A DNA stretch of 64,000 nucleotides from a virus. The first letter of the stretch is position 1, and each line of letters opens with the position of its first letter. Location of the stretch: positions 7,975-71,974 of IMG/VR virus record IMGVR_UViG_3300045806_000017, one strand, 5' to 3'. Both the position numbers and the translations under genes were made by a program. This document shows, piece by piece, positions 1 to 64,000 of the stretch. The notes beneath the pieces are model-generated. The model saw only the letters and a list, made by a program, of their open reading frames with translations. It was not told the DNA's origin and ran no database searches.

Positions 1-3000
1 TAGTCTCAAATTCCTTTGTAGCTGAATACATAGATAAAGCTACTAACCCATTAAGTGTATGAGCTTTCTCTTTACCTTTGTGAACTGCGTTAATAATAGT
101 TCTTTGGTCAAACTCTTTACCTTCTTTTTGCTTATTAATTTCATCAATAGTTTTTTGATTAGCTTCAAGAATCTCTTGGAACTTAGGATTTATTTGTTCC
201 TTGGTTAAAGACTTAGCTGCTACACCAAATGCTTCTAATACAGCTAATTTAAACTGTGTTACAGCAAATTCATCACTTGGTTTAATCTTCACAAAGTAGT
301 TCTTAGGAGAAGATAAATTTCTTATCCATTTATTGTTTTGTGGATGACCTACACCAATGCCTCCAATACGTCCTTGATTCCAGAAAGTAGACATAAAGTA
401 TAATGGTTTAGAACCTTGCTCAGATAGCTCTAAAAGCTTGTCTAAGGCTTCTTTTTCCTTTTCATAAGATAATACCTTACCTCTATAAGATCTCTCCTTA
501 GACTGCTGTTTTTGCTCTTGGAAATCTACTCCTAACTCCATTTCTGCTCTAGCATCTTCATTCATAGCAAGATACAGCTTCATTGTAGGAGTATCTAATG
601 TATGTGGTGTTTGAACATACTTAGTTAAAGCATCTATACGTTCAGGAGTAATCTCCTGTGTAGTATGTAATCCAGTAGCTTTCTTACCTTTCTCTTTATT
701 AAAACCAAGAGAAGCTAATACACTAGCTTTATTAGGTTTCTTGGTTCTAGGTAATTCTTTTTCATAAGCAGATTCAAACATAGAAGTAATATCTTTACTT
801 CCTGCTTTAAGAGTATCCAACACTTGTTTTAAATTATATTCAATAACAGATTTCTTATCTTCAATATCAGAAGCTATTCTTACAAATACTACAGATTGAT
901 CTTGTAATTCACTTGGTTTAAGTTGTGTAGTTACTTTTGGATTAAGAACTTCGTTAAGTTTAAACCTATCAAAGGTAGAATTTTCTACAACAGAATATGT
1001 AACATACCCCATATTGTTTAAAGTATTTAAAGCATGTAAACCAAGAGATAGTTTTAGTTTAGCTATTTCATTCTCTGGGTATGTTTTACTTGCAGTAAAT
1101 TTCATAAGGTTAAATATGTTATTACCTAATCCTGTAGCTACCATTGCTCTTACTGAACCAAGTTCAGATAAAGCATTAGATATTTCATTCTGAGGGATAG
1201 TATTCTCATCCATTGATAAGATAAATTGAACATCCTTTTCAAAATTAAATAAAGTATCATTACCTTTATTCATAAGCCAATCAATACTACCCATAAACAT
1301 AGCAGATACTATATTAGGATCAAACTTACCGTTAGAAACATTTTGATTAGCTAAAACTATTAGAGGATCATCTTCAAAAGGTTTTTCTAAATATGATTTT
1401 TTAAATGCTTCTTGAAACTTAACTTCTTCTTTTTTAAGAGTTTCAAATGCTTTTAAACCATCCTTAGTATTAATTGTAAACTCGAGTAAATTAAATAAGT
1501 TTTGAAACAATCTAGGGTACTTACCAAACAAAGAATCTTTAACCTTATTAAATGAAAATATTTGAGATATAGGATTTGGTATAGTACGTTTTATAGGTTT
1601 AAGTGATAATACTCCTTTTTTTAACTTAGCTATATTAGCTAACTTAAATTCTTTAATTTCCTTTTGATACTCAGGAGTAAATTCTTGTTTAGTAGGTACT
1701 TCAAATTCAGTTTCTACATTTTCATTAATTATTTTTAAATAAGATTCTATAAGATTTGAAAGTAATGTATTTTCTTTAGGAGAGAATCCAAGTAAATTAG
1801 ATACTAGAGATATAAATCTATCCCATAATGATTTACTTCCAATACCTTCAATATCATTTAAAATTTTGTTTAGATGGTAATCAGTAAAACCATAAGTAAT
1901 TATTTCATGTACATCTGTAACTACACCATCATTAGAAATTCTATTAACATTAAAAGCATATCTTTTATTATCAATAGTCTTAACTATCCAGCCATCTTTA
2001 TCTGCTATACTTTCTAATTTATCTAATATAGTTCTAAGTTGTTTGTGTACTTCAGGGTTAAAGTCAATTATATTCTCAGTAACCGCGTGAAGTGTTTCAT
2101 GAATTACTGTACCCATAACTCTTGTAAAAGCATTTTTATCTTGAGTATATGCTAAAGTTTCAGGAGCAATATGGATAGTATTATTTCCTGCTGTATATAA
2201 TCCCCCAAATCCAGGATCTTCTTTAGATGTATGTACAAGAAATTTAATATCTTTAGGTAATATCTTTAATAAATGTTTAGCAATTATCCCTAATCTATTA
2301 CTGTTTTTACCTATAAAAAACAATACCTGCTGTAAAGTAACATCTTTAGTAAGCAATAATTTTCGCAATGCTTGATATTTATCATTCTCGGTATATTGTA
2401 CTTCTGTAAGCTCCTGTGGTTCGATTACAGACGTTTTATCTTCTGAGGTAATAACTTCTTCAGGTTTAGATGTTTCGTTGCTTATAGAAGATTCTACTGC
2501 TGTTGACGTTGCTTCCTCTGTAGGTACTCCCTTAGAGCCTTCTTGGCTTGTAGTTGTTGATGCTCTTTGCTTTTCTTCGTATCCATTTAATACTTCCTCA
2601 TAATTTTCAATATATTTATACTCAAATTCACCATCTTTAATAAGTTGTTGAATTTCATTAAATGTTCTTGTATCTGTTTTCTCAGCCCATTCTAATAAAG
2701 ATACGATACGTTCTTTAGCAATTTGATCTTCAAAATCTCCCTGTTCTTTATGTAACCTTTCAGTAACTATTTCAGAACCTTCAGCGGTATATGTAAGATT
2801 TGCGTAATTACCTTTATGAAATAAATCATTTTGAATTTTATCAATTAACTCATTATTATCTTCAAATACAAAACCATGTCCTCTTAATCTCTCTGCCATT
2901 TCGTCTAATGTAAGTGATGGTACTTTAGATTTACTATTAACTTTTTTATACCATGGGTATCTACCTTTATTAGGAGCTTCATCAATAAATTCTGATACAG

Positions 3001-6000
3001 CAGATTCTTGTAATCCCCCTTCTCTACCAATTACTTCTAAAAGACTAAGAGTCTTATTAAACTTGGTTTTACCCTTAGATTTTTTAACAGACTTTATTTG
3101 TTGTGTATTTACAGGAGATGGTATATTAGTATTGTCTTGATTTACTATAGTTGAATCTAAGGCATTCTCATCAGTCTGAGAGGTACTTTTAGTAGTAGAA
3201 GTAATACCAAAATGAGTATTAACTTGATTTTGGATATTAGTTACAGCATCAGTCATTATCTTTGCTTCAGAATTAACTTGTTCAGACAGCTTCTTTGTTC
3301 CAATAATACTCGTAAACTTTAGAGAATCATTATCCGTAAAAGGATTTCCTCTTTTTTGATATTCTTGTAATTGTTCTGTATATTTAGTTTTATCTGCTAC
3401 AGTTGTTGCATTAGCTAATTTATTAAATAGATCTGCTCTACCTGAATCGTAAGCTACCCACTTAGCTAGTTTATCTACCTTGGCTTGAATAAATTCTTTA
3501 TCAATATTATTTGATAATGCTAATTGAATTAAACCAAGATGTTCTTTATAACTAGGTAGCTTACCTCCACCTACTAATTTATCATTAGCTACTTCTTCGG
3601 TAGATTTTCCTTTTAAATATTTAGCTTCATACTCTTTTAATGCAGTAACTAATTCATTATTAGATTTAACAAACTCAGGTGATAGTTTACTTGTATCACC
3701 TTCAATCATTGTTGAACCAAATGTAGGTAATATCTTTCTGTGTATCTCTTCTAAAGTATCCTTTGGATCAATAGTAATAGTACCTTTATTAGTAACTAAA
3801 CCATTGATAGTATTTAATGCTTGTTTAACTGTTTTCTCTGTAGCAGGAGTAATATCTACTTTATCTGAATATACTTTAGAGATAGTTTTAGTTAATGCTG
3901 ATATAGCAGTATCTTTTTTAGATGTATCTGTTTCTGAAGTAGTAGGTAAATAATTATTTATAGCTATTGAATCAAAATCATTACTAGCTAAAGTAATTGT
4001 AGATAATCCGTCAGGGCGATTAGCAATAATTCTATGTTCACCTTTTGGAGTTATAATATGTTCTTTAACTGTAACATCTAGTGTAGAGTCACCTCTTTTT
4101 AAGGTTACTTTAGATCCTTTAGGATACGCTAGATCATAGTATTTAGAATCTTCTTCTTTAGATGTAGTTGAAGACGGATTCTTCACTACTTCTATGTTAG
4201 AACTTAGTTCAGTAGGTAAATCTTTTACCTGAGCAGACAATCTAAGTAAAGCTTCATCGAGGTCAACTCCTTTATCTTCTCTTATTATAGAAGAGAATGT
4301 TTCAGATGCTTTAGGTTCTAAGTTCTTAGTTTCAATACCAGTGGTAGCTAATACATAAGGATCATTAACTGAATCACTTTCTGCATATTCTTTTTGTTTA
4401 GCTGTAGAAATATCTTTAAGAATATTTAATGTATCTTTATCTTTAGTTCTACCAATATCATTAAACAATGAACCAGTATTAGGTGATGTAGCATCTGTTG
4501 TAGCTGTAATAATGCTGTCTTGAATATCCTCTATTGTAGTATTAGGATCATTAATAACATCAGAAAATCCTGTTGGATTACCTTGGTTCATTTGTGCTAC
4601 TACATGGTGTAGTGTAGTTTCAGCTAAAACAGACTTAGCTATAGAATTAAATTCTGGTGATTGTTCTCCATTTAATGCTTTACCAATAGCATTAGCCATT
4701 TGTTGTTTTTCAGCTAAAGTACCATTGTAAGGATAATCTTTAATACCTTGGTTTAATACAGATTCTGCTGTATCTGGAGTAGCATTAATGGCATCATTAG
4801 AATACCTATCAAGAATAGTCTTAGAAGGCTCTAAATCTGCCTCTGGTGGCACGATATTACTTTCAGTGGGTGTTTGTGTATCTGAGGATGTTTTATGAGC
4901 TTGTAGAGCATCATGTAACAATGTAGGTGTGTGCATACCTCCACCTAATAGACCACCAACAATAGCTCCTGAACCACCTGCTTGACCTACACCTTCCATT
5001 ACATTTTCTTTACCTAAAGCAATGTTTGTAGCTACTTGTTCATTTACTGATTGAGGAAATTCTTCTACTAAACCTTCAGAAGTTACTGCTTTAAGAGCTT
5101 TAGTAAATGCAGAACCTTTAACTCTATTTACGCCAACTAAAGCATCTGCTGCTGTAGCACCAAGTAATTTATTTGAACCAGCACCAATAAGACCTGTAAT
5201 AGCACCTCCTATAATAGCTGGTGCTATGTATTGCCTAGGATCTACATTAGCTTCTTCTGCTTGGTTTACAATAGAAGATGCTGCTTGAGTACCTTCAGTT
5301 AAACCTCCTATAGTTAATAACTGTTTTTGTACAGGAGCAGAACTAATATATTTAGTTGCTGCATCTTTACCTACTTGGGTAATTACACCATCAACAACTC
5401 CCCCAGAAGTTTTAGATGCAACTTTCATAGCTATGTTATCTACAATCCTTCCTGTAACTCCAATAGGTACAGCTAATTGAGCTATGTTAGCAGGTAAATC
5501 ATGTGTAAGTGTTGCTCTAGGATTCTCTACAAATGCCTGTACTGAATCCACAACATCAGAAGATAATGCCATAGCATTCTCATATACACCCTTTGGTTTA
5601 TATCCTAATTCATCCCGTAATCTTTGGGTTTGGTTTGATCTGTATTCAGAATCCTGTCTTGACTTAGCTAAAGCATCAGATTGATATAGTGCATCAGTAG
5701 CAGCATCTAATCTATTTGGTTCATATTTAAGATTGTTTAACGTGTCTTTTGCTTCATCCGATATAGGTAAAGCATCTATTAATGGTTTAGCATAATGAGT
5801 TCTATTTTGTAGAATATTTTGTAATTCGTAACCTGTACCAATATCACCAACTTTCTTAATAACATCACCTACATCTCCTCCAACAGAATTACCTATAGCT
5901 TGTATAGGAGCATTCAACGATGCAGAAACTAAACCACTAGTACCTGTAGCTATATTACTCAATACGGTAGGTGTTTTAGTTAAAAGAGTACCTGCAAAGT

Positions 6001-6667
6001 CTTTAGCTGTATCTATTAATCCACCACCATCTTTGTTTATTTTAGCAAAGTTATATTGTGTGTTATATGCAGCATTTAACTCAGGAGTATTCATAGCATC
6101 AACAGCAGAGGTATTCTCATTAGAGAATTTCATATCTCCTAAATGTCTACTAAACTCATCTAAATTATTTTTTTCATCTAAAGCAAAGTCTAATCCAGTT
6201 TTACCTTCATTAACTTGTTTAAGCTTATCTGCTAATACTTGTTTAGCTTTATTACCCCTATCATATACATCTTGGTTTGTAGCTGGATTAAACCAACCAT
6301 GAGACCATTCATTATCAATAGCATCTCTTTGTTTTTGTAGTCTAACAGCTACTTTAGGATTTGATTCATTACCATGATTAACCTCATAAGAGTTAAATGA
6401 TTCACCAAAGTTATTACTCTTAAGTCTTACATCAATTGGTTTAATATTAGGGTCAAAAGCTTTATCTGCAATACTAGGATTAATCCTAACAGTATCAGCA
6501 TCTAATGCTTCAACAGATCTATTCTTTAAATCTGCTGAACTAAAGCCTAAATTATCTCTTTTCTGAAATACCTTATCTAAAAGACTTATCTTCTTTTCTT
6601 GAACCAAATTTGTATTATCATCAAAAGAATCTTTTGTAAAAGTAGAACCACCAAACGAAGAAGACAT
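1..6667 (-). CDS. Virion-encapsidated RNA polymerase (N4 gp50-like), truncated at the window edge
   Basis: ATG at 6667 with an AAGGA RBS. Frame spot-checks at 6667, 2101, 382 and 4 agree; the full length was not checked codon by codon. Contains FWNQGRIGGIGVGHPQNNKWIRN (T/DxxGR-like motif, ~320-385) and HTLNGLVALSMY, the segment preceding motif A. More than 2200 codons, syntenic with N4 gp50. Absent from the ORF track because it has no stop in the window. Confidence 0.9.
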   Translation of the reverse strand, partial: MSSSFGGSTFTKDSFDDNTNLVQEKKISLLDKVFQKRDNLGFSSADLKNRSVEALDADTVRINPSIADKAFDPNIKPIDVRLKSNNFGESFNSYEVNHGNESNPKVAVRLQKQRDAIDNEWSHGWFNPATNQDVYDRGNKAKQVLADKLKQVNEGKTGLDFALDEKNNLDEFSRHLGDMKFSNENTSAVDAMNTPELNAAYNTQYNFAKINKDGGGLIDTAKDFAGTLLTKTPTVLSNIATGTSGLVSASLNAPIQAIGNSVGGDVGDVIKKVGDIGTGYELQNILQNRTHYAKPLIDALPISDEAKDTLNNLKYEPNRLDAATDALYQSDALAKSRQDSEYRSNQTQRLRDELGYKPKGVYENAMALSSDVVDSVQAFVENPRATLTHDLPANIAQLAVPIGVTGRIVDNIAMKVASKTSGGVVDGVITQVGKDAATKYISSAPVQKQLLTIGGLTEGTQAASSIVNQAEEANVDPRQYIAPAIIGGAITGLIGAGSNKLLGATAADALVGVNRVKGSAFTKALKAVTSEGLVEEFPQSVNEQVATNIALGKENVMEGVGQAGGSGAIVGGLLGGGMHTPTLLHDALQAHKTSSDTQTPTESNIVPPEADLEPSKTILDRYSNDAINATPDTAESVLNQGIKDYPYNGTLAEKQQMANAIGKALNGEQSPEFNSIAKSVLAETTLHHVVAQMNQGNPTGFSDVINDPNTTIEDIQDSIITATTDATSPNTGSLFNDIGRTKDKDTLNILKDISTAKQKEYAESDSVNDPYVLATTGIETKNLEPKASETFSSIIREDKGVDLDEALLRLSAQVKDLPTELSSNIEVVKNPSSTTSKEEDSKYYDLAYPKGSKVTLKRGDSTLDVTVKEHIITPKGEHRIIANRPDGLSTITLASNDFDSIAINNYLPTTSETDTSKKDTAISALTKTISKVYSDKVDITPATEKTVKQALNTINGLVTNKGTITIDPKDTLEEIHRKILPTFGSTMIEGDTSKLSPEFVKSNNELVTALKEYEAKYLKGKSTEEVANDKLVGGGKLPSYKEHLGLIQLALSNNIDKEFIQAKVDKLAKWVAYDSGRADLFNKLANATTVADKTKYTEQLQEYQKRGNPFTDNDSLKFTSIIGTKKLSEQVNSEAKIMTDAVTNIQNQVNTHFGITSTTKSTSQTDENALDSTIVNQDNTNIPSPVNTQQIKSVKKSKGKTKFNKTLSLLEVIGREGGLQESAVSEFIDEAPNKGRYPWYKKVNSKSKVPSLTLDEMAERLRGHGFVFEDNNELIDKIQNDLFHKGNYANLTYTAEGSEIVTERLHKEQGDFEDQIAKERIVSLLEWAEKTDTRTFNEIQQLIKDGEFEYKYIENYEEVLNGYEEKQRASTTTSQEGSKGVPTEEATSTAVESSISNETSKPEEVITSEDKTSVIEPQELTEVQYTENDKYQALRKLLLTKDVTLQQVLFFIGKNSNRLGIIAKHLLKILPKDIKFLVHTSKEDPGFGGLYTAGNNTIHIAPETLAYTQDKNAFTRVMGTVIHETLHAVTENIIDFNPEVHKQLRTILDKLESIADKDGWIVKTIDNKRYAFNVNRISNDGVVTDVHEIITYGFTDYHLNKILNDIEGIGSKSLWDRFISLVSNLLGFSPKENTLLSNLIESYLKIINENVETEFEVPTKQEFTPEYQKEIKEFKLANIAKLKKGVLSLKPIKRTIPNPISQIFSFNKVKDSLFGKYPRLFQNLFNLLEFTINTKDGLKAFETLKKEEVKFQEAFKKSYLEKPFEDDPLIVLANQNVSNGKFDPNIVSAMFMGSIDWLMNKGNDTLFNFEKDVQFILSMDENTIPQNEISNALSELGSVRAMVATGLGNNIFNLMKFTASKTYPENEIAKLKLSLGLHALNTLNNMGYVTYSVVENSTFDRFKLNEVLNPKVTTQLKPSELQDQSVVFVRIASDIEDKKSVIEYNLKQVLDTLKAGSKDITSMFESAYEKELPRTKKPNKASVLASLGFNKEKGKKATGLHTTQEITPERIDALTKYVQTPHTLDTPTMKLYLAMNEDARAEMELGVDFQEQKQQSKERSYRGKVLSYEKEKEALDKLLELSEQGSKPLYFMSTFWNQGRIGGIGVGHPQNNKWIRNLSSPKNYFVKIKPSDEFAVTQFKLAVLEAFGVAAKSLTKEQINPKFQEILEANQKTIDEINKQKEGKEFDQRTIINAVHKGKEKAHTLNGLVALSMYSATKEFET

Positions 6668-6675
6668 ATTATTCC

Positions 6676-7596
6676 TTATTTATAATTTTGCATTGCTTCT
6701 GTAAACTTATCCATTTTTAATCTCTTTCCTACTGTAAGAGGTACAGTTGCTCCTACAATTGATCCTATACCTGCTCCAGCTAAAGCTCCTCCAGGACCAC
6801 CTAAAGAACCTGAAACTGCCCCAACACCTGCACCTGCTAATCCACCTTCTAAGGCATATTTTAAATACTGATCCCATGTAGGGTTAAAGGTATTAGCTGT
6901 AGCATTAGAAACTATTGCATCATATTTTTTAGGATCATTTGATGCTTCATTTAACTGAGCAAAAAGAATATCTTTTTGATCTTTAGGCAAATCATTTGCT
7001 CCCATATTATCTAAAGTTAATTTAATATCCTTTGGTTTAAGATCAGTATCTTTCTTTGGTTTAGCGTCAGCAACCTCTTTAGCCATTTGTCCTTTAAGCA
7101 ATATCTCTTGTAATCTGTCTACTTGAGAAGCATGAGTTTGAGGTTTACTTTGTTCTTGGAAAGATTGCATTGCTAATGGATTACCTTGAAGCATTGAATT
7201 AGTAGCTCCAACAATAGGATCAAATTGATAATCTTTTTGAATGTTAGCTACATCAGTTACTTCATTACCATCTGCTGTGTAGTATTTGCTATCAGAACCT
7301 TGTTTAACAGCATTACCATTGTAAGACATACCTTTAACTTGTTTTGTGTCTTGTAGAGCCTTAGCGAAGCTCTGAATATTCATCTTGTTCTGTTCTGCCA
7401 TATATGAAGGACTCTTCATTCTAGCGTCTTGATAAGCTCTATTATTATCTACAGCAGCTAATAAACCATCTTCTAAAGGAGTTACACTTTGTAGTTTTTG
7501 AGGGTTTAATTTGTTGAATATTGAATCTTGTTCTTGTTCTGTTAGAGCATTATTTCTTCTAACAGTTTCTTCGTTAAGTTGTGATAATGCACTCAT
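6676..7596 (-). CDS. Putative internal virion/ejection protein (N4 gp51 position)
   Basis: Gln/Asn-rich with a C-terminal Gly-zipper (GGLAGAGVGAVSGSLGG); directly upstream of vRNAP. Confidence 0.55.
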   Translation of the reverse strand: MSALSQLNEETVRRNNALTEQEQDSIFNKLNPQKLQSVTPLEDGLLAAVDNNRAYQDARMKSPSYMAEQNKMNIQSFAKALQDTKQVKGMSYNGNAVKQGSDSKYYTADGNEVTDVANIQKDYQFDPIVGATNSMLQGNPLAMQSFQEQSKPQTHASQVDRLQEILLKGQMAKEVADAKPKKDTDLKPKDIKLTLDNMGANDLPKDQKDILFAQLNEASNDPKKYDAIVSNATANTFNPTWDQYLKYALEGGLAGAGVGAVSGSLGGPGGALAGAGIGSIVGATVPLTVGKRLKMDKFTEAMQNYK

Positions 7597-8852
7597 TGCA
7601 AGTTCTCCATAGCTTGTTTATTTCTTTTATAGAAGTCTGAATTTCTATCTACTTTACCATATTCATTTAAAGAAGACATTCTGTCTTTCTTTTGTTGAGC
7701 TAACATTGCTTGAAATGCAGGATCTGAATTATATGAACCACCTACATTAGTAGCTTGGTTTGAATACAAAGGAGAGCTTCCAGGAGTGTCATATTGCTGT
7801 ACTCCAGTAACTCCTGTAGATTTACCTACTGAAGATGTATCAGGCTTAAATTGAGCTATAGCATCCAATGTAGGAGACAATACTTGTTTCATATCAGGTA
7901 CAGTTTGTGGATTATAAACACCATTCTGTACAGAAGGTATACCATTAGAAGCTTCAGAACCTGGATTATATTTTCCATTTGATATTGATGGTGGCTGTAT
8001 TGGACTCATATTTTGAGTAGTAGGAGATGTTGAGATATATCCTGTAGAATTAGGGTCTTCATTATAGGTTGGTAAATGTGCTTTAGATATATCATACGGT
8101 TTACCCGACATAAGAGACAAAATATCACTTCTACTTCCTTCAGGATGCTCTCTTTCAGCTACTGCTTGTGTAGCTCCTTGAGGTGTTAAAGAACCTCTGT
8201 AAGCTCTATCTGCCATGCTTGCTGCACTATATATATTTGCACCGTTACCTATAAGTTTTGCTGCTGGAGATTGTAAAGCTTCACCTAAAATACCTGCTTT
8301 ATTACCAATGAATTTACCTACTCTATTATCTGCTATTCCTGTACCAAATGATTGTGGTGTTGTTGGTGTAACATCTTTAATATCGGGTAACTTACTTATT
8401 TGAAATTCATTCCATCCTTTTTGTACTTGTGCAGGATCAACCGTATTAGAGGATACTCCATTAATCGAAGGAGATTCCCAATTAACTAAACCTGGTTTTG
8501 GTTGAGTATATGATACTTTTTCAGGTATAGATAATCCTGCTTCTCTTGAATCTAAATCATAAAGAGGTCTATCAACAGAACTATACTTACTTAATGCAGA
8601 TTCTATCTCAGGAGAATATCCTTTAAACTCAGGATGAGTTACAGGAAATCTTTCTCTGGTAATACCCATATCAGCATTATAAGATTCAGGCTGTATATAT
8701 GGAGTAGTTGATTTTGTTACAGGTAAATCTTTAGGTAATTTACTTTTAGTTTTACCATACCTTTGAATTCTATCTTTTCCATAGTTATCTAAGAATTCCT
8801 TTTCTGTTGGAGGAAAACTGCTAACACTTGCTGTGAATGGTTGTATAGCCAT
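7593..8852 (-). CDS. Putative internal virion/ejection protein
   Basis: Low-complexity Pro/Ser/Thr-rich ORF between the gp53-like gene and vRNAP; RBS present. Confidence 0.45.
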   Translation of the reverse strand: MAIQPFTASVSSFPPTEKEFLDNYGKDRIQRYGKTKSKLPKDLPVTKSTTPYIQPESYNADMGITRERFPVTHPEFKGYSPEIESALSKYSSVDRPLYDLDSREAGLSIPEKVSYTQPKPGLVNWESPSINGVSSNTVDPAQVQKGWNEFQISKLPDIKDVTPTTPQSFGTGIADNRVGKFIGNKAGILGEALQSPAAKLIGNGANIYSAASMADRAYRGSLTPQGATQAVAEREHPEGSRSDILSLMSGKPYDISKAHLPTYNEDPNSTGYISTSPTTQNMSPIQPPSISNGKYNPGSEASNGIPSVQNGVYNPQTVPDMKQVLSPTLDAIAQFKPDTSSVGKSTGVTGVQQYDTPGSSPLYSNQATNVGGSYNSDPAFQAMLAQQKKDRMSSLNEYGKVDRNSDFYKRNKQAMENLQ

Positions 8853-8862
8853 ACATAATTCC

Positions 8863-11800
8863 TTACATTTCTAAATCATTAAATTGTGATGATAAATCTG
8901 CAAAGGGATCTACTTCATTTTCAAAAGTAAATTGAGTAGATAAATCACCAAAGATGTTATTTTCTAAACTGTACTTTTCCCATTCAAATACTAACTTAGA
9001 GTTCATTATTTGATTAACAAAAGTTTTAGATAATTGCTCTTGTCCTACCATGTATGTAGCTTTATCCCATGTAGGTGATACAGGTCTATATGCAGATATA
9101 TTAGGTGCAACTGCTATTTTATACATCATATCAGAAAAGTCTTGCTTTTCTTTATCAGCTTCTGTATCTGGGACATTATTAGCTATTCTTTGAGCTAATT
9201 CTTCTCTAGTATACTTACTAAGGAATGAATCTAAACAAGCAAGCATAACCTCTTTACGTTTAGAGAATGGTACAAAATAATTCTTAGGTGTAGTTATAAT
9301 CTCTTGTTGTTCATCTGTTAGTTCTATTGATACAAGTAAATTTAAAGATCTTTGAACCAAGTTGTTTATATCATTTACTGTGTATTTAGTATCTTTCTCA
9401 TAATACTTCATATCTGTTAAATCATGATGCCATAGAGGTATTATGAATTGCTTTAAATCAACAAGTTCTTTTGGTTCAATAAGTGTATCATTAAAGGATA
9501 CTTCAGCTACAGATGTATCTTTAACAAATGCACCTTGATTCAAAGAGTATGCTAATGAATCAGAATCTGTTCTATATTCTTTTGTATCATCCTTAGTTTC
9601 ATAAGTACCTTCATCAATTTGAACATTACTACTCTGTAAAAAAGGTAGTAAATAATTTTTGTTATACTCAATCTTTAAACCATGAATAGATATTTTAGTG
9701 TATGTGTTTAAAGTAGTTTGTTGATACACCTCTAAGATAGCATTAGTGTAGTCGATTTCTCCGTTTATTATATAATAATCAGAGTTTATACCGTGTAGTG
9801 TTTGTGAAGGTGTATCATATACAGGATATGAAAGATTATACATTGATGTATCAGGATTGTGTACAATATTAGAATCATAAGGAATTTCTCCTGATAATTC
9901 TTCTTTTTCAATGTAGTTAAATCTTAGATTAGTTTCATGTTGAGTATTTCTAATACTAACAATATTCTCTAAGTTATAAGCGTCTAGGTACTTATAATTA
10001 TTATTGGTTTGATGGTCTTGGTAATCTAAGAACTTTTGCTTATCTACATTACATAGAGGTTCTAAGTAGTTAAATAACTCAAAGAAATATTTACTTACTT
10101 CTTCACTAGAATCATCTACAGCTAAACCAAAGAACAGATATACATCCTTTATTATTTTATCTAACGTATATGTGTAGGTAGTATTTAATATATTTTTGTT
10201 TGTTAAAGCATCATAGTATGAAAATAGTTCAGGTGTTGAATCGTTCTGTTTAAAAGAATTCATCACAGGTGATTTGTATGTATCATACCTTGCCTTCACA
10301 GATTTTAGTATTTGAAAATCTTCTATATAAAATGTTAATTCTCTTTTTGTACTAAATACTTCTGTTAAACCAAACATATTTATAAATACATTTCTCAGTA
10401 TTTCATCAGAAGACTTAGCTAATACCGAAGACAGAGCTTTTGGCTCTACTTCAGCTAAATCCTTCATATTTTGTTTGATAGGTATAGTAGGGTAGAATTC
10501 TAAATAACTTTCAGAATCATCTGGATTACTTAGTAATGGTTTATCCTTTTCATCTATAAGTCCTTGTAAATAAGGACAATCATCTTCAGTTAAATAGATG
10601 ACACCATATTGGGTAGGTATAGTATTTTTCTCAATATATACTATAACTAAATACTTTGGATCTATTGGTTTGTAAACTTCTTCAGTAAATACCTCTGGAT
10701 TATCTTCCGTGTAATCCTTTCTTTTAGCAAAGAATATTTTTACCAAGTCTACATCTTTTTGATTGTAGCTCATCCCTGCTAAAGTAACATCCCTCTTACA
10801 AAAGTGTTGAGGCATAAGGTTAGCCCAATACAGAGAGTTACCAAACTTTCTAGATTTATAGTTATACCCAAAAAAGTCATCAGTTTCTGAATAATCTATT
10901 AGAGCTATTTCTAACCAAGTATTTTTATTAAAATCTTTTTGATTTGTAATAAATTCTAAATTCTCAGGAATAGTTCCTTGCTCTTTATCATTTACTGTTA
11001 CTGGCTTACCTTCAGAATCAATCTTCTTTAAATCTAATACAGCTACGTTAGCTATCCTATACTGTTTAAGTAATGAGAACATATCTTGATACTTAGATTC
11101 TAGTTCTTTTAATTTATTTTCAAACTGTAGACAAGCATCTGTTACTACTTTCAAGTTAACAACATATTCTTTTTCAGATAGATATTCGTCTTCCTTCAGA
11201 ATGGAATACTTCTTATTTCTCTCTGTAATTAACTGTGTAAGAGTTGTTTTGTGTTCATTTTCATTCGTAACAACCTCTTCTAGTTGTTTTAAGTATAGAA
11301 GTTTTAATATAGAATCTTCTGTGTTACTTTGATTTAAGGTGTCTAACGTATCTTGATAATCATTAAGTGTATTTTCTTTTTCTTGTAATTGGTTTTGTAA
11401 ATCAAGATTATGCGGTAATGTAGGGTTGTTGCTAATGGCTGAAATTTCTGTAGAAATAGTTTTAATATCTATTTCTAAATAAAATTGTTCTTCTAATTTT
11501 TCAATATCTTCTATAACGTAAGCTTTGTTTTCATCACTTACCTTTGTGTTAAATTTAGTTAAAGCATCTGCTTTAGTTGTTATAGGAGGAACATCCTCTG
11601 GCATCTTATTGATAGTATTCAGTTCATTTTGTAAGTCTTCAGCTTTTCTATCTTGATAAGCTTTACCTAAAAATATATCTAAATCTGTATAGAATTTTAA
11701 TACATTCTCTTTCTCTTGTTTAATGTAAGCTATACAATTTTGTTCTAACTGAGCATAATCAATAAAGGTATCACTAAGATACCCATAACACATACCATAA

Positions 11801-12021
11801 GGAAATTGGTTTTCAGTTTCCTTATTTTTGTTACGAATGAGAGAGTATATTTTAGTGAAGTTATCTACAAACCTCGTGCTTGTAGCAAAGAGAATTGCTT
11901 TAGTAGTGTCATATCCAGAGGAACATCTTAGTAAAGCATCCTTAAGATAGTTCCTTGGATTAGGTACAAGATTAATCCCTATTACGAGAGATTTATCATT
12001 ATTCTCTGATGGAGAAGACAT
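8863..12021 (-). CDS. Large virion structural protein (N4 gp53-like)
   Basis: 1052 aa; segments such as FYPTIPI, YLFFG, YFFELF and FIIPL; position matches gp53. Confidence 0.6.
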   Translation of the reverse strand: MSSPSENNDKSLVIGINLVPNPRNYLKDALLRCSSGYDTTKAILFATSTRFVDNFTKIYSLIRNKNKETENQFPYGMCYGYLSDTFIDYAQLEQNCIAYIKQEKENVLKFYTDLDIFLGKAYQDRKAEDLQNELNTINKMPEDVPPITTKADALTKFNTKVSDENKAYVIEDIEKLEEQFYLEIDIKTISTEISAISNNPTLPHNLDLQNQLQEKENTLNDYQDTLDTLNQSNTEDSILKLLYLKQLEEVVTNENEHKTTLTQLITERNKKYSILKEDEYLSEKEYVVNLKVVTDACLQFENKLKELESKYQDMFSLLKQYRIANVAVLDLKKIDSEGKPVTVNDKEQGTIPENLEFITNQKDFNKNTWLEIALIDYSETDDFFGYNYKSRKFGNSLYWANLMPQHFCKRDVTLAGMSYNQKDVDLVKIFFAKRKDYTEDNPEVFTEEVYKPIDPKYLVIVYIEKNTIPTQYGVIYLTEDDCPYLQGLIDEKDKPLLSNPDDSESYLEFYPTIPIKQNMKDLAEVEPKALSSVLAKSSDEILRNVFINMFGLTEVFSTKRELTFYIEDFQILKSVKARYDTYKSPVMNSFKQNDSTPELFSYYDALTNKNILNTTYTYTLDKIIKDVYLFFGLAVDDSSEEVSKYFFELFNYLEPLCNVDKQKFLDYQDHQTNNNYKYLDAYNLENIVSIRNTQHETNLRFNYIEKEELSGEIPYDSNIVHNPDTSMYNLSYPVYDTPSQTLHGINSDYYIINGEIDYTNAILEVYQQTTLNTYTKISIHGLKIEYNKNYLLPFLQSSNVQIDEGTYETKDDTKEYRTDSDSLAYSLNQGAFVKDTSVAEVSFNDTLIEPKELVDLKQFIIPLWHHDLTDMKYYEKDTKYTVNDINNLVQRSLNLLVSIELTDEQQEIITTPKNYFVPFSKRKEVMLACLDSFLSKYTREELAQRIANNVPDTEADKEKQDFSDMMYKIAVAPNISAYRPVSPTWDKATYMVGQEQLSKTFVNQIMNSKLVFEWEKYSLENNIFGDLSTQFTFENEVDPFADLSSQFNDLEM

Positions 12022-13227
12022 TTATACAAACAGTTTAGTAGTCATAGGATTATTCATAAATTGAGCTATATCGTTGTATTTCTGTTGTAAAGCATACTTA
12101 TCAAATGCTGGATCTGCTCCTGCTGTATGTGCTACATAGGTATTGTATATACCTCCCATAGTATGTAGTTCTTCTAACAGAGGAGCCATTCTAATACTAT
12201 TGGTTTGCCATGTATTTTGAACAGCATTGGATCTATTTACTTCAGCAGAGGTTAGAATTTCAATTCTTTTAGCATTTTCATTTGTAACTTCAGCTTTCTT
12301 AAGAATAATTTCTTCTGTAAGCATATCAGCATCTAACTTAAGCTTGACTCCTTCTAACACTAAGTTCTTTCCTTGTTGGTCTAATACTATAGCTTCAAGG
12401 TCTAGGTTCTTACCTCTATTAATAAGCTCAACAATTTGGGCATCAATCAATGCTCCTTCTTTAGGAATCTTCCAAATTTCACCATCTAATTGTGCACATT
12501 GAGCACTTAACAAATTACCTTGTAATGGAATTAAGTCACCTTCAGCAGCAAGATTTAAACTTTGTTGGTGTTTTAATTCATTTTCAAAATTAGAACCGAT
12601 TACTTGTGAATCTAGTAATGCACCTTGCTTAGGGATATTAAGTAGTTCAGCATTGAGGGTATTAACTTCTGCTTGAGCTTTAAGAATCTCTTGACCAATA
12701 AGTTCCCATTGTTTATATATGTTCGCAATGTCAGCATCTAACTTTTCTACTTGTTTAGCTTCAACTAATACTTGTTGATCTAATAAAGCACCTTGTTTTG
12801 GAATATTCAACAACTCAGCATTTAATGTAGCTGTCTTGGCTTGAATACCAAGTTTTTCTGCTACAGCATTTAATAGTTGTTGATCTAACAATGCACCTTG
12901 TTTAGGCACAAGTAATGTTTCAGCTTCAGTATTAACTCTTTCAGCATTTGTTTTAGCAGTGTTAGCTAGAATACCTGAATTCTCTGCAACTAAGTTTAAT
13001 CTAGTTTGTTCTTCTGTTAATACTTTAGCAGCAGTTAATTCTCTTTGATCTGTACCAATAATTAACTGAACTACTTGTTGAAGAGTAGCTGATAATGCTT
13101 GTGAATATACCTCATCATAAGCAGCACCTTTAAGATGATTTTCAGTTGATAGTACATCTAGCTTCGTCTTAATAGAAGCCATTATTGGATCAAATAAATC
13201 AGTTACTTCTACTGCTAAAATAGTCAT
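12022..13227 (-). CDS. Virion structural protein (N4 gp54-like) with coiled-coil repeats
   Basis: N-terminal FDPIMASI...LKGAAYDEVY; five PKQGALLDQQ-like repeats; synteny. Confidence 0.65.
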   Translation of the reverse strand: MTILAVEVTDLFDPIMASIKTKLDVLSTENHLKGAAYDEVYSQALSATLQQVVQLIIGTDQRELTAAKVLTEEQTRLNLVAENSGILANTAKTNAERVNTEAETLLVPKQGALLDQQLLNAVAEKLGIQAKTATLNAELLNIPKQGALLDQQVLVEAKQVEKLDADIANIYKQWELIGQEILKAQAEVNTLNAELLNIPKQGALLDSQVIGSNFENELKHQQSLNLAAEGDLIPLQGNLLSAQCAQLDGEIWKIPKEGALIDAQIVELINRGKNLDLEAIVLDQQGKNLVLEGVKLKLDADMLTEEIILKKAEVTNENAKRIEILTSAEVNRSNAVQNTWQTNSIRMAPLLEELHTMGGIYNTYVAHTAGADPAFDKYALQQKYNDIAQFMNNPMTTKLFV

Positions 13228-13231
13228 TTAC

Positions 13232-13801
13232 TTATGCCTCTTCGTTTAAACGATTAGTAATTGATTGTTCATGAGCCAAGTCCTTTAACTCTTGTTCTGT
13301 TAAATTAGAAAGATACTGAATAGAGTATTCCTTCATTGATTTGGTTTTATTGATGTCTTGTCCTTGAGCATCTTTAATTTTGTAATGATGAACATATCTC
13401 TTTTCTTCCATCATATCTATTAAGATTTTAGGTACATGCCAAGCATCAGCATTGAAAGGTACATACTTAGATATCATACCTATATACGCATTACCTGCTG
13501 TAAATATATCACCTTCCATAGCTGCTTTAGTAGGATTCATACAAGCTACTCTTACTCGAATTAATCTTTCAGATTCCTTTTTAAGTCTTGCTTTCTTTTG
13601 TCCTAAAGTTTCTACATATTGAGACATATCTGAATCTTTAGCTTTAGCTGGTTCTTCATCTAGGTCTAATGCACTTTTAACTTTAGATCTTAACTTATCT
13701 AAGCCAATAGAAGGATGGTATGTAATACCCATTCTATCTGCCCTATCTTTAAGCAGTTGTAATTCTTCTTGTTCTGCTGTTAATTGTGTTTCATTTGTCA
13801 T
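13232..13801 (-). CDS. N4 gp55-like protein
   Basis: LKDRADRMGITYHPSIGLDKLR and LIRVRVACMNP motifs; directly downstream of MCP. Confidence 0.75.
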   Translation of the reverse strand: MTNETQLTAEQEELQLLKDRADRMGITYHPSIGLDKLRSKVKSALDLDEEPAKAKDSDMSQYVETLGQKKARLKKESERLIRVRVACMNPTKAAMEGDIFTAGNAYIGMISKYVPFNADAWHVPKILIDMMEEKRYVHHYKIKDAQGQDINKTKSMKEYSIQYLSNLTEQELKDLAHEQSITNRLNEEA

Positions 13802-13958
13802 GGTTTAATTCTCTTAGTAATTATGTAGGTCATTCCTACGGCAATGGGTACGAGTATCCTGGCTATCATAAACATCAACAGGAAAGCACCAAATCTTCGC
13901 TTTTAGGCACTTTCTCTGTTGAGTCTTCTATCTGTAATACTTTAACAATCCTAATTGA

Positions 13959-15386
13959 TCAATACTCTGCAACCGTGTATAAAACAGCTATACGTTCTGG
14001 TCTCAATACCATAAAACCATAATACCACTGAATACTTGTGAAGCCAGTAGTACCATAAGGGTCACGAGCATAACTCTCAGGTGAACCAGGTTTAGCAGTA
14101 TAGATATTAAATTTACTGCCTTTACCAGCACCACCAGATTTAAAGCTGATAGTAGTAAATGATTTATCACCAACAACTAACATTGGATATACATCATATT
14201 TACCACCAGTTTGTCTATATCCAGCGTTATTAGTAACAGTAGCACCAGTACCAGAGAAGTTTTGCATTTCCATTACTACTATGATTCTGAAGCAATCAAT
14301 TGAACCAAGTTCATCTTTCTCAGGTGTTGTAGCTGCACCATATTGACGTACTTCAATTAATGCTTTGTTACCAAAGTTATCAACCATACGTTTCAATGTA
14401 GGTACTAATGCAGGAGATACATAAAGGAATCTAGCAGCATTGATCGTACGAGTATCAACCATACGAGAACCTTCAATAACAGTAGTATCTCTAGGAGTAC
14501 GATTGTTATCTAAAGTAACAGCAAGACGAACAAAGTCATCATAAGTAACTAATGATACATTACCAGTTTCACCAGAGACAGTAGCTTTAGATGTAGCACT
14601 ACCACCAAAGGTTACAACACCCGCAGAATTTAATAAGTCCATTTGAATCATGTCTTCTTGTAACTCATTTGCACCAAAAATCATCTCACGATGTAAGTGC
14701 ATATCTAAGTCAGCATCAGTATCAAAATCTAAAGATTCTTGAGTCCATTGACGATAGAAACCATACTTAGCAAAAGTACCTTCTAACTCAATACGTCTAA
14801 AACCAACTCTGTTTACATAACCACCTGTTTCACTTAATACAGGTAATTTACCAGACATATAACCTACGTCTTTAGAACTACCGTATAAGTTACCAGCACC
14901 ATTAACAGAAGCATTCTCTGTAATAGTCCAAGGAGGTGTTAAAGCAAGTAATGCAGCTTTAGTAGTAGCATAGTCAGTATTAAATACACCTAATTTTTTA
15001 AAGATGTCCACTGCTTTAGCTTTAGCATTGGCAATAGCTGTAGCATCAACAGAGTCGTCATTACCTACTGCCCAATAACTTACCCACTCGTTACCTGTAT
15101 TTTTCAATGCAGGGTCTCTAATCTCGATAGTAGATTCAAAGCTAGTAGTTAAACCATTAGCATCAATACCTTGATCGTTAATGTTAATATCAGCAAGCAT
15201 AGGCATGATGTGATATTGTTTAATTTGCTTACCTAAGTTCTTAGGCATTTCTACGGTAGATGCTAACTTAGAGAATACTTGAACTTTAGCAGCTTCTTGG
15301 AGTACCGTTTTATTGTAGTAATCGGTACGAATTTGTGAACCAACAGAAGAATTACTGCCCGTACCGTATATTTGTGGATTAGCCAT
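13959..15386 (-). CDS. Major capsid protein (N4 gp56 family)
   Basis: DQGIDA, GNLYGSSKD, LPVLSETGGYVNRVGF and DPYGTTGFTSIQWYYG are N4-gp56 signatures. Confidence 0.95.
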   Translation of the reverse strand: MANPQIYGTGSNSSVGSQIRTDYYNKTVLQEAAKVQVFSKLASTVEMPKNLGKQIKQYHIMPMLADININDQGIDANGLTTSFESTIEIRDPALKNTGNEWVSYWAVGNDDSVDATAIANAKAKAVDIFKKLGVFNTDYATTKAALLALTPPWTITENASVNGAGNLYGSSKDVGYMSGKLPVLSETGGYVNRVGFRRIELEGTFAKYGFYRQWTQESLDFDTDADLDMHLHREMIFGANELQEDMIQMDLLNSAGVVTFGGSATSKATVSGETGNVSLVTYDDFVRLAVTLDNNRTPRDTTVIEGSRMVDTRTINAARFLYVSPALVPTLKRMVDNFGNKALIEVRQYGAATTPEKDELGSIDCFRIIVVMEMQNFSGTGATVTNNAGYRQTGGKYDVYPMLVVGDKSFTTISFKSGGAGKGSKFNIYTAKPGSPESYARDPYGTTGFTSIQWYYGFMVLRPERIAVLYTVAEY

Positions 15387-15397
15387 TGTGTTATTCC

Positions 15398-16390
15398 TTA
15401 TCTAAATAATGATTTATCTAACTTAGCAAATTCTTCATCGGACATAGCCATGATGTCAAGAGAAGCTAAATCAGTAGTTTTTTTGTTTGTAGCAGCTTTA
15501 GTAATACCTGCTGCTTGTTTCTTTTGTTTATTATCTTGTACAGGTTTAGTTTGTTGTATAGATTGTTGTGGTATTACTTCATGCTTAGTAGTATTAAAAC
15601 CACCATTGGCTTGAATATAATCTCCTACAGTCCTATAAGCATCTAATTCAGATACACCATTAAGTCTTCCTAACATTCTTTGATTAGCAACTTCTTTAGC
15701 AATGGTGTTATAAATTCCATTACCAATATGCTCATTCAATATAGATATTGTTTGAGGATTAGCACTTAAGTATTCTTTGGATTGATGATCCCATTCTGAA
15801 CCAAGAATCTTTACTGTAGTATCAAATTGAGGAGTGTGTTGGATAGAATCCAGTACATCATTTAACTCAATTGTTTTATCATCTACTTGGTAATTACTTG
15901 GTTTATAGTTTACTTCTACAGAAGTATCTATATCTAACGGATCAATTCCACTTTCTTTTAATAATTTTTGAATTGCCTTCGGGTTCTTATTCTTGAGGTC
16001 AATCAAGTAACTAAGTTGTTCAGCATCTAACAAATCATTTTGTTTTAACATCTCTCCAATTTTACGAAGAGGTTTAATTTCTGTGGTCTTACGTTGATAA
16101 TCTGCTCCCATTTGCATAAGCTGGATAGCATCATCAATAGACGTAACTTGTATTTCTTTACCATTGGCTTTAAATGGAGCTGTAATACGCTCATATTCAG
16201 CCTTATAGTCAATCTTTATAGATTCATCAACCTCAGTTGTATAATTATCTTCCTGAGCCTCTGAGGGGTCTTCCTGTGTATCTTCTTGAGTGTTTTCTAA
16301 ACTTGCATTAGCAAACTCTTCATCAGACATATCTAGGAAGTCTTGTCCCTGTGGAACATCTTCAACTTGAACATCTTGTTCTTCACTCAT
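15398..16390 (-). CDS. N4 gp57-like protein (putative scaffold; often annotated tape measure)
   Basis: APFKANGKEI, LMQMGADY and MSDEEF at both termini; upstream of MCP. Confidence 0.8.
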   Translation of the reverse strand: MSEEQDVQVEDVPQGQDFLDMSDEEFANASLENTQEDTQEDPSEAQEDNYTTEVDESIKIDYKAEYERITAPFKANGKEIQVTSIDDAIQLMQMGADYQRKTTEIKPLRKIGEMLKQNDLLDAEQLSYLIDLKNKNPKAIQKLLKESGIDPLDIDTSVEVNYKPSNYQVDDKTIELNDVLDSIQHTPQFDTTVKILGSEWDHQSKEYLSANPQTISILNEHIGNGIYNTIAKEVANQRMLGRLNGVSELDAYRTVGDYIQANGGFNTTKHEVIPQQSIQQTKPVQDNKQKKQAAGITKAATNKKTTDLASLDIMAMSDEEFAKLDKSLFR

Positions 16391-16740
16391 TAGATTTCTA
16401 CCTCTTCTTCATTTTTATACTCTTCAGGATTATCCAAGTATTCCTGACACATTTGAATTGTCTTATCTGCTAACTGTCCTCGTTGCATAATAGTTTTAAA
16501 GAATTGATCCAATGCACCAATAGCCATAAAGTCGTTAAGCATCTGAGCTTGAATCTTAGGATCTTGTAATTGAACATTAGCTCTAAGTATAGTAATTCTT
16601 ACTGGCTCTTTCTCAAAGTATTCATCTTGAAATAGATTTTTAAAATCTTTATTATTTAAAAGTTTGACTAATGAATCTCTTAAACCAGCTTCTATTTTAG
16701 CAGTCTTTAATTGTTCTTTAACTTGTTTCTCTTGTGTCAT
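16390..16740 (-). CDS. Conserved N4-like head-cluster protein (gp58-like)
   Basis: LLNNKDFKNLFQDEYFEKE...IGALDQF; lies between portal and gp57. Confidence 0.65.
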   Translation of the reverse strand: MTQEKQVKEQLKTAKIEAGLRDSLVKLLNNKDFKNLFQDEYFEKEPVRITILRANVQLQDPKIQAQMLNDFMAIGALDQFFKTIMQRGQLADKTIQMCQEYLDNPEEYKNEEEVEI

Positions 16741-16770
16741 TTCTTGTGTCCTCAGTATGAGATTAATAAA

Positions 16771-17010
16771 TTATCTTGGTGTTTTAGTTCTTGCTAATAT
16801 TTTAGCCGTAGTATCTGAATCGCCTATACTAGATACTATAGGTGAGTCTTGTTTAAGTCTTTCTAAGTGATGATCATACATTTCGTTTACCATTGTATGT
16901 AAATCAGGTCTTTTAGTTTGTTGTATTGGTTCAGAAGATCCTGTACGCATATTATTTAATGCTCTTTCTTGATCTTCTTTAGGTAGTTGCAAATATGTTC
17001 CAATATCCAT
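16771..17010 (-). CDS. Hypothetical protein
   Basis: ORF with RBS inside the late operon. Confidence 0.5.
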   Translation of the reverse strand: MDIGTYLQLPKEDQERALNNMRTGSSEPIQQTKRPDLHTMVNEMYDHHLERLKQDSPIVSSIGDSDTTAKILARTKTPR

Positions 17011-17011
17011 A

Positions 17012-17419
17012 TTACGCTCCTAATAAACTGATCCATTTACCTACAGCAACATCTGTAAGCAAACGTGATTTACCAGCAGCAATAGCTACACCTGTACTTA
17101 CAGCAACATCATTGATGGTATCTGTACCATCACCAAACAACTGTAAGGATGTAGCACTAGAATTGTGTACTAAGTGTTGTACGCCTGAACCAACTGCTAA
17201 TGGCAGTTTAATTGAATCAGCAGCAGTATCAACCGTAGATACAACATGAATAGTCTTTGTTGCATTTAAAGCTAATGCAGCATCTTGAGTACCACCAGCA
17301 TGAGCAGTAATATTGTTTTCAATTGTATTTGTATTACCAGCATTTAGTTTTTGCTTCATAGCAATACTTTGTTTAGTTTCTTCCATTATATTATCCTTTG
17401 TAAGTAAAAAAGTTATCAA
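17012..17419 (-). CDS. Putative virion decoration/structural protein (start probably at MEETK, ~17386)
   Basis: ITAHAGGTQ...STVDTAADSIKLP beta-rich pattern; AAGGA RBS before the internal ATG. Confidence 0.45.
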   Translation of the reverse strand: MITFLLTKDNIMEETKQSIAMKQKLNAGNTNTIENNITAHAGGTQDAALALNATKTIHVVSTVDTAADSIKLPLAVGSGVQHLVHNSSATSLQLFGDGTDTINDVAVSTGVAIAAGKSRLLTDVAVGKWISLLGA

Positions 17420-17429
17420 CTTTATTTAG

Positions 17430-18017
17430 TTAATCTTGTTGTTTGTTCATTTTAGCTTGTTTAACATACTCATTATCAAACATACTGTCTAAAGAATTTA
17501 CTGCTTGCATTCCAAGTTTAACAGGTTGTTTGGCTAAATCTCCTAAAGCATTAATACTCTGTGATACAAGAGACGTATTCTTAGGTTGGTTTTGTATGGA
17601 GTAATTTGCTAAAGCATTACCTATTTCATTAGGAATACTTGTTTGTAATCCAGACTTTACTAAGTTACTTCCTGATCCTAAAGCTGTACCACCATACACA
17701 TTTCCTAGTTTATTTATTGTAGGATTTTGTTGTGATGACTCTTGTAATGAATCATTAGTAAAGAAGTTATTTATATCGTTTAACCTTTTATTAGTATCTT
17801 GAGATAAATCTCTATCTAGTATCTTACCAGTTAAGTAATTATTACCTTTAGTAAATCCTTCTGCTACTAATTTAACAGGAGTTGTTAATCCTTGCAATAA
17901 TCCATCAATAGCAGCTTTACCTCCACCAGCTTCTGAACCAAAGTTACTTAACTGTGTCATGATAGAATCATTAGGAGAATTAGAATAATAATCTGTTAAG
18001 TATTGCTTAGGATTCAT
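17430..18017 (-). CDS. Hypothetical protein
   Basis: ORF coupled to the portal stop codon. Confidence 0.5.
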   Translation of the reverse strand: MNPKQYLTDYYSNSPNDSIMTQLSNFGSEAGGGKAAIDGLLQGLTTPVKLVAEGFTKGNNYLTGKILDRDLSQDTNKRLNDINNFFTNDSLQESSQQNPTINKLGNVYGGTALGSGSNLVKSGLQTSIPNEIGNALANYSIQNQPKNTSLVSQSINALGDLAKQPVKLGMQAVNSLDSMFDNEYVKQAKMNKQQD

Positions 18018-20272
18018 TATTTAACTCCTAATTTAGGTTTAGCTTTAATCTGATCCATACTTGAAGCATGGTCTAATACTATATTCTGTAAATTGTTTTG
18101 ATGTTTTGTATTCTCTAAATCTGTATTTAAATTATGATCTATTAAACTCTTATCCACAGCTTGTTCGTGTTTAATTTGTTCTAAAGCTATATTACCTTGA
18201 GCTTGAGCTTGTGCTGTTTCCATAGCTCTTTGATGTGCTACACCACTTTCATCATTAACAAAGTCTAAATCTGTCTTATCAGCAAGACTACTTAACTGTT
18301 TAGCTTTAGATTGCTCTGTAGCTATCTTAGCATACTCTAATTGAGTTTGTGCTTGATATTCAGCTATCTTAGCTTGTATCTCTTGAATTTGAGACTGTAG
18401 AAGCTGTAATTGAGCCTCTTGTAAAGGATCTGGTGGTGGAGGAGTAGGTTGATACTTCTCAATTTTCTTAGCTAAATCAGGCATCTTTCTTAGTTTAGCA
18501 ATCTCTATAAGAATTATTTGACTGAAGTCTTGAGGCATTGTATTACCCATTGTTTGCAGCATAAAACTAAGATCCTGAGCTTTTTGTTCATCAGCTTCAG
18601 CAGTAGATATAGTTAAACTAATATCAATATTACCTGCTAAGTCATCTCTTCTTACAGTAACAAATTCTTCATTAGTAATTCTAATTACTTCTTCTTCAGA
18701 TAAGAATTCAGAATTCATAGAAATAAATTTTCTACCTATCTGAATAATACCTTGAGCCAATCTTCTTAATATACCTAATTCTCTTTTAGATGCTGCATCT
18801 AGTGCACCACGAACACCTATAGCAACATTACCTAATGATTGACCACCAATACCTTGTGAGAATGATTTAACTCCTGTAATAGATTCTGCTTCCATATTCT
18901 GCATGTTAATCATGTATTGTGCAGATTTTGGAATCTCTGGATATACAGCCATGTAAAATGCTTCACTAGGATGTCTTCCAGGATTAAATTCATAATCCTT
19001 ACCCTGTTCAAACTTCCTCTTATTAACAACGTCTAAAGCATCTTTACTAATACCTTGTTGAGCATTTGCACTTCTACCCATGATGTCAATCATACCTCTT
19101 GTTACTGCACCAATAATCTTTTGATTATCTTCTAATAGTTCACCATCAGGTTCACCATATACAGCTTTACGAATAGGTAAGTATTGTACTATTACAAAGG
19201 GTAATTTCTTATCAGGAAAAGGATTCGCTTCTTGTCTAATGATTTGATTACCAACCCAAGTAACTACAATTGGTTTAACTACACCAGAACCATCAATATC
19301 CCAATATCCCCAATACTCGTAAGCTACTACTTTCTGTCTTGGTTTATCTCTAAAGCTAAAAGAATACTGTTCTCTATAGTAGTTATCTTGACTTAGATTG
19401 GTTGTAGTATCTGTTTCTATCAAGTCTAAATTAGAATAGATTCCATCTTTCTCTAATTCAGATTTTGATGTTTCAAATCTAAAAATAATGAATTGAGCTT
19501 TATCTGTATTACCTCTACATGAAGGATCAATAATAACATCATTATAATTACATACTTCAACTGTAGGACAGTTCTTAGTTACTTTAACTTTAGATTCAGT
19601 ATGTGAACCTACATTCTGTGGGAATATAGGTATACCAGACTGCATACTCATCTCTAAAGCTTGTTGAAGCTCTTGAGGAACTGTTTCTTTAAAGTTTATT
19701 GGGTCATCTTGTTTACCTTGAGCCAAGGTTTGTAATTGTTGTAAGTAATTAGGATCTTGGGAAGGTTTATAGTCAAAGTCTTGTACTTCCTCTTCAACTA
19801 TTTCTTCTTCATAATCCCATCCTGTACGAACAACTACAGTACCTTCGTCTACAGCAGTTCTAATGTATTCGTCAATGAACTTTATTTTATCAATCTTTGT
19901 ATTGAACTGGTTATTTAAGACTAATCCATTCTGTACAGCAGCTTTCTTATCTTCAAAGGTAATAGGATCTGTGTTGAACAAATCATCTGTACTTAAAAAT
20001 GGTTCTGTTAAAGCAGCATATCTCCATTCTGCTTGCTTACGAATAAGTTTAGGTACAATATTACTTCTTGCTTTACCGTTGTCTATCTTAGCCGTACCAG
20101 TAATGTTTAAATTATCTAACCAAACATTTACTTTTACTTTGTGTATATCATGATCTGATTGTGCTGTAGTCAAATCTGTCTTTAAATCATCTAACTTAGG
20201 TGGATTCTTCCACTTAGCTAATTTAGATTCTTCTTGAACCTCAACATCATCATCGTTATCAAAATCAATCAT
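18017..20272 (-). CDS. Portal protein (N4 gp59-like)
   Basis: WKNPP, PKLIRKQAEWRYAALTEPFLS, YEYWGYWDI and GAVTRGMID signatures. Confidence 0.95.
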   Translation of the reverse strand: MIDFDNDDDVEVQEESKLAKWKNPPKLDDLKTDLTTAQSDHDIHKVKVNVWLDNLNITGTAKIDNGKARSNIVPKLIRKQAEWRYAALTEPFLSTDDLFNTDPITFEDKKAAVQNGLVLNNQFNTKIDKIKFIDEYIRTAVDEGTVVVRTGWDYEEEIVEEEVQDFDYKPSQDPNYLQQLQTLAQGKQDDPINFKETVPQELQQALEMSMQSGIPIFPQNVGSHTESKVKVTKNCPTVEVCNYNDVIIDPSCRGNTDKAQFIIFRFETSKSELEKDGIYSNLDLIETDTTTNLSQDNYYREQYSFSFRDKPRQKVVAYEYWGYWDIDGSGVVKPIVVTWVGNQIIRQEANPFPDKKLPFVIVQYLPIRKAVYGEPDGELLEDNQKIIGAVTRGMIDIMGRSANAQQGISKDALDVVNKRKFEQGKDYEFNPGRHPSEAFYMAVYPEIPKSAQYMINMQNMEAESITGVKSFSQGIGGQSLGNVAIGVRGALDAASKRELGILRRLAQGIIQIGRKFISMNSEFLSEEEVIRITNEEFVTVRRDDLAGNIDISLTISTAEADEQKAQDLSFMLQTMGNTMPQDFSQIILIEIAKLRKMPDLAKKIEKYQPTPPPPDPLQEAQLQLLQSQIQEIQAKIAEYQAQTQLEYAKIATEQSKAKQLSSLADKTDLDFVNDESGVAHQRAMETAQAQAQGNIALEQIKHEQAVDKSLIDHNLNTDLENTKHQNNLQNIVLDHASSMDQIKAKPKLGVK

Positions 20273-20281
20273 TTATATGTC

Positions 20282-21448
20282 TCATGTAATTACAAACATT
20301 GTAGGGTCTTCAATGTATCTATCTCTAATACTACCAAGTAATTCTAACTGACTGCTAATATATACAGGTATTACAGGTCTTAATCCTCTAGCTGTAATAG
20401 AACCAGTAATATTTAGTATACTATAAATCTGTGAGAAGTCTTTGTGATAGATTCTTCCCTCTAATTGTAGAGAAGAAACAATATTATTCTGTACTTCAAT
20501 AGAACCAAGTAACAATAAAGAAGAGTTTATACCAGAATATCCTTCACTATATAAATTTCCAGATAGATTAAGTGTAGAATTAATACCATAGCTAGGATGA
20601 ATAGTACCCAAAAGATTAAGCTCTGAGAAGATTCCTGAGTAGTTTTCACTTAAGATATTTCCAGATAAGTTTAGTGTGCTAGTTACATTTACATAAGATA
20701 CTTCTTTAATACTAGCATCAACAACATTATCATAACTTGTATATAAAATAGCTTTTAAATTATATGAAGTCTTTTCAGGTATCTCAGGAATAGTGTAAAC
20801 AACATCATTATTAACTATCCAAGATACACCAGACATACTAATAACAATTTTAAACATATCTAAATTATTATATAGTTTAGGTGTCGTTATAAGGTTATTT
20901 TTATTAACAATAACATAGCTACCATTCTCAATATAGAAACCATAACCATTAAATACATCATTGGTTTGTTGTGCAGCATCATTAGTAGACATAGCTCCCA
21001 CTAAAATACCTACAGAAGCTTTTCTTATAGAGAATGCTACTTCACCATAATTAATAAATGCTTGTTTAGATATAGCTGAACCATTCCAGTTTATATTATT
21101 TATTTTAGAATAGTAAGGTGTTGGTATTATCCAAGAATATGAAGGCGGTACGTTTACAACAACTCTTATTGGTGGAATGTTATTTCCTATAGGAGATGAA
21201 CCTCCATAAGATAGTAGTTGTGTACCATCGCTACCTGGTATAAGTATTACTTCCCCTGTAGTAGGTTGCGTAATAGTGACAGGATTAATGGTAACCTTTT
21301 CTATACCATTATAGTTATTGGCTTGGTTCTGTGATGTTGGATACCTTAAAGTAACAAAAGAATACCCTGGTGTAACTTGAAGTACATCAGGAGGTTGAAC
21401 CCAAGAATATATAAATTCTTTGGATAATAAATTCACTTTAGATTCCAA
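20282..21448 (-). CDS. Putative tail/virion protein
   Basis: Beta-rich; C-terminal S-x-LNLSGNI repeats; lies in the tail cluster. Confidence 0.5.
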   Translation of the reverse strand: MESKVNLLSKEFIYSWVQPPDVLQVTPGYSFVTLRYPTSQNQANNYNGIEKVTINPVTITQPTTGEVILIPGSDGTQLLSYGGSSPIGNNIPPIRVVVNVPPSYSWIIPTPYYSKINNINWNGSAISKQAFINYGEVAFSIRKASVGILVGAMSTNDAAQQTNDVFNGYGFYIENGSYVIVNKNNLITTPKLYNNLDMFKIVISMSGVSWIVNNDVVYTIPEIPEKTSYNLKAILYTSYDNVVDASIKEVSYVNVTSTLNLSGNILSENYSGIFSELNLLGTIHPSYGINSTLNLSGNLYSEGYSGINSSLLLLGSIEVQNNIVSSLQLEGRIYHKDFSQIYSILNITGSITARGLRPVIPVYISSQLELLGSIRDRYIEDPTMFVIT

Positions 21449-21881
21449 CAGGAATAGACATAATAACTGAGCCTAACGGATAAGAAGTACCTTGTGTCAT
21501 AGGAAAGAATGAAGGATTAAGTAAACAATCTGTGTTTGCTAAACCTACAGTACCTTGTTCTCTATTAAATGAGTTGCTTTGACTTAAAGGTGATTCAGCA
21601 ATGTTATGAACTCTATAGAATGTAGGTGAACCACCTACAAGACAAGTAGCACTCATAGATTCTAATAAGTTATTTGTTACTACACCTGTTACAGCAGTAC
21701 CCCAAGTACCTCCTGTTACACCATCACCATTAACTGTAAAGGTGGCTAATAGAGTACCTGATACAGCATCTGAAGGTAATGTAGGTACAGTACCATTAAA
21801 GAAGGAAACAGCAAAACCATTTAACAATGTTGCTAAAGAGTTTGCTATAGAAGTTCGTACTGATTCTGAATATTGTGCCAT
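21438..21881 (-). CDS. Putative tail/virion protein
   Basis: FFNGTVPTLPSDAVSGTLLATF...TFYR...QGTVG pattern common in phage virion proteins. Confidence 0.55.
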   Translation of the reverse strand: MAQYSESVRTSIANSLATLLNGFAVSFFNGTVPTLPSDAVSGTLLATFTVNGDGVTGGTWGTAVTGVVTNNLLESMSATCLVGGSPTFYRVHNIAESPLSQSNSFNREQGTVGLANTDCLLNPSFFPMTQGTSYPLGSVIMSIPVGI

Positions 21882-21893
21882 GAGTTTGTCCTA

Positions 21894-23294
21894 TTATAAA
21901 TTGTATGTACCATAAAGAGATATTGATATATCCCCTAATAAAGCATCTGGTGTTATTTGTGATTTAAGTTCTAATGTATTACCAGCAACAAAGGTAGTAT
22001 CTGCTGTAAATGAAACTGTACCTATATTACTACCAGCAGCAAATATAAGAGTACCTACATCAATACCTCCCCGAGAAATAGTAAAAGTAAAATCGTTAAT
22101 AGCTCTCTGTTGACTTATAGCTTTACTTAAATTATCTGCCTTAAATGTAACTGATGTAGTAAATATGTGTGCTGGGTATCTGTAATCATTCAAAACCAAT
22201 CCAGGTATGTAATATACTAGAATGTATGGTTTACTCTGTACTTCAGGTGTTGCTGTTATACACCAATCAGTATCTGATTGAGAGGGATTATCTACTAAAG
22301 CTCTTAAAGAATATCCTGCTTCAATAGGTAAACCATTTATAGTACCTGAATCAATACAAGTATATGTATTACCTTGAATTATAGTACCTACAGGGTAAGC
22401 ATTTGTAATTCCAGGAGAGTAGTTACCAACATCTCTAATAACACCTATTAGTGAGCTATCTATGTAAGCTTTTGCAGTATTTAAAGTAAGAGTAATAGCG
22501 TCTGCTTGCAAAGTAGATACTGGTTTATCAGCATCAGAAGTATTAGTTACATTATTAAAACCAACAACACTCTCTTTAGGTATCTGTATATAAGGTAAGT
22601 CTACCCAAGCAGTAATTCCGTTACCTACCTTAATATATCCTGTATCTGTTTCAATACACAACTCACCTAAAGCAGGTGTAATGTTAGCTAATGTCCATGA
22701 GGTAGAAGCACCTCTTCTTAATTGAATTTTACCTACAGGAGATGTTGCAGTACCAGCATCAATATTCTTATCTAAGGATACTGTAGGAATAACCCAAGAT
22801 GTACCATTCCATGTGTATAGAAGATTATCTATACTATTCCAATACTGTGAACCAACAACAGTTGTTACAGGAGGTGTTGTTTGTGAACCAAGATATATAG
22901 ATGATTGTTGATTTACTAAGTTAGTTATTGTAGCTAAGGCATTGTTTACAGCGTTTTGTGCGATAGATACTGCATTAGCATTGTTAGTAACATTTGTGCT
23001 TAATGAAGATATTTGATTCGTTAATGTAGTTATAGATTGTTCTAAACTATTTAAAGAATTTACTTTTGAAGTAATATCGTTAAGTATTTGATTTGTTAGT
23101 ATTTGTATTTGTGAAGCATCAGTTGAAGAACCTAAGCTATTCAACATATAGGTATATGAATCTAGTGAATACTGTAAAGATGCTACTTCATTTTGATCGG
23201 ATAATACTGCTTTATCATTAGCAAGGTTAGCACTAACCAAAGCATTACTAGCTGATGTCTCTGCCTGTAAAGCATAATCTTCTGGAGTTGGCAT
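21894..23294 (-). CDS. Tail fibre/appendage protein with an Mtd-N-like domain
   Basis: IQLRRG..WT..N..PALGELCIETDTG.IKVGNG.TAW.DLPY; NVTNTSDADKPVST fibre motif; coiled-coil N-terminus. Confidence 0.75.
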   Translation of the reverse strand: MPTPEDYALQAETSASNALVSANLANDKAVLSDQNEVASLQYSLDSYTYMLNSLGSSTDASQIQILTNQILNDITSKVNSLNSLEQSITTLTNQISSLSTNVTNNANAVSIAQNAVNNALATITNLVNQQSSIYLGSQTTPPVTTVVGSQYWNSIDNLLYTWNGTSWVIPTVSLDKNIDAGTATSPVGKIQLRRGASTSWTLANITPALGELCIETDTGYIKVGNGITAWVDLPYIQIPKESVVGFNNVTNTSDADKPVSTLQADAITLTLNTAKAYIDSSLIGVIRDVGNYSPGITNAYPVGTIIQGNTYTCIDSGTINGLPIEAGYSLRALVDNPSQSDTDWCITATPEVQSKPYILVYYIPGLVLNDYRYPAHIFTTSVTFKADNLSKAISQQRAINDFTFTISRGGIDVGTLIFAAGSNIGTVSFTADTTFVAGNTLELKSQITPDALLGDISISLYGTYNL

Positions 23295-23917
23295 TATACA
23301 AAACCTCTTTCATTAAATTTATTGTTAAAGCCGAACGCATTAACAAATGTTCCTGATTCCCTAAGTGAATCAACTCCAACACTATATGCTTTAAATGCAG
23401 TCATAGTATCTGCATGACTTGCACCTAATGCTTGTTGAAAACCTAAATAGGTTACATACAACATAAGCACAGAATTATACTGACTTGCTAAAGGTAACTT
23501 ACTTGATAAGTTACTTATCTTAGATGGAGTTGCTTTGTAATCAAGTGTTAGTGGTTGACCTGTAATAGGGTAAGGAGCAGTAAATACTAAATTATCTGAT
23601 ATAAAGATACTGTTGTAACTTCCTTGTACATTCACACCAACTTCAAAGGAATCAATTCTAGGAAAAATGTTTCCTTGTAAATCTCTCCAATACACACCAG
23701 GAGTATTAATAAAATACATAGATTCAAAATCATTAGGTAAATCATATTCAGTAACATAAGCTGAAAGAGTAACTACTTCTATTTTACTTAGTAAATCAAA
23801 TTCATCTGAGATAACTTGAATAGCTAAGTTAGTAAAAGAAATAATAGAATCTTGTGTAACTTTTGTTTGTGCTAAAGATCCTTCTTTAGTTAATGTAATA
23901 AATTCTGCAAGTGTCAT
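23294..23917 (-). CDS. Head-tail adaptor (N4 gp67-like)
   Basis: Directly downstream of TerL; C-terminal NNKFNERGFV. Confidence 0.7.
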   Translation of the reverse strand: MTLAEFITLTKEGSLAQTKVTQDSIISFTNLAIQVISDEFDLLSKIEVVTLSAYVTEYDLPNDFESMYFINTPGVYWRDLQGNIFPRIDSFEVGVNVQGSYNSIFISDNLVFTAPYPITGQPLTLDYKATPSKISNLSSKLPLASQYNSVLMLYVTYLGFQQALGASHADTMTAFKAYSVGVDSLRESGTFVNAFGFNNKFNERGFV

Positions 23918-23926
23918 ATTTATTCC

Positions 23927-25927
23927 TTAAACAATATATGAGCTAATGTAGTTGGTTTCATCAGGTATGTCAAGTTCCCATATATGATTATCTTGGTTTT
24001 GTTTTATAGGTACTTCACTAGAAGGTTTCCAAGGAGACATTAATGCTAATTGACTTATAGAATCACAGTTATGTACAACAATATCTCCGTTTACACAGTA
24101 AGTATGTAGTGGTGTAGAAAAATTGTACACTCGTTCACTATCACTTTTATGTGTGATACTTTTAATTGGTCTGTATTCAATTTTCTGTTCTGCACTATGT
24201 TTGCATACTAACAAATCCTCTAAAGTTAAATCACCTGCATTTACCCAACCACGTTTAGTTAGGACAGGATGATTGTATGTTAGATGAATTGAATTATTAA
24301 CACTATCAGTTATAGTTAATGTAGCATTACTTCCTGTACACATATAATCTTTTATTTCTACCCAAGAGAATACACCTGTTTGTTCATCAAAAGCTTCAAC
24401 AACAGACTCTTCAATTAATTGATCTATTCTTCGTGTACGAATATATCCATTAAAAAGTTTCTCTTTAATCAATGTATCACCAGAAAAACAGAAATCATCG
24501 TGTTTACTTTTAAAACCACCTTTTGACACTAAACGTAATTCATCCATACATTCGACCATACATGGATCTAGTTTTAGTTCTTCTGGAAAGAACATTTTAT
24601 GTGTCTCAAACCAAGGTGATACTAATCTAAACCTATCAAACTTAGCTCCAGATGATTTAATACCTGGCTCAGCGGAATTAGATGCAAAATTAAACCAAAT
24701 GTTTCTGTTCATCATCTCTGTTTGAAGCCATGATATGAAAGCATATTGTTGTCCGTTAGTTTCTATACCAACTTCTTGAGGTTTATATATTTGTGCTAAT
24801 CTGAAAATATCATTAATTGTTATATTCATGGTTTGCTTCTTACATACACCATCTACCCAGAACCAATCCCCATTAGCATTGTATGCCCATACAGATATTA
24901 CACTAAAGTCATTAGCTTCTTTTTCTTTAGTAGCTAAGTCTGTTGAGATATAAAAATTAAAGATACCTTTATTAGATAATACAGATTCTCTTTTATACCA
25001 TCTAATATTAGTATCTGGAACTAATCTATCTTCATCACTCATAATTCTTAACATTAACTCTTGATTAAAGGCATCAATCTTACCTGCTAATAAAGCTTTA
25101 GTATATTTTTCCTTAACATACTTATAGGTAAATCTATCTTCCCATGCACCTTTAAATTCTTCTTCTGTGCAGGGAAATTGTTCACATACAGGAAATACAT
25201 TTACCTTCCATGCACCTGATTCTATAGCTTTGTATAAAGGATCTCTTGAATTAAAAGGTGTACCATTCCATATAACTTTTCTTCGTGTTGGATGTAGTGC
25301 ATAGTCAATAGCTTTATATACTGTATCCTCAATGCTTGTAATGACCGTAACTGAACGAGCATCTTCATCGGATACTAAGTCATCAAGAATAGCTAAGTAA
25401 GGTCTTTGAGCTAATTCCTTTGATCCCCTTACTCCAGTTTTTGCCCCATATCCTTTGAATATAGTTACTGAACCCTCTATATTTTTAAACTCCCACCTAA
25501 CCTCTGTAAATCTTGAGTAAGGTACATATGTCTGTAAGAATTCGCTATTACCCCAACGATATTCAAGATTCTTTCTCATGTTCTTAACACCATTTTCAAT
25601 AGAGTCAGAAACATATAAGCCTAAAGGAATCTTACCAAAGTTTTCTATTTCACCATAAGTAGCAATATAGAGTATTAGATACTCAGCCATAACAGTTGTT
25701 TTAGCTGAACCTCTAAACAACATATTAAGTACATCCTGATCTGTACCTTGTATAGTATCAAGCATCTTAAGATGAATTACAGGAGTTTTATGTTCTTCAC
25801 CTTGAGAACCATTAACCAACTTAATAAAGTTAATAAAGTTTAATGCAAAAATAGACGGTAAATAAGAAGAATCTTCTTTATAAGATACATTATTTAAGTA
25901 ATCTTCTACTTTCTTAGTTGTAGTCAT
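23927..25927 (-). CDS. terL: Terminase large subunit (N4 gp68-like) containing an intein
   Basis: FRGSAKTT Walker A; RPYLAILDDL; GTPFN; KHDDF nuclease motif. Confidence 0.95.
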   Translation of the reverse strand: MTTTKKVEDYLNNVSYKEDSSYLPSIFALNFINFIKLVNGSQGEEHKTPVIHLKMLDTIQGTDQDVLNMLFRGSAKTTVMAEYLILYIATYGEIENFGKIPLGLYVSDSIENGVKNMRKNLEYRWGNSEFLQTYVPYSRFTEVRWEFKNIEGSVTIFKGYGAKTGVRGSKELAQRPYLAILDDLVSDEDARSVTVITSIEDTVYKAIDYALHPTRRKVIWNGTPFNSRDPLYKAIESGAWKVNVFPVCEQFPCTEEEFKGAWEDRFTYKYVKEKYTKALLAGKIDAFNQELMLRIMSDEDRLVPDTNIRWYKRESVLSNKGIFNFYISTDLATKEKEANDFSVISVWAYNANGDWFWVDGVCKKQTMNITINDIFRLAQIYKPQEVGIETNGQQYAFISWLQTEMMNRNIWFNFASNSAEPGIKSSGAKFDRFRLVSPWFETHKMFFPEELKLDPCMVECMDELRLVSKGGFKSKHDDFCFSGDTLIKEKLFNGYIRTRRIDQLIEESVVEAFDEQTGVFSWVEIKDYMCTGSNATLTITDSVNNSIHLTYNHPVLTKRGWVNAGDLTLEDLLVCKHSAEQKIEYRPIKSITHKSDSERVYNFSTPLHTYCVNGDIVVHNCDSISQLALMSPWKPSSEVPIKQNQDNHIWELDIPDETNYISSYIV
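24068..24490 (-). mobile_element. Mini-intein (141 aa, no endonuclease) in TerL
   Basis: Begins CFSGDT, has block-B TYNHP, ends VYNFS...IVVHN followed by Cys+1. Removing it restores KHDDF-CDSISQL. Confidence 0.93.
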
Positions 25928-26220
25928 TATGATCTAGTTTGTTTGTTCTGTAATTCAATATGAACTTCTTGAAGTTTCTCTGTTAGCTTTTCCATTTGAG
26001 AACGTAATTGAGACAGTATCTCGTAATCAGACTGCCTTCTTGTATGGTGTTCATGTATTGTTAAATTTTGTGATTCAAGTTTAACTTGAACTTCTTCCAG
26101 TTTAATATCTAAAAGATCTATACGTTTTTTGTTGTGTGTTATAAACCAAGCAGAAATACCACTAATAAGTGTTAATACTCCTTCTATAGAAGGTATAGCA
26201 TATTCATCTGGAATATTCAT
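25927..26220 (-). CDS. Small membrane/coiled-coil protein
   Basis: N-terminal hydrophobic helix followed by a coiled coil. Confidence 0.5.
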   Translation of the reverse strand: MNIPDEYAIPSIEGVLTLISGISAWFITHNKKRIDLLDIKLEEVQVKLESQNLTIHEHHTRRQSDYEILSQLRSQMEKLTEKLQEVHIELQNKQTRS

Positions 26221-26250
26221 AAATGCCTTCGAAATCGGATAAAGTAACTG

Positions 26251-26700
26251 TCATAGTGATGTCCTTGTAAAAAACTCATCAAGTTGAATATCACTTAAAC
26301 CTAGTTGTCTTGCTACGTTGACTACCATAGGATGTAATCGCTCGAATGAAATAGCTCTGCGCCAATAAACCAGCTCAAGACTATCGACAGGCATAGCAGT
26401 TAAAATAGCTAAAACTTGCTCCTGATAACCCATAGCAATCAGATTTAGTTCGCATTGTAATGCAGATAGGCTCATCTTTGAACGTAGATCTTCGTTTGAT
26501 TTGGGTATTGGCTCAATATGTTTATTAATCGTCCAGCAATTATTGGTTATATCAAAAACGTCAGTATCGGGATAAATTGCTCCTAATGGCTCTTTAGTTG
26601 TAGCATGTGCAGGGATATTAATAGAACTATCTAACTCATCATATGTTGCTTCTGATTGCTTTGTTAATTTGCACTCATTATCATAGTGGTAGATACTCAT
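26251..26700 (-). CDS. Tail fibre assembly-like protein
   Basis: IPAHATTKEP...FD...W (Tfa-like) and LGLSDIQLDEFF; follows a fibre gene. Confidence 0.65.
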   Translation of the reverse strand: MSIYHYDNECKLTKQSEATYDELDSSINIPAHATTKEPLGAIYPDTDVFDITNNCWTINKHIEPIPKSNEDLRSKMSLSALQCELNLIAMGYQEQVLAILTAMPVDSLELVYWRRAISFERLHPMVVNVARQLGLSDIQLDEFFTRTSL

Positions 26701-27479
26701 TAGTATTTAATCCCATAATTTATTGCTGCGTTTATGGGTCTTGATGTACCTACGTTTGAGCCTGATGCAATAGTTGCCGAGGAATATGGTGTCGCATTTA
26801 GAATTAGTGAACCGCTATATGCGTTAGTATTCACAGCATCTAAACCAATTGTTTGCAGCGGATTAGCTGTGGATGTTACGGCTGTACTTTGAGACCAGTA
26901 CGTTCCGTCACTAAAATTCAGATCACTTGCTATGAGAGTTCCTTTTTGAGTTGACCCAAGCGTTCTTCCTGCGTCAAATCCCGCTCCAGCATCCAATCCA
27001 CGCAAAAACTGTCCTCTATAATCAGGAACATTAAACGTAGTTGAGCCATCGCCTAGTCCATACAACGACTGCATGTATGAGTGAGTACCAGATTGTGTGC
27101 CGCTCGTTGCTACTGCTGCGCCGCCAAAAGTGGTACTTACTTGAAACGTGTTAACAGAGACATAGATAACGTAGTAATCAATTAAATTAATTAGTCCAGT
27201 TGGTAATGCACCTGTAGTTGATAGTCTTATACGTTCTCCTCCTGTAAAGCCATGCGCTGTCATTGTGAAGACTGCGGGTGTAGCAATTGTTACTGTAAAA
27301 GTTTGACCAGTGAAACCTAAAGCTGTGACAAGATAATTAAACAGGTTGGCGTATGTAGTACGGCTCTTTGCTGAACCGTCACAAAGTAGACAGTCACTAG
27401 CAACTGCCCCTGCAAATGCCTTTATTTGCCCCACGTCAAAACCATTTGTTATCTGTCCTTTTATGTGGTCTATATTCAT
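26700..27479 (-). CDS. Tail fibre protein with tail-collar domain
   Basis: GQIKAFAG...LLCDGSA.SRTTYANLF...GDGSTTFNVPDYRGQFLRG. Confidence 0.85.
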   Translation of the reverse strand: MNIDHIKGQITNGFDVGQIKAFAGAVASDCLLCDGSAKSRTTYANLFNYLVTALGFTGQTFTVTIATPAVFTMTAHGFTGGERIRLSTTGALPTGLINLIDYYVIYVSVNTFQVSTTFGGAAVATSGTQSGTHSYMQSLYGLGDGSTTFNVPDYRGQFLRGLDAGAGFDAGRTLGSTQKGTLIASDLNFSDGTYWSQSTAVTSTANPLQTIGLDAVNTNAYSGSLILNATPYSSATIASGSNVGTSRPINAAINYGIKY

Positions 27480-27488
27480 ATTTTATTC

Positions 27489-29048
27489 CTAGTAAATAAT
27501 AGCAACCGCTACAACATCAGCTACACAAGCAATTGCTGCCGAGGATGCACTGGTTACTGTAAAAGATACTGCTCCATTTGTTGTGTCTGCTGTTGCAGAA
27601 ATTGTCCATCCATTAGGATTAATTAACGTCTCTATACTAGTCATGCTAACAACGGTGGATGCTGCTGTGCTACCTCTACTAGCCACGCCTTTAACTATCC
27701 ATGCAGCCACGTTAGTGGTGCTTGTTGTTTGCTTAGCAATCACCTGAGCCGTAAAGATGACAGATTGATAAGTAGCTAAAACAAGTTGATTTGTAGCATT
27801 GGCTTGGTCTGCTGTAAGAACTGTACTAGTTGTTGTAGTGCCTCTTAATACCATTTCCTCTCGTTGTGCATCACCTGCTGTAGTGAATTGACCGCTAGCA
27901 TGAGAGTTCATCCCGTATATAGTCGCTTTGCTATAGAGTCCCGTTGCTTTAGAGTAGTTACCAGAAGCTGTGCCTCCATAAGCCAAATTTACAGAGCCTG
28001 TTCCACTAGCTATACCCTGATAATTCGTACAAAAGGAATTAGTGCCTGAGGCTATTCCGTACTGAGATATACAAACTGAGTAAGCTCCAGAAGCTGTACT
28101 GTAAGAACCTATATTTACTGAGAAACTTCCACTCGCTACTTGTGTAGCTGCTGAGCGGAGAATACAAAGGTCTACTGCATAGCCCCCAAGGTTATTCCCA
28201 CCTGTGTTTGGCGCACTACCTCCATCCGCTTGAGTTAGCCTAAATCCACCCGTACCTTTAGACTGAATAACCACATCAACATTTGTTTGTGCCGATATAG
28301 GTGTTAGTTTAACCCCGTACTGTGAACTATATAAGTAATTAGATTCTGTCCAGTTTTGCAAAGAGGCAGTAACGTCACTGCCAACCTGCGCCCAAATCGC
28401 CGCCGTGGGCGTGCCGTCATTGTAATAAAAGCCAACACCACCTACTAAACTTGCATTTGTGTTCCAAATTAGCAGCCCCGTTGCGGGAGTTGCTATTGTT
28501 GTTACGTCAGTTAGTGACACAAGGCTAACTTTAGGCAGTAACATCCCTTTAGTTGTCACCCCACTCATATCTAAAATAGCGGAAGTATTTGGTGCTATCG
28601 TGCCTATACCAACATTGCCAGCATTAGTGATACGCATTCGCTCATTAAAAAATGGCGTTGTTGAATTACCCGTGCTAAAAATAATCGACTTAGTTTGGTT
28701 AACATTGGCAATGTACATATCCTGTCCACTGCCCATGAAACTAACATCATTTACCGAGCCGATGTTATAAGTTTGCGGGTTACTGAATGTAGAATTATTA
28801 ATCCCCATCCAAACAAAACCGCTTGTTGCTGTACCATTATCAGCCGTAGCTGCATAGCCTGACTGTGCTAATGTGCCAGTGCTTGTGTTTTGAATGTTGA
28901 ACTGCCCAAAGTCGTTAATGTTTAATATACCATTACATACTGTTTGAGCGGTACTGTTAAGATTAATACCCGATACTGCTAAATAATCTCCTGTAGGTAT
29001 TTCTGCTTTAGAGCCACTAACATTTACAATAGGTTTTCTATCGGTCAT
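27489..29048 (-). CDS. Tail fibre/spike protein
   Basis: ERMRITNAGNVGIGT, KGMLLPKVSL and YadA-like ASG.YS repeats. Confidence 0.75.
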   Translation of the reverse strand: MTDRKPIVNVSGSKAEIPTGDYLAVSGINLNSTAQTVCNGILNINDFGQFNIQNTSTGTLAQSGYAATADNGTATSGFVWMGINNSTFSNPQTYNIGSVNDVSFMGSGQDMYIANVNQTKSIIFSTGNSTTPFFNERMRITNAGNVGIGTIAPNTSAILDMSGVTTKGMLLPKVSLVSLTDVTTIATPATGLLIWNTNASLVGGVGFYYNDGTPTAAIWAQVGSDVTASLQNWTESNYLYSSQYGVKLTPISAQTNVDVVIQSKGTGGFRLTQADGGSAPNTGGNNLGGYAVDLCILRSAATQVASGSFSVNIGSYSTASGAYSVCISQYGIASGTNSFCTNYQGIASGTGSVNLAYGGTASGNYSKATGLYSKATIYGMNSHASGQFTTAGDAQREEMVLRGTTTTSTVLTADQANATNQLVLATYQSVIFTAQVIAKQTTSTTNVAAWIVKGVASRGSTAASTVVSMTSIETLINPNGWTISATADTTNGAVSFTVTSASSAAIACVADVVAVAIIY

Positions 29049-29052
29049 TGTC

Positions 29053-29658
29053 TTATGCTAAAATTAATATATCTTCAGATTGAAAATTCATGCTTGTAGC
29101 ACTTGTGGCAAAGCCGACTACCTGAACTACGTTACCTGATCCGCTTGGTGCTGTAGCAGAACATCCACCTGCTGTAGTGCTTAAGAATTGCTTGCCAGGT
29201 GTAAGACCCGATTTACTTGTATTATTACTCTCAAAATACACGGTTGCAGTTGTTGGATGAATAAAAGCTGCCAAAACAAAACCATGAGCTTCTTTTCCTG
29301 CTGTTGTAGCATCTGCTTTTCTAACATTGGCAGCACTTGCGTTATTCCAGATATTAACTAAATCACCTGCTGCTAATGACTCTGATGTAGGCAAAGCTAC
29401 CGTATCAGCACCAATACCCGTAGGCATAAAGGATAGATCTAATTTACCACTACCATCTAAAGCAGGAACTTTACCACTATCTCCTGCACCAGCAGAAGTT
29501 GTTTTACTATTAATGATGGTAGTGTCTAATACTCCTAAATCATTTAATGCAGGGATTCTATTGGCATCACCTGAACCTGCCGATGTAGTTAATGCAGATT
29601 CTTCTATTTTACTACCAGAAGAATTTTTAATATATTTTGTTGTTGATGCTGTACCCAT
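29053..29658 (-). CDS. Virion structural/fibre-associated protein
   Basis: Repeated SAG.GD..K.PALD..G.LD; ESLAAGDLVNIW...RKADA. Confidence 0.6.
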   Translation of the reverse strand: MGTASTTKYIKNSSGSKIEESALTTSAGSGDANRIPALNDLGVLDTTIINSKTTSAGAGDSGKVPALDGSGKLDLSFMPTGIGADTVALPTSESLAAGDLVNIWNNASAANVRKADATTAGKEAHGFVLAAFIHPTTATVYFESNNTSKSGLTPGKQFLSTTAGGCSATAPSGSGNVVQVVGFATSATSMNFQSEDILILA

Positions 29659-29668
29659 AATGTATTCC

Positions 29669-30151
29669 TTAAGCTAATAATAGAGGTTCGTCTATGTTAA
29701 TTTGTATTGTTGTTGAAGATGTTGCAATACCTAATTTTTGTAAAATTCCTTGTGTAGGAACAGTCTGAGTAATCAATCCATTTAAACCAAGGTAGATTAA
29801 TTCATTAGATATAAGTCCTGTAAATCCTGATAACTCTGAAGCAGTTACAATCTCTAGTGTTGACCCTGTACTTACAGCACCTTTAGATATTCCTAATACT
29901 TTACTAAAAGATAAAATATCTGAATTATCTGCGTAAGATTGATCCGTAAGTAAAACTCTTAATCCACCAATATCTCTTAGAGCTATTTGTTTAATAGAGT
30001 TAAGACTAACAGCACCAGTATTTATAACTAAAGTCTTTTCATATACTGGCATAATTGTAGGAACCTTATTAACAATAATAGTTTGTTTATGTTGTCCTAT
30101 AACTACAGGTTGCTTAATTACTTGAGTAATAATCATTACACAGTAACCCAA
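29669..30151 (-). CDS. Virion structural protein (DUF2190/capsid-fibre-like)
   Basis: VLGIS..A...IYLG.NG.ITQT.P....Q.LG.A pattern. Confidence 0.5.
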   Translation of the reverse strand: MGYCVMIITQVIKQPVVIGQHKQTIIVNKVPTIMPVYEKTLVINTGAVSLNSIKQIALRDIGGLRVLLTDQSYADNSDILSFSKVLGISKGAVSTGSTLEIVTASELSGFTGLISNELIYLGLNGLITQTVPTQGILQKLGIATSSTTIQINIDEPLLLA

Positions 30152-30519
30152 GTAACATCAGGATAAACAATTAAAGGTTCTTTGTAATATTCTAATGTAG
30201 GAATAATTGTATAAACATCTTTATTAATTCCAGGTATTACCCTTTGAATATCCCATTTATACTTACCTGGATCAAGAGCTATAGAAGATGCTTCATCTAC
30301 AAATAGATACATTTTACCGTTTAAAGGTTCATCGGCTACATTATTACCACAAGTAGTTTTAATCTGTAATCTCAAATCTGAAGTAAATGTATCTCTCATA
30401 CTAAACCAAATTTCATATCCAGTAATATCTACACCAGTACCGAAATCAAAACTAATAGTAAAGGTATCTCCTCTTCTAAAATTATCTAGTTCAGTTGCCA
30501 CTTGTAAACTCTCCTTCAA
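30136..30519 (-). CDS. BppU N-terminal-like virion protein
   Basis: RGDTF...DITGY...G.Y.WDIQ pattern. Confidence 0.55.
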   Translation of the reverse strand: MKESLQVATELDNFRRGDTFTISFDFGTGVDITGYEIWFSMRDTFTSDLRLQIKTTCGNNVADEPLNGKMYLFVDEASSIALDPGKYKWDIQRVIPGINKDVYTIIPTLEYYKEPLIVYPDVTWVTV

Positions 30520-31183
30520 TAACTAAATTACTTTGAGCAACATCTCTTGCAGATGAAATACCTAACTCAATATTCTTATGCTGTATTGCGACTAACTCTA
30601 ACATAGTTTGTCTTAAACCTGCAAGCACAGAACTATCATCTTTAACATCTAACTCAATCTTAGTAACCTCTGGAGGTTTAAGGTGAGTAAGAACACTATT
30701 AGCTGCATCACTTCTTACTTTAGGACTGACATCTAAATCAGTCATTAATGCTACCTGCACATTTAATGCTTTTTGATATAAGTCAGCATTCAATACATGA
30801 AAAGGTACAAGAGTTTGTGCAAAGATAAGATTAACTAACTTGGTTTTATTATATGCAGCAACATAGGCACTTATATCTTTAGCAGAAGTACCATGCTCTA
30901 TAAACCACTGATGTTTATCTGTGAATGTCTTTAAGTAAGCATCTACATTACTTGAACCAAGTAACTTAAGAGATACATACTTTACTGCATTAATATAAGA
31001 TTCAATCTTAAATTTACCATCCTTCATTACTGAAGTATAACTAAGTAAATTATCTCTAAAGTTCTCTCTTAACTCAGAATTACTAATAGCAAGATTAACA
31101 GTTTCAATCAAATCATCTGATATTGCTCCTCTTACTTGCTTAGGTAAGACATCTCTAAATTGTTCTAATGTTAAACTATTCAT
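30491..31183 (-). CDS. N4 gp69-like protein (putative terminase small subunit)
   Basis: YINAVKYVSLKLLG, SAYVAAYNK.KLVN and SPKVRSDAANSVLTHLKPPE. Confidence 0.8.
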   Translation of the reverse strand: MNSLTLEQFRDVLPKQVRGAISDDLIETVNLAISNSELRENFRDNLLSYTSVMKDGKFKIESYINAVKYVSLKLLGSSNVDAYLKTFTDKHQWFIEHGTSAKDISAYVAAYNKTKLVNLIFAQTLVPFHVLNADLYQKALNVQVALMTDLDVSPKVRSDAANSVLTHLKPPEVTKIELDVKDDSSVLAGLRQTMLELVAIQHKNIELGISSARDVAQSNLVIEGEFTSGN

Positions 31184-32112
31184 GATTCAAACGTATTAAT
31201 ATAGTTATTCCAAAATAAAGGTTTAGTAGTTGATGATAGAGATATAACATTTACAAAATCTTCTATATTTGGGAGTATATTCCAAGAACTCCCTACATCT
31301 GTAGATATAGCTATAGGTGTAATACGGGGAGAAACATCTTGGTTAGTTTCCCCATATACTAACAACATATTATTGCTAGAGTAAATCCGTGACACAACGA
31401 AAGGTAAAGCCTTCCTTACTCCTGTAATACCATCAGAAGATACATACAAAGTCTCATCATAAGTTAGAAAAGATTCTCCAGTAAACACACTTCCAGAATA
31501 AGAAATATTTGAATCACTTATAGTATTCCAAGATGTACCATCAGAAGATATATATCTTAATCCATCAACAATAAGAAAAGTATTATTACCAAAAGATATT
31601 TGAGGATTAGAGACATTTGTAGTTGAAATCGTATTCTCTACCCAAGTAATACCATCAGAACTTGTACCAAAGAAAATAGAATTAACACCGTCTCTTATCC
31701 CAACAGCAACATACTTACCATTACCATAACAAACACTTGTCCATGTAGTTAAATTAGATAAAGATGAACTTCTTACCACATCAAAACTATTAATATCAAG
31801 AATAGCGGAAGTATCTATAAGAATTTCATTGTATGCTTTGTAACCTACAGTACAAATAGTATCTCCATTAATACATATAGCATTTACAGGATACTTACCA
31901 GCATAGGTATGTATCTCTATTATTGGGTTGTTAGATACTATATATGAAAATGTACCATCACTACCACCATCTTCAAAAGTTCTAAATACAATGCCATTGG
32001 ATACCCCCCCATTTCCAGTAAATGCTGTTTGTATAGGAGAATCTACTAAAGAACCATCAGAAAGAATTACTTTATCTTGGCTATAAGTACAAATATAAAA
32101 GAGGTTACTCAC
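31180..32112 (-). CDS. Beta-propeller (BNR/Asp-box repeat) virion protein
   Basis: WTSVCYGNGKYVAVG and repeated SSDG.TW / STDVGSSW. Confidence 0.6.
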   Translation of the reverse strand: MSNLFYICTYSQDKVILSDGSLVDSPIQTAFTGNGGVSNGIVFRTFEDGGSDGTFSYIVSNNPIIEIHTYAGKYPVNAICINGDTICTVGYKAYNEILIDTSAILDINSFDVVRSSSLSNLTTWTSVCYGNGKYVAVGIRDGVNSIFFGTSSDGITWVENTISTTNVSNPQISFGNNTFLIVDGLRYISSDGTSWNTISDSNISYSGSVFTGESFLTYDETLYVSSDGITGVRKALPFVVSRIYSSNNMLLVYGETNQDVSPRITPIAISTDVGSSWNILPNIEDFVNVISLSSTTKPLFWNNYINTFES

Positions 32113-32343
32113 TTATAATCCTACTTGAGTTGATGTAGCATTAGTAAAATAAATATTCATTGCTCCAATACACGAACCAAGTGCTAGTATATTATCTACT
32201 GTTAAATATTCCTTTAAACCAGGAATTACAATACAGAGTAATGGAGCAGAACCCCCAACTAAATTAACTAAAGACTGTGTTTTCTTCCAGAATACAGAAT
32301 CTTGTAAACATCTTCCTTTATCTAAAGCATCTATAAAATTCAT
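32113..32343 (-). CDS. Putative holin-like membrane protein
   Basis: 76 aa with two hydrophobic segments; lies in the lysis cluster. Confidence 0.45.
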   Translation of the reverse strand: MNFIDALDKGRCLQDSVFWKKTQSLVNLVGGSAPLLCIVIPGLKEYLTVDNILALGSCIGAMNIYFTNATSTQVGL

Positions 32344-32383
32344 ATATCACCTGATAAATTAGATTGTATAATTATACTTGTTT

Positions 32384-32821
32384 TCATATACTTGTACCTT
32401 TTACTTTATCATAACTTCTATATGCACCTAAACCAAGTATTCCTATTAACACTTGTAAGGTAATTTCTGTATTAATAACTGGAAATGTACCAGCATACTT
32501 AAAAATCACTGTAGCTACAAATCTAATAAAAGGTTCTAAAATACTTACATAAGCTAAACTAATACCACATATCCATCCTATGAATGGTCTCCACCCAGAT
32601 ACAAATGTATTTGTACTTGTAGCTTCAGTTTTATTAACATCAACCTGAGCCAATAATAAAGCGTATTGGTTTTGTAATTCAGTTAATGCTTGAGTCATTT
32701 TATCATGCTCTACTGTAGTAGCATCAGGAGCAAACTTATTAACAATGGTAGTAACTAAATTACTTCCTGCTGTTATTGCATCATCAATTCCGAACATATA
32801 TTTTCCTAATGAGGATTTCAT
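32384..32821 (-). CDS. Holin (3TM/GTA-type); start probably at 32797
   Basis: FVSGWRPFIGWICG...GILGLGAYRSYDKVKG signature. Confidence 0.85.
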   Translation of the reverse strand: MKSSLGKYMFGIDDAITAGSNLVTTIVNKFAPDATTVEHDKMTQALTELQNQYALLLAQVDVNKTEATSTNTFVSGWRPFIGWICGISLAYVSILEPFIRFVATVIFKYAGTFPVINTEITLQVLIGILGLGAYRSYDKVKGTSI

Positions 32822-32839
32822 CCTCTAAAGCGACAAAGA

Positions 32840-32938
32840 TTAATATTTATTGTGTGTACACCACACTAACCACCAAACAACAAGATTACCAATAAGTAAT
32901 CCACTAATAAATCCTATTAGTAAATCTTCATTTACCAT
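32840..32938 (-). CDS. Small membrane peptide (32 aa)
   Basis: Manually translated MVNEDLLIGFISGLLIGNLVVWWLVWCTHNKY; overlaps the upstream stop. Confidence 0.45.
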   Translation of the reverse strand: MVNEDLLIGFISGLLIGNLVVWWLVWCTHNKY

Positions 32939-33099
32939 GTTCTGTAATCCGTAACATCTTTTACTTTACCACATGAACATATAACTCTACACGCAAAGCC
33001 AAGTCCTGTAGGAGTGTAATCAAGTCTTAGTGTTTTATTCTTGTCTGTACACTCATGAGAATGAAACCATCTTACAGCATTTCTCTTTTCTTGATCCAT
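32932..33099 (-). CDS. Small Cys/His protein (55 aa)
   Basis: MDQEKRNAVRWFHSHEC...TPTGLG...CSCG..KDVTDY; coupled to both neighbours. Confidence 0.6.
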   Translation of the reverse strand: MDQEKRNAVRWFHSHECTDKNKTLRLDYTPTGLGFACRVICSCGKVKDVTDYRTW

Positions 33100-33263
33100 T
33101 ACTTATCACCTATACCATTACCATCTTTCTCAACATCTTGAGCCAAGGTAATTAAATGTTGTAAAGCTACATTAAATAAAGGAACATCTAACTCTTCCCA
33201 AGATACAACTTCATTACACTTCAAGAAGTTATTACACACAATTATAGCTTTATCTGTATTCAT
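33099..33263 (-). CDS. Small hypothetical protein (54 aa)
   Basis: Manually translated; overlaps the lysozyme stop and is coupled to the next ORF. Confidence 0.5.
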   Translation of the reverse strand: MNTDKAIIVCNNFLKCNEVVSWEELDVPLFNVALQHLITLAQDVEKDGNGIGDK

Positions 33264-33693
33264 TAAATAATTCCCATTCTGCTTGTCTACGTTTAGTTAA
33301 ACCTAAAACTTCTTTATGGTTTACTTTATTCCATTTAAGGAACTCTACACTTATATTATGGTCACCATCATTTATTTTTCTTAATAATGTAGAAGACTTA
33401 AAAGAACCAATACCAACATTATAAGTAAAACTTACTAATGCACCATACTGATTCTCTGTTAAAGGTATATGAACAGCTTTAGTAACAGTAAATTCATACT
33501 GTTTAAGAGTATCATAAAATAATTTCCAAGCTTCAATATCTGTAATAGGTTTATCACTAAGTTTTACTTTAGTACCGTCAGCATACTCTGTTGAACCAAT
33601 ACCAATAGTAGGTATGCCTGCTGGACATAGATAAGGGCTAAGTCTTAGACCTTCATATTGAGCTATTAAATTTTTACTTGCTTGATTAATCAT
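33250..33693 (-). CDS. Endolysin, GH24 phage lysozyme
   Basis: YEGLRLSPYLCPAGIPTIGIG, ALVSFTYNVG and GLTKRRQAE. Confidence 0.95.
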   Translation of the reverse strand: MINQASKNLIAQYEGLRLSPYLCPAGIPTIGIGSTEYADGTKVKLSDKPITDIEAWKLFYDTLKQYEFTVTKAVHIPLTENQYGALVSFTYNVGIGSFKSSTLLRKINDGDHNISVEFLKWNKVNHKEVLGLTKRRQAEWELFNEYR

Positions 33694-33993
33694 AATTTAT
33701 ATCCTTTAGGTATGTGTTAGTATAAATCTTATAGGAAGAGATAGTCCAGCATTTTCAAACTTTTTGAAAATTTTATATATTGTGTATGAATTCAAACTTT
33801 TGAGAAAAAACATAATTTACCTATGAATTCATTACACTATCTCAGTTCAGTCACAGACTCGAATATCCCCCCCTACAAAGCTATACATTGCCCTATATGA
33901 CAAGTGTACCCCACCTTAGTACAATCATGTAGCTTATACAATTATCGTTCAATGTAGGTCATTGTAGAGCATTCTATGTAGTAGATACAATTC

Positions 33994-34371
33994 ATGTGTC
34001 TCACCATGTGTCATGAACATGGTGTTAATCCTATTAGGAGTATTACAATGAGTGCGTTTACTAAAGAAGTATTGGTTGCTGTGTCTCAATCTATTGCATT
34101 ATTACCTCAAGTAACTACAGCAGCAGGATTGGTTATCAGTAAAGCATCATCAGCAACTGTCAATGGCTTTAGTGCTATTGATGCACTATGTGCTTACGGT
34201 GCAGACTATGCAGATGACATACGACAAGATCAGTTAGCTCTGTTAGAGTTGAAACAATCTTATCGTGAAATCGTTAAAGCTGATGCTAAAACTGCTGTTG
34301 TATCTGGTGATAAAGCTTCAATCATTGCTGCATATAAAGCTATGCAGACTGACTTCGAGTCTATCGACTAA
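33994..34371 (+). CDS. First early protein (start probably 34048)
   Basis: AGGAG RBS before the ATG at 34048; followed by a terminator. Confidence 0.7.
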   Translation: MCLTMCHEHGVNPIRSITMSAFTKEVLVAVSQSIALLPQVTTAAGLVISKASSATVNGFSAIDALCAYGADYADDIRQDQLALLELKQSYREIVKADAKTAVVSGDKASIIAAYKAMQTDFESID

Positions 34372-34378
34372 GCTTATT

Positions 34379-34411
34379 GACTCATACTTCGGTATGAGTC
34401 TTTAGTTTTTT
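34379..34411 (+). terminator. Intrinsic terminator
   Basis: GACTCATAC-TTCG-GTATGAGTC followed by a T-rich tail. Confidence 0.85.
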
Positions 34412-34413
34412 AC

Positions 34414-34435
34414 TTTAAAGCATTTAATGTAATAG
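34414..34435 (+). promoter_or_regulatory. Repeated early motif TTTAAA(A)GCATTTWATGT (copy; others at 35338, 36260, 36821, degenerate at 33964)
   Basis: Near-identical copies upstream of early ORFs. Confidence 0.6.
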
Positions 34436-34470
34436 ACAATAATGTCTATCTTTTGCAAAAGGTGATTATC

Positions 34471-34599
34471 ATGACTTACAAAGTAAATACCGATGGAACA
34501 ATCGAAGTCATCAACTATGATGAAGAACCAAACTCATTAGAATTAGATAATGAGTTTCTTAATACTTGGAATGAGGAGAACTCAGATGAAATGTTATAA
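34471..34599 (+). CDS. Small acidic early protein (42 aa)
   Basis: AGGTG RBS; MTYKVNTDGTIEVINYDEEPNSLELDNEFLNTWNEENSDEML. Confidence 0.6.
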   Translation: MTYKVNTDGTIEVINYDEEPNSLELDNEFLNTWNEENSDEML

Positions 34600-34762
34600 C
34601 TGTGATTGTGTAAAGTCTGTTCTTGGTTTCTCACAAACTAGAAACGTCTGTCTCATCCAAGATCCTGAGGATCTCTGGTGTGATGAATGTTTAGAGGAAA
34701 ATCAACAACAGTTCGTCAATCAGCAGGATGCTGACTTTGATGAATGGTGTCAAACAATATAA
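34586..34762 (+). CDS. Small acidic Cys-rich early protein
   Basis: GAGGAG RBS before ATG 34586; CYNC...CDEC. Confidence 0.6.
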   Translation: MKCYNCDCVKSVLGFSQTRNVCLIQDPEDLWCDECLEENQQQFVNQQDADFDEWCQTI

Positions 34763-34767
34763 CAAAT

Positions 34768-34797
34768 AGCTACTCTTCGGAGTAGCTTATGTTCTTT
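34768..34797 (+). terminator. Intrinsic terminator
   Basis: AGCTACTC-TTCG-GAGTAGCT after the stop. Confidence 0.75.
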
Positions 34798-35290
34798 AGT
34801 TAAAGCTACACCAACATCAACACCAGTAAGATAGTCTAGTTATAGACACTAAGAATAGATAGTCTAATCATTTATAGCTCATATCTATTCATTTAAACCA
34901 AGAATCATAATCATCTTGGTGGTATCTAACTTAATGTCGAAAAGTGAACCTTGTGTTTAACTGTCTGAGACAGTTCATAAGGTACATGGTATGTATTTTA
35001 TGTGTTGAGGATAGTTGAACCAAGGTGAACTTGAGACACAGTGGAAAGTCTTAGTCACATATAATGGAGTGGTATGGGAACATTGGTTAATGTGAACCAT
35101 ATCATATTTTGATAGATAAAATCAATAGGTAGTAATATTTATTTTTACTTAATACTACATGTAGTAGGTAAGATATAGGATATGTCTATATATAATTTAA
35201 ATTGGAATAAATTAGTATTAATATCGATTCGATACTATTCCTAAACAATTACTAAACACTAGAGTAATGTTATAACATAACACTAACAAT

Positions 35291-35306
35291 GTGGACTATC
35301 GTCCAC
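35291..35306. promoter_or_regulatory. GTGG..CCAC hairpin family, copy 1
   Basis: GTGGAC-TATC-GTCCAC. Confidence 0.55.
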
Positions 35307-35397
35307 TCTACTACTACTCAATACTTCTATACAAGTATTTAAAAGCATTTTATGTAATAGAAATTATACACTTCGTATAATACTTTGGAGAACTATA

Positions 35398-35712
35398 ATG
35401 TCACAAATTAAATTAGGTCAATATGTTACCTATAAACAAAATATATATCTTGTTGTTGATATTCGTTATGAGAAATTGCTTATAATGAACAAAGACAACA
35501 AAGTACAAGTCAATAGAACTTCTATTGAAGTAACTAATCTACGTCCTGCAAAGGAAATAGATGGTTATCTTGTAACAGGTAAAGGAATGATTATATCTCT
35601 CACTTCTCATAAAGAAATGAAATGGGATAATAATCACGGTATTAGAAAAGCTCTATTAGCTAAGTATGCTAATAGTAATTCTGATACCTTTAAAGCATTG
35701 ATGACTGGTTAA
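35398..35712 (+). CDS. Early hypothetical protein
   Basis: GGAG RBS; YLVTGKGMIISL.S.K.MKW pattern. Confidence 0.7.
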   Translation: MSQIKLGQYVTYKQNIYLVVDIRYEKLLIMNKDNKVQVNRTSIEVTNLRPAKEIDGYLVTGKGMIISLTSHKEMKWDNNHGIRKALLAKYANSNSDTFKALMTG

Positions 35713-35752
35713 ACATTTACTACTACTACTTCGGTAGTAGTAGTAAATGTTT
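35711..35752 (+). terminator. Perfect 19-bp hairpin with TTCG loop
   Basis: AAACATTTACTACTACTAC-TTCG-GTAGTAGTAGTAAATGTTT. Confidence 0.7.
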
Positions 35753-35895
35753 CACTCAAAGATAGTCCCTTTATTCCACTTGTGTCAATCACCTCATAGC
35801 TCAAGCAAAAGAACTTGAAGCTTCAATGTATTAATTAGCGAAAGAGAACGTAGTCGTTAAGACGGAGTTCTCTGTAGCGTTAAATAGGAGTATTT

Positions 35896-36018
35896 ATGTA
35901 TAAATTTAATGAAAACCTCATTATCCAATGTAACAAACCTAAGTTTCCTAAAGAAGGTTGGTTACTGTTTTCAATTTTAATCATTGGTCTTATTTGGAAA
36001 TACCTCTCACACGCATGA
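35896..36018 (+). CDS. Small membrane peptide (40 aa)
   Basis: AGGAG RBS; C-terminal WLLFSILIIGLIW. Confidence 0.6.
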   Translation: MYKFNENLIIQCNKPKFPKEGWLLFSILIIGLIWKYLSHA

Positions 36019-36051
36019 GGATTCGTCTTAAGCCACATTAGGAGTTGACCC

Positions 36052-36216
36052 ATGTCAATGTATAAACGTGAATTAACTGAACGTGAAGAAGAGCGTAGAC
36101 TCTTCTTCCTTCAACAAAAAGAGATTCGTGAAGCTTATGAAGCTGAACAGAAAGCTCTACAACAAGCAAATGCAAATGCTTACACTTATGCTCTTAAGCA
36201 GTGTGGTTTAATCTAA
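36052..36216 (+). CDS. Small coiled-coil early protein (54 aa)
   Basis: AGGAG RBS; followed by a hairpin terminator at 36222-36253. Confidence 0.6.
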   Translation: MSMYKRELTEREEERRLFFLQQKEIREAYEAEQKALQQANANAYTYALKQCGLI

Positions 36217-36309
36217 TTATGAACCAGCAGTTATTAACTTAACTGTTGGTTTTGAAAGATTTAAAAGCATTTTATGTGGTAGGAATAATCCTACAATTCT
36301 AACTAAACG

Positions 36310-36678
36310 GTGAATATCATGGCATATCAAGAACAAGCTCCTGCAACAGCTAACAATTCAGTTGCAAAACAAGCTTTCATTAACTCTGAAGCTGGTGATC
36401 AATTAGGCTTCTTTAGTCTATCTAATCACATCAATCCATCACAATTTCAACGTGTTTTAGTTGCGTTGAACGATCCTGAAAAACAAGTTAAATTAAATGT
36501 TGTTGAAGGCAAAAACAAAAACGGTAAAGCGTTTGCAACAGTGAGAAATCCTTCAGATGTTGTACTAGGTATCCTATCTGGATACTCTGCATCAACAATT
36601 CTTGCAATTGGTGTTGGAACTGCTATATTTACTGATGCTACACCTATCGAAGATGTAACAGACATCTTGAACTTCTAA
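36310..36678 (+). CDS. Early protein, possibly an N4 gp2-like ssDNA-binding RNAP II activator
   Basis: MAYQ...KQAFIN...LGFFSL resembles gp2-family N-termini; acidic C-terminus ending in F; own motif and terminator. Confidence 0.4.
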   Translation: MNIMAYQEQAPATANNSVAKQAFINSEAGDQLGFFSLSNHINPSQFQRVLVALNDPEKQVKLNVVEGKNKNGKAFATVRNPSDVVLGILSGYSASTILAIGVGTAIFTDATPIEDVTDILNF

Positions 36679-36684
36679 AATATT

Positions 36685-36714
36685 GGACTCCTTAATTGGA
36701 GTCCTTTTGTTTTT
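36685..36714 (+). terminator. Intrinsic terminator
   Basis: GGACTCC-TTAATT-GGAGTCC followed by TTTTGTTTT. Confidence 0.85.
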
Positions 36715-36836
36715 CTTTACACAAACGGACTTCGTCCGTTTATGCCCTCAGCCTAATTATTGTGTTAATTCACTTGTGTTAGATAGTCCTCTTTACCTCT
36801 TAATTTGTTGTTTTACTTGGTTTAAAAGCATTTTCT

Positions 36837-37136
36837 GTGTTGGTAAAACAATCCTGTTTTCTCTTAACTTTTATGAGGTGTGTTATGTCTGTAGCTGTAT
36901 TGAAATTAGAAGATAAATCGTTAGTTGCTTTTAACTTAAATAATGTAACAAAAATGTATTTAGCAAAAGAAGGACTCTATTTTGAATGTATTAATGGTAC
37001 TTCTTATAGAACATATGTGGATGTTGGAACTACAAGAATATTAAAATTAGATCCTTCTACAAAAGGATCTACACCATCAGGTGACTATAAACCCTATAGT
37101 GCTGAACATATGTTTGAAAAATTTTGTAATCTTTAA
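36837..37136 (+). CDS. Hypothetical early protein (start probably 36885)
   Basis: GAGGTG RBS before MSVAVL. Confidence 0.6.
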   Translation: MLVKQSCFLLTFMRCVMSVAVLKLEDKSLVAFNLNNVTKMYLAKEGLYFECINGTSYRTYVDVGTTRILKLDPSTKGSTPSGDYKPYSAEHMFEKFCNL

Positions 37137-37148
37137 GGAGTTAAAACC

Positions 37149-37742
37149 ATGAGTTATTCATCTGTTAAAAATACTATTCCTAATAGTAAAGTTCCTTCAT
37201 TTAGAAATGAGTTTAAATTTCTAAGTAATATGTATCCTTGTAAAGTTCAAGAATTCTCTTGTGCTGAATCTTACTTTCAAGCTATGAAGTGTCCAGATAG
37301 AGCTAATGAGTTCATTGGTTTGAATGGTTATGAATCAAAAACTTTAGGTAAACGGGTTAAGCTTAGAGCTGATTGGGATGATGAAAGAATCTCAATTATG
37401 AGAAGTATTCTATTCATTAAATTCCAAGGTGAATTACTGAATAGACTTAAAGCTATTGAAGGAGATATTATTGAAAGAAATACTTGGAATGACACATTCT
37501 GGGGTGTATGTAACGGTAAGGGAGAAAACCATTTAGGTAAGCTATTGATGGAAGTTAGAGATACTGAAGTAAGACCATTCATTCATGATTTAGAGCAAGC
37601 TAAAGAAGCTAAGAAAGACTTTGAAGAAGATGGTTATAGTATATATGTAGACTGGATTAATTCCTTGATTTATACCCAAGATGGTATCAGTTATGTAGGT
37701 ACGATAATACCTGTAACTTATGAGGTATGGCAAACATTGTAA
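37149..37742 (+). CDS. NADAR (YbiA/DUF1768) family hydrolase
   Basis: FLSNMYPC, ESYFQAMK, LRADWD and NTWNDTFWGVCNGKGENHLGKLLMEVR. Confidence 0.92.
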   Translation: MSYSSVKNTIPNSKVPSFRNEFKFLSNMYPCKVQEFSCAESYFQAMKCPDRANEFIGLNGYESKTLGKRVKLRADWDDERISIMRSILFIKFQGELLNRLKAIEGDIIERNTWNDTFWGVCNGKGENHLGKLLMEVRDTEVRPFIHDLEQAKEAKKDFEEDGYSIYVDWINSLIYTQDGISYVGTIIPVTYEVWQTL

Positions 37743-37752
37743 TGAATAGATT

Positions 37753-37771
37753 GTGGTGCTTAACGCACTAC
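37753..37771. promoter_or_regulatory. GTGG..CCAC hairpin family, copy 2
   Basis: GTGGTGC-TTAAC-GCACTAC. Confidence 0.5.
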
Positions 37772-37807
37772 TTCTTTCCACTAAATAAATGAAGAGTAGA
37801 TAGTCTC

Positions 37808-38206
37808 ATGCTAACAAATGATGTAATCCATGATGTATCAGAATCAGTAACTGATTCTGATTATGTATATGCTCTTATTAAAGAGTTAAAAGCTGCCTTA
37901 ACACCTATAGCAGTAGGTATTGCTGCACCTCAGATAGGAATATTAAAGAGAGTAATACTTTGTAAGATTAATGGAATGTGGATACCTATGATTAATCCTA
38001 CTTGGATTGCTAAAGGTATTGATAAGAAACAATCTAAAGAAGGATGTTTATCATTTCCAGATAAGGTAGTTAAAAAACAAAGATACTATCGTATTTGTGT
38101 AACTTATCTTGATGAGTTATTACAACCACAAGAGATAAGATTACTTGGTTTAGCTTCTTATATAGTTCAACATGAATGCGATCATCTCGATGGAATAACA
38201 ATCTAG
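37808..38206 (+). CDS. def: Peptide deformylase
   Basis: All three PDF motifs: GIAAPQIG, EGCLS and QHECDHLDG. Confidence 0.95.
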   Translation: MLTNDVIHDVSESVTDSDYVYALIKELKAALTPIAVGIAAPQIGILKRVILCKINGMWIPMINPTWIAKGIDKKQSKEGCLSFPDKVVKKQRYYRICVTYLDELLQPQEIRLLGLASYIVQHECDHLDGITI

Positions 38207-38210
38207 GAGA

Positions 38211-39128
38211 TTGAGTATGTTAGATAGATTAGAGCAAATTACTAATGAAGAAATGTATTCTAAAAAGAATATCAGAAGACTTGTCAGGGAAGACATTGAA
38301 CGTAATCTTGATGGTAAGATTACTGTGTGTAAACAATTACTTGCAGACTTCTTGAGTAAAGAATATCTCTATTCAAGAGGTGCAAGGATAACTCATTTAT
38401 GTGATCATTTGTATAATGGTTACATATCAGGTGATGAGATAGTCATGGATGTATTAATAACTTGTCTTGGTTCAGAATCTCAAACAATTCAAGCTATATG
38501 TGGTGCTATATATCCATCCTTGAAATATGAAGAAGACATTGATGGTGTCAAGATGGTAGCTGATATATTGTTTGTTCTGTGTGAATCAGATTTGTATGAC
38601 ATCTATCACAATGCACAGAAAGAACTCTGTATTAGAAGTGTATACAAGCTTGAACCAATAACACTACAAGCTATTAATAGAGCTAAATTCTTGCCTCCTA
38701 TGTTATGTAAACCAGACAAAGTTAGATATAACGATGACTGCGGTTTCATTACATTCAAAGAACATTGTGTTCTGAAAAGACACAATCATCATAATAACTC
38801 AATATCTCTTGATGTATTAAACATCCAAAATGCTATTGAGTTATCTTTAGATCCATTCGTATTAGAGTGGGATAAAGAATTCAAGATGAAAGATGAATAT
38901 AAAGCTAAAACTGTATTTCAGTTAAAAGAAATACAGGATCAGTTTGAATTAGCTAAAGCTGAAACGTATTCTTTATATAGTGAATTACCAAACAAGTTCT
39001 ATCTACTTCATCGTTATGATAGTAGAGGTAGATTATATTGTTCTGGGTATTCCATATCATATCAAAGTAGTGAGTATGACAAAGCAGTGCTTAACATTGC
39101 TAAGAAAGAATTTGTTGAGGTGGACTAA
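38211..39128 (+). CDS. RNA polymerase II subunit 1 (N4 gp15-like)
   Basis: FLPPMLCKP, LDVLNIQN and FYLLHRYDSRGRLYCSGY (DxRGR motif). Confidence 0.9.
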   Translation: MSMLDRLEQITNEEMYSKKNIRRLVREDIERNLDGKITVCKQLLADFLSKEYLYSRGARITHLCDHLYNGYISGDEIVMDVLITCLGSESQTIQAICGAIYPSLKYEEDIDGVKMVADILFVLCESDLYDIYHNAQKELCIRSVYKLEPITLQAINRAKFLPPMLCKPDKVRYNDDCGFITFKEHCVLKRHNHHNNSISLDVLNIQNAIELSLDPFVLEWDKEFKMKDEYKAKTVFQLKEIQDQFELAKAETYSLYSELPNKFYLLHRYDSRGRLYCSGYSISYQSSEYDKAVLNIAKKEFVEVD

Positions 39129-39286
39129 TGGATATTAAAATAGAGATATCTAGAGAATGTTTAACATGTAATTATTGGGGTTGGTACTTTGGATCTTGAC
39201 AAATATTTAAAAAGAAAATAGAAGGTTCATTACAACAAGAACCTAATCCCATAAGACTTCAACAATGTATTGAAGCTGAATTATAA
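39128..39286 (+). pseudogene. Small CxxC protein interrupted by an in-frame TGA
   Basis: MDIKIEISRECLTCNYWGWYFGS*QIFKKK...RLQQCIEAEL; TGA at 39197-39199. Confidence 0.5.
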
Positions 39287-39301
39287 CAATAACTTAAAAA
39301 A

Positions 39302-39688
39302 GTGAATACTATGTGCGAACAACTTTCAACATTAAGCCAAGAACAAATGGTTATAATATACCTCCTTGGATTCAAAACAGGTTCACAAGTATTAGGTGAA
39401 GCTACAGAAGATAGTGATCATGATTATGTAATGCTTCAAAGTGATTATGATACTAACTTCAACTTTCCTTATTCTAAGTATGGAGATGTGTTTGGTACAT
39501 CAAGTGTTAAACAATGGTTTAACGGTGATTGTATTAATATACTCATTGCTGAAACACAGACACATTTTAATGCGTGGGTATATGCTACAGAAACATACCA
39601 AACACTTATTTCTAAACCAGTAAACAAAGAACTCAGAGTTAAACTGTTCTCAGCTTTAAGAGAGGTATATTTACTATGCAATTCGTAA
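39302..39688 (+). CDS. Pol-beta-superfamily nucleotidyltransferase-like protein
   Basis: TGSQVLG...DSDHDY (GS...DxD motif). Confidence 0.65.
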   Translation: MNTMCEQLSTLSQEQMVIIYLLGFKTGSQVLGEATEDSDHDYVMLQSDYDTNFNFPYSKYGDVFGTSSVKQWFNGDCINILIAETQTHFNAWVYATETYQTLISKPVNKELRVKLFSALREVYLLCNS

Positions 39689-40680
39689 AACCAATAGACT
39701 ATTTGCGTACAGACATTGCCAGTCAATTTGGCTTAGATAAATTGACTTGGTATGAGAGAATAGAGTTTGTACATGACAACGAGAATGTATTAGAAGATGG
39801 TATTGGTTTAGCTAAAAAACCTCTTCTTTATATTAAAGCTGTAAATGCTTACAGAGAAGTACAAGCAGGTAAACCAACTAACTTTATAATGGGTTTAGAT
39901 GCTAGTTCATCGTGTGTACAAATCATGGGATTATTAATAGGATGTGAAAAATCTTTGATTCAAACTAATATGATTGATACTGGTAAAGTTCAGGATGTAT
40001 ATTCAAACACTACAAAGGAAATGAATGTACATCTTAATAATGAAATACAGGTAGAAAGGGATAGAGTTAAATTAGCGTTGATGACTTCGCTATATGGCTC
40101 TAAAATGAATCCAATAATGCTCTTTGGTGAGAGCACACCTGAATTAACTCAATTCTATGCAGCTAGAGAAACACTTATTCCTGGTTGTATGGAAGTCATG
40201 GAGGACTTGTTGAGTGCTTGGAATCCGCATACTATAAGCTATCAGTGGACATTACCCGATCAGCATGTAGCAAGAGTAATGGTTACAGGTCCAGAAAATA
40301 CATCTCTTAGAATTAGAGATATTCATGGTACTAAATCTAGTTTTACTTACGAGTATAAGAAGATAAATGTAACATCGGCTTACTCAACTCCTATATGTGC
40401 TAATGTCATTCAAAGTTTGGATGCTTACTTATGTAGAGAGTTAATTAGAAGATGTTATAAATCTGGATTCAACATCCTTACAGTTCATGATTGCTTTTTC
40501 TGTAATCCAAACCATGTACATCAAATGAGGCAACATTACTTAGACATTTGTATTGAGTTATATAAGTCTAATTACTTATCTAACATCATCTCAGAACTTC
40601 TAGGTAGAAAAGTAATTTATAGACAATATGACACGACATTAGAAGGTAAAATGAGAGACGCTGAATACTTTATTTCATAG
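39676..40680 (+). CDS. RNA polymerase II subunit 2 (N4 gp16-like)
   Basis: DIASQFGLDK; GLDASSSCVQ (motif A); RDRVKLALMTSLYGS (motif B); ANVIQSLD; TVHDCF (motif C). Confidence 0.93.
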   Translation: MQFVKPIDYLRTDIASQFGLDKLTWYERIEFVHDNENVLEDGIGLAKKPLLYIKAVNAYREVQAGKPTNFIMGLDASSSCVQIMGLLIGCEKSLIQTNMIDTGKVQDVYSNTTKEMNVHLNNEIQVERDRVKLALMTSLYGSKMNPIMLFGESTPELTQFYAARETLIPGCMEVMEDLLSAWNPHTISYQWTLPDQHVARVMVTGPENTSLRIRDIHGTKSSFTYEYKKINVTSAYSTPICANVIQSLDAYLCRELIRRCYKSGFNILTVHDCFFCNPNHVHQMRQHYLDICIELYKSNYLSNIISELLGRKVIYRQYDTTLEGKMRDAEYFIS

Positions 40681-40686
40681 TGAAAT

Positions 40687-40724
40687 AGAACTTCTTACTT
40701 AATTGTAGGAAGTTCTTATTTTTT
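40687..40724 (+). terminator. Intrinsic terminator
   Basis: AGAACTTCTTAC-TTAATT-GTAGGAAGTTCT followed by a T tract. Confidence 0.85.
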
Positions 40725-40790
40725 CTAAACCTAAAGGATATTTCTCCATTTTTACTAAAAATGTACTATAAGATACCTAAAGAATATAGT

Positions 40791-40805
40791 GCGGTGTTCC
40801 ACCGC
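40791..40805. promoter_or_regulatory. Hairpin family, copy 3
   Basis: GCGGTG-TTC-CACCGC. Confidence 0.55.
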
Positions 40806-40841
40806 TATTCACCCATAAACAGCAATAAGGAAAAGTAGCTA

Positions 40842-40870
40842 TTGACAAACTATGAAATAAATAGTAAAAT
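40842..40870 (+). promoter_or_regulatory. Sigma70-type promoter
   Basis: TTGACA-17 nt-TAAAAT. Confidence 0.7.
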
Positions 40871-40968
40871 AAAAAGGTATTTTTTTATTTTACTATATTT
40901 AAATACCTATTCTCAGTACAGTAAGTAATGATGAATACTCCTTAAACAACCTTGAAGGCATCAAGAGA

Positions 40969-41565
40969 ATGTTAATTATGAACCAACCTATCATGCAAAT
41001 TGCATCCTATTTCCGTATCGGAAACATTATCCCAAAAAATGAAGTAACAGCAGTGGTAGGATTACCATCTGTAGGCAAGACACACACAATCATCAAATTC
41101 TTAAACCAAGAGGGAATTACACCTATTGTTATTAACTTAGATGAATCTCCTCATGATTCTTCTTTAAATGTAATTTCACTTCCTGGAAAACAGATACACA
41201 ACTTAGATAAATTTACTGACTTAGAAGATAAAGTAATCATTATAGACACCTATCAGTTAATGATGGATGAATTTGGTTTTGATAACACAGAATCTGAACA
41301 AAAGAAAATATCAAGATTCTTGATTAAGATAGCCCATGAAAAACAAGTAACTATTATTGTCTTGGCTCACACAGAAGATTTTGCTAGTAAAGAAGGGATA
41401 TTTACTGCTAATCCTTTTCTCATAAGAGACTGTGCCGAACAGTTAATTATGCAATCCAAACAAACCACTAAGATAAAAGACAATGAAGTTTCTTACTGTA
41501 CTACTTTAAAGAAAGGTAGAGGTATTGGTGGTACTAAGATATTAGAGAACTGGATGAGAAACTAA
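40969..41565 (+). CDS. P-loop (AAA/RecA-like) ATPase
   Basis: GLPSVGKT Walker A; IIIDT Walker B; IIVLAHT. Confidence 0.8.
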   Translation: MLIMNQPIMQIASYFRIGNIIPKNEVTAVVGLPSVGKTHTIIKFLNQEGITPIVINLDESPHDSSLNVISLPGKQIHNLDKFTDLEDKVIIIDTYQLMMDEFGFDNTESEQKKISRFLIKIAHEKQVTIIVLAHTEDFASKEGIFTANPFLIRDCAEQLIMQSKQTTKIKDNEVSYCTTLKKGRGIGGTKILENWMRN

Positions 41566-41792
41566 TGAAAAATTTATCTTTAGTTCAAGCACTAAACCAA
41601 GTTCGTATTATATTTAGAGTAAATCAAAGACAGGCACATATAGTTTCATTATTAACAGATAAAAAATATATAGATAGAGCTATAGCAATCTCAGTTGATT
41701 CTGACGGTTTTATAGATTCATGGAGTTCAGAAGAATCCTATCAGGTAGGAATTCTTAAATATGTGGAATATGAAGAAGTTTCTATACTTTAA
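41565..41792 (+). CDS. Hypothetical protein
   Basis: Coupled ORF. Confidence 0.5.
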   Translation: MKNLSLVQALNQVRIIFRVNQRQAHIVSLLTDKKYIDRAIAISVDSDGFIDSWSSEESYQVGILKYVEYEEVSIL

Positions 41793-41851
41793 TAAACTGT
41801 CAAAAGTAGAGCTGAACTATCAAGAGATTCAATAATTGAAATATCTTAGTT

Positions 41852-41866
41852 GTGGTGTACCACCAC
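41852..41866. promoter_or_regulatory. Hairpin family, copy 4
   Basis: GTGGTG-TAC-CACCAC. Confidence 0.55.
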
Positions 41867-41965
41867 TTAAACACAAAAATAAATAAAAGAATACACTAAT
41901 GAAATTAAAATCCATGCTTGATAATCTTAATATCTTAGTTAAAGTAGAAAAGGAGTATAAAGAAA

Positions 41966-42148
41966 ATGATAGAACAAGAAGCTAAAGAAACTCCTTTCTA
42001 CTGCTGTGTATGTCTAGGAGATGGTTGGTATTGGGAAGACTATGGTGGTTGTGGTAATCCTGAATGTTGTGGCAGTCCAGTAAAGAAAAAGTGTTATAAC
42101 TGTGAAAATGACTATGAGGAAGATGAAGATGACTGTTCAAGAAGCTAA
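41966..42148 (+). CDS. Small Cys-rich Zn-finger-like protein
   Basis: CCVCLGDG...CGNPECCG...CYNC; AAGGAG RBS. Confidence 0.6.
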   Translation: MIEQEAKETPFYCCVCLGDGWYWEDYGGCGNPECCGSPVKKKCYNCENDYEEDEDDCSRS

Positions 42149-42434
42149 AGAATTAGAGTTGTTTAAAGAATGGTTTTCTTCCGCTTGTTTACTAGATATG
42201 GAAGTATATCTAGCAGCAGAACAAGCTTGGATTGCTCGTAGTAAATTAGTTGAAAAACAAGACATTTCTTCCATTCCAAAAGATAGAAGAATTATTGGAG
42301 TGTATTCTAATCGTCAAATCATTGTTCATTGGAATATAGATGAATACTGTTGGTGTGGTGATCAGTATGGATTATACAAGAATCCTATTGATGAGCCTTT
42401 ATATTGGCAAGAATTGCCTAAGGTAGGTTTATGA
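42102..42434 (+). CDS. Hypothetical protein (DUF551-like C-terminus)
   Basis: ISSIPKD...PLYWQELP. Confidence 0.55.
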   Translation: MKMTMRKMKMTVQEAKELELFKEWFSSACLLDMEVYLAAEQAWIARSKLVEKQDISSIPKDRRIIGVYSNRQIIVHWNIDEYCWCGDQYGLYKNPIDEPLYWQELPKVGL

Positions 42435-42601
42435 AACAAAAGACCTGTAATGCTTGTATATTCTTTAAAACATTAGGTACATCCTACACAAGAAAATGTT
42501 ACCTGTTTGTAAATAATAACTCTTCATGTAGTACAGCATGTAGAGAATTTAAACCAGAAATTAAAAGAGAAAAGCATTTATGTACAAATACCACTCAATA
42601 G
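42431..42601 (+). CDS. Small Cys-rich protein (56 aa)
   Basis: Manually translated MKQKTCNACIFF...CYLF...ACREF; coupled ATGA overlap. Confidence 0.55.
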   Translation: MKQKTCNACIFFKTLGTSYTRKCYLFVNNNSSCSTACREFKPEIKREKHLCTNTTQ

Positions 42602-43509
42602 AACAATTTAGAAACTGTATTAAAGAAATACAAAGATTATGGAAAGACAAACCATTACCTATATTAACCTTTAATGGTAGTGTAAAACTGCATGGAATTA
42701 ATGCTGGTGTAGAGTTACCAGCTAATATTCCTCAATCAAGAAACCAAGTATTAACAGAAGATAATGACTTTTATGGTTTTTATACATTCCATAAAGAAAG
42801 AAAAGAAATATTCCAACAGATATATGATTCTCTTGGTTTAGATTTACCAGTTGTAATTTATGGTGAATGGGCAGGTAAAGGGATACAACAAGGTGTAGCT
42901 ATATCTAAATTAGATAGAGCTTTTTATATATTTGGTATTAAAGTAATTACAGGAGAAGATACTCATTATTGGCTTAAAGAAATTCCTTGGTTTGGTTTAG
43001 CTAACTATAATATTATTGTACTTAGCAAGTTCTATAAAATTGATATTGATTTTAACTATCCTGAATTATCTCAAAATAAACTACAAGAACTCACTCTTCA
43101 AGTAGAACAAGAGTGTCCTATTGCTATGTTATTTGGAGTATCTGGTATTGGTGAAGGTATTGTATGGGAACATATTGATGATGAAGGTCAAATGTTATCC
43201 TTTAAAGTTAAAGGGAAGAAACATTCATCCAGTAAAGTAAAAGTATTAGCTGCTGTAGGTATTGAAAAAGTAAATTCAATTAAAGAATTTGTTAATATTG
43301 TACTTACAGATGCTAGATTAAAACAAGCTTATTTTGAATGTAATGAACCAACAGATATGCAAGGTATAGGCATATTCCTTAAATGGATTAATGCAGATAT
43401 TCTTAAAGAAGAGTCTGATACTTTAGAAGCATCAAAATTAACAATTAAAGATGTTGGTTCAGCTATTTCAAAACAAGCTAAACAATGGTATATAGAGAAA
43501 ATAAAATGA
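42580..43509 (+). CDS. RNA ligase (Rnl2-like)
   Basis: KLHGIN (motif I), YGEW, EGIVW and FKVK nucleotidyltransferase motifs. Confidence 0.85.
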   Translation: MYKYHSIEQFRNCIKEIQRLWKDKPLPILTFNGSVKLHGINAGVELPANIPQSRNQVLTEDNDFYGFYTFHKERKEIFQQIYDSLGLDLPVVIYGEWAGKGIQQGVAISKLDRAFYIFGIKVITGEDTHYWLKEIPWFGLANYNIIVLSKFYKIDIDFNYPELSQNKLQELTLQVEQECPIAMLFGVSGIGEGIVWEHIDDEGQMLSFKVKGKKHSSSKVKVLAAVGIEKVNSIKEFVNIVLTDARLKQAYFECNEPTDMQGIGIFLKWINADILKEESDTLEASKLTIKDVGSAISKQAKQWYIEKIK

Positions 43510-43970
43510 ATGAGATAATTATTGAAATACCTGAAGGCTTTATCATTGATGAAGAGAATTCATCTTTTACTTGTATTAAATTTAGGAAAATTGAAGAGAA
43601 AGAAATTACTTGTTGGGAAGAACTAGATAGTATATCTGGTTACTATATAGCCCCAAATGCTATAATAGGTAGTTGCCAGAAGGTATCCACAATAAAAGAA
43701 AACAAAAACATCTTCACAACCTTGGAACAAGCAGAAGCAAGTATTGCTTTAGCTATGCTTAGTCAGTTAATGAACGAAGTTAATGCTAATTGGAAACCCG
43801 ATTGGATAGATACATCAGATAAATATGTTATAGAGCCTTATAAAAACAGGCTAGATATAGAAACTAGACAATGGGGGAGACGTTTCTTAACTTTCCCAAC
43901 TGCAACAATCCGTGATAAGTTCTTAAAGGATCATAAAGCACTTATTATTCAAGCTTTACCACTTTTATAA
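43485..43970 (+). CDS. Hypothetical protein
   Basis: ORF with a LSQLM...WKPDW pattern. Confidence 0.6.
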   Translation: MVYRENKMNEIIIEIPEGFIIDEENSSFTCIKFRKIEEKEITCWEELDSISGYYIAPNAIIGSCQKVSTIKENKNIFTTLEQAEASIALAMLSQLMNEVNANWKPDWIDTSDKYVIEPYKNRLDIETRQWGRRFLTFPTATIRDKFLKDHKALIIQALPLL

Positions 43971-43979
43971 AGGAATTAT

Positions 43980-45947
43980 ATGAATAATCCGTTACAAGAT
44001 GCTTCTTTTGATATTTGGGATCAAAAATATCGTTTAAAAGATATGCAGGGAAATCCTGTAGATCAAACCATTCAAGATACCTACTGGAGAACTGCTACAT
44101 TCCTTGCTAGAAGAGAAAAAGATTCTGAGTATTGGACTAAAGAATTCTTATGGGCATTAGAGAATGGAGCTATTCCAGCAGGACGTATTATGTCTAACGC
44201 TGGAGCAGAGAAGTACAAACCAGCTACATCATTAATTAATTGTACTGTCAGTCAAGCTATACCTGATTCAGTTGAAGGTATTTTTGGTACACTTGAAAGA
44301 GCGGCTATTACATTAAAAGCTGGTTGTGGTATTGGGTATGAAGGTAGTACCTTAAGACCTAAGAATGCGTATGTAAATGGAGCAGGAGCAAGTACATCAG
44401 GTTCATTACCGTTCTTAGATGTATACGATAAGATGTGTCTTACAATCGCTTCTGCTGGTGGTAGAAGAGGAGCGCAAATGCTTACCTTTGACCTTGAGCA
44501 TCCAGATGTTTTAGAGCTTATTAAAGCAAAAAGAGAAACAGGAAGATTTACTCAATTTAATATTTCATTACTTATTACAGATAGATTTTTAGAATATGTA
44601 AAAAAAGATATACCTTGGGTATTTAGTTTTCCAGTTACAAAAAAGGAATATGATAGTTCCAAAGAGTATTATTGGAGAGAATTTATAGGTGACACCACTA
44701 ATTATGTATTAGAAGCTGGTTTAGTTGCATGTAAAAAATATTCAGAAATGCCAGCTAAAGAGTTATGGGATTTGATTATGGAATCCACTTATAAGTATTC
44801 AGACCCAGGATTCATCTTAATTGATGAATACAATCGTATGAATAATTTGCATTGGTTAGAAGTAATTAGAGCAACCAACCCTTGTGGAGAACAAGGTTTA
44901 CCTCCTAATGGTTCATGTTTACTTGGTTCAATTAACTTAACATCTTTTGTAAAGAATTCTTTTACAGAACAAAGAAGTTTTGATTGGGATACATACAAAA
45001 AAGTAATTAGAGTATTTACTCGAATGTTAGATAATGTAGTTGAAGATGCAAATCTTCCGTTACCTGAACAACAAGCTGAGATTGAAAGAAAAAGAAGACA
45101 TGGTATGGGATACCTTGGTTTAGGTTCTGCTATGGTAATGCTTGGAATTGAGTATGGTTCACAAGAAGCAATAGAATTTACAAAACAAATAACTAAACAT
45201 TTAGCTTTGGAGTCTTGGAAAGAAGGTGTACAACTGTCCGTAGAAAAAGGTTCTGCACCTATATTTAAAGAGCTAGGTGTTCTTAAAAAGTTTGTAGAAT
45301 CTGAGTATATGAAAAGAATTTTCAAAGAATTACCTTATTTAAGAGAAGACTTACTTACTCATGGATGTAGATTTACACATGCTACGTCAATTGCTCCTAC
45401 TGGAACTATATCATTATCATTAGCTAATAACGCTAGTAATGGTATTGAACCTTCATTTGCTCATCATTACACTCGTAATGTTATCAAGCCAGGAAAGGCT
45501 TCTAAAGAGGCTGTAGACGTATATTCGTATGAGTCCTTGGTTTACTTACAGTTATTTGGTAAACCTTATGAAGGTAAGATAGCTAATGACTTTACTCCTA
45601 AACAACACATAGACATTCAAGCAGCAGCACAGTATTGGATTGATTCCTCTATTTCTAAAACTATTAATGTAGCTACAAAAATTCCTTATGAAGAATTTAA
45701 AGATATTTACACTTATGCTATTTCTAAAGGTTTGAAAGGATGTACTACATATAGACACAATCCAGAAGTTAAACAAGGGGTTCTTATTAGTAAAGAAGAA
45801 TTAGCAAACCAAAGATTTTCATTTACATTAGTTGATGGTAATACTTACTCAGTTAAAGGAGATGAATTTATTGAATATGAAGGTGATGTACATAATGCAG
45901 CTAACTTGTATGATGCTATAAATGGAGGTACTTATGGTAAATATTAA
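43980..45947 (+). CDS. nrdJ: Class II (adenosylcobalamin-dependent) ribonucleotide reductase, NrdJa
   Basis: PAGRIMSNAG, INCTV, RRGAQM, TNPCGEQ, SIAPTGTIS and ISKTIN; no nrdB present. Confidence 0.9.
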   Translation: MNNPLQDASFDIWDQKYRLKDMQGNPVDQTIQDTYWRTATFLARREKDSEYWTKEFLWALENGAIPAGRIMSNAGAEKYKPATSLINCTVSQAIPDSVEGIFGTLERAAITLKAGCGIGYEGSTLRPKNAYVNGAGASTSGSLPFLDVYDKMCLTIASAGGRRGAQMLTFDLEHPDVLELIKAKRETGRFTQFNISLLITDRFLEYVKKDIPWVFSFPVTKKEYDSSKEYYWREFIGDTTNYVLEAGLVACKKYSEMPAKELWDLIMESTYKYSDPGFILIDEYNRMNNLHWLEVIRATNPCGEQGLPPNGSCLLGSINLTSFVKNSFTEQRSFDWDTYKKVIRVFTRMLDNVVEDANLPLPEQQAEIERKRRHGMGYLGLGSAMVMLGIEYGSQEAIEFTKQITKHLALESWKEGVQLSVEKGSAPIFKELGVLKKFVESEYMKRIFKELPYLREDLLTHGCRFTHATSIAPTGTISLSLANNASNGIEPSFAHHYTRNVIKPGKASKEAVDVYSYESLVYLQLFGKPYEGKIANDFTPKQHIDIQAAAQYWIDSSISKTINVATKIPYEEFKDIYTYAISKGLKGCTTYRHNPEVKQGVLISKEELANQRFSFTLVDGNTYSVKGDEFIEYEGDVHNAANLYDAINGGTYGKY

Positions 45948-46470
45948 ATTTGATTCTAAGATTGTATCTGTAGCTTTAGGTACAATTACTAAGAAGCAAG
46001 AAGTATTTAAGTGTCCTGATATTCTTCCTGGAAAGAGATATAAGCTTAAATCACCAACAGCAAACCATGCAACGTATGTACTTATATTTGATGTAGAGAA
46101 AAAAGGTAAACTAATTCCCTATGAGATATTTATTACTACCAAAGACCCTGATCATCAAATGTGGGTACAAGCTCTAACAAGAGTTATATCTGCAATCTTT
46201 AGAAGAAGTGAAGATGTTAGTTTTCTTATTGAAGAACTTAAATCTATTTTTGATCCTAAAGGTGGTTACATAAAGAAAGGAGGATCATGGTCTAATTCCC
46301 TTATTGCTGAGATAGGAGAAGCTATAGAACTTCATGTTAATTCACTAAACTTTATAGTAACTGATTTTCCAAAAGATGCTGTTGAATGTAAGAAGTGCTT
46401 TACTAAAGCAGTAGTAATACTTGATGGTTGTAAAACGTGTCTTAATTGTGGTGATAGTAAATGTAATTAA
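45922..46470 (+). CDS. NrdJb (TSCPD-domain) subunit
   Basis: PYEIFI...ALTRVISAIFR...ELKSIFDPKGG; C-terminal CKKC...GCKTCLNCGDSKC. Confidence 0.88.
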   Translation: MEVLMVNIKFDSKIVSVALGTITKKQEVFKCPDILPGKRYKLKSPTANHATYVLIFDVEKKGKLIPYEIFITTKDPDHQMWVQALTRVISAIFRRSEDVSFLIEELKSIFDPKGGYIKKGGSWSNSLIAEIGEAIELHVNSLNFIVTDFPKDAVECKKCFTKAVVILDGCKTCLNCGDSKCN

Positions 46471-46474
46471 TAAT

Positions 46475-46489
46475 GTGGTGTACCTCCAC
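46475..46489. promoter_or_regulatory. Hairpin family, copy 5
   Basis: GTGGTG-TAC-CTCCAC (one mismatch). Confidence 0.5.
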
Positions 46490-46504
46490 TAACATCCAAC
46501 AAAC

Positions 46505-46531
46505 AAAACTCCTATTTATTAGGAGTTTTTT
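46505..46531 (+). terminator. Intrinsic terminator
   Basis: AAAACTCCTA-TTTAT-TAGGAGTTTTTT. Confidence 0.75.
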
Positions 46532-46544
46532 ATGAGAAAAATAT

Positions 46545-47798
46545 ATGCAAAACAAACAATATATAGTCTTTATTAATGATCACTCAGCTAGTATGGCTAA
46601 TCTTAAATCTGCTGCAATTAAAGACTATAACACTAATATTCAAGCAGTAGTAAATGCAGCAAACCAAGAGAAGTTAGATACTATTATATCTGTTATTGCT
46701 TTTGGATTTGACCATAATACTGTAAGAAGAACAGTGGTTAATTCTAACCCTCATGTATTACTTCCTATTATTAAATGGGTAACTCAAGCAAATACCCCTT
46801 TATACGATGCAATTGCTGATGCAATTAAATTGTGTAAATCATTACCTGATGCTGCGGAAGACCATGTATCATTCTTGTTAATGATTACTACAGACGGGCA
46901 TGAAAATAATTCAAGACTGAATACTAAAGACATCTTACAAGAAATACAACGATTAGACAAACGATGGACTATAGTATGTCGTGTACCGCCTAACTCACCT
47001 AACCTATCTCTAATTGGTATTCCAAAAGGTAACATCCAAGAATGGAATATTACATCTGAAGGTATGGCAAAAGCTACACAAGCTAATGAACAAGCTTTAA
47101 CCTCATTCTTTAAACAAAGAATACACGGTATAACAAATTCAAGTTCATTTTACTCTTCTGTAAAAAATGTAAATACAAACCTGTTAGAAGATATTACATC
47201 TAAAGTATCTTTGTATGTTGTACCTGATAAAACCCAGTATGATCGTACAGAGATTATGCCATTCATTCTTGAGCATAGAATGAAGTTTTTTAAAGGAAGT
47301 TCTTTTTATCAGTTAATCAAAACTGAAGCAAGAGTACAACCTAAGAAGTTACTTCTTATTCGTGATAGATCTACAGGTAAAGTATTTGCAGGTGACAGTG
47401 CAAGAGATATGCTTGGTTTATCTAAGATTCAGAATGTAAGATTACATCCTGGTGATCATGGAAACTATGACATCTTCATTCAATCCATGAGTCATAATAG
47501 ATTATTACCTAGAGGTTCAGGTGTATTGTATTGGGAAGAGATTGGTATTGAATTTACTGAAGAAGACTTAACACAATATGAACTAAAGAAAGTAAATGGT
47601 GTAGTTGAGTTACCTGAAGTTAAAGGTAAAACAACTCCTACTAAATCACCTGTACCTGTACAACACAAGGTAAGACAACCTTCTCATGTTTACTTTAAAA
47701 CAAGAGATGAAGCTAGAACTTATGCTAAACAAGAAGACTTATCTATTACAGATATGGGTAAAGGTAATCAACAAGGTAGATGGTGTGTAATCATTTAA
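46545..47798 (+). CDS. von Willebrand A domain protein
   Basis: MIDAS DHSASM, TPLYDAI and ITTDGHENNS. Confidence 0.88.
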   Translation: MQNKQYIVFINDHSASMANLKSAAIKDYNTNIQAVVNAANQEKLDTIISVIAFGFDHNTVRRTVVNSNPHVLLPIIKWVTQANTPLYDAIADAIKLCKSLPDAAEDHVSFLLMITTDGHENNSRLNTKDILQEIQRLDKRWTIVCRVPPNSPNLSLIGIPKGNIQEWNITSEGMAKATQANEQALTSFFKQRIHGITNSSSFYSSVKNVNTNLLEDITSKVSLYVVPDKTQYDRTEIMPFILEHRMKFFKGSSFYQLIKTEARVQPKKLLLIRDRSTGKVFAGDSARDMLGLSKIQNVRLHPGDHGNYDIFIQSMSHNRLLPRGSGVLYWEEIGIEFTEEDLTQYELKKVNGVVELPEVKGKTTPTKSPVPVQHKVRQPSHVYFKTRDEARTYAKQEDLSITDMGKGNQQGRWCVII

Positions 47799-47802
47799 CA
47801 AT

Positions 47803-47817
47803 GTGGCTTGCAGCCAC
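47803..47817. promoter_or_regulatory. Hairpin family, copy 6
   Basis: GTGGCT-TGC-AGCCAC. Confidence 0.55.
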
Positions 47818-48014
47818 TAAAATGCTTTAAAACAATACATTACAATTTATTTCTTAAATGTATTTAAAAGACCTAGTAAGTCTTAAAACTACGCATTATA
47901 CATTTCTACAGCTTCATAAACTGTATCACTTATAAAGAGAATTATTTTGACTAAAGGTGAAATATTTGATTCATACTTAAAAGATGAGAATCCTCTATTA
48001 ATTAAGGAAAAACT

Positions 48015-48395
48015 ATGTTACTAATTATTGATACAAAAAATGCTTCGCATATTGCAATTAATATACCTTCAGATGTAGCTGATAAAGCATTACCTGCTAT
48101 TGTTAATATGTTTGAAAATAATGCTACATTCCTAAATGCTCAATACTCTTCTTTAGAAAATGTTAAACCAAGTATTACAATTTTATTAGGTAATGAGTTT
48201 ACTTATGAAAAAAGCTCTGAATACACATTACTTATTAAAGCTAATGAATTTGTTCTTACAGAAGACTTTTTAGCTGTAGCACCAAAAGCATATTTCTCAG
48301 TAAAACAAACTTTAGATAATAAAGATAAAGAAAATGGAAGATTAAGAAGTAAAATTTCTATTCTTGAAGAAGAATTAGAAAAGCTTAAAACCTAA
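48015..48395 (+). CDS. Hypothetical protein
   Basis: AAGGA RBS; coiled-coil C-terminus. Confidence 0.6.
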   Translation: MLLIIDTKNASHIAINIPSDVADKALPAIVNMFENNATFLNAQYSSLENVKPSITILLGNEFTYEKSSEYTLLIKANEFVLTEDFLAVAPKAYFSVKQTLDNKDKENGRLRSKISILEEELEKLKT

Positions 48396-48416
48396 TTATT
48401 TGCTTGAGTAAAATAA

Positions 48417-48659
48417 ATGAAAGGAATACACCAAATAAAAATTAAAGGTATTTCAGTTGATATTGAAATAACAGATTTCCAACCATTTGTAAAAGGAAAT
48501 ACAGATGCTACATTTGAGTTTAGTTATCCATCTGAACCAATGGGGTTTGAGTGGAGAGCTAGAACAGATAATGAGTTATTAAATCTAATCATAGAAGAAG
48601 ATTTATTTGAGTATGTTGAAGATGAATTAAGGAAACAATTGAATGATAAAAGCATATAA
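48417..48659 (+). CDS. Hypothetical acidic protein
   Basis: ORF in operon. Confidence 0.55.
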   Translation: MKGIHQIKIKGISVDIEITDFQPFVKGNTDATFEFSYPSEPMGFEWRARTDNELLNLIIEEDLFEYVEDELRKQLNDKSI

Positions 48660-49542
48660 GAACTACGAGCAACTACTTCATGCTTGGATTTATGGTGATG
48701 AATCTTTTGAAGGCTACACTACTAATAGAAGACTTTTTGCAGAAGGTAATAATTTATATAGTTATCGTTATGGAGCAATGATTGCTAAGAAATTAGATAA
48801 TCAAACCATATTGGTAGATACACGAAAATTCTCTGTTACTACGAGTAAACAACAAAGATTACTACAAAGAGCTATTCCATTTGACTGGAATGTTATTTAT
48901 GTAGAAGATCCTTCACAAACACCTAAAGTATTAATACAAAGAAGTATTAATAAATTTAAAGAACATTTAGCTAAGATAAAAAATTCACGAGTTAATAAAC
49001 TAATATTTTTAAATGATGCTAATTATGAAAGATTATCTGGTCTTGCATTAGCTTTAATCTTTCCTGAACAGTGTACTCTAGCTAATTTTAGATGGTTAGA
49101 AAACAGAATTGAAGCAACGGATTATATTGATGAAGCTTGGTTAAAGAAACATGAAGAGAAAGAAGCTAATCATATTCTTAAACAACAGAAAGAAGATGAG
49201 TTTAGAGCATTAAAAGGTGAAGAACAGCTTGAAAAGTGGTTAAACTTTGAAGCCAATTCATGTTATTCATATACTGGTTTAACTAGATTAAGATACGATG
49301 AAAAGACTCAAAAAATTAAAACCACACTAGGCATTACAATTCATAAAGATAAAGTAAAAGAATTGTATGATTTACTCAAAGAAAATAAGAGTGTACTTGG
49401 TTTAAAGATTGATAATACTTATACAGTAAAAGCTATAACAGAAGATATTTTAACTATTGGATGTCACAAGTTAGACATTAAACAATTATTAACCTTTGGT
49501 TCAAGAGTATTTAAAAATGAGAACTTTTATCGATCAGTATAA
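48643..49542 (+). CDS. Hypothetical phage protein
   Basis: 299-aa ORF; LYSY..G and S.TTSKQQ patterns; no helicase motifs. Confidence 0.6.
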   Translation: MIKAYKNYEQLLHAWIYGDESFEGYTTNRRLFAEGNNLYSYRYGAMIAKKLDNQTILVDTRKFSVTTSKQQRLLQRAIPFDWNVIYVEDPSQTPKVLIQRSINKFKEHLAKIKNSRVNKLIFLNDANYERLSGLALALIFPEQCTLANFRWLENRIEATDYIDEAWLKKHEEKEANHILKQQKEDEFRALKGEEQLEKWLNFEANSCYSYTGLTRLRYDEKTQKIKTTLGITIHKDKVKELYDLLKENKSVLGLKIDNTYTVKAITEDILTIGCHKLDIKQLLTFGSRVFKNENFYRSV

Positions 49543-49705
49543 CCAAATACACATAGCTAAAAGTGTAAAAGAGTTACAAAGTAATTTAGGAGGAAGATGC
49601 TCTAAAATGTATCAAGATAGTAAAGATGGTACTATATATCATATTGGTTATGTAATTGGTAGTTTATGGTGTATTGAATATGTTGAGAAGAGAATAAAAC
49701 AATGA
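49496..49705 (+). CDS. Hypothetical protein
   Basis: SKMYQD.KDG...HIGYVIG pattern. Confidence 0.55.
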   Translation: MVQEYLKMRTFIDQYNQIHIAKSVKELQSNLGGRCSKMYQDSKDGTIYHIGYVIGSLWCIEYVEKRIKQ

Positions 49706-51267
49706 AACACCTATTACATTATGATTCAACTGAGAATCTCCATATAGCCTTGTTAATGAAAGAAACTTGTCTTTCATTGCCTGAAGTCCAAAAGCATTAT
49801 TTAGAACCTTTAGAGGCTCTAGGATTGGATGTTTCAACTACTATCTCATTCTCACTCAAATATGATAAACCTACAGCTTCTCAAGCCAAGCTGTATCTGA
49901 GTAATTTATTACCTGCACTACAATCATTGAAGATAGATACCGTATTAGTAGCTGACGGCACTTATTTTAAGTACCTAACAGGGGTATCTAAAGTTGATCC
50001 TCACTTAGGATATGTGCTTTCATGTAAAGTAAAGGGATATGAACACATAAACTGTATTCTATCTCTTAATTACAAGGTGTTATTTTATGACCCAAGTAAA
50101 CAGAGCAGAATTGACCTATCACTAACTACTGTAGCTAATCATGTACTTGGTAAGCATAAAGAAATAGGTAGTGATATTATTCACTCAGAGGATTATCCTG
50201 ACACGATAGAAGAAATAGCCTTATGGTTAAATAGGTTACATCAGTATAATGCCTTAACAGTGGATATTGAAGCATTCTCGTTACAGTTTAATGAAGCAGG
50301 TATAGGTACAATTGCATTTGCTTGGGATGAACATAATGGTATTGCTTTTTGTTGCGATGAAAAGCAACAAGAAAATTACATATTTTCAAATACTAAAGTA
50401 AAAAAATTACTTAGAGAATTCTTTGAATCGTTTAAAGGAAAGCTCATATATCACAATGTAGGTTATGACACCAAGGTTCTACTATATGAATTATTCATGA
50501 ATAATTTATTAGACCAGAAAGGATTACTTCATGGTTTAGATGTAATGACTAAGAATATTGATGATACGAAACTCATTACATACTTAGCTACTAATTCATG
50601 TGCTGGTAATACATTAGGTCTTAAACCAAATACACATGAGTATAGTGGAAATTATAGTGTTGATGTAACAGATATTCGTTTAGTACCAAAACAAGACTTA
50701 CTCCGCTATAACTTAGTTGATGCACTTTCAACTTGGTATCTCTACAAAAAGAACTATCCAATAATGGTAGCTGATAATCAACTTGATATTTATAACACTA
50801 TCTTTATTCCTTCTGTAAAAGTAATTCTTCAGATGGAGCTTACAGGTATGTGTTTAGACATGAACCAAGTTCTTAAAGCAGAACAAGAGTTGATAGCTAT
50901 TAAAGATATTCAGTTAGCTCAGATACAAGATAATCCTTTAATTAAGAAGTTGGAGGAAACACTTACTAATCAAGCTTGGTTCAAGGATTTTGAAGATAGA
51001 AAAGCTAAAGCTAAGAAACCTGAGAATATCAAACCAAGAGAAATACCTAAACCAGTTACATTCAATCCAGGTAGCCCTAAACAGTTAATTGAGTTGGTTT
51101 ACAATCAATTAGGTTTTGAGATTACTGATAGAACAAATACTGGTTTAGGTGCAACAGGTGGGAAAGTATTACTTAAAAAATACAATCAATTGTTATCACA
51201 ATTCAATTTAACAGAAGATTCATTTAAATTAGATGAGTCATTACAACAAATATTTGAAGAAGATTAA
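49702..51267 (+). CDS. DNA polymerase (family A), N-terminal part: UDG-like domain, 3'-5' exonuclease and start of thumb
   Basis: VDIEAFSL (Exo I), YHNVGYD (Exo II), YNLVD (Exo III), MELTG and FNPGSPKQL. Confidence 0.9.
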   Translation: MKHLLHYDSTENLHIALLMKETCLSLPEVQKHYLEPLEALGLDVSTTISFSLKYDKPTASQAKLYLSNLLPALQSLKIDTVLVADGTYFKYLTGVSKVDPHLGYVLSCKVKGYEHINCILSLNYKVLFYDPSKQSRIDLSLTTVANHVLGKHKEIGSDIIHSEDYPDTIEEIALWLNRLHQYNALTVDIEAFSLQFNEAGIGTIAFAWDEHNGIAFCCDEKQQENYIFSNTKVKKLLREFFESFKGKLIYHNVGYDTKVLLYELFMNNLLDQKGLLHGLDVMTKNIDDTKLITYLATNSCAGNTLGLKPNTHEYSGNYSVDVTDIRLVPKQDLLRYNLVDALSTWYLYKKNYPIMVADNQLDIYNTIFIPSVKVILQMELTGMCLDMNQVLKAEQELIAIKDIQLAQIQDNPLIKKLEETLTNQAWFKDFEDRKAKAKKPENIKPREIPKPVTFNPGSPKQLIELVYNQLGFEITDRTNTGLGATGGKVLLKKYNQLLSQFNLTEDSFKLDESLQQIFEED

Positions 51268-51490
51268 TATGAAACATATTTACTTTGAAGCAAGAAAAGA
51301 AGAAGAGGAATTTGTTCTTAAAGCAGCTAAATATTTTAAAGAGAATCTCCAACATAATACCTTCACAGAGGCTGATATTGTACCAGGTTGTTGGTTTGCT
51401 ATGAGATGGGGATTAAATAGAAATGGTGTACTTGTCTTTAAGTTAGATGAATTCTCTGAACCAACTAATTATATGGAAATTATTAAATGA
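51233..51490 (+). CDS. Hypothetical protein inside the split polymerase locus
   Basis: ORF coupled to its neighbours; no HNH or GIY-YIG motif. Confidence 0.6.
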   Translation: MSHYNKYLKKINMKHIYFEARKEEEEFVLKAAKYFKENLQHNTFTEADIVPGCWFAMRWGLNRNGVLVFKLDEFSEPTNYMEIIK

Positions 51491-51648
51491 AACAGATTGG
51501 GTATATTGCACTCTACAAAGATATTCGTCTTGAAATACCATTAGAAGATGCTAAAGATATATATGCTGCAAAACTCATAGCAATTAAATATTGTAATATT
51601 CCAAAATCAAAACAAGATCTTTTAAGTATAGAGCCAAGATATGAATAA
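51487..51648 (+). CDS. Small hypothetical protein (53 aa) inside the split polymerase locus
   Basis: MKQIGYIALYKDIRLEIP...IEPRYE; overlaps the upstream stop and the downstream ATG. Confidence 0.6.
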   Translation: MKQIGYIALYKDIRLEIPLEDAKDIYAAKLIAIKYCNIPKSKQDLLSIEPRYE

Positions 51649-52741
51649 ACAAGAAGCAATAGAAATTGCTAAACTACTGAAAGCTTTAATTGAGTTATCA
51701 GCAGTCGATAAGATTCTAGGAACTTTCATTAAAGCATTTAAAGAGAAGTCTATCTTAAAAGATGATGGTTACTACTACCTACATAGTTCGATTAACTTGG
51801 GAGCATGTGTTAGTGGAAGAATGTCTTCTCCACTGCTTATGACTATACCTAGTCACTCTAAATACGCAAAAGTAATAAAGAAATGTTTTGTTGCTCCAAA
51901 AGGATACTTAATGTGTTCAGCAGACTTCAATAGCTTAGAGAGTGTTGTAAATGCTCTTATAACAAAAGATCCTAACAAGTTAAGACCACTGATAGAGGGT
52001 ATTGATAGTCACTGTTTTAATAGCTTTTATTATTATCCAAATAAGTTAAAAGATATTGAAAATACTAAAGATTCATTAAATTCTATCAAAGGTAAGTATG
52101 CTGACATCAGACAAGATAGTAAACCAATATCCTTTGCACTTCAGTACGCTGGTACATGGAGTACCTTAGTAAATAACTGTGGTATTCCTGTATTTGATGC
52201 TAAACAAATAGAAGCTAACTATCATAAGCTTTATATAGTTTCTGATAATTGGACTGAAGAAAAACTAAACCAAGCATCTAAAGATGGGTATATAACCGTA
52301 GCATTTGGTTTAAGGGTAAGAACACCTATTCTTAAACAAACTATATTAGGTACTAAGAACACACCAAATGAAGCTAAACAAGAGGGAAGAACAGTAGGTA
52401 ATGCTATGGGAGGACAATCATATTCAATGCTTAATAACCGTGCTGTAATTGACTTACAACAACGTATTTTAAACTCCAAATATAAATATGATATTAAGCC
52501 TATAGCAACAATACACGATGCTTTATACTTTCTTGTAAAGAACACTGTTGGATGTATAGAGTGGTTTAACAACAATCTGATAGAGTGTATGCGATGGGAT
52601 AATTTACCTGAACTACAACATGACATAGTTAAGTTAGGTGCAGAGTTATCTATTCATTATCCAAATTGGTCTTATGAAATAGGAATTCCTAATAATTCCA
52701 ATAAACAACAAATTTTAAACATCTGTAAGGAACATAAATGA
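51641..52741 (+). CDS. DNA polymerase (family A), C-terminal polymerase domain
   Basis: SGRMSS; ADFNSLE (motif A); RQDSKPISFALQYAG (motif B); IHDA (motif C). Confidence 0.92.
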   Translation: MNKQEAIEIAKLLKALIELSAVDKILGTFIKAFKEKSILKDDGYYYLHSSINLGACVSGRMSSPLLMTIPSHSKYAKVIKKCFVAPKGYLMCSADFNSLESVVNALITKDPNKLRPLIEGIDSHCFNSFYYYPNKLKDIENTKDSLNSIKGKYADIRQDSKPISFALQYAGTWSTLVNNCGIPVFDAKQIEANYHKLYIVSDNWTEEKLNQASKDGYITVAFGLRVRTPILKQTILGTKNTPNEAKQEGRTVGNAMGGQSYSMLNNRAVIDLQQRILNSKYKYDIKPIATIHDALYFLVKNTVGCIEWFNNNLIECMRWDNLPELQHDIVKLGAELSIHYPNWSYEIGIPNNSNKQQILNICKEHK

Positions 52742-52998
52742 AGAAATATAAGTATACTTTCTGGAATGGAATGGTTGAAGTTCCTAACGGTGAGTATGTA
52801 AAAGAAAAAGAAGCTTGTATATATTTACAGCACTGGATAAATAATCAATCTAAACTAGAAAAGATTATCGAATCTCAACAACTAGATTGGTATGAGTTAC
52901 ATACAAAATACGGTGATGAAAGAATACTTTCTTTATTACTTACTGCTGGAATACTGTTCTCAGTATTCTTTAACATTTTTCAATTTTTAATAAAATAA
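52738..52998 (+). CDS. Hypothetical membrane-anchored protein
   Basis: C-terminal hydrophobic helix. Confidence 0.55.
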   Translation: MKKYKYTFWNGMVEVPNGEYVKEKEACIYLQHWINNQSKLEKIIESQQLDWYELHTKYGDERILSLLLTAGILFSVFFNIFQFLIK

Positions 52999-52999
52999 T

Positions 53000-53215
53000 A
53001 TGGAACATAATATAAAAGGATTTACCAATGAAATACAAGAACAAAAGAGCATATTAATAGACATAGGATTAATAATAGAATTTGGTTTAAGAGATTATAA
53101 AGAATATCTTAAATCATTATTCTATGAGCCAATGTCTCTTAAAACGAGTGCTTTCATTAGACACTTATATTATTTATCTGAAACACGATTAGAGGAGATA
53201 CTTCAAAAGCTATGA
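53000..53215 (+). CDS. Hypothetical protein
   Basis: Coupled ORF. Confidence 0.5.
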   Translation: MEHNIKGFTNEIQEQKSILIDIGLIIEFGLRDYKEYLKSLFYEPMSLKTSAFIRHLYYLSETRLEEILQKL

Positions 53216-53460
53216 ATAAATCAACACTACTACAAACTAGTGCAACTGCACACTTATTGATTACAAGAATTAATACTGTCCTTGAGTTAAGTAACAAAGA
53301 AGTTGCTGATAGAGAAAGACATAACGCAAATCCTAATAAGCATTTTACCTATGCTGCTAAACCTGATTTGATTGTATCTAACACAAAAGCTAACGGTGCT
53401 GTAAGAAGAATTTCAATGGAGTTAAGTAGACTATTGACAGATTTACGTCAAAACAGGTAA
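53212..53460 (+). CDS. Hypothetical protein
   Basis: C-terminal GAVRRISMELSRLLTDLR. Confidence 0.6.
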   Translation: MNKSTLLQTSATAHLLITRINTVLELSNKEVADRERHNANPNKHFTYAAKPDLIVSNTKANGAVRRISMELSRLLTDLRQNR

Positions 53461-53470
53461 TATTTTAATT

Positions 53471-53486
53471 GTGGTCTTACGACCAC
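53471..53486. promoter_or_regulatory. Hairpin family, copy 7
   Basis: GTGGTC-TTAC-GACCAC. Confidence 0.55.
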
Positions 53487-53543
53487 TAACACCCACAACA
53501 TAAAAGGATTTTGATATGTTTTTAACAATAATAATGTATATAC

Positions 53544-54192
53544 TTAGGAGGTTTTATGTAACACTTACGAGTGAGTGCAACGTTAGCACATTTAAATTAC
53601 TAAGGATTAAATCTATAACTATGTTCGTAAGAAGTTTCTTAAACCTCCTAAACCATTTCGAAGAAATAACAGTGTTTCGTTAGTATAGCTACGGATAACC
53701 TGACTTGTCCATAACAGCTCAGGGCGTAAGAATATCGAATTCCTATTTTACCTACGAATAGTAAAAAGGGATATTACTTAACTTTTAAAGAGACATCCAA
53801 TGGCTAATAAAAAGAAAGGTGGTGGTGGTAAACCACCCAAGTGTTAAACTAAAGTTCTTTATTCAAGAACATAATTCTCATAACTGAGGAGTGCATTTCC
53901 CCACTCAATAAAAGGGATACTAATTTTATATTTCGTGTTATTAGGTCTGATATACCTAACTATCAATAAACCAATTATCTGTTCCAAATTTATAAGTCTA
54001 CCCAAATGTAGGTAAGAGAACGATTATTCCACTTATAAACCAAACTATGTGATGCGCACATGGTATTTACCGAAGAGGTCAAATCCTCACACTAAACCTA
54101 TACAGTTATGCTGTATGGGTTCTTTTTTAAGTGCTTTAGAGCGTTAGTCCTCTAATGTAATATGTATAGCCATATATTTCTAAAGCACTTAA
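53544..54192 (+). ncRNA. Putative structured ncRNA tract with stem-closed units ending in CCA
   Basis: No substantial ORF; more than 10 manually paired stems; TAAACCA four times; terminator at 54095-54128. Confidence 0.55.
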
Positions 54193-54365
54193 CAAAGATG
54201 AATAATCCTATAAATCTATACAATGCACCATTACATTGGTTCAATGTAATAAAATTTAAACCATGTTCTTGTAATAAGAATCCTAATTGTAGTATCTGTC
54301 ATGGATACTTTCTCATAAGAGATAATAAAAATGAACCCACTCAACAATACACCCTTAAATACTAA
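54162..54365 (+). CDS. Small Cys-rich protein (start probably 54198)
   Basis: CSC...CSICHG. Confidence 0.5.
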   Translation: MYSHIFLKHLTKMNNPINLYNAPLHWFNVIKFKPCSCNKNPNCSICHGYFLIRDNKNEPTQQYTLKY

Positions 54366-54513
54366 AAAAGTATTTGTTATGGGTACAGACCATTCAGGAT
54401 GTGAAATATATCTTCCTGTCGATTCTTATGATGAATTAGTAATTCAAACCAAGAAACAAGAATTACAACAGTTCCTATTCAACCAACCTTTACCAAAAAA
54501 GGAGTTAGCATAG
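54331..54513 (+). CDS. Hypothetical protein
   Basis: ORF in operon. Confidence 0.5.
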   Translation: MNPLNNTPLNTKKVFVMGTDHSGCEIYLPVDSYDELVIQTKKQELQQFLFNQPLPKKELA

Positions 54514-54737
54514 TGTCATTTGAAAATATGGTTGACGCAGACCTAGGTTCTGCTTTTGAACAAAAACATTTAGAAACGAGATTAGCTAACAGAATCAAAT
54601 ATTCTGAATGGGATGGTAATCCAAGACAATGTTATTCATGTGGTAGAGGTATTGAAGAAGTAAGATTAAAACTGTTAAATGCTACTCAATGTAGTAGTTG
54701 TGTAAAACAAAAAGATGAGGATGAAGATGAAGTATAA
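54513..54737 (+). CDS. DksA/TraR-like C4 zinc-finger protein
   Basis: CYSCGRGIEEVRL.....QCSSC; AAGGAG RBS. Confidence 0.75.
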   Translation: MSFENMVDADLGSAFEQKHLETRLANRIKYSEWDGNPRQCYSCGRGIEEVRLKLLNATQCSSCVKQKDEDEDEV

Positions 54738-55167
54738 ACCAGGAGATATTGTTAGATTTTCTACAGAAGCAGAAAATCACGTCGGTATTAAAGGTACAGC
54801 TATTATTGATTCATATAAAGGAGCAGATAGATATTTCCTTAAAGAATTTCCTACAGCACATCATTCAGATTGGTTTACTTTAGTAATACCTAAAGAAGGT
54901 ATTAAACATGATTCAGGTAAACTAAGATATTCTTTACTTCCTTGGAATGCTTTAAAAGAAGTAGCTAAGGTACTTGAGTTTGGTACAGTTAAATACAGTG
55001 TTAATAATTGGCAGAAGATAGAACCACAAAGGTATGAAGATGCTGCTATGAGACACTTAGTAGCTATCCTAGAAGGTGAATGGATAGATGAAGAATCTAA
55101 CTTACCTCATGCAGCTCACTGTATATGTTGCTTACTATTCTTAATATGGTTTAAATTAAATGAATAG
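54715..55167 (+). CDS. dATP/dGTP diphosphohydrolase-domain protein (DUF5664-like)
   Basis: GIKHDSGKLRYSLLP...VLEFG..KY..NNW...AAMRHL...DEESNLPHAAH. Confidence 0.85.
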   Translation: MRMKMKYKPGDIVRFSTEAENHVGIKGTAIIDSYKGADRYFLKEFPTAHHSDWFTLVIPKEGIKHDSGKLRYSLLPWNALKEVAKVLEFGTVKYSVNNWQKIEPQRYEDAAMRHLVAILEGEWIDEESNLPHAAHCICCLLFLIWFKLNE

Positions 55168-55525
55168 AATATTTCTAACATTATTACTTTTACCTTTTCA
55201 TACACAAGCATTAACAAAATCTGAACAAGTGTGTGCTGCAAGAAATATTTATTTTGAAGCAAGAGAAGATAAAGCATCTTGGCTTAAGGTATTGCAAGTT
55301 GCTAATAATCGTACACAACATCCAAAGAAATATGGAGCTAAGTCATCTAACCTATGTGACATAGTACATAGCTCACAATATACGACAAGACGGTTTAAGC
55401 GTATTAAAGAGCTTAAGACATACAAAGAGATTACTTTGTTTATATTACGTCATAAACAGCCATTACGTTCAAATTTGACGTACTTTAGTGGACATCATAA
55501 GTTACATTTTCGGAGTCACTTTTGA
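55160..55525 (+). CDS. Cell-wall hydrolase (SleB/Hydrolase_2-like)
   Basis: Signal peptide; CAARNIYFEAR...VANNR...LCDIV...QY. Confidence 0.75.
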   Translation: MNRIFLTLLLLPFHTQALTKSEQVCAARNIYFEAREDKASWLKVLQVANNRTQHPKKYGAKSSNLCDIVHSSQYTTRRFKRIKELKTYKEITLFILRHKQPLRSNLTYFSGHHKLHFRSHF

Positions 55526-55713
55526 AACTATACGAAATACCAAAAGAATCTATTATTTACATAGAATGTAGTGATGGTAGTTCATACCTTACATTTAAAC
55601 ATCTTGATGGTGCATATTCCTACTGTATAACAGAACATGGAAATGTAAATCATCTAAGTGTAAATACAGAATTAGAACCAATATCACAAACAGAGTTTAT
55701 TCTTAAGGAATAG
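55522..55713 (+). CDS. Hypothetical protein
   Basis: FKHLDGAYSYC pattern. Confidence 0.55.
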   Translation: MKLYEIPKESIIYIECSDGSSYLTFKHLDGAYSYCITEHGNVNHLSVNTELEPISQTEFILKE

Positions 55714-55714
55714 T

Positions 55715-56290
55715 ATGACAAATATGCAAGTAATAAAACTTGAAGAGCATGGTTATCAATCAGCACTTAAAGGATTAGCTTTAAGCTATTTCCGTGAAGG
55801 ACAAGATTTTAATGAATGGTTTACATGGGATAAGCTAAAAAAAGCTGAGAAGCAGTTACAGAACTTAGCTTTTAAAGGTGGAGGACATAACAAAGCTTTA
55901 GCAAGTATTTTTACTTGGTGGTTAGTTACAGCACCTAGAGGATGGTGGGTTGAGTATGATACTTACAAAGTAGCTACAACAGCTAATAGTGCAAGCACAA
56001 TGCACACTCTTTCTAAAGAGTTAGTAACCAAAGAGCATTTTGCTTCTGGTACATCACAAACAATTATTGATAATCTTAATGAGTTAATTACTTCTGGTGC
56101 AGATGTAACAACTCTTAAAATGAATCTACCTGAAAGTTATTTACAAACAAGAGAAATTTGTATTAATTACATGACCCTTCAGAACATCATTAAACAACGT
56201 ACAGGACATAGATTAAAGATGTGGGATACGTTTATTAATAGAATTTTAGCTCAAGTAGAACATCCAAATTTATTAAGACAGGAAATATAA
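55715..56290 (+). CDS. ThyX-like (thymidylate synthase-complementing fold) protein
   Basis: GHNKAL...APRGWWVEYDTYKV...NSASTMH...LPESYLQTR...NYMTL..I..QR..HRL; lacks the canonical RHR motif. Confidence 0.6.
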   Translation: MTNMQVIKLEEHGYQSALKGLALSYFREGQDFNEWFTWDKLKKAEKQLQNLAFKGGGHNKALASIFTWWLVTAPRGWWVEYDTYKVATTANSASTMHTLSKELVTKEHFASGTSQTIIDNLNELITSGADVTTLKMNLPESYLQTREICINYMTLQNIIKQRTGHRLKMWDTFINRILAQVEHPNLLRQEI

Positions 56291-56291
56291 A

Positions 56292-56489
56292 ATGATTCTA
56301 AGTGAATTGAGTATTGGTGATACATTCACCATTGATATAGGTAACTATATGAAAATTGACTCTAATACAGATAACTTTAAGATTACGGATTTAGATGAGT
56401 ATTTTGATATGAGTAACTATTTGTTTGTTCTAAACCTAGATACTTCAACTTTAGGTGTCTTATTAAACACGCAAGAGGTAACAATATGA
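56292..56489 (+). CDS. Hypothetical protein
   Basis: ORF in operon. Confidence 0.5.
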   Translation: MILSELSIGDTFTIDIGNYMKIDSNTDNFKITDLDEYFDMSNYLFVLNLDTSTLGVLLNTQEVTI

Positions 56490-56875
56490 CAGATATGATT
56501 ATAGACCAATCCAGCTTTATGTACTTAGGTAATCAGAGTACAACTACAATGAACCAAGAACAAATGACTTTGTATAAGGGTCTTATTGAAGAAGAAGTAG
56601 AAGAATTATGTGAAGCTTTGTTTTATAAAAGAAACGAAGAAATCGTCAAAGAAGCTTGTGATGTAATTGTAGTTACACTTGGTTTACTTTTAAGCATGGG
56701 TATTAATGTTCATAAGGCTTGGCGTTTAGTACATAAAAACAACATTAGTAAGGTATCAAACCAAGATGCTATTGTTAAAGATGAGAATGGTAAGATTATG
56801 AAATCAGAAGAATCTAATGCAAGAAAAGCTAAGATGATGTCTGAAATATCTGCTTTACTACAAAAGGATTATTAA
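56486..56875 (+). CDS. MazG-like NTP pyrophosphohydrolase
   Basis: LIEEEVEEL...KEACD...VHKNNISK...GKIMK. Confidence 0.85.
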   Translation: MTDMIIDQSSFMYLGNQSTTTMNQEQMTLYKGLIEEEVEELCEALFYKRNEEIVKEACDVIVVTLGLLLSMGINVHKAWRLVHKNNISKVSNQDAIVKDENGKIMKSEESNARKAKMMSEISALLQKDY

Positions 56876-57160
56876 ATGTATATCACAGTTAGTGAGTCAA
56901 AGTTTCATGATACTTTTAATACTGTAAGACCTGATAACTTTAGTTATGAAGGTAGAAAAGCATTGTTTGAATACTTGGAAGGATTAGAAGAAGATACTAA
57001 TCCCATAGAATTAGATGTAATAGCTTTGTGTTGTGATTACTCAGAAGACTCAAATGAGAATCATCTGTCTAATTATGGTTTAGATTCTATAGAAGAATTA
57101 GCAGAACACACTACTGTAATTATAGTAGATGATGAAACATCAATCATTCAGGACTTTTAA
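56876..57160 (+). CDS. Acidic hypothetical phage protein
   Basis: FSYEG..ALFEYLE...ELDVIALCCDYSE. Confidence 0.65.
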   Translation: MYITVSESKFHDTFNTVRPDNFSYEGRKALFEYLEGLEEDTNPIELDVIALCCDYSEDSNENHLSNYGLDSIEELAEHTTVIIVDDETSIIQDF

Positions 57161-57379
57161 ATGACTATAACTCAACAAAAAGCATTAGCATTTATATTCT
57201 GTGAACCTATTACTGAAGATTTATGGAATAGATTAATGATAGATAAATTAACAGAGGAAGATGTTGTTTGGGAGTTATTTGAAGATAGGTATGATATTCG
57301 TGAAATTGCTATTGATTTAGAACAAAACTTTAAAGAAGTCTTTGACTTAGGTTATCAACGTGCGTATGAAGGAGAATAA
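57161..57379 (+). CDS. Acidic hypothetical protein
   Basis: ORF in operon. Confidence 0.55.
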   Translation: MTITQQKALAFIFCEPITEDLWNRLMIDKLTEEDVVWELFEDRYDIREIAIDLEQNFKEVFDLGYQRAYEGE

Positions 57380-58365
57380 TGACACAATATACAAACAATG
57401 AAGGTATTCCTTTAGCATTAACTGTATTATTCGTTAATGACTTATATGACCATTCTGATGAGCCTAACACTATATCTGTTACTACCTTACTTGATTCTGT
57501 AAGACAAATCATATTAGGCTTAAGAGCTACAGGTGAAGGTACTAAAGATGTATCTAATATGATAGCTAGTGCATATGGAACTGCTATCCATAGTGCTTTA
57601 GAAGAAGCATGGAAAGACCCTAAACAAGCATTACTATCTTTAGGTTATCCTGAAAGTGTAGTTAAGAGTGTTATGGTTAATCCAAGTGAATTAGATATAT
57701 TGGATCGTAAGGCTTATGGTCACAAGGTATTACCTGTATATCAAGAACAAAGAATTACTAAACAAATAGCTGGATGGAATGTAAGTGGTAAGTTTGACAT
57801 CATAATTGATGGAAGACTTAATGACTTAAAGAATAGAAAAGTTTGGGCATATCTTAACTCATCAAACGATAAGAAAGATATTCTTCAAGCTTCTATTTAC
57901 AGATGGCTAAACCAAGAGAAAGTAACTGAGGAAGATTTTAGTATCCTTTGGTTGTTCACAGATTGGAATAATCTTGAAACACTAAAGAATCCTTTATATC
58001 CTAAACAAAGATGGTTAGAACAAAAATTCAAACTATTAAGTATTCGAGAAACAGAACAGTATCTTAATAATAAACTTGCTTTGATAAGCAAGTATCTTTT
58101 TTCTACTGAAGAAGATTTACCCTTGTGTACTGATGAAGAGTTGTGGATGTCTAAGTCTGTTTGGAAGTATTATAAAAACAGAGATAAAATGAATAAATCG
58201 ACTAAGAATTTTGATAACTATCAAGATGCGTATATGCAGATGTGTAGAGATGGTTCTACTGGTGTGGTCAGGGAAGTTAAAAGTAAAGCAACTAGATGTT
58301 CTTATTGCTCTGCTACTTCAGTTTGTAGTCAATATAAGAGTCTTGTAAACCAAGGTCTTATTTAA
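57379..58365 (+). CDS. PD-(D/E)XK exonuclease (N4 gp42-like)
   Basis: ISVTTLL, GTAIH, SGKFD...DLK, Q.SIYRWLN, and C-terminal CSYC...C. Confidence 0.85.
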   Translation: MTQYTNNEGIPLALTVLFVNDLYDHSDEPNTISVTTLLDSVRQIILGLRATGEGTKDVSNMIASAYGTAIHSALEEAWKDPKQALLSLGYPESVVKSVMVNPSELDILDRKAYGHKVLPVYQEQRITKQIAGWNVSGKFDIIIDGRLNDLKNRKVWAYLNSSNDKKDILQASIYRWLNQEKVTEEDFSILWLFTDWNNLETLKNPLYPKQRWLEQKFKLLSIRETEQYLNNKLALISKYLFSTEEDLPLCTDEELWMSKSVWKYYKNRDKMNKSTKNFDNYQDAYMQMCRDGSTGVVREVKSKATRCSYCSATSVCSQYKSLVNQGLI

Positions 58366-58369
58366 TAAA

Positions 58370-58448
58370 TTTAAGTTAATCGTCTAGGATACTTAGGACA
58401 CTCGACTTTGCTTGAAAAACACTGGTTGTAAATCCAGTTTAGCTTAAA
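58370..58448 (+). ncRNA. Degenerate tRNA-like element
   Basis: Closing stem TTTAAGTTAA/TTAGCTTAAA; D-arm-like CGTCTAG..TAGGACAC; T-arm ACTGG-TTGTAAAT-CCAGT. Confidence 0.55.
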
Positions 58449-58456
58449 CTTTCACT

Positions 58457-58471
58457 GTGGCTTAACGCCAC
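58457..58471. promoter_or_regulatory. Hairpin family, copy 8
   Basis: GTGGC-TTAAC-GCCAC. Confidence 0.55.
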
Positions 58472-58598
58472 TAAATTCCCAAACATAAGAGAAGGATATT
58501 TATAAGTAATAAATATATTACTATTAAGCATAAGAATTTATATTCTTTAATATCTAATAATATAGATTTACAAAATCAACATAAAGAGAAATAACCGT

Positions 58599-58940
58599 AT
58601 GTCACTACAACAAGCATGGAGTTCCTGGTTCACAAAAATTTTTAAATCTAAAAAACCAATTGAAATAACTCAACCCAAGCTAAAACCTTATCGTAAACCA
58701 AGTGATACTACTAAACTAACAAAGCAAATGTTTGATTTTACACTTGATATGAAAGCTCAACAGGATGAGGATAATAAGAATATTGATAAATCTTACTATG
58801 TTACTACAGAAGAATTATGTGATTACTTAAACATGATTTTTGGTACTAGATTTAGTAGAAGTAAATTAACTCGTATCTGGACAGGTAAAGTAAATCGTGA
58901 AGATTTACTTGATGGAATTACATACAATATACCTTTTTAA
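58599..58940 (+). CDS. Hypothetical protein, possibly DNA-binding
   Basis: DTTKLT...LN..FG...SRS....IW pattern. Confidence 0.55.
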   Translation: MSLQQAWSSWFTKIFKSKKPIEITQPKLKPYRKPSDTTKLTKQMFDFTLDMKAQQDEDNKNIDKSYYVTTEELCDYLNMIFGTRFSRSKLTRIWTGKVNREDLLDGITYNIPF

Positions 58941-59186
58941 AGTAGGTAACTAATGGCATTAGCTTTACATAGTGCTTATAAACTTAAAATGCTAGAAGAT
59001 TTAATTAAAATAGGATAAGTCATGAAAGAAAAGTCTTACGAAGTAAAAAATTTACAACGAATTATTTCCTGTATTGAAAATGAACTTGAAGGTTACACAT
59101 TAGAAGAGATAGAAGAAATAAGTAATATTTTAGAATCTTGTACTACTTTGTGTGATGAAATTTTAGATAATCATTAGAGGAATATA

Positions 59187-61343
59187 ATGATAGATCTTAC
59201 AGAAAAAGAATACTTTCCTTTAGTAGAACAGATTGTAGATGCTCTATGTGTTTATACAAATAATCAAGATAGAAGTTTCTTTAGAAACAGTGTAATTTTT
59301 ATGTGTGGTATTGTAGCTTCTAGTATGAGAACTAAAGTGTTGTTTAGAGATAGAGGTAAACCTATTCCTGTAAACACTTATGTCGTCTCTTTAGCTGGAT
59401 CTGGTTATAACAAAGGAAGATCATTAAAGGTTTTAGAAGGGGAAATATTTAATCAATTTAGAGAGATTTTTCTTACACAAACCTTTCCAACTATCTCATC
59501 AGAGGAGATTGATAAATTAGCTACAAATCAAGCTTTATTAAAAAATACAGATTTTATTGAAGAGAAGGAAGCTCTTCAAGCAGATGTTAATGGAGCAGGA
59601 AACATTAAATTCTTTTTTGATTCAGGTACTCCTGAAGGAGCTAAACAACAAAGAAGAAAGATGGGTATCTGTAATGTTGGTGCATTAAATTTTGTCGGGG
59701 ATGAGTTAGCTAAAAACATTGTTAAAAATCAAGAAATGCTTTCTTTGTTTTTAGAATTATATGATACAGGTGAAGTTAAAGATAAACTTATAATGAACTC
59801 TTCTGATAAGAAAAGAGGAGAAGATTTATTCTTTAGAGTTCCTGCTAATATGCTTTTGTTTGGAACTCCAGCAAGATTACTTGATGGTTCTAAAACAGAA
59901 GATGCCTTATTTGACTTGTTTGATAATGGTTATGTTCGTAGATGTTTGTTTAGTTATGCAGTTAAAGATGTTCAACCGTGTAAACTTACAGCAGCAGAGA
60001 GATTTAACAAATCTACTGACCCAGAATTAGCTAACAAAATGCAGACAATAAGTAATATGTTAGGATTCTTAGCAGACCCTTTGTATTATGATAAAACCAT
60101 TGTTGCTTCAGATGAAGTGTGTATTTTACTCATTGAATACCAACAACATTGTGAAGAGTTAGCTTCTCAAGTCAATAAGTATGAAGATTTAGCAAGAACT
60201 GAAATAGAGCATAGATATTTCAATGTACTCAAATTATCAGGTATATTTGCTTTTATGATTAGATCACCTAAAGTAACTAAAGAAATCTTATTTGCAGCAA
60301 TTGCTTATGTAGAGGACTCTGGTAAAGCATTCAACGAAATTCTTAAAAGAGAACCAATCTATGTAAAACTGTGTAATTACTTATGTAACTGTAACAATGC
60401 AGTTACTAGAGTTGAGTTGTTAGAATCATTACCAATATTTAAAGGTACTGTTACACAGCAAAATGATTTGATTACTTTAGCTACAATTTATGGTTATAAA
60501 AATAACTCAATCATTAAAAAACACTTCATAGATGGTATTGAATTCCTTAAGGGAGAATCGTTAAAAGAAACCAATTTAGATAAACTCATCTTGGCTTGTT
60601 CTACTCAGTTAGCAGAGAACTATAACCCTGTAGTTAAGAATACTTCATGGAAAGATTTATACAAACTTACGCAGTTAGATGGTTATCATTGGATTAATCA
60701 TCACATGATAGATAACTACAGAAATGAGAAGAATGCTATACCTGGATTCAATATGGTTGTAATAGACATAGATGGTGATATAAGCCTTCCTACTGCTCAA
60801 TTACTGTTAAGGGAATACACTTACTTAACTTATACAACTAAACGCCATATAGAGGATTCTCATCGGTTTAGACTCATATTTCCTATAAGCCATGAGCTTA
60901 AATTAAATGCAGAAGACTTCACTGAGTTTATGCAAAATATATTTGCTTGGCTTCCATTCAAGGTCATTGATGATAAGACAGGTCAAAGAAGTAAAAAGTG
61001 GTTAAGTCATAAAGGTTCATATCATTATAATGATGGGATACTTTTAGATGCACTTCAGTTTATTCCTAAGACTGCTAAAGCAGAAGAACAAAAGAAAGTT
61101 ATCTTAGATACACAATCTTTAACTAACATAGAGAGATGGTTTCATAAACAAGCATCCGAGGGTAACAGAAGCAATAGTATTATTAAATATGCTCTTATGC
61201 TGGTAGATTCAGGCTTAGATGAAGAAACAATTCAAGCTAAAGTTTTAGAATTTAATAACAAATTATCTCATAAATTAGAGGAAACAGAAATTTTAGTAAC
61301 TATTATGCGTACTGTTATAAAAGCAATATCTAAAAGAAACTAA
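59187..61343 (+). CDS. DNA primase (N4 gp43-like)
   Basis: AGSGYNKG, FLELYD.G.VK.KL, MLLFGTP, VIDID, YTTKRH, RFRLIFP and C-terminal GNRSN. Confidence 0.9.
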   Translation: MIDLTEKEYFPLVEQIVDALCVYTNNQDRSFFRNSVIFMCGIVASSMRTKVLFRDRGKPIPVNTYVVSLAGSGYNKGRSLKVLEGEIFNQFREIFLTQTFPTISSEEIDKLATNQALLKNTDFIEEKEALQADVNGAGNIKFFFDSGTPEGAKQQRRKMGICNVGALNFVGDELAKNIVKNQEMLSLFLELYDTGEVKDKLIMNSSDKKRGEDLFFRVPANMLLFGTPARLLDGSKTEDALFDLFDNGYVRRCLFSYAVKDVQPCKLTAAERFNKSTDPELANKMQTISNMLGFLADPLYYDKTIVASDEVCILLIEYQQHCEELASQVNKYEDLARTEIEHRYFNVLKLSGIFAFMIRSPKVTKEILFAAIAYVEDSGKAFNEILKREPIYVKLCNYLCNCNNAVTRVELLESLPIFKGTVTQQNDLITLATIYGYKNNSIIKKHFIDGIEFLKGESLKETNLDKLILACSTQLAENYNPVVKNTSWKDLYKLTQLDGYHWINHHMIDNYRNEKNAIPGFNMVVIDIDGDISLPTAQLLLREYTYLTYTTKRHIEDSHRFRLIFPISHELKLNAEDFTEFMQNIFAWLPFKVIDDKTGQRSKKWLSHKGSYHYNDGILLDALQFIPKTAKAEEQKKVILDTQSLTNIERWFHKQASEGNRSNSIIKYALMLVDSGLDEETIQAKVLEFNNKLSHKLEETEILVTIMRTVIKAISKRN

Positions 61344-61399
61344 TTATATTTCTCCAGTATATATTATATACTGGTATTTTAAATTAGTTAGGTCATACA

Positions 61400-62017
61400 A
61401 TGAAAAGCAAAAAAGAATTTATAGGAAAAGTATTTGGTAAATTGTTAGGGATTGACATAGCAGAACCTCATATTTCACCTAATTTACGCAAACGTGCAAG
61501 AGGTACTTTTAAATGCTCCTGTGGTAACATAGTTATTAAAAATCTTTCAGATGTATATTCTGGATATACAAAATCTTGTGGGTGTACAAGAACTCCTCAA
61601 GAAGGTCGTGTAGGAACTTCAGAGTATAATATTTGGCTCGGTATGAGACAACGCTGTAACAACCCTACATCACACAAATATTATTTGTATGGTGCAAGAG
61701 GTATTATTATTGATTCTGCTTGGAAATCTTTTGATACTTTTTTACTTGATATGGGAAGAAGACCATCTATAAAACATTCTATAGAAAGAAAAGACACAAA
61801 TGGTAATTATTCTAAAGATAATTGTAAATGGGCAACAGCAAAAGAACAAAGTAATAATACACGATTTAACTCTAAATACACTTTAAATGGTATAGAGAAA
61901 AATTTACAAGAATGGGCAGATTTATATAGTATTCCTTCTAATACTTTATGTACTAGATTATCAAGAGGAATACCTTTTGAAACTGCTTTAATAATGAAAA
62001 AACATTCAAGACAATAA
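61400..62017 (+). mobile_element. Free-standing HNH homing endonuclease gene
   Basis: CSCG...TKSCGC; W.GMRQRC.NP; YGARGI; SIERKDTNGNYSKDNCKWAT.KEQ.NN. Confidence 0.9.
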
Positions 62018-62074
62018 GTCTTGACTACAATAATGAAGTCAGTTTTTAAAGCAATTGCTAAACGAGATAATTAA
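62018..62074 (+). pseudogene. Orphan duplicate of the primase 3' end
   Basis: Translates VLTTIMKSVFKAIAKRDN*, compared with the primase end ILVTIMRTVIKAISKRN*. Confidence 0.75.
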
Positions 62075-62082
62075 GGAGAGTA

Positions 62083-62799
62083 ATGATAAATAAAGTTATA
62101 TTACTAAGTGGTAAGAGTGCAACTGGTAAGAGTGCAAGCTTACAAAATTTAAAGAATCCTGAAGGTGTTCTTTATCTTAACTGTGAAGCAGGAAAACCAT
62201 TACCTTTCAATCATAAATTTAATGAAAGAGTAATTACTGATCCTCTTCATGTTCCTGGATATATTGAATCTTGGGAAAAGAAAGAGGATATACATACAAT
62301 CATAATTGATTCGTTATCTTTTATGATGGAACAATATGAATCACAATATGTTATTCCTGCAATTAATGGTATGAAAGCATGGGGTAACTATGCTCAGTTT
62401 TTTAAAACATTAATGCAAGATCAAGTAGCTAAATCAACTAAGAACATTGTATTTATCACTCACACAATGGATGTAGTTAATGAAGCTGAAATGATTAATG
62501 AAACAATGGCGACAGTTAAAGGTTCATTAAAAAATTTAGGATTAGAATCGTACTTCACAACAGTGATTAGTAGCAAGAAAGTTCAGCTTACTAAACTTAC
62601 AGCATATCAAAATCCATTGTTAGTAATAACAGAAGATGATGAGATTCTTGGGTTTAAGTATGTATTTCAAACCAAACTAACTAAGGATACGGTTAATGAA
62701 AGAATGAGAAGCCATCTTGGTTTATGGCGTAAAGAAGAAACGTATATCAACAATGACGCTCAGATAGTGTTAGATAGATTAAATGAATACTATAACTAA
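62083..62799 (+). CDS. AAA ATPase (N4 gp44/Sak4-like)
   Basis: GKSATGKS, YLNCEAGK.LPF, IIIDSL and VKGSLKN.GLESYF. Confidence 0.9.
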   Translation: MINKVILLSGKSATGKSASLQNLKNPEGVLYLNCEAGKPLPFNHKFNERVITDPLHVPGYIESWEKKEDIHTIIIDSLSFMMEQYESQYVIPAINGMKAWGNYAQFFKTLMQDQVAKSTKNIVFITHTMDVVNEAEMINETMATVKGSLKNLGLESYFTTVISSKKVQLTKLTAYQNPLLVITEDDEILGFKYVFQTKLTKDTVNERMRSHLGLWRKEETYINNDAQIVLDRLNEYYN

Positions 62800-62808
62800 G
62801 GAAAACAA

Positions 62809-63513
62809 ATGGCATTAGTAGAAAGTACAGGAACAGTTCAAGTAGTAGAAAAAGATACATTAGGTGGTGGTAAATTTACATTAGATTCTGGTGTATATGA
62901 ATTCACTATCAAATCTATGTATCCAGTAAAGAATAAAGGTGGTAGTACGTCTATGCAATTAGTATTAGAAACTGCTGATAAGAAACTCTTTAATCCAAGT
63001 ATTTACTTTATGGATAAAGATGGAAGTATGACTACAATCTCTAATTGGGGAGATACTAAAGGTAAGAAAGTTGATACCTTTGGTAAACAACAATTAGATG
63101 CTATTTGTCGTATGGCAATAGGTAAATCATTAGTGGAAGTCTCTAAATCTGAAGAAGAGAAAGTTGTTATCAAACAATTTACTAAAGATGAAAAAGTAAA
63201 AGTAATGATGTACATGGATGTCATTGGTAAGAAAGTAACTTTAGGTATCTTAGAAACTAGAGTTAATAAACAAGCTCAAGATGCTCAAGGTAAATATGTT
63301 CCTATCAATGAAGAACGTATTGAAAATACTATCTCTAAAATCTTCTCTGCTGAAGGATTTACTAAAGAAGAATTGGATAAGAAATTAGCTACTCCTATCT
63401 TTATTGAAGCTTGGAAAGAGAAGTTTGAAGGTAAGCTTCAAGATAAGTATAAAACTGTTGTTGGTGGAGCTGTAAGTGGTTCACCTACAGCTACAGAAAA
63501 CAAATTTGAGTAG
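62809..63513 (+). CDS. ssb: Single-stranded DNA-binding protein (N4 gp45-like)
   Basis: EKDTLGGG..LDSGVY; N.I.K.F; follows gp44. Confidence 0.8.
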   Translation: MALVESTGTVQVVEKDTLGGGKFTLDSGVYEFTIKSMYPVKNKGGSTSMQLVLETADKKLFNPSIYFMDKDGSMTTISNWGDTKGKKVDTFGKQQLDAICRMAIGKSLVEVSKSEEEKVVIKQFTKDEKVKVMMYMDVIGKKVTLGILETRVNKQAQDAQGKYVPINEERIENTISKIFSAEGFTKEELDKKLATPIFIEAWKEKFEGKLQDKYKTVVGGAVSGSPTATENKFE

Positions 63514-63530
63514 TTAGTTTACTTTTAATT

Positions 63531-63552
63531 AAAGGCTCTTAAATGAGCCTTT
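63531..63552 (+). terminator. Hairpin terminator
   Basis: AAAGGCTC-TTAAAT-GAGCCTTT. Confidence 0.65.
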
Positions 63553-63562
63553 ATGGAGCTTT

Positions 63563-63694
63563 ATGGCTAAAATAAATAAAGGTGTAATGTCTAGCGACAA
63601 ACAAGATTATGAAACTCCTTGGGTTATGCTTGTAATATTTGATAGTAAAACCAAACCAAACATTACTACTTGGAATTGTAGAAATCATGTATGA
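63563..63694 (+). pseudogene. Internally deleted remnant of a phage Dam-type N6-adenine methyltransferase
   Basis: MSSDKQDYETP (N-terminal signature) joined directly to MLVIF (C-terminal signature); no NPPY motif. Confidence 0.5.
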
Positions 63695-64000
63695 ACTAAA
63701 CGTACCTTTACACGTTTTAGTTGGTAAAAAGGTAATTAGGTTAAATCTAAACCATTATCGAAATATGAATTATCATATTCTGAACCAAGCTAAAATACAA
63801 TTCCAGAAAGAGGTACAACAACAAATATTTGCTTTACCTCAAATGAATAAAATTAAGATTCATTACACAATTTATTATAGAGATAAACGTAAATTTGACT
63901 TAGATAATATTGTTAGTGTAATAGCTAAATTTTTACAAGATAGTCTTGTTGGAGCAGGTATCATCGAAGATGATAACTATACAATAATTGTTGAATCTAG
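63687..64000 (+). CDS. rusA: RusA-like Holliday junction resolvase (truncated by the window)
   Basis: LNLNHYRN...DLDN....KF.QDSLV.AGII.DD. Confidence 0.85.
   Translation, partial: MYELNVPLHVLVGKKVIRLNLNHYRNMNYHILNQAKIQFQKEVQQQIFALPQMNKIKIHYTIYYRDKRKFDLDNIVSVIAKFLQDSLVGAGIIEDDNYTIIVES

Follow-up and report, generated by a model that had tools for sequence, protein, structure and literature searches.

A candidate orphan non-coding RNA cassette in the tRNA slot of an uncultured N4-like phage

Units that run from a promoter to a terminator and encode only RNA are rarely annotated in phages, and almost none of them is understood. Phage T4 makes two small stable RNAs, C and D, which are co-transcribed with the T4 tRNA cluster and processed together with the tRNAs. 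The large non-coding RNAs GOLLD and ROOL are described as frequently located near tRNAs and in prophages (PMC5737381). The N4-like phage LUZ7 carries a heavily transcribed, ORF-free intergenic cluster of small RNAs, and the hairpins that serve as its middle promoters are rich in G and C, have at least 6 bp in the stem and 3-4 nt in the loop, and precede the transcription start site, which is used by phage RNAPII, by ~15 bp (PMC9163698). Described here is an uncultured N4-like phage from cold soils in which a unit of this kind appears to occupy the place of its relatives' tRNA genes and is expressed in environmental RNA. The reading preferred below, with a probability of about one half, is that the stretch is an orphan non-coding RNA cassette of an N4-like phage, sited in the tRNA slot and acting mainly in cis.

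The window, by which is meant the whole 64,000-nucleotide stretch of DNA that was analysed, comprises bases 7975-71974 of a 71,974-base virus record with an estimated completeness of 97%. By its gene content the window is that of an N4-like podovirus, since it encodes an SU10-type portal, two N4-like RNA polymerase subunits (38211-39125 and 39676-40677), a giant ORF (2..6667, - strand) that runs off the window end after more than 2,200 aa, a family-A DNA polymerase split over two ORFs, and, in agreement with the original prediction for this DNA, an RNA ligase (42580-43506). The top tblastn matches of the C-terminal part of the polymerase were N4-like phages at 50-54% identity, and both N4-like records inspected among them are classed as Schitoviridae. 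Genes point leftward up to ~33.7 kb and rightward from ~34 kb, and the gap under study belongs to the rightward arm with the replication genes, where it follows closely on the DNA polymerase gene. A replication origin within the gap was rejected, there being no iterons, just two 2-copy direct repeats, and a GC-skew turn at ~33 kb. No tRNA gene was found in the whole 71,974-base record, where the top score was 15.3 bits against a cut-off of 29; this candidate is located at window positions 47941-48003, outside the gap, and was not listed when 47941-48003 was searched with cmscan against all Rfam families at E up to 1. The features of the gap and its borders are shown in Table 1, in which Units A to D are the stem-closed elements ending in CCA that the original prediction had proposed as an array of tRNA mimics or decoys.

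Table 1. Features in and around the gap, in window positions. Folding energy of each element was compared with that of 200 shuffles; the last two columns give the z score and the number of shuffles folding as well.
Feature	Position	Strand	Description	z	Shuffles as good (of 200)
Last upstream gene	53212..53460	+	82 aa, no family; left border of unit		
Sigma-70-like match	53434..53463	+	TTGACA, 18 nt, TAATAT; 10/12 consensus positions		
GC-rich hairpin	53471..53486	+	GTGGTC-TTAC-GACCAC; candidate middle-type promoter or 5' stabiliser		
Unit A	53544..53655	+	11-bp closing helix TTAGGAGGTTT/AAACCTCCTAA, inner 7-8 bp helix, small hairpins, then ACCA	-3.33	0
'Multibranch' domain	53656-53746			-0.36	69
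Unit D				+0.34	121
Element	53836-53924			-2.43	3
Unit C				-0.07	90
Unit B	53989..54042	+	9-bp A/U-rich closing stem, then CCA	-0.88	37
Element	54043-54094			-2.54	2
Intrinsic terminator	54095..54128	+	12-pair stem (54095-54121), 3-nt loop, CTTTTTT tail		
Long hairpin	54121..54198	+	20-nt arms, 95% complementary, 38-nt loop	-7.50	0
First downstream gene	54198..54365	+	small Cys-rich (CxC...CxxC) protein; right border		

The stretch 53461-54197 is non-coding. The upstream gene that closes it on the left has a codon-usage score of +0.37, similar to genuine small genes nearby, and its product gave no Pfam or PHROG family and no relative when used as a query. The right limit was set at 54197 because the ORF from 54198 keeps its frame in L042, a contig found via the DksA-like neighbour; nucleotide identity between L042 and positions 54190-54503 is 82.5%, the similarity begins sharply at 54190, and before the shared gene the contig has just 170 nt more, which are unrelated in sequence. 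This in-frame conservation marks the ORF from 54198 as real despite a codon score near 0. No credible ORF was present in the gap under table 11, TAG=Q, table 4 or TAA=Q, and the alternative genetic codes were rejected, the 193-aa frame obtained with TAA=Q requiring 19 recoded stops. Codon log-odds trained on 38 long genes of the phage had a mean of 0.50 (sd 0.18, 5th percentile 0.19) in 50-codon chunks of true genes (n=254) and ranged from 0.25 to 0.68 in the genuine small genes adjoining the gap, and all 11 ORFs of at least 20 codons in 53461-54330 scored 0.16 or less. The non-coding character that the original prediction had assigned to the stretch is therefore upheld, both by the absence of an ORF in four codes and by the codon scores.

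It is hardly credible that the gap conceals one or more small protein genes, namely a 55-aa ORF at 53516-53683 or a 15-aa ORF at 53801, and that its RNA is a highly expressed mRNA. The 55-aa ORF is preceded by AAGGA ~7 nt before its ATG and has a hydrophobic N-terminus, but its codon score of -0.24 lies far from the +0.25 to +0.68 of real small genes, it has no match in Pfam or PHROG, about one ORF as long as this is estimated to arise by chance in such an A+T-rich stretch, and tblastx against 36 loci of relatives gave nothing inside the gap and a single match (E 0.15) in the downstream small gene. An orphan ribosome-binding device, made up of AGGAGG with an ATG-TAA start-stop and an anti-SD partner in Unit A, was also rejected; AGGAGG occurs in 15 copies in the window, and 0 of the 15 precede an ORF of more than 12 codons.

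Relatives were gathered via the C-terminal part of the polymerase, which gave 9 viral-contig loci and 27 metagenome loci. The closest is L002, at 70% amino-acid identity and with no viral or metagenome locus closer, and it is the sole relative with clear synteny, its order being the polymerase C-part, then the counterpart of the 71-aa ORF, and, beyond a gap, those of the DksA-like and dNTP-pyrophosphohydrolase genes. The gap of L002 contains a tRNA-like gene (7602-7691, 39.8 bits), a tRNA-Met (7701-7777) and then a terminator. The anticodon arm of the tRNA-like gene is a closed rod of ~15 bp with a 3-nt loop, and the RNA therefore cannot decode. L003 and L006 carry tRNA-Met and tRNA-Arg(TCT) 870-1140 nt after the polymerase, with a near-identical terminator at the end. 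Downstream tRNA genes are thus found in 3 of the 9 viral loci (L002, L003, L006) and are absent in the other 6. The tRNAs of the relatives have encoded CCA ends, and their islands are ~460 nt long and promoter-less or terminator-bounded, compared with ~740 nt for the gap here. Judged by gene order, the gap lies at the position where these relatives carry tRNA genes; no sequence shared between it and their tRNA islands was found.

ARAGORN reported 0 tRNA or tmRNA in the window and 0 tRNA in 53400-54400 at default, -ps and -ps90 settings, and no tmRNA was found in the gap by ARAGORN -m, also with -ps80, or by Rfam. An intron-containing tRNA was rejected, as the two calls made with -i and -ps80 have introns of 413 and 545 nt, one of them overlaps the upstream ORF, and both were judged spurious. 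Rfam 15 (4227 models) gave 0 matches at gathering thresholds in the 64 kb; at E up to 10 the region 53300-54400 yielded no tRNA, GOLLD or ROOL match, and the 7 matches obtained were all to unrelated families far below their cut-offs. A 'mir-1245' match is simply the long hairpin at the right end, and a group I intron, ribozymes, T-box, 6S and RNase P were dismissed, having no Rfam match at E up to 10. These searches accord with the expectation of the original prediction that no canonical tRNA would be present; of the known-family check proposed with it, no Rfam family was matched, and homologues that could supply covariation were not found. Searches of 50,697 phage records with blastn and megablast gave no homologue of the gap, the best E in sensitive blastn against the 36 relative loci (9 viral, 27 metagenome) was 0.11-0.24, and exact-word and gapped-word scans found none. 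A gapped Unit-A pattern gave 3 matches, which resemble unrelated coding sequence and were discarded. A search for antisense targets of the gap elsewhere in the phage gave nothing notable, its top exact match being 14 nt (E 0.13). As no homologues were found, there is no covariation and no evidence of selection on the RNA.

These results bear on a second explanation, in which the stretch is a functionless remnant, its slot having lost or never gained tRNAs and holding filler transcribed via a kept promoter and terminator. Conservation was not found in any search, most sub-domains fold like shuffles, RNA abundance differs between runs (below), and relatives hold a tRNA island of ~460 nt at the equivalent place, all of which would be in keeping with a remnant. 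However, the gap retains no similarity to tRNAs or to the islands of the relatives, which argues against simple decay; at ~740 nt it is larger than those islands in a class of genomes that is compact; and the folding of Unit A and of the 78-nt hairpin is far beyond chance. A remnant is accordingly considered distinctly unlikely.

Transcription signals are present at both ends of the gap. The GC-rich hairpin near its left border belongs to a set of five (at 35291, 40791, 41852, 47803 and 53471) that have the pattern T-GYGGnn-(3-4 nt loop)-nnCCRC-T in common. All five are intergenic hairpins of the + strand; a gene follows four of them at a distance of 92-198 nt, and the fifth opens the gap. In being GC-rich and recurring, with stems of at least 6 bp and loops of 3-4 nt, the set has the form given for middle promoters in the LUZ7 report (PMC9163698), and by this analogy the hairpin at the gap is a candidate middle promoter of LUZ7 type. 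The sigma-70-like match close by is weak evidence for a promoter because shuffles of the region contain more sites of this kind (mean 14.7) than the region itself (6). Terminator-like sites number 3 in the region and 0.8 in shuffles, and the terminator named in the original prediction was recovered with its stem, loop and U-run. The long hairpin beyond it overlaps the terminator in the U-run, extends to where the following gene has its start codon, and ranks among the 4 inverted repeats listed first for the + arm; its last 9 nt are the part it has in common with L042. It looks like a processing-type or start-site-occluding element. A unit on the - strand was rejected: there are a terminator-like site (53838-53817) and a promoter-like site (53711-53682), but no good promoter before 54004.

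The stretch is present in five public runs, selected for containing it, of which three are metatranscriptomes. Three RNA runs and one DNA run were compared over 51000-57000 using contigs, each of which gives one depth and does not show strand, true ends or levels. In RNA run X2 a contig covering 53473-54004 has a depth of 51.1, compared with 3.3-9.5 for the 7 other listed contigs. RNA run X4 has a contig at 53432-53723 with a depth of 8 (other contigs 2-5, a ~2-fold excess), and RNA run X5 one at 53783-54001 with a depth of 3 and no excess (others 3.4 and 7.8). The contig of the DNA run X3, 53811-54104, crosses 54004 at a depth of 2.7. Parts of the gap are therefore represented in 3 of 3 RNA runs, with a strong excess in 1 of 3, contig depth being a poor measure of level. 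Apart from one G>A in a single contig, the contig pieces match the window exactly, and no contig breaks were seen at 53655, 53835 or 53973 in the compared runs. The gap is thus ORF-free and bounded, and it is transcribed as a long species that can exceed its neighbours.

The X2 contig (53473-54004) represents a single continuous species of at least 532 nt, and an Illumina adapter follows directly after 54004. The first base of the adapter is A, which leaves 54003 or 54004 as the last templated base. This RNA end falls in the inner hairpin loop of Unit B; there is no terminator-like feature at 54004, and the abundant RNA stops ~100 nt before the terminator. Positions 54005-54094 are without contig cover in X2, a lack that alone is no evidence. 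The T7-type class II terminator word ATCTGTT occurs at 53977, 20 nt from the RNA end, and was set aside as uninformative, the window containing 26 copies and shuffles 17.4. In X2 the genes after the terminator have depths of 6-9.5 compared with 2.1-2.6 just before the gap, as expected from a promoter and a leaky terminator. The X2 and X4 contigs include the hairpin at 53471, and a start of LUZ7 type would lie ~15 nt downstream of it. The RNA from the gap is probably + strand, because hairpin and terminator are oriented that way, all neighbouring genes run in this direction, and the type of adapter found at 54004 fits, the last of these pointing to + strand RNA only with the usual dUTP library.

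The shuffle comparison (Table 1) divides the structured units of the original prediction, every quoted motif of which was found where it had been placed, inverted repeats included. Unit A stands, no shuffle folding as well, and the terminator and the long hairpin also fold better than shuffles; the multibranch domain and Units B, C and D fold like shuffled sequence. The transcribed core, 53471-54004, has a z of -1.99 on the + strand and -1.84 on the - strand, and the whole gap, 53461-54200, has -5.25 on + and -6.79 on -. The whole-gap value therefore seems to come mainly from 54043-54200, where all three tested pieces fold well.

The proposal that the units carry CCA ends is weakened by a comparison of word frequencies. 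All of these ends fall within TAAACCA, a common word of this genome with 44 copies on + and 43 on -, a total of 87 in the window where dinucleotide shuffles have 15.6; it is found on both strands and in several reading frames (three genes inspected by eye), and ACCA itself has 673 copies against 380 expected at zero order. The excess of TAAACCA grows stepwise from short words, and it is therefore no discrete motif. Same-strand clustering, measured with a scan statistic, gave P=0.18 for 4 copies per 400 nt and P=0.05 for 5 copies per 615 nt, and the local cluster in the gap is borderline. The closing stems, on the other hand, are out of the ordinary. A perfect closing stem of at least 9 bp ending 0-1 nt before a CCA is present at only 6 of 1364 CCA sites (both strands), 2 of the 6 being in the gap: the 9 bp of Unit B and the 11 bp of Unit A, which is the longest CCA-adjacent closing stem in the window among the 1364 sites. 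The NCCA-tail arrangement is thus present in Units A and B, with no RNA contig end at either and with TAAACCA being a common word. A stem followed by CCA in A+T-rich phage DNA needs a word-frequency control before it is read as tRNA mimicry.

The explanation originally offered, in which a polycistronic precursor is processed into RNAs that have acceptor-like stems and CCA tails and would act as tRNA mimics or decoys, is very improbable in the light of these results. ARAGORN (default, -ps, -ps90) and Rfam (E up to 10) gave no tRNA-like fold, Units B, C and D are like shuffles, TAAACCA is common and its cluster borderline, and the contigs cross the proposed ends, the only discrete end cutting Unit B in two. 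On the other side are the two of six best stem-then-(N)CCA sites in the gap, with the 11-bp helix and ACCA of Unit A; a slot that holds tRNAs in relatives and, in L002, a non-decoding tRNA-shaped gene; the encoded RNA ligase; and an RNA end that could read ...CCCA if A54004 is templated. The part of the proposal that concerns a transcribed precursor is supported by RNA contigs in three runs, but a processed CCA-ended array is not: in place of transcripts ending at the CCAs there are contigs unbroken across 53655, 53835 and 53973 and one discrete end at 54003/4, although contigs cannot exclude processing into small RNAs. Together with the lack of homologues for a covariation test, this comes close to two of the outcomes that the original prediction had named as refuting it. 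A broader idea is improbable: that the tRNA slot of this N4-like lineage is a cradle for non-decoding, tRNA-derived or tRNA-end-mimicking RNAs, and that this phage, having an RNA ligase but no tRNA, makes an abundant 0.5-kb RNA in which the best-folded module, the 11-bp ACCA minihelix, engages acceptor-end enzymes or defence nucleases.

For the preferred explanation, a mainly cis-acting RNA cassette, the following course is proposed. The hairpin promoter would drive an untranslated RNA of ~0.53-0.65 kb, possibly assisted by the sigma-70-like site, and this RNA would run towards the terminator, after which the long hairpin abuts the next start codon. The product would be one long RNA, as opposed to several tRNA-like units, with a 5' hairpin, the well-folded Unit A and a discrete end at 54003/4, and it may accumulate several-fold above the neighbouring mRNAs. 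By starting a new transcript and stopping most of it at the terminator, the unit may gate the read-through to, and the translation of, the downstream nucleotide-metabolism genes, and the stable RNA would be the terminated and processed leader. We infer the start at the hairpin promoter and the mainly cis action on the downstream genes from this arrangement of signals. Several observations count against the cassette: an element acting purely in cis would hardly need a leader exceeding 600 nt, the core is only mildly structured (z about -2), the strong excess is confined to 1 of 3 RNA runs, the X2 and X4 contigs include the hairpin itself, the abundant RNA stops short of the terminator, and homologues that could show selection on the RNA were not found.

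The main rival, itself unlikely, is a large trans-acting phage non-coding RNA, in which the ~0.53-kb RNA is the product, for example a sponge or scaffold for a factor of the host or the phage, in the niche of GOLLD and ROOL. Its size of at least 532 nt, its abundance in X2 and its position in the tRNA slot fit such a role, as do the association of GOLLD and ROOL with tRNAs and prophages and the transcribed cluster of LUZ7 introduced above. The RNA nevertheless has no Rfam match, GOLLD and ROOL included, at E up to 10; its fold signal is again the modest one of the core; there are no homologues and so no covariation; its best complementarity to the phage is the 14-nt match already given; and the LUZ7 small RNA region is neither similar nor syntenic.

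Among known systems, the unit can be set beside the tRNA islands of its relatives (RF00005; L002, L003, L006), with which it shares a location downstream of the split polymerase, the same strand and a terminator at the end, and from which it differs in having neither a cloverleaf nor a sub-threshold tRNA match and no sequence similarity. With RNAs C and D of T4 it has in common, by description, that it is a phage RNA other than a tRNA, but the phage here has no tRNA. GOLLD and ROOL are similarly non-coding RNAs of more than 500 nt in a phage context that lie beside tRNA genes or replace them (PMC5737381); unlike them, the RNA here has no Rfam match, a weak global fold, and no family or covariation. 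The sRNA1-3 cluster of LUZ7 (orf69-orf70) is alike in being N4-like and ORF-free, apparently also in its heavy transcription, and in the GC-rich hairpins ahead of transcription units, whose stems reach 6 bp or more and whose loops have 3-4 nt; it is unlike in that its species are shorter than 250 nt (PMC9163698), compared with one contig of at least 532 nt here. The LUZ7 gap also follows SSB/gp46 genes and not the polymerase, and has no sequence similarity to the gap here. As judged by sequence comparison, the unit belongs to no curated RNA family and is an orphan that resembles, in kind, the LUZ7 small RNA region. The hairpin pattern of LUZ7 middle promoters may extend to a distant uncultured N4-like lineage, and the unit at its tRNA slot is a concrete candidate for a phage regulatory or effector RNA.

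The closest relative of the phage, represented by contig L002, carries a tRNA-shaped gene in the slot downstream of its polymerase gene, the region in which relatives L003 and L006 also have tRNA genes. The acceptor, D and T arms of this gene are normal and its ACCA end is encoded. Its anticodon region spans 27 nt, compared with the 9 expected by the model, and its fold is a rod of some 15 bp capped by a 3-nt loop. ARAGORN made no call for it. The gene encodes either a mimic of tRNA that does not decode or a tRNA bearing an odd short insert. The top tRNA-model score in the whole phage record was 15.3 bits (E about 0.1) at window 47941-48003 (+), about 125 nt downstream of the hairpin at 47803. 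No tRNA match was present for this segment in cmscan output covering all Rfam families with E up to 1, and the match is either due to chance or a badly decayed tRNA.

The word TAAACCA occurs 87 times on the two strands of the window, against about 15 expected, and within the checked genes its copies are spread over several reading frames. Shorter words (ACCA, AACCA) build up to this excess, and a frequent longer context, TAAACCAAG, has 28 copies on both strands of the window against 0.8 expected at zero order.

Right of the gap, the non-coding transcribed stretch at 53461-54197, lies a module of genes that the phage shares at 75-86 % nucleotide identity with L042, a viral contig of 107,578 bases. 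Leftwards from window 54190, L042 (L042:1-290) is wholly divergent and finishes in long poly-A/T runs, which are probably an assembly artefact of the contig end.

The two ORFs of the DNA polymerase are separated by two small ORFs (85 and 53 aa). Its C-terminal part is broken again, by about 0.8 kb, in relatives L003, L006 and L009, and a group I intron (89.5 bits) lies a few kb upstream in L005:1305-1600. The lineage seems to be rich in intervening elements. Residues 500-620 of a 666-aa structural-arm protein (window 23930-25927, -) gave two intein/HINT matches that fall short of the Pfam cut-offs, at 28.5 and 25.9 bits.

Features of the window and of the closest relative
Feature	Coordinates	Strand	Remarks
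Hairpins T-GYGGnn-loop-nnCCRC-T	35291, 40791, 41852, 47803, 53471	+	Shared form, intergenic
CTTCGG/TTCG-loop hairpin	34379-34400	+	
CTTCGG/TTCG-loop hairpin	34768-34787	+	
CTTCGG/TTCG-loop hairpin	35708-35755	+	22-nt arms
Family-A DNA polymerase	49702-52741		Two ORFs (521 aa + 366 aa)
tRNA-shaped gene	L002:7602-7694		tRNA slot; Rfam tRNA 39.8 bits

Strong hairpins with CTTCGG/TTCG loops occupy gaps of the early region (window 34370-35760, +), and at least the first is probably a terminator because a T-rich stretch follows it. A segment of 635 nt in the same region (34763-35397) is without an ORF.

The five hairpins of the other form have loops of 3-4 nt. In four of them the next gene starts 92-198 nt downstream, and the fifth, at 53471, opens the gap. 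All five are probably promoters of the middle class, served by the phage RNAPII, in this N4-like phage, which is uncultured. They resemble the hairpin middle promoters described for the N4-like Pseudomonas phage LUZ7 (PMC9163698).
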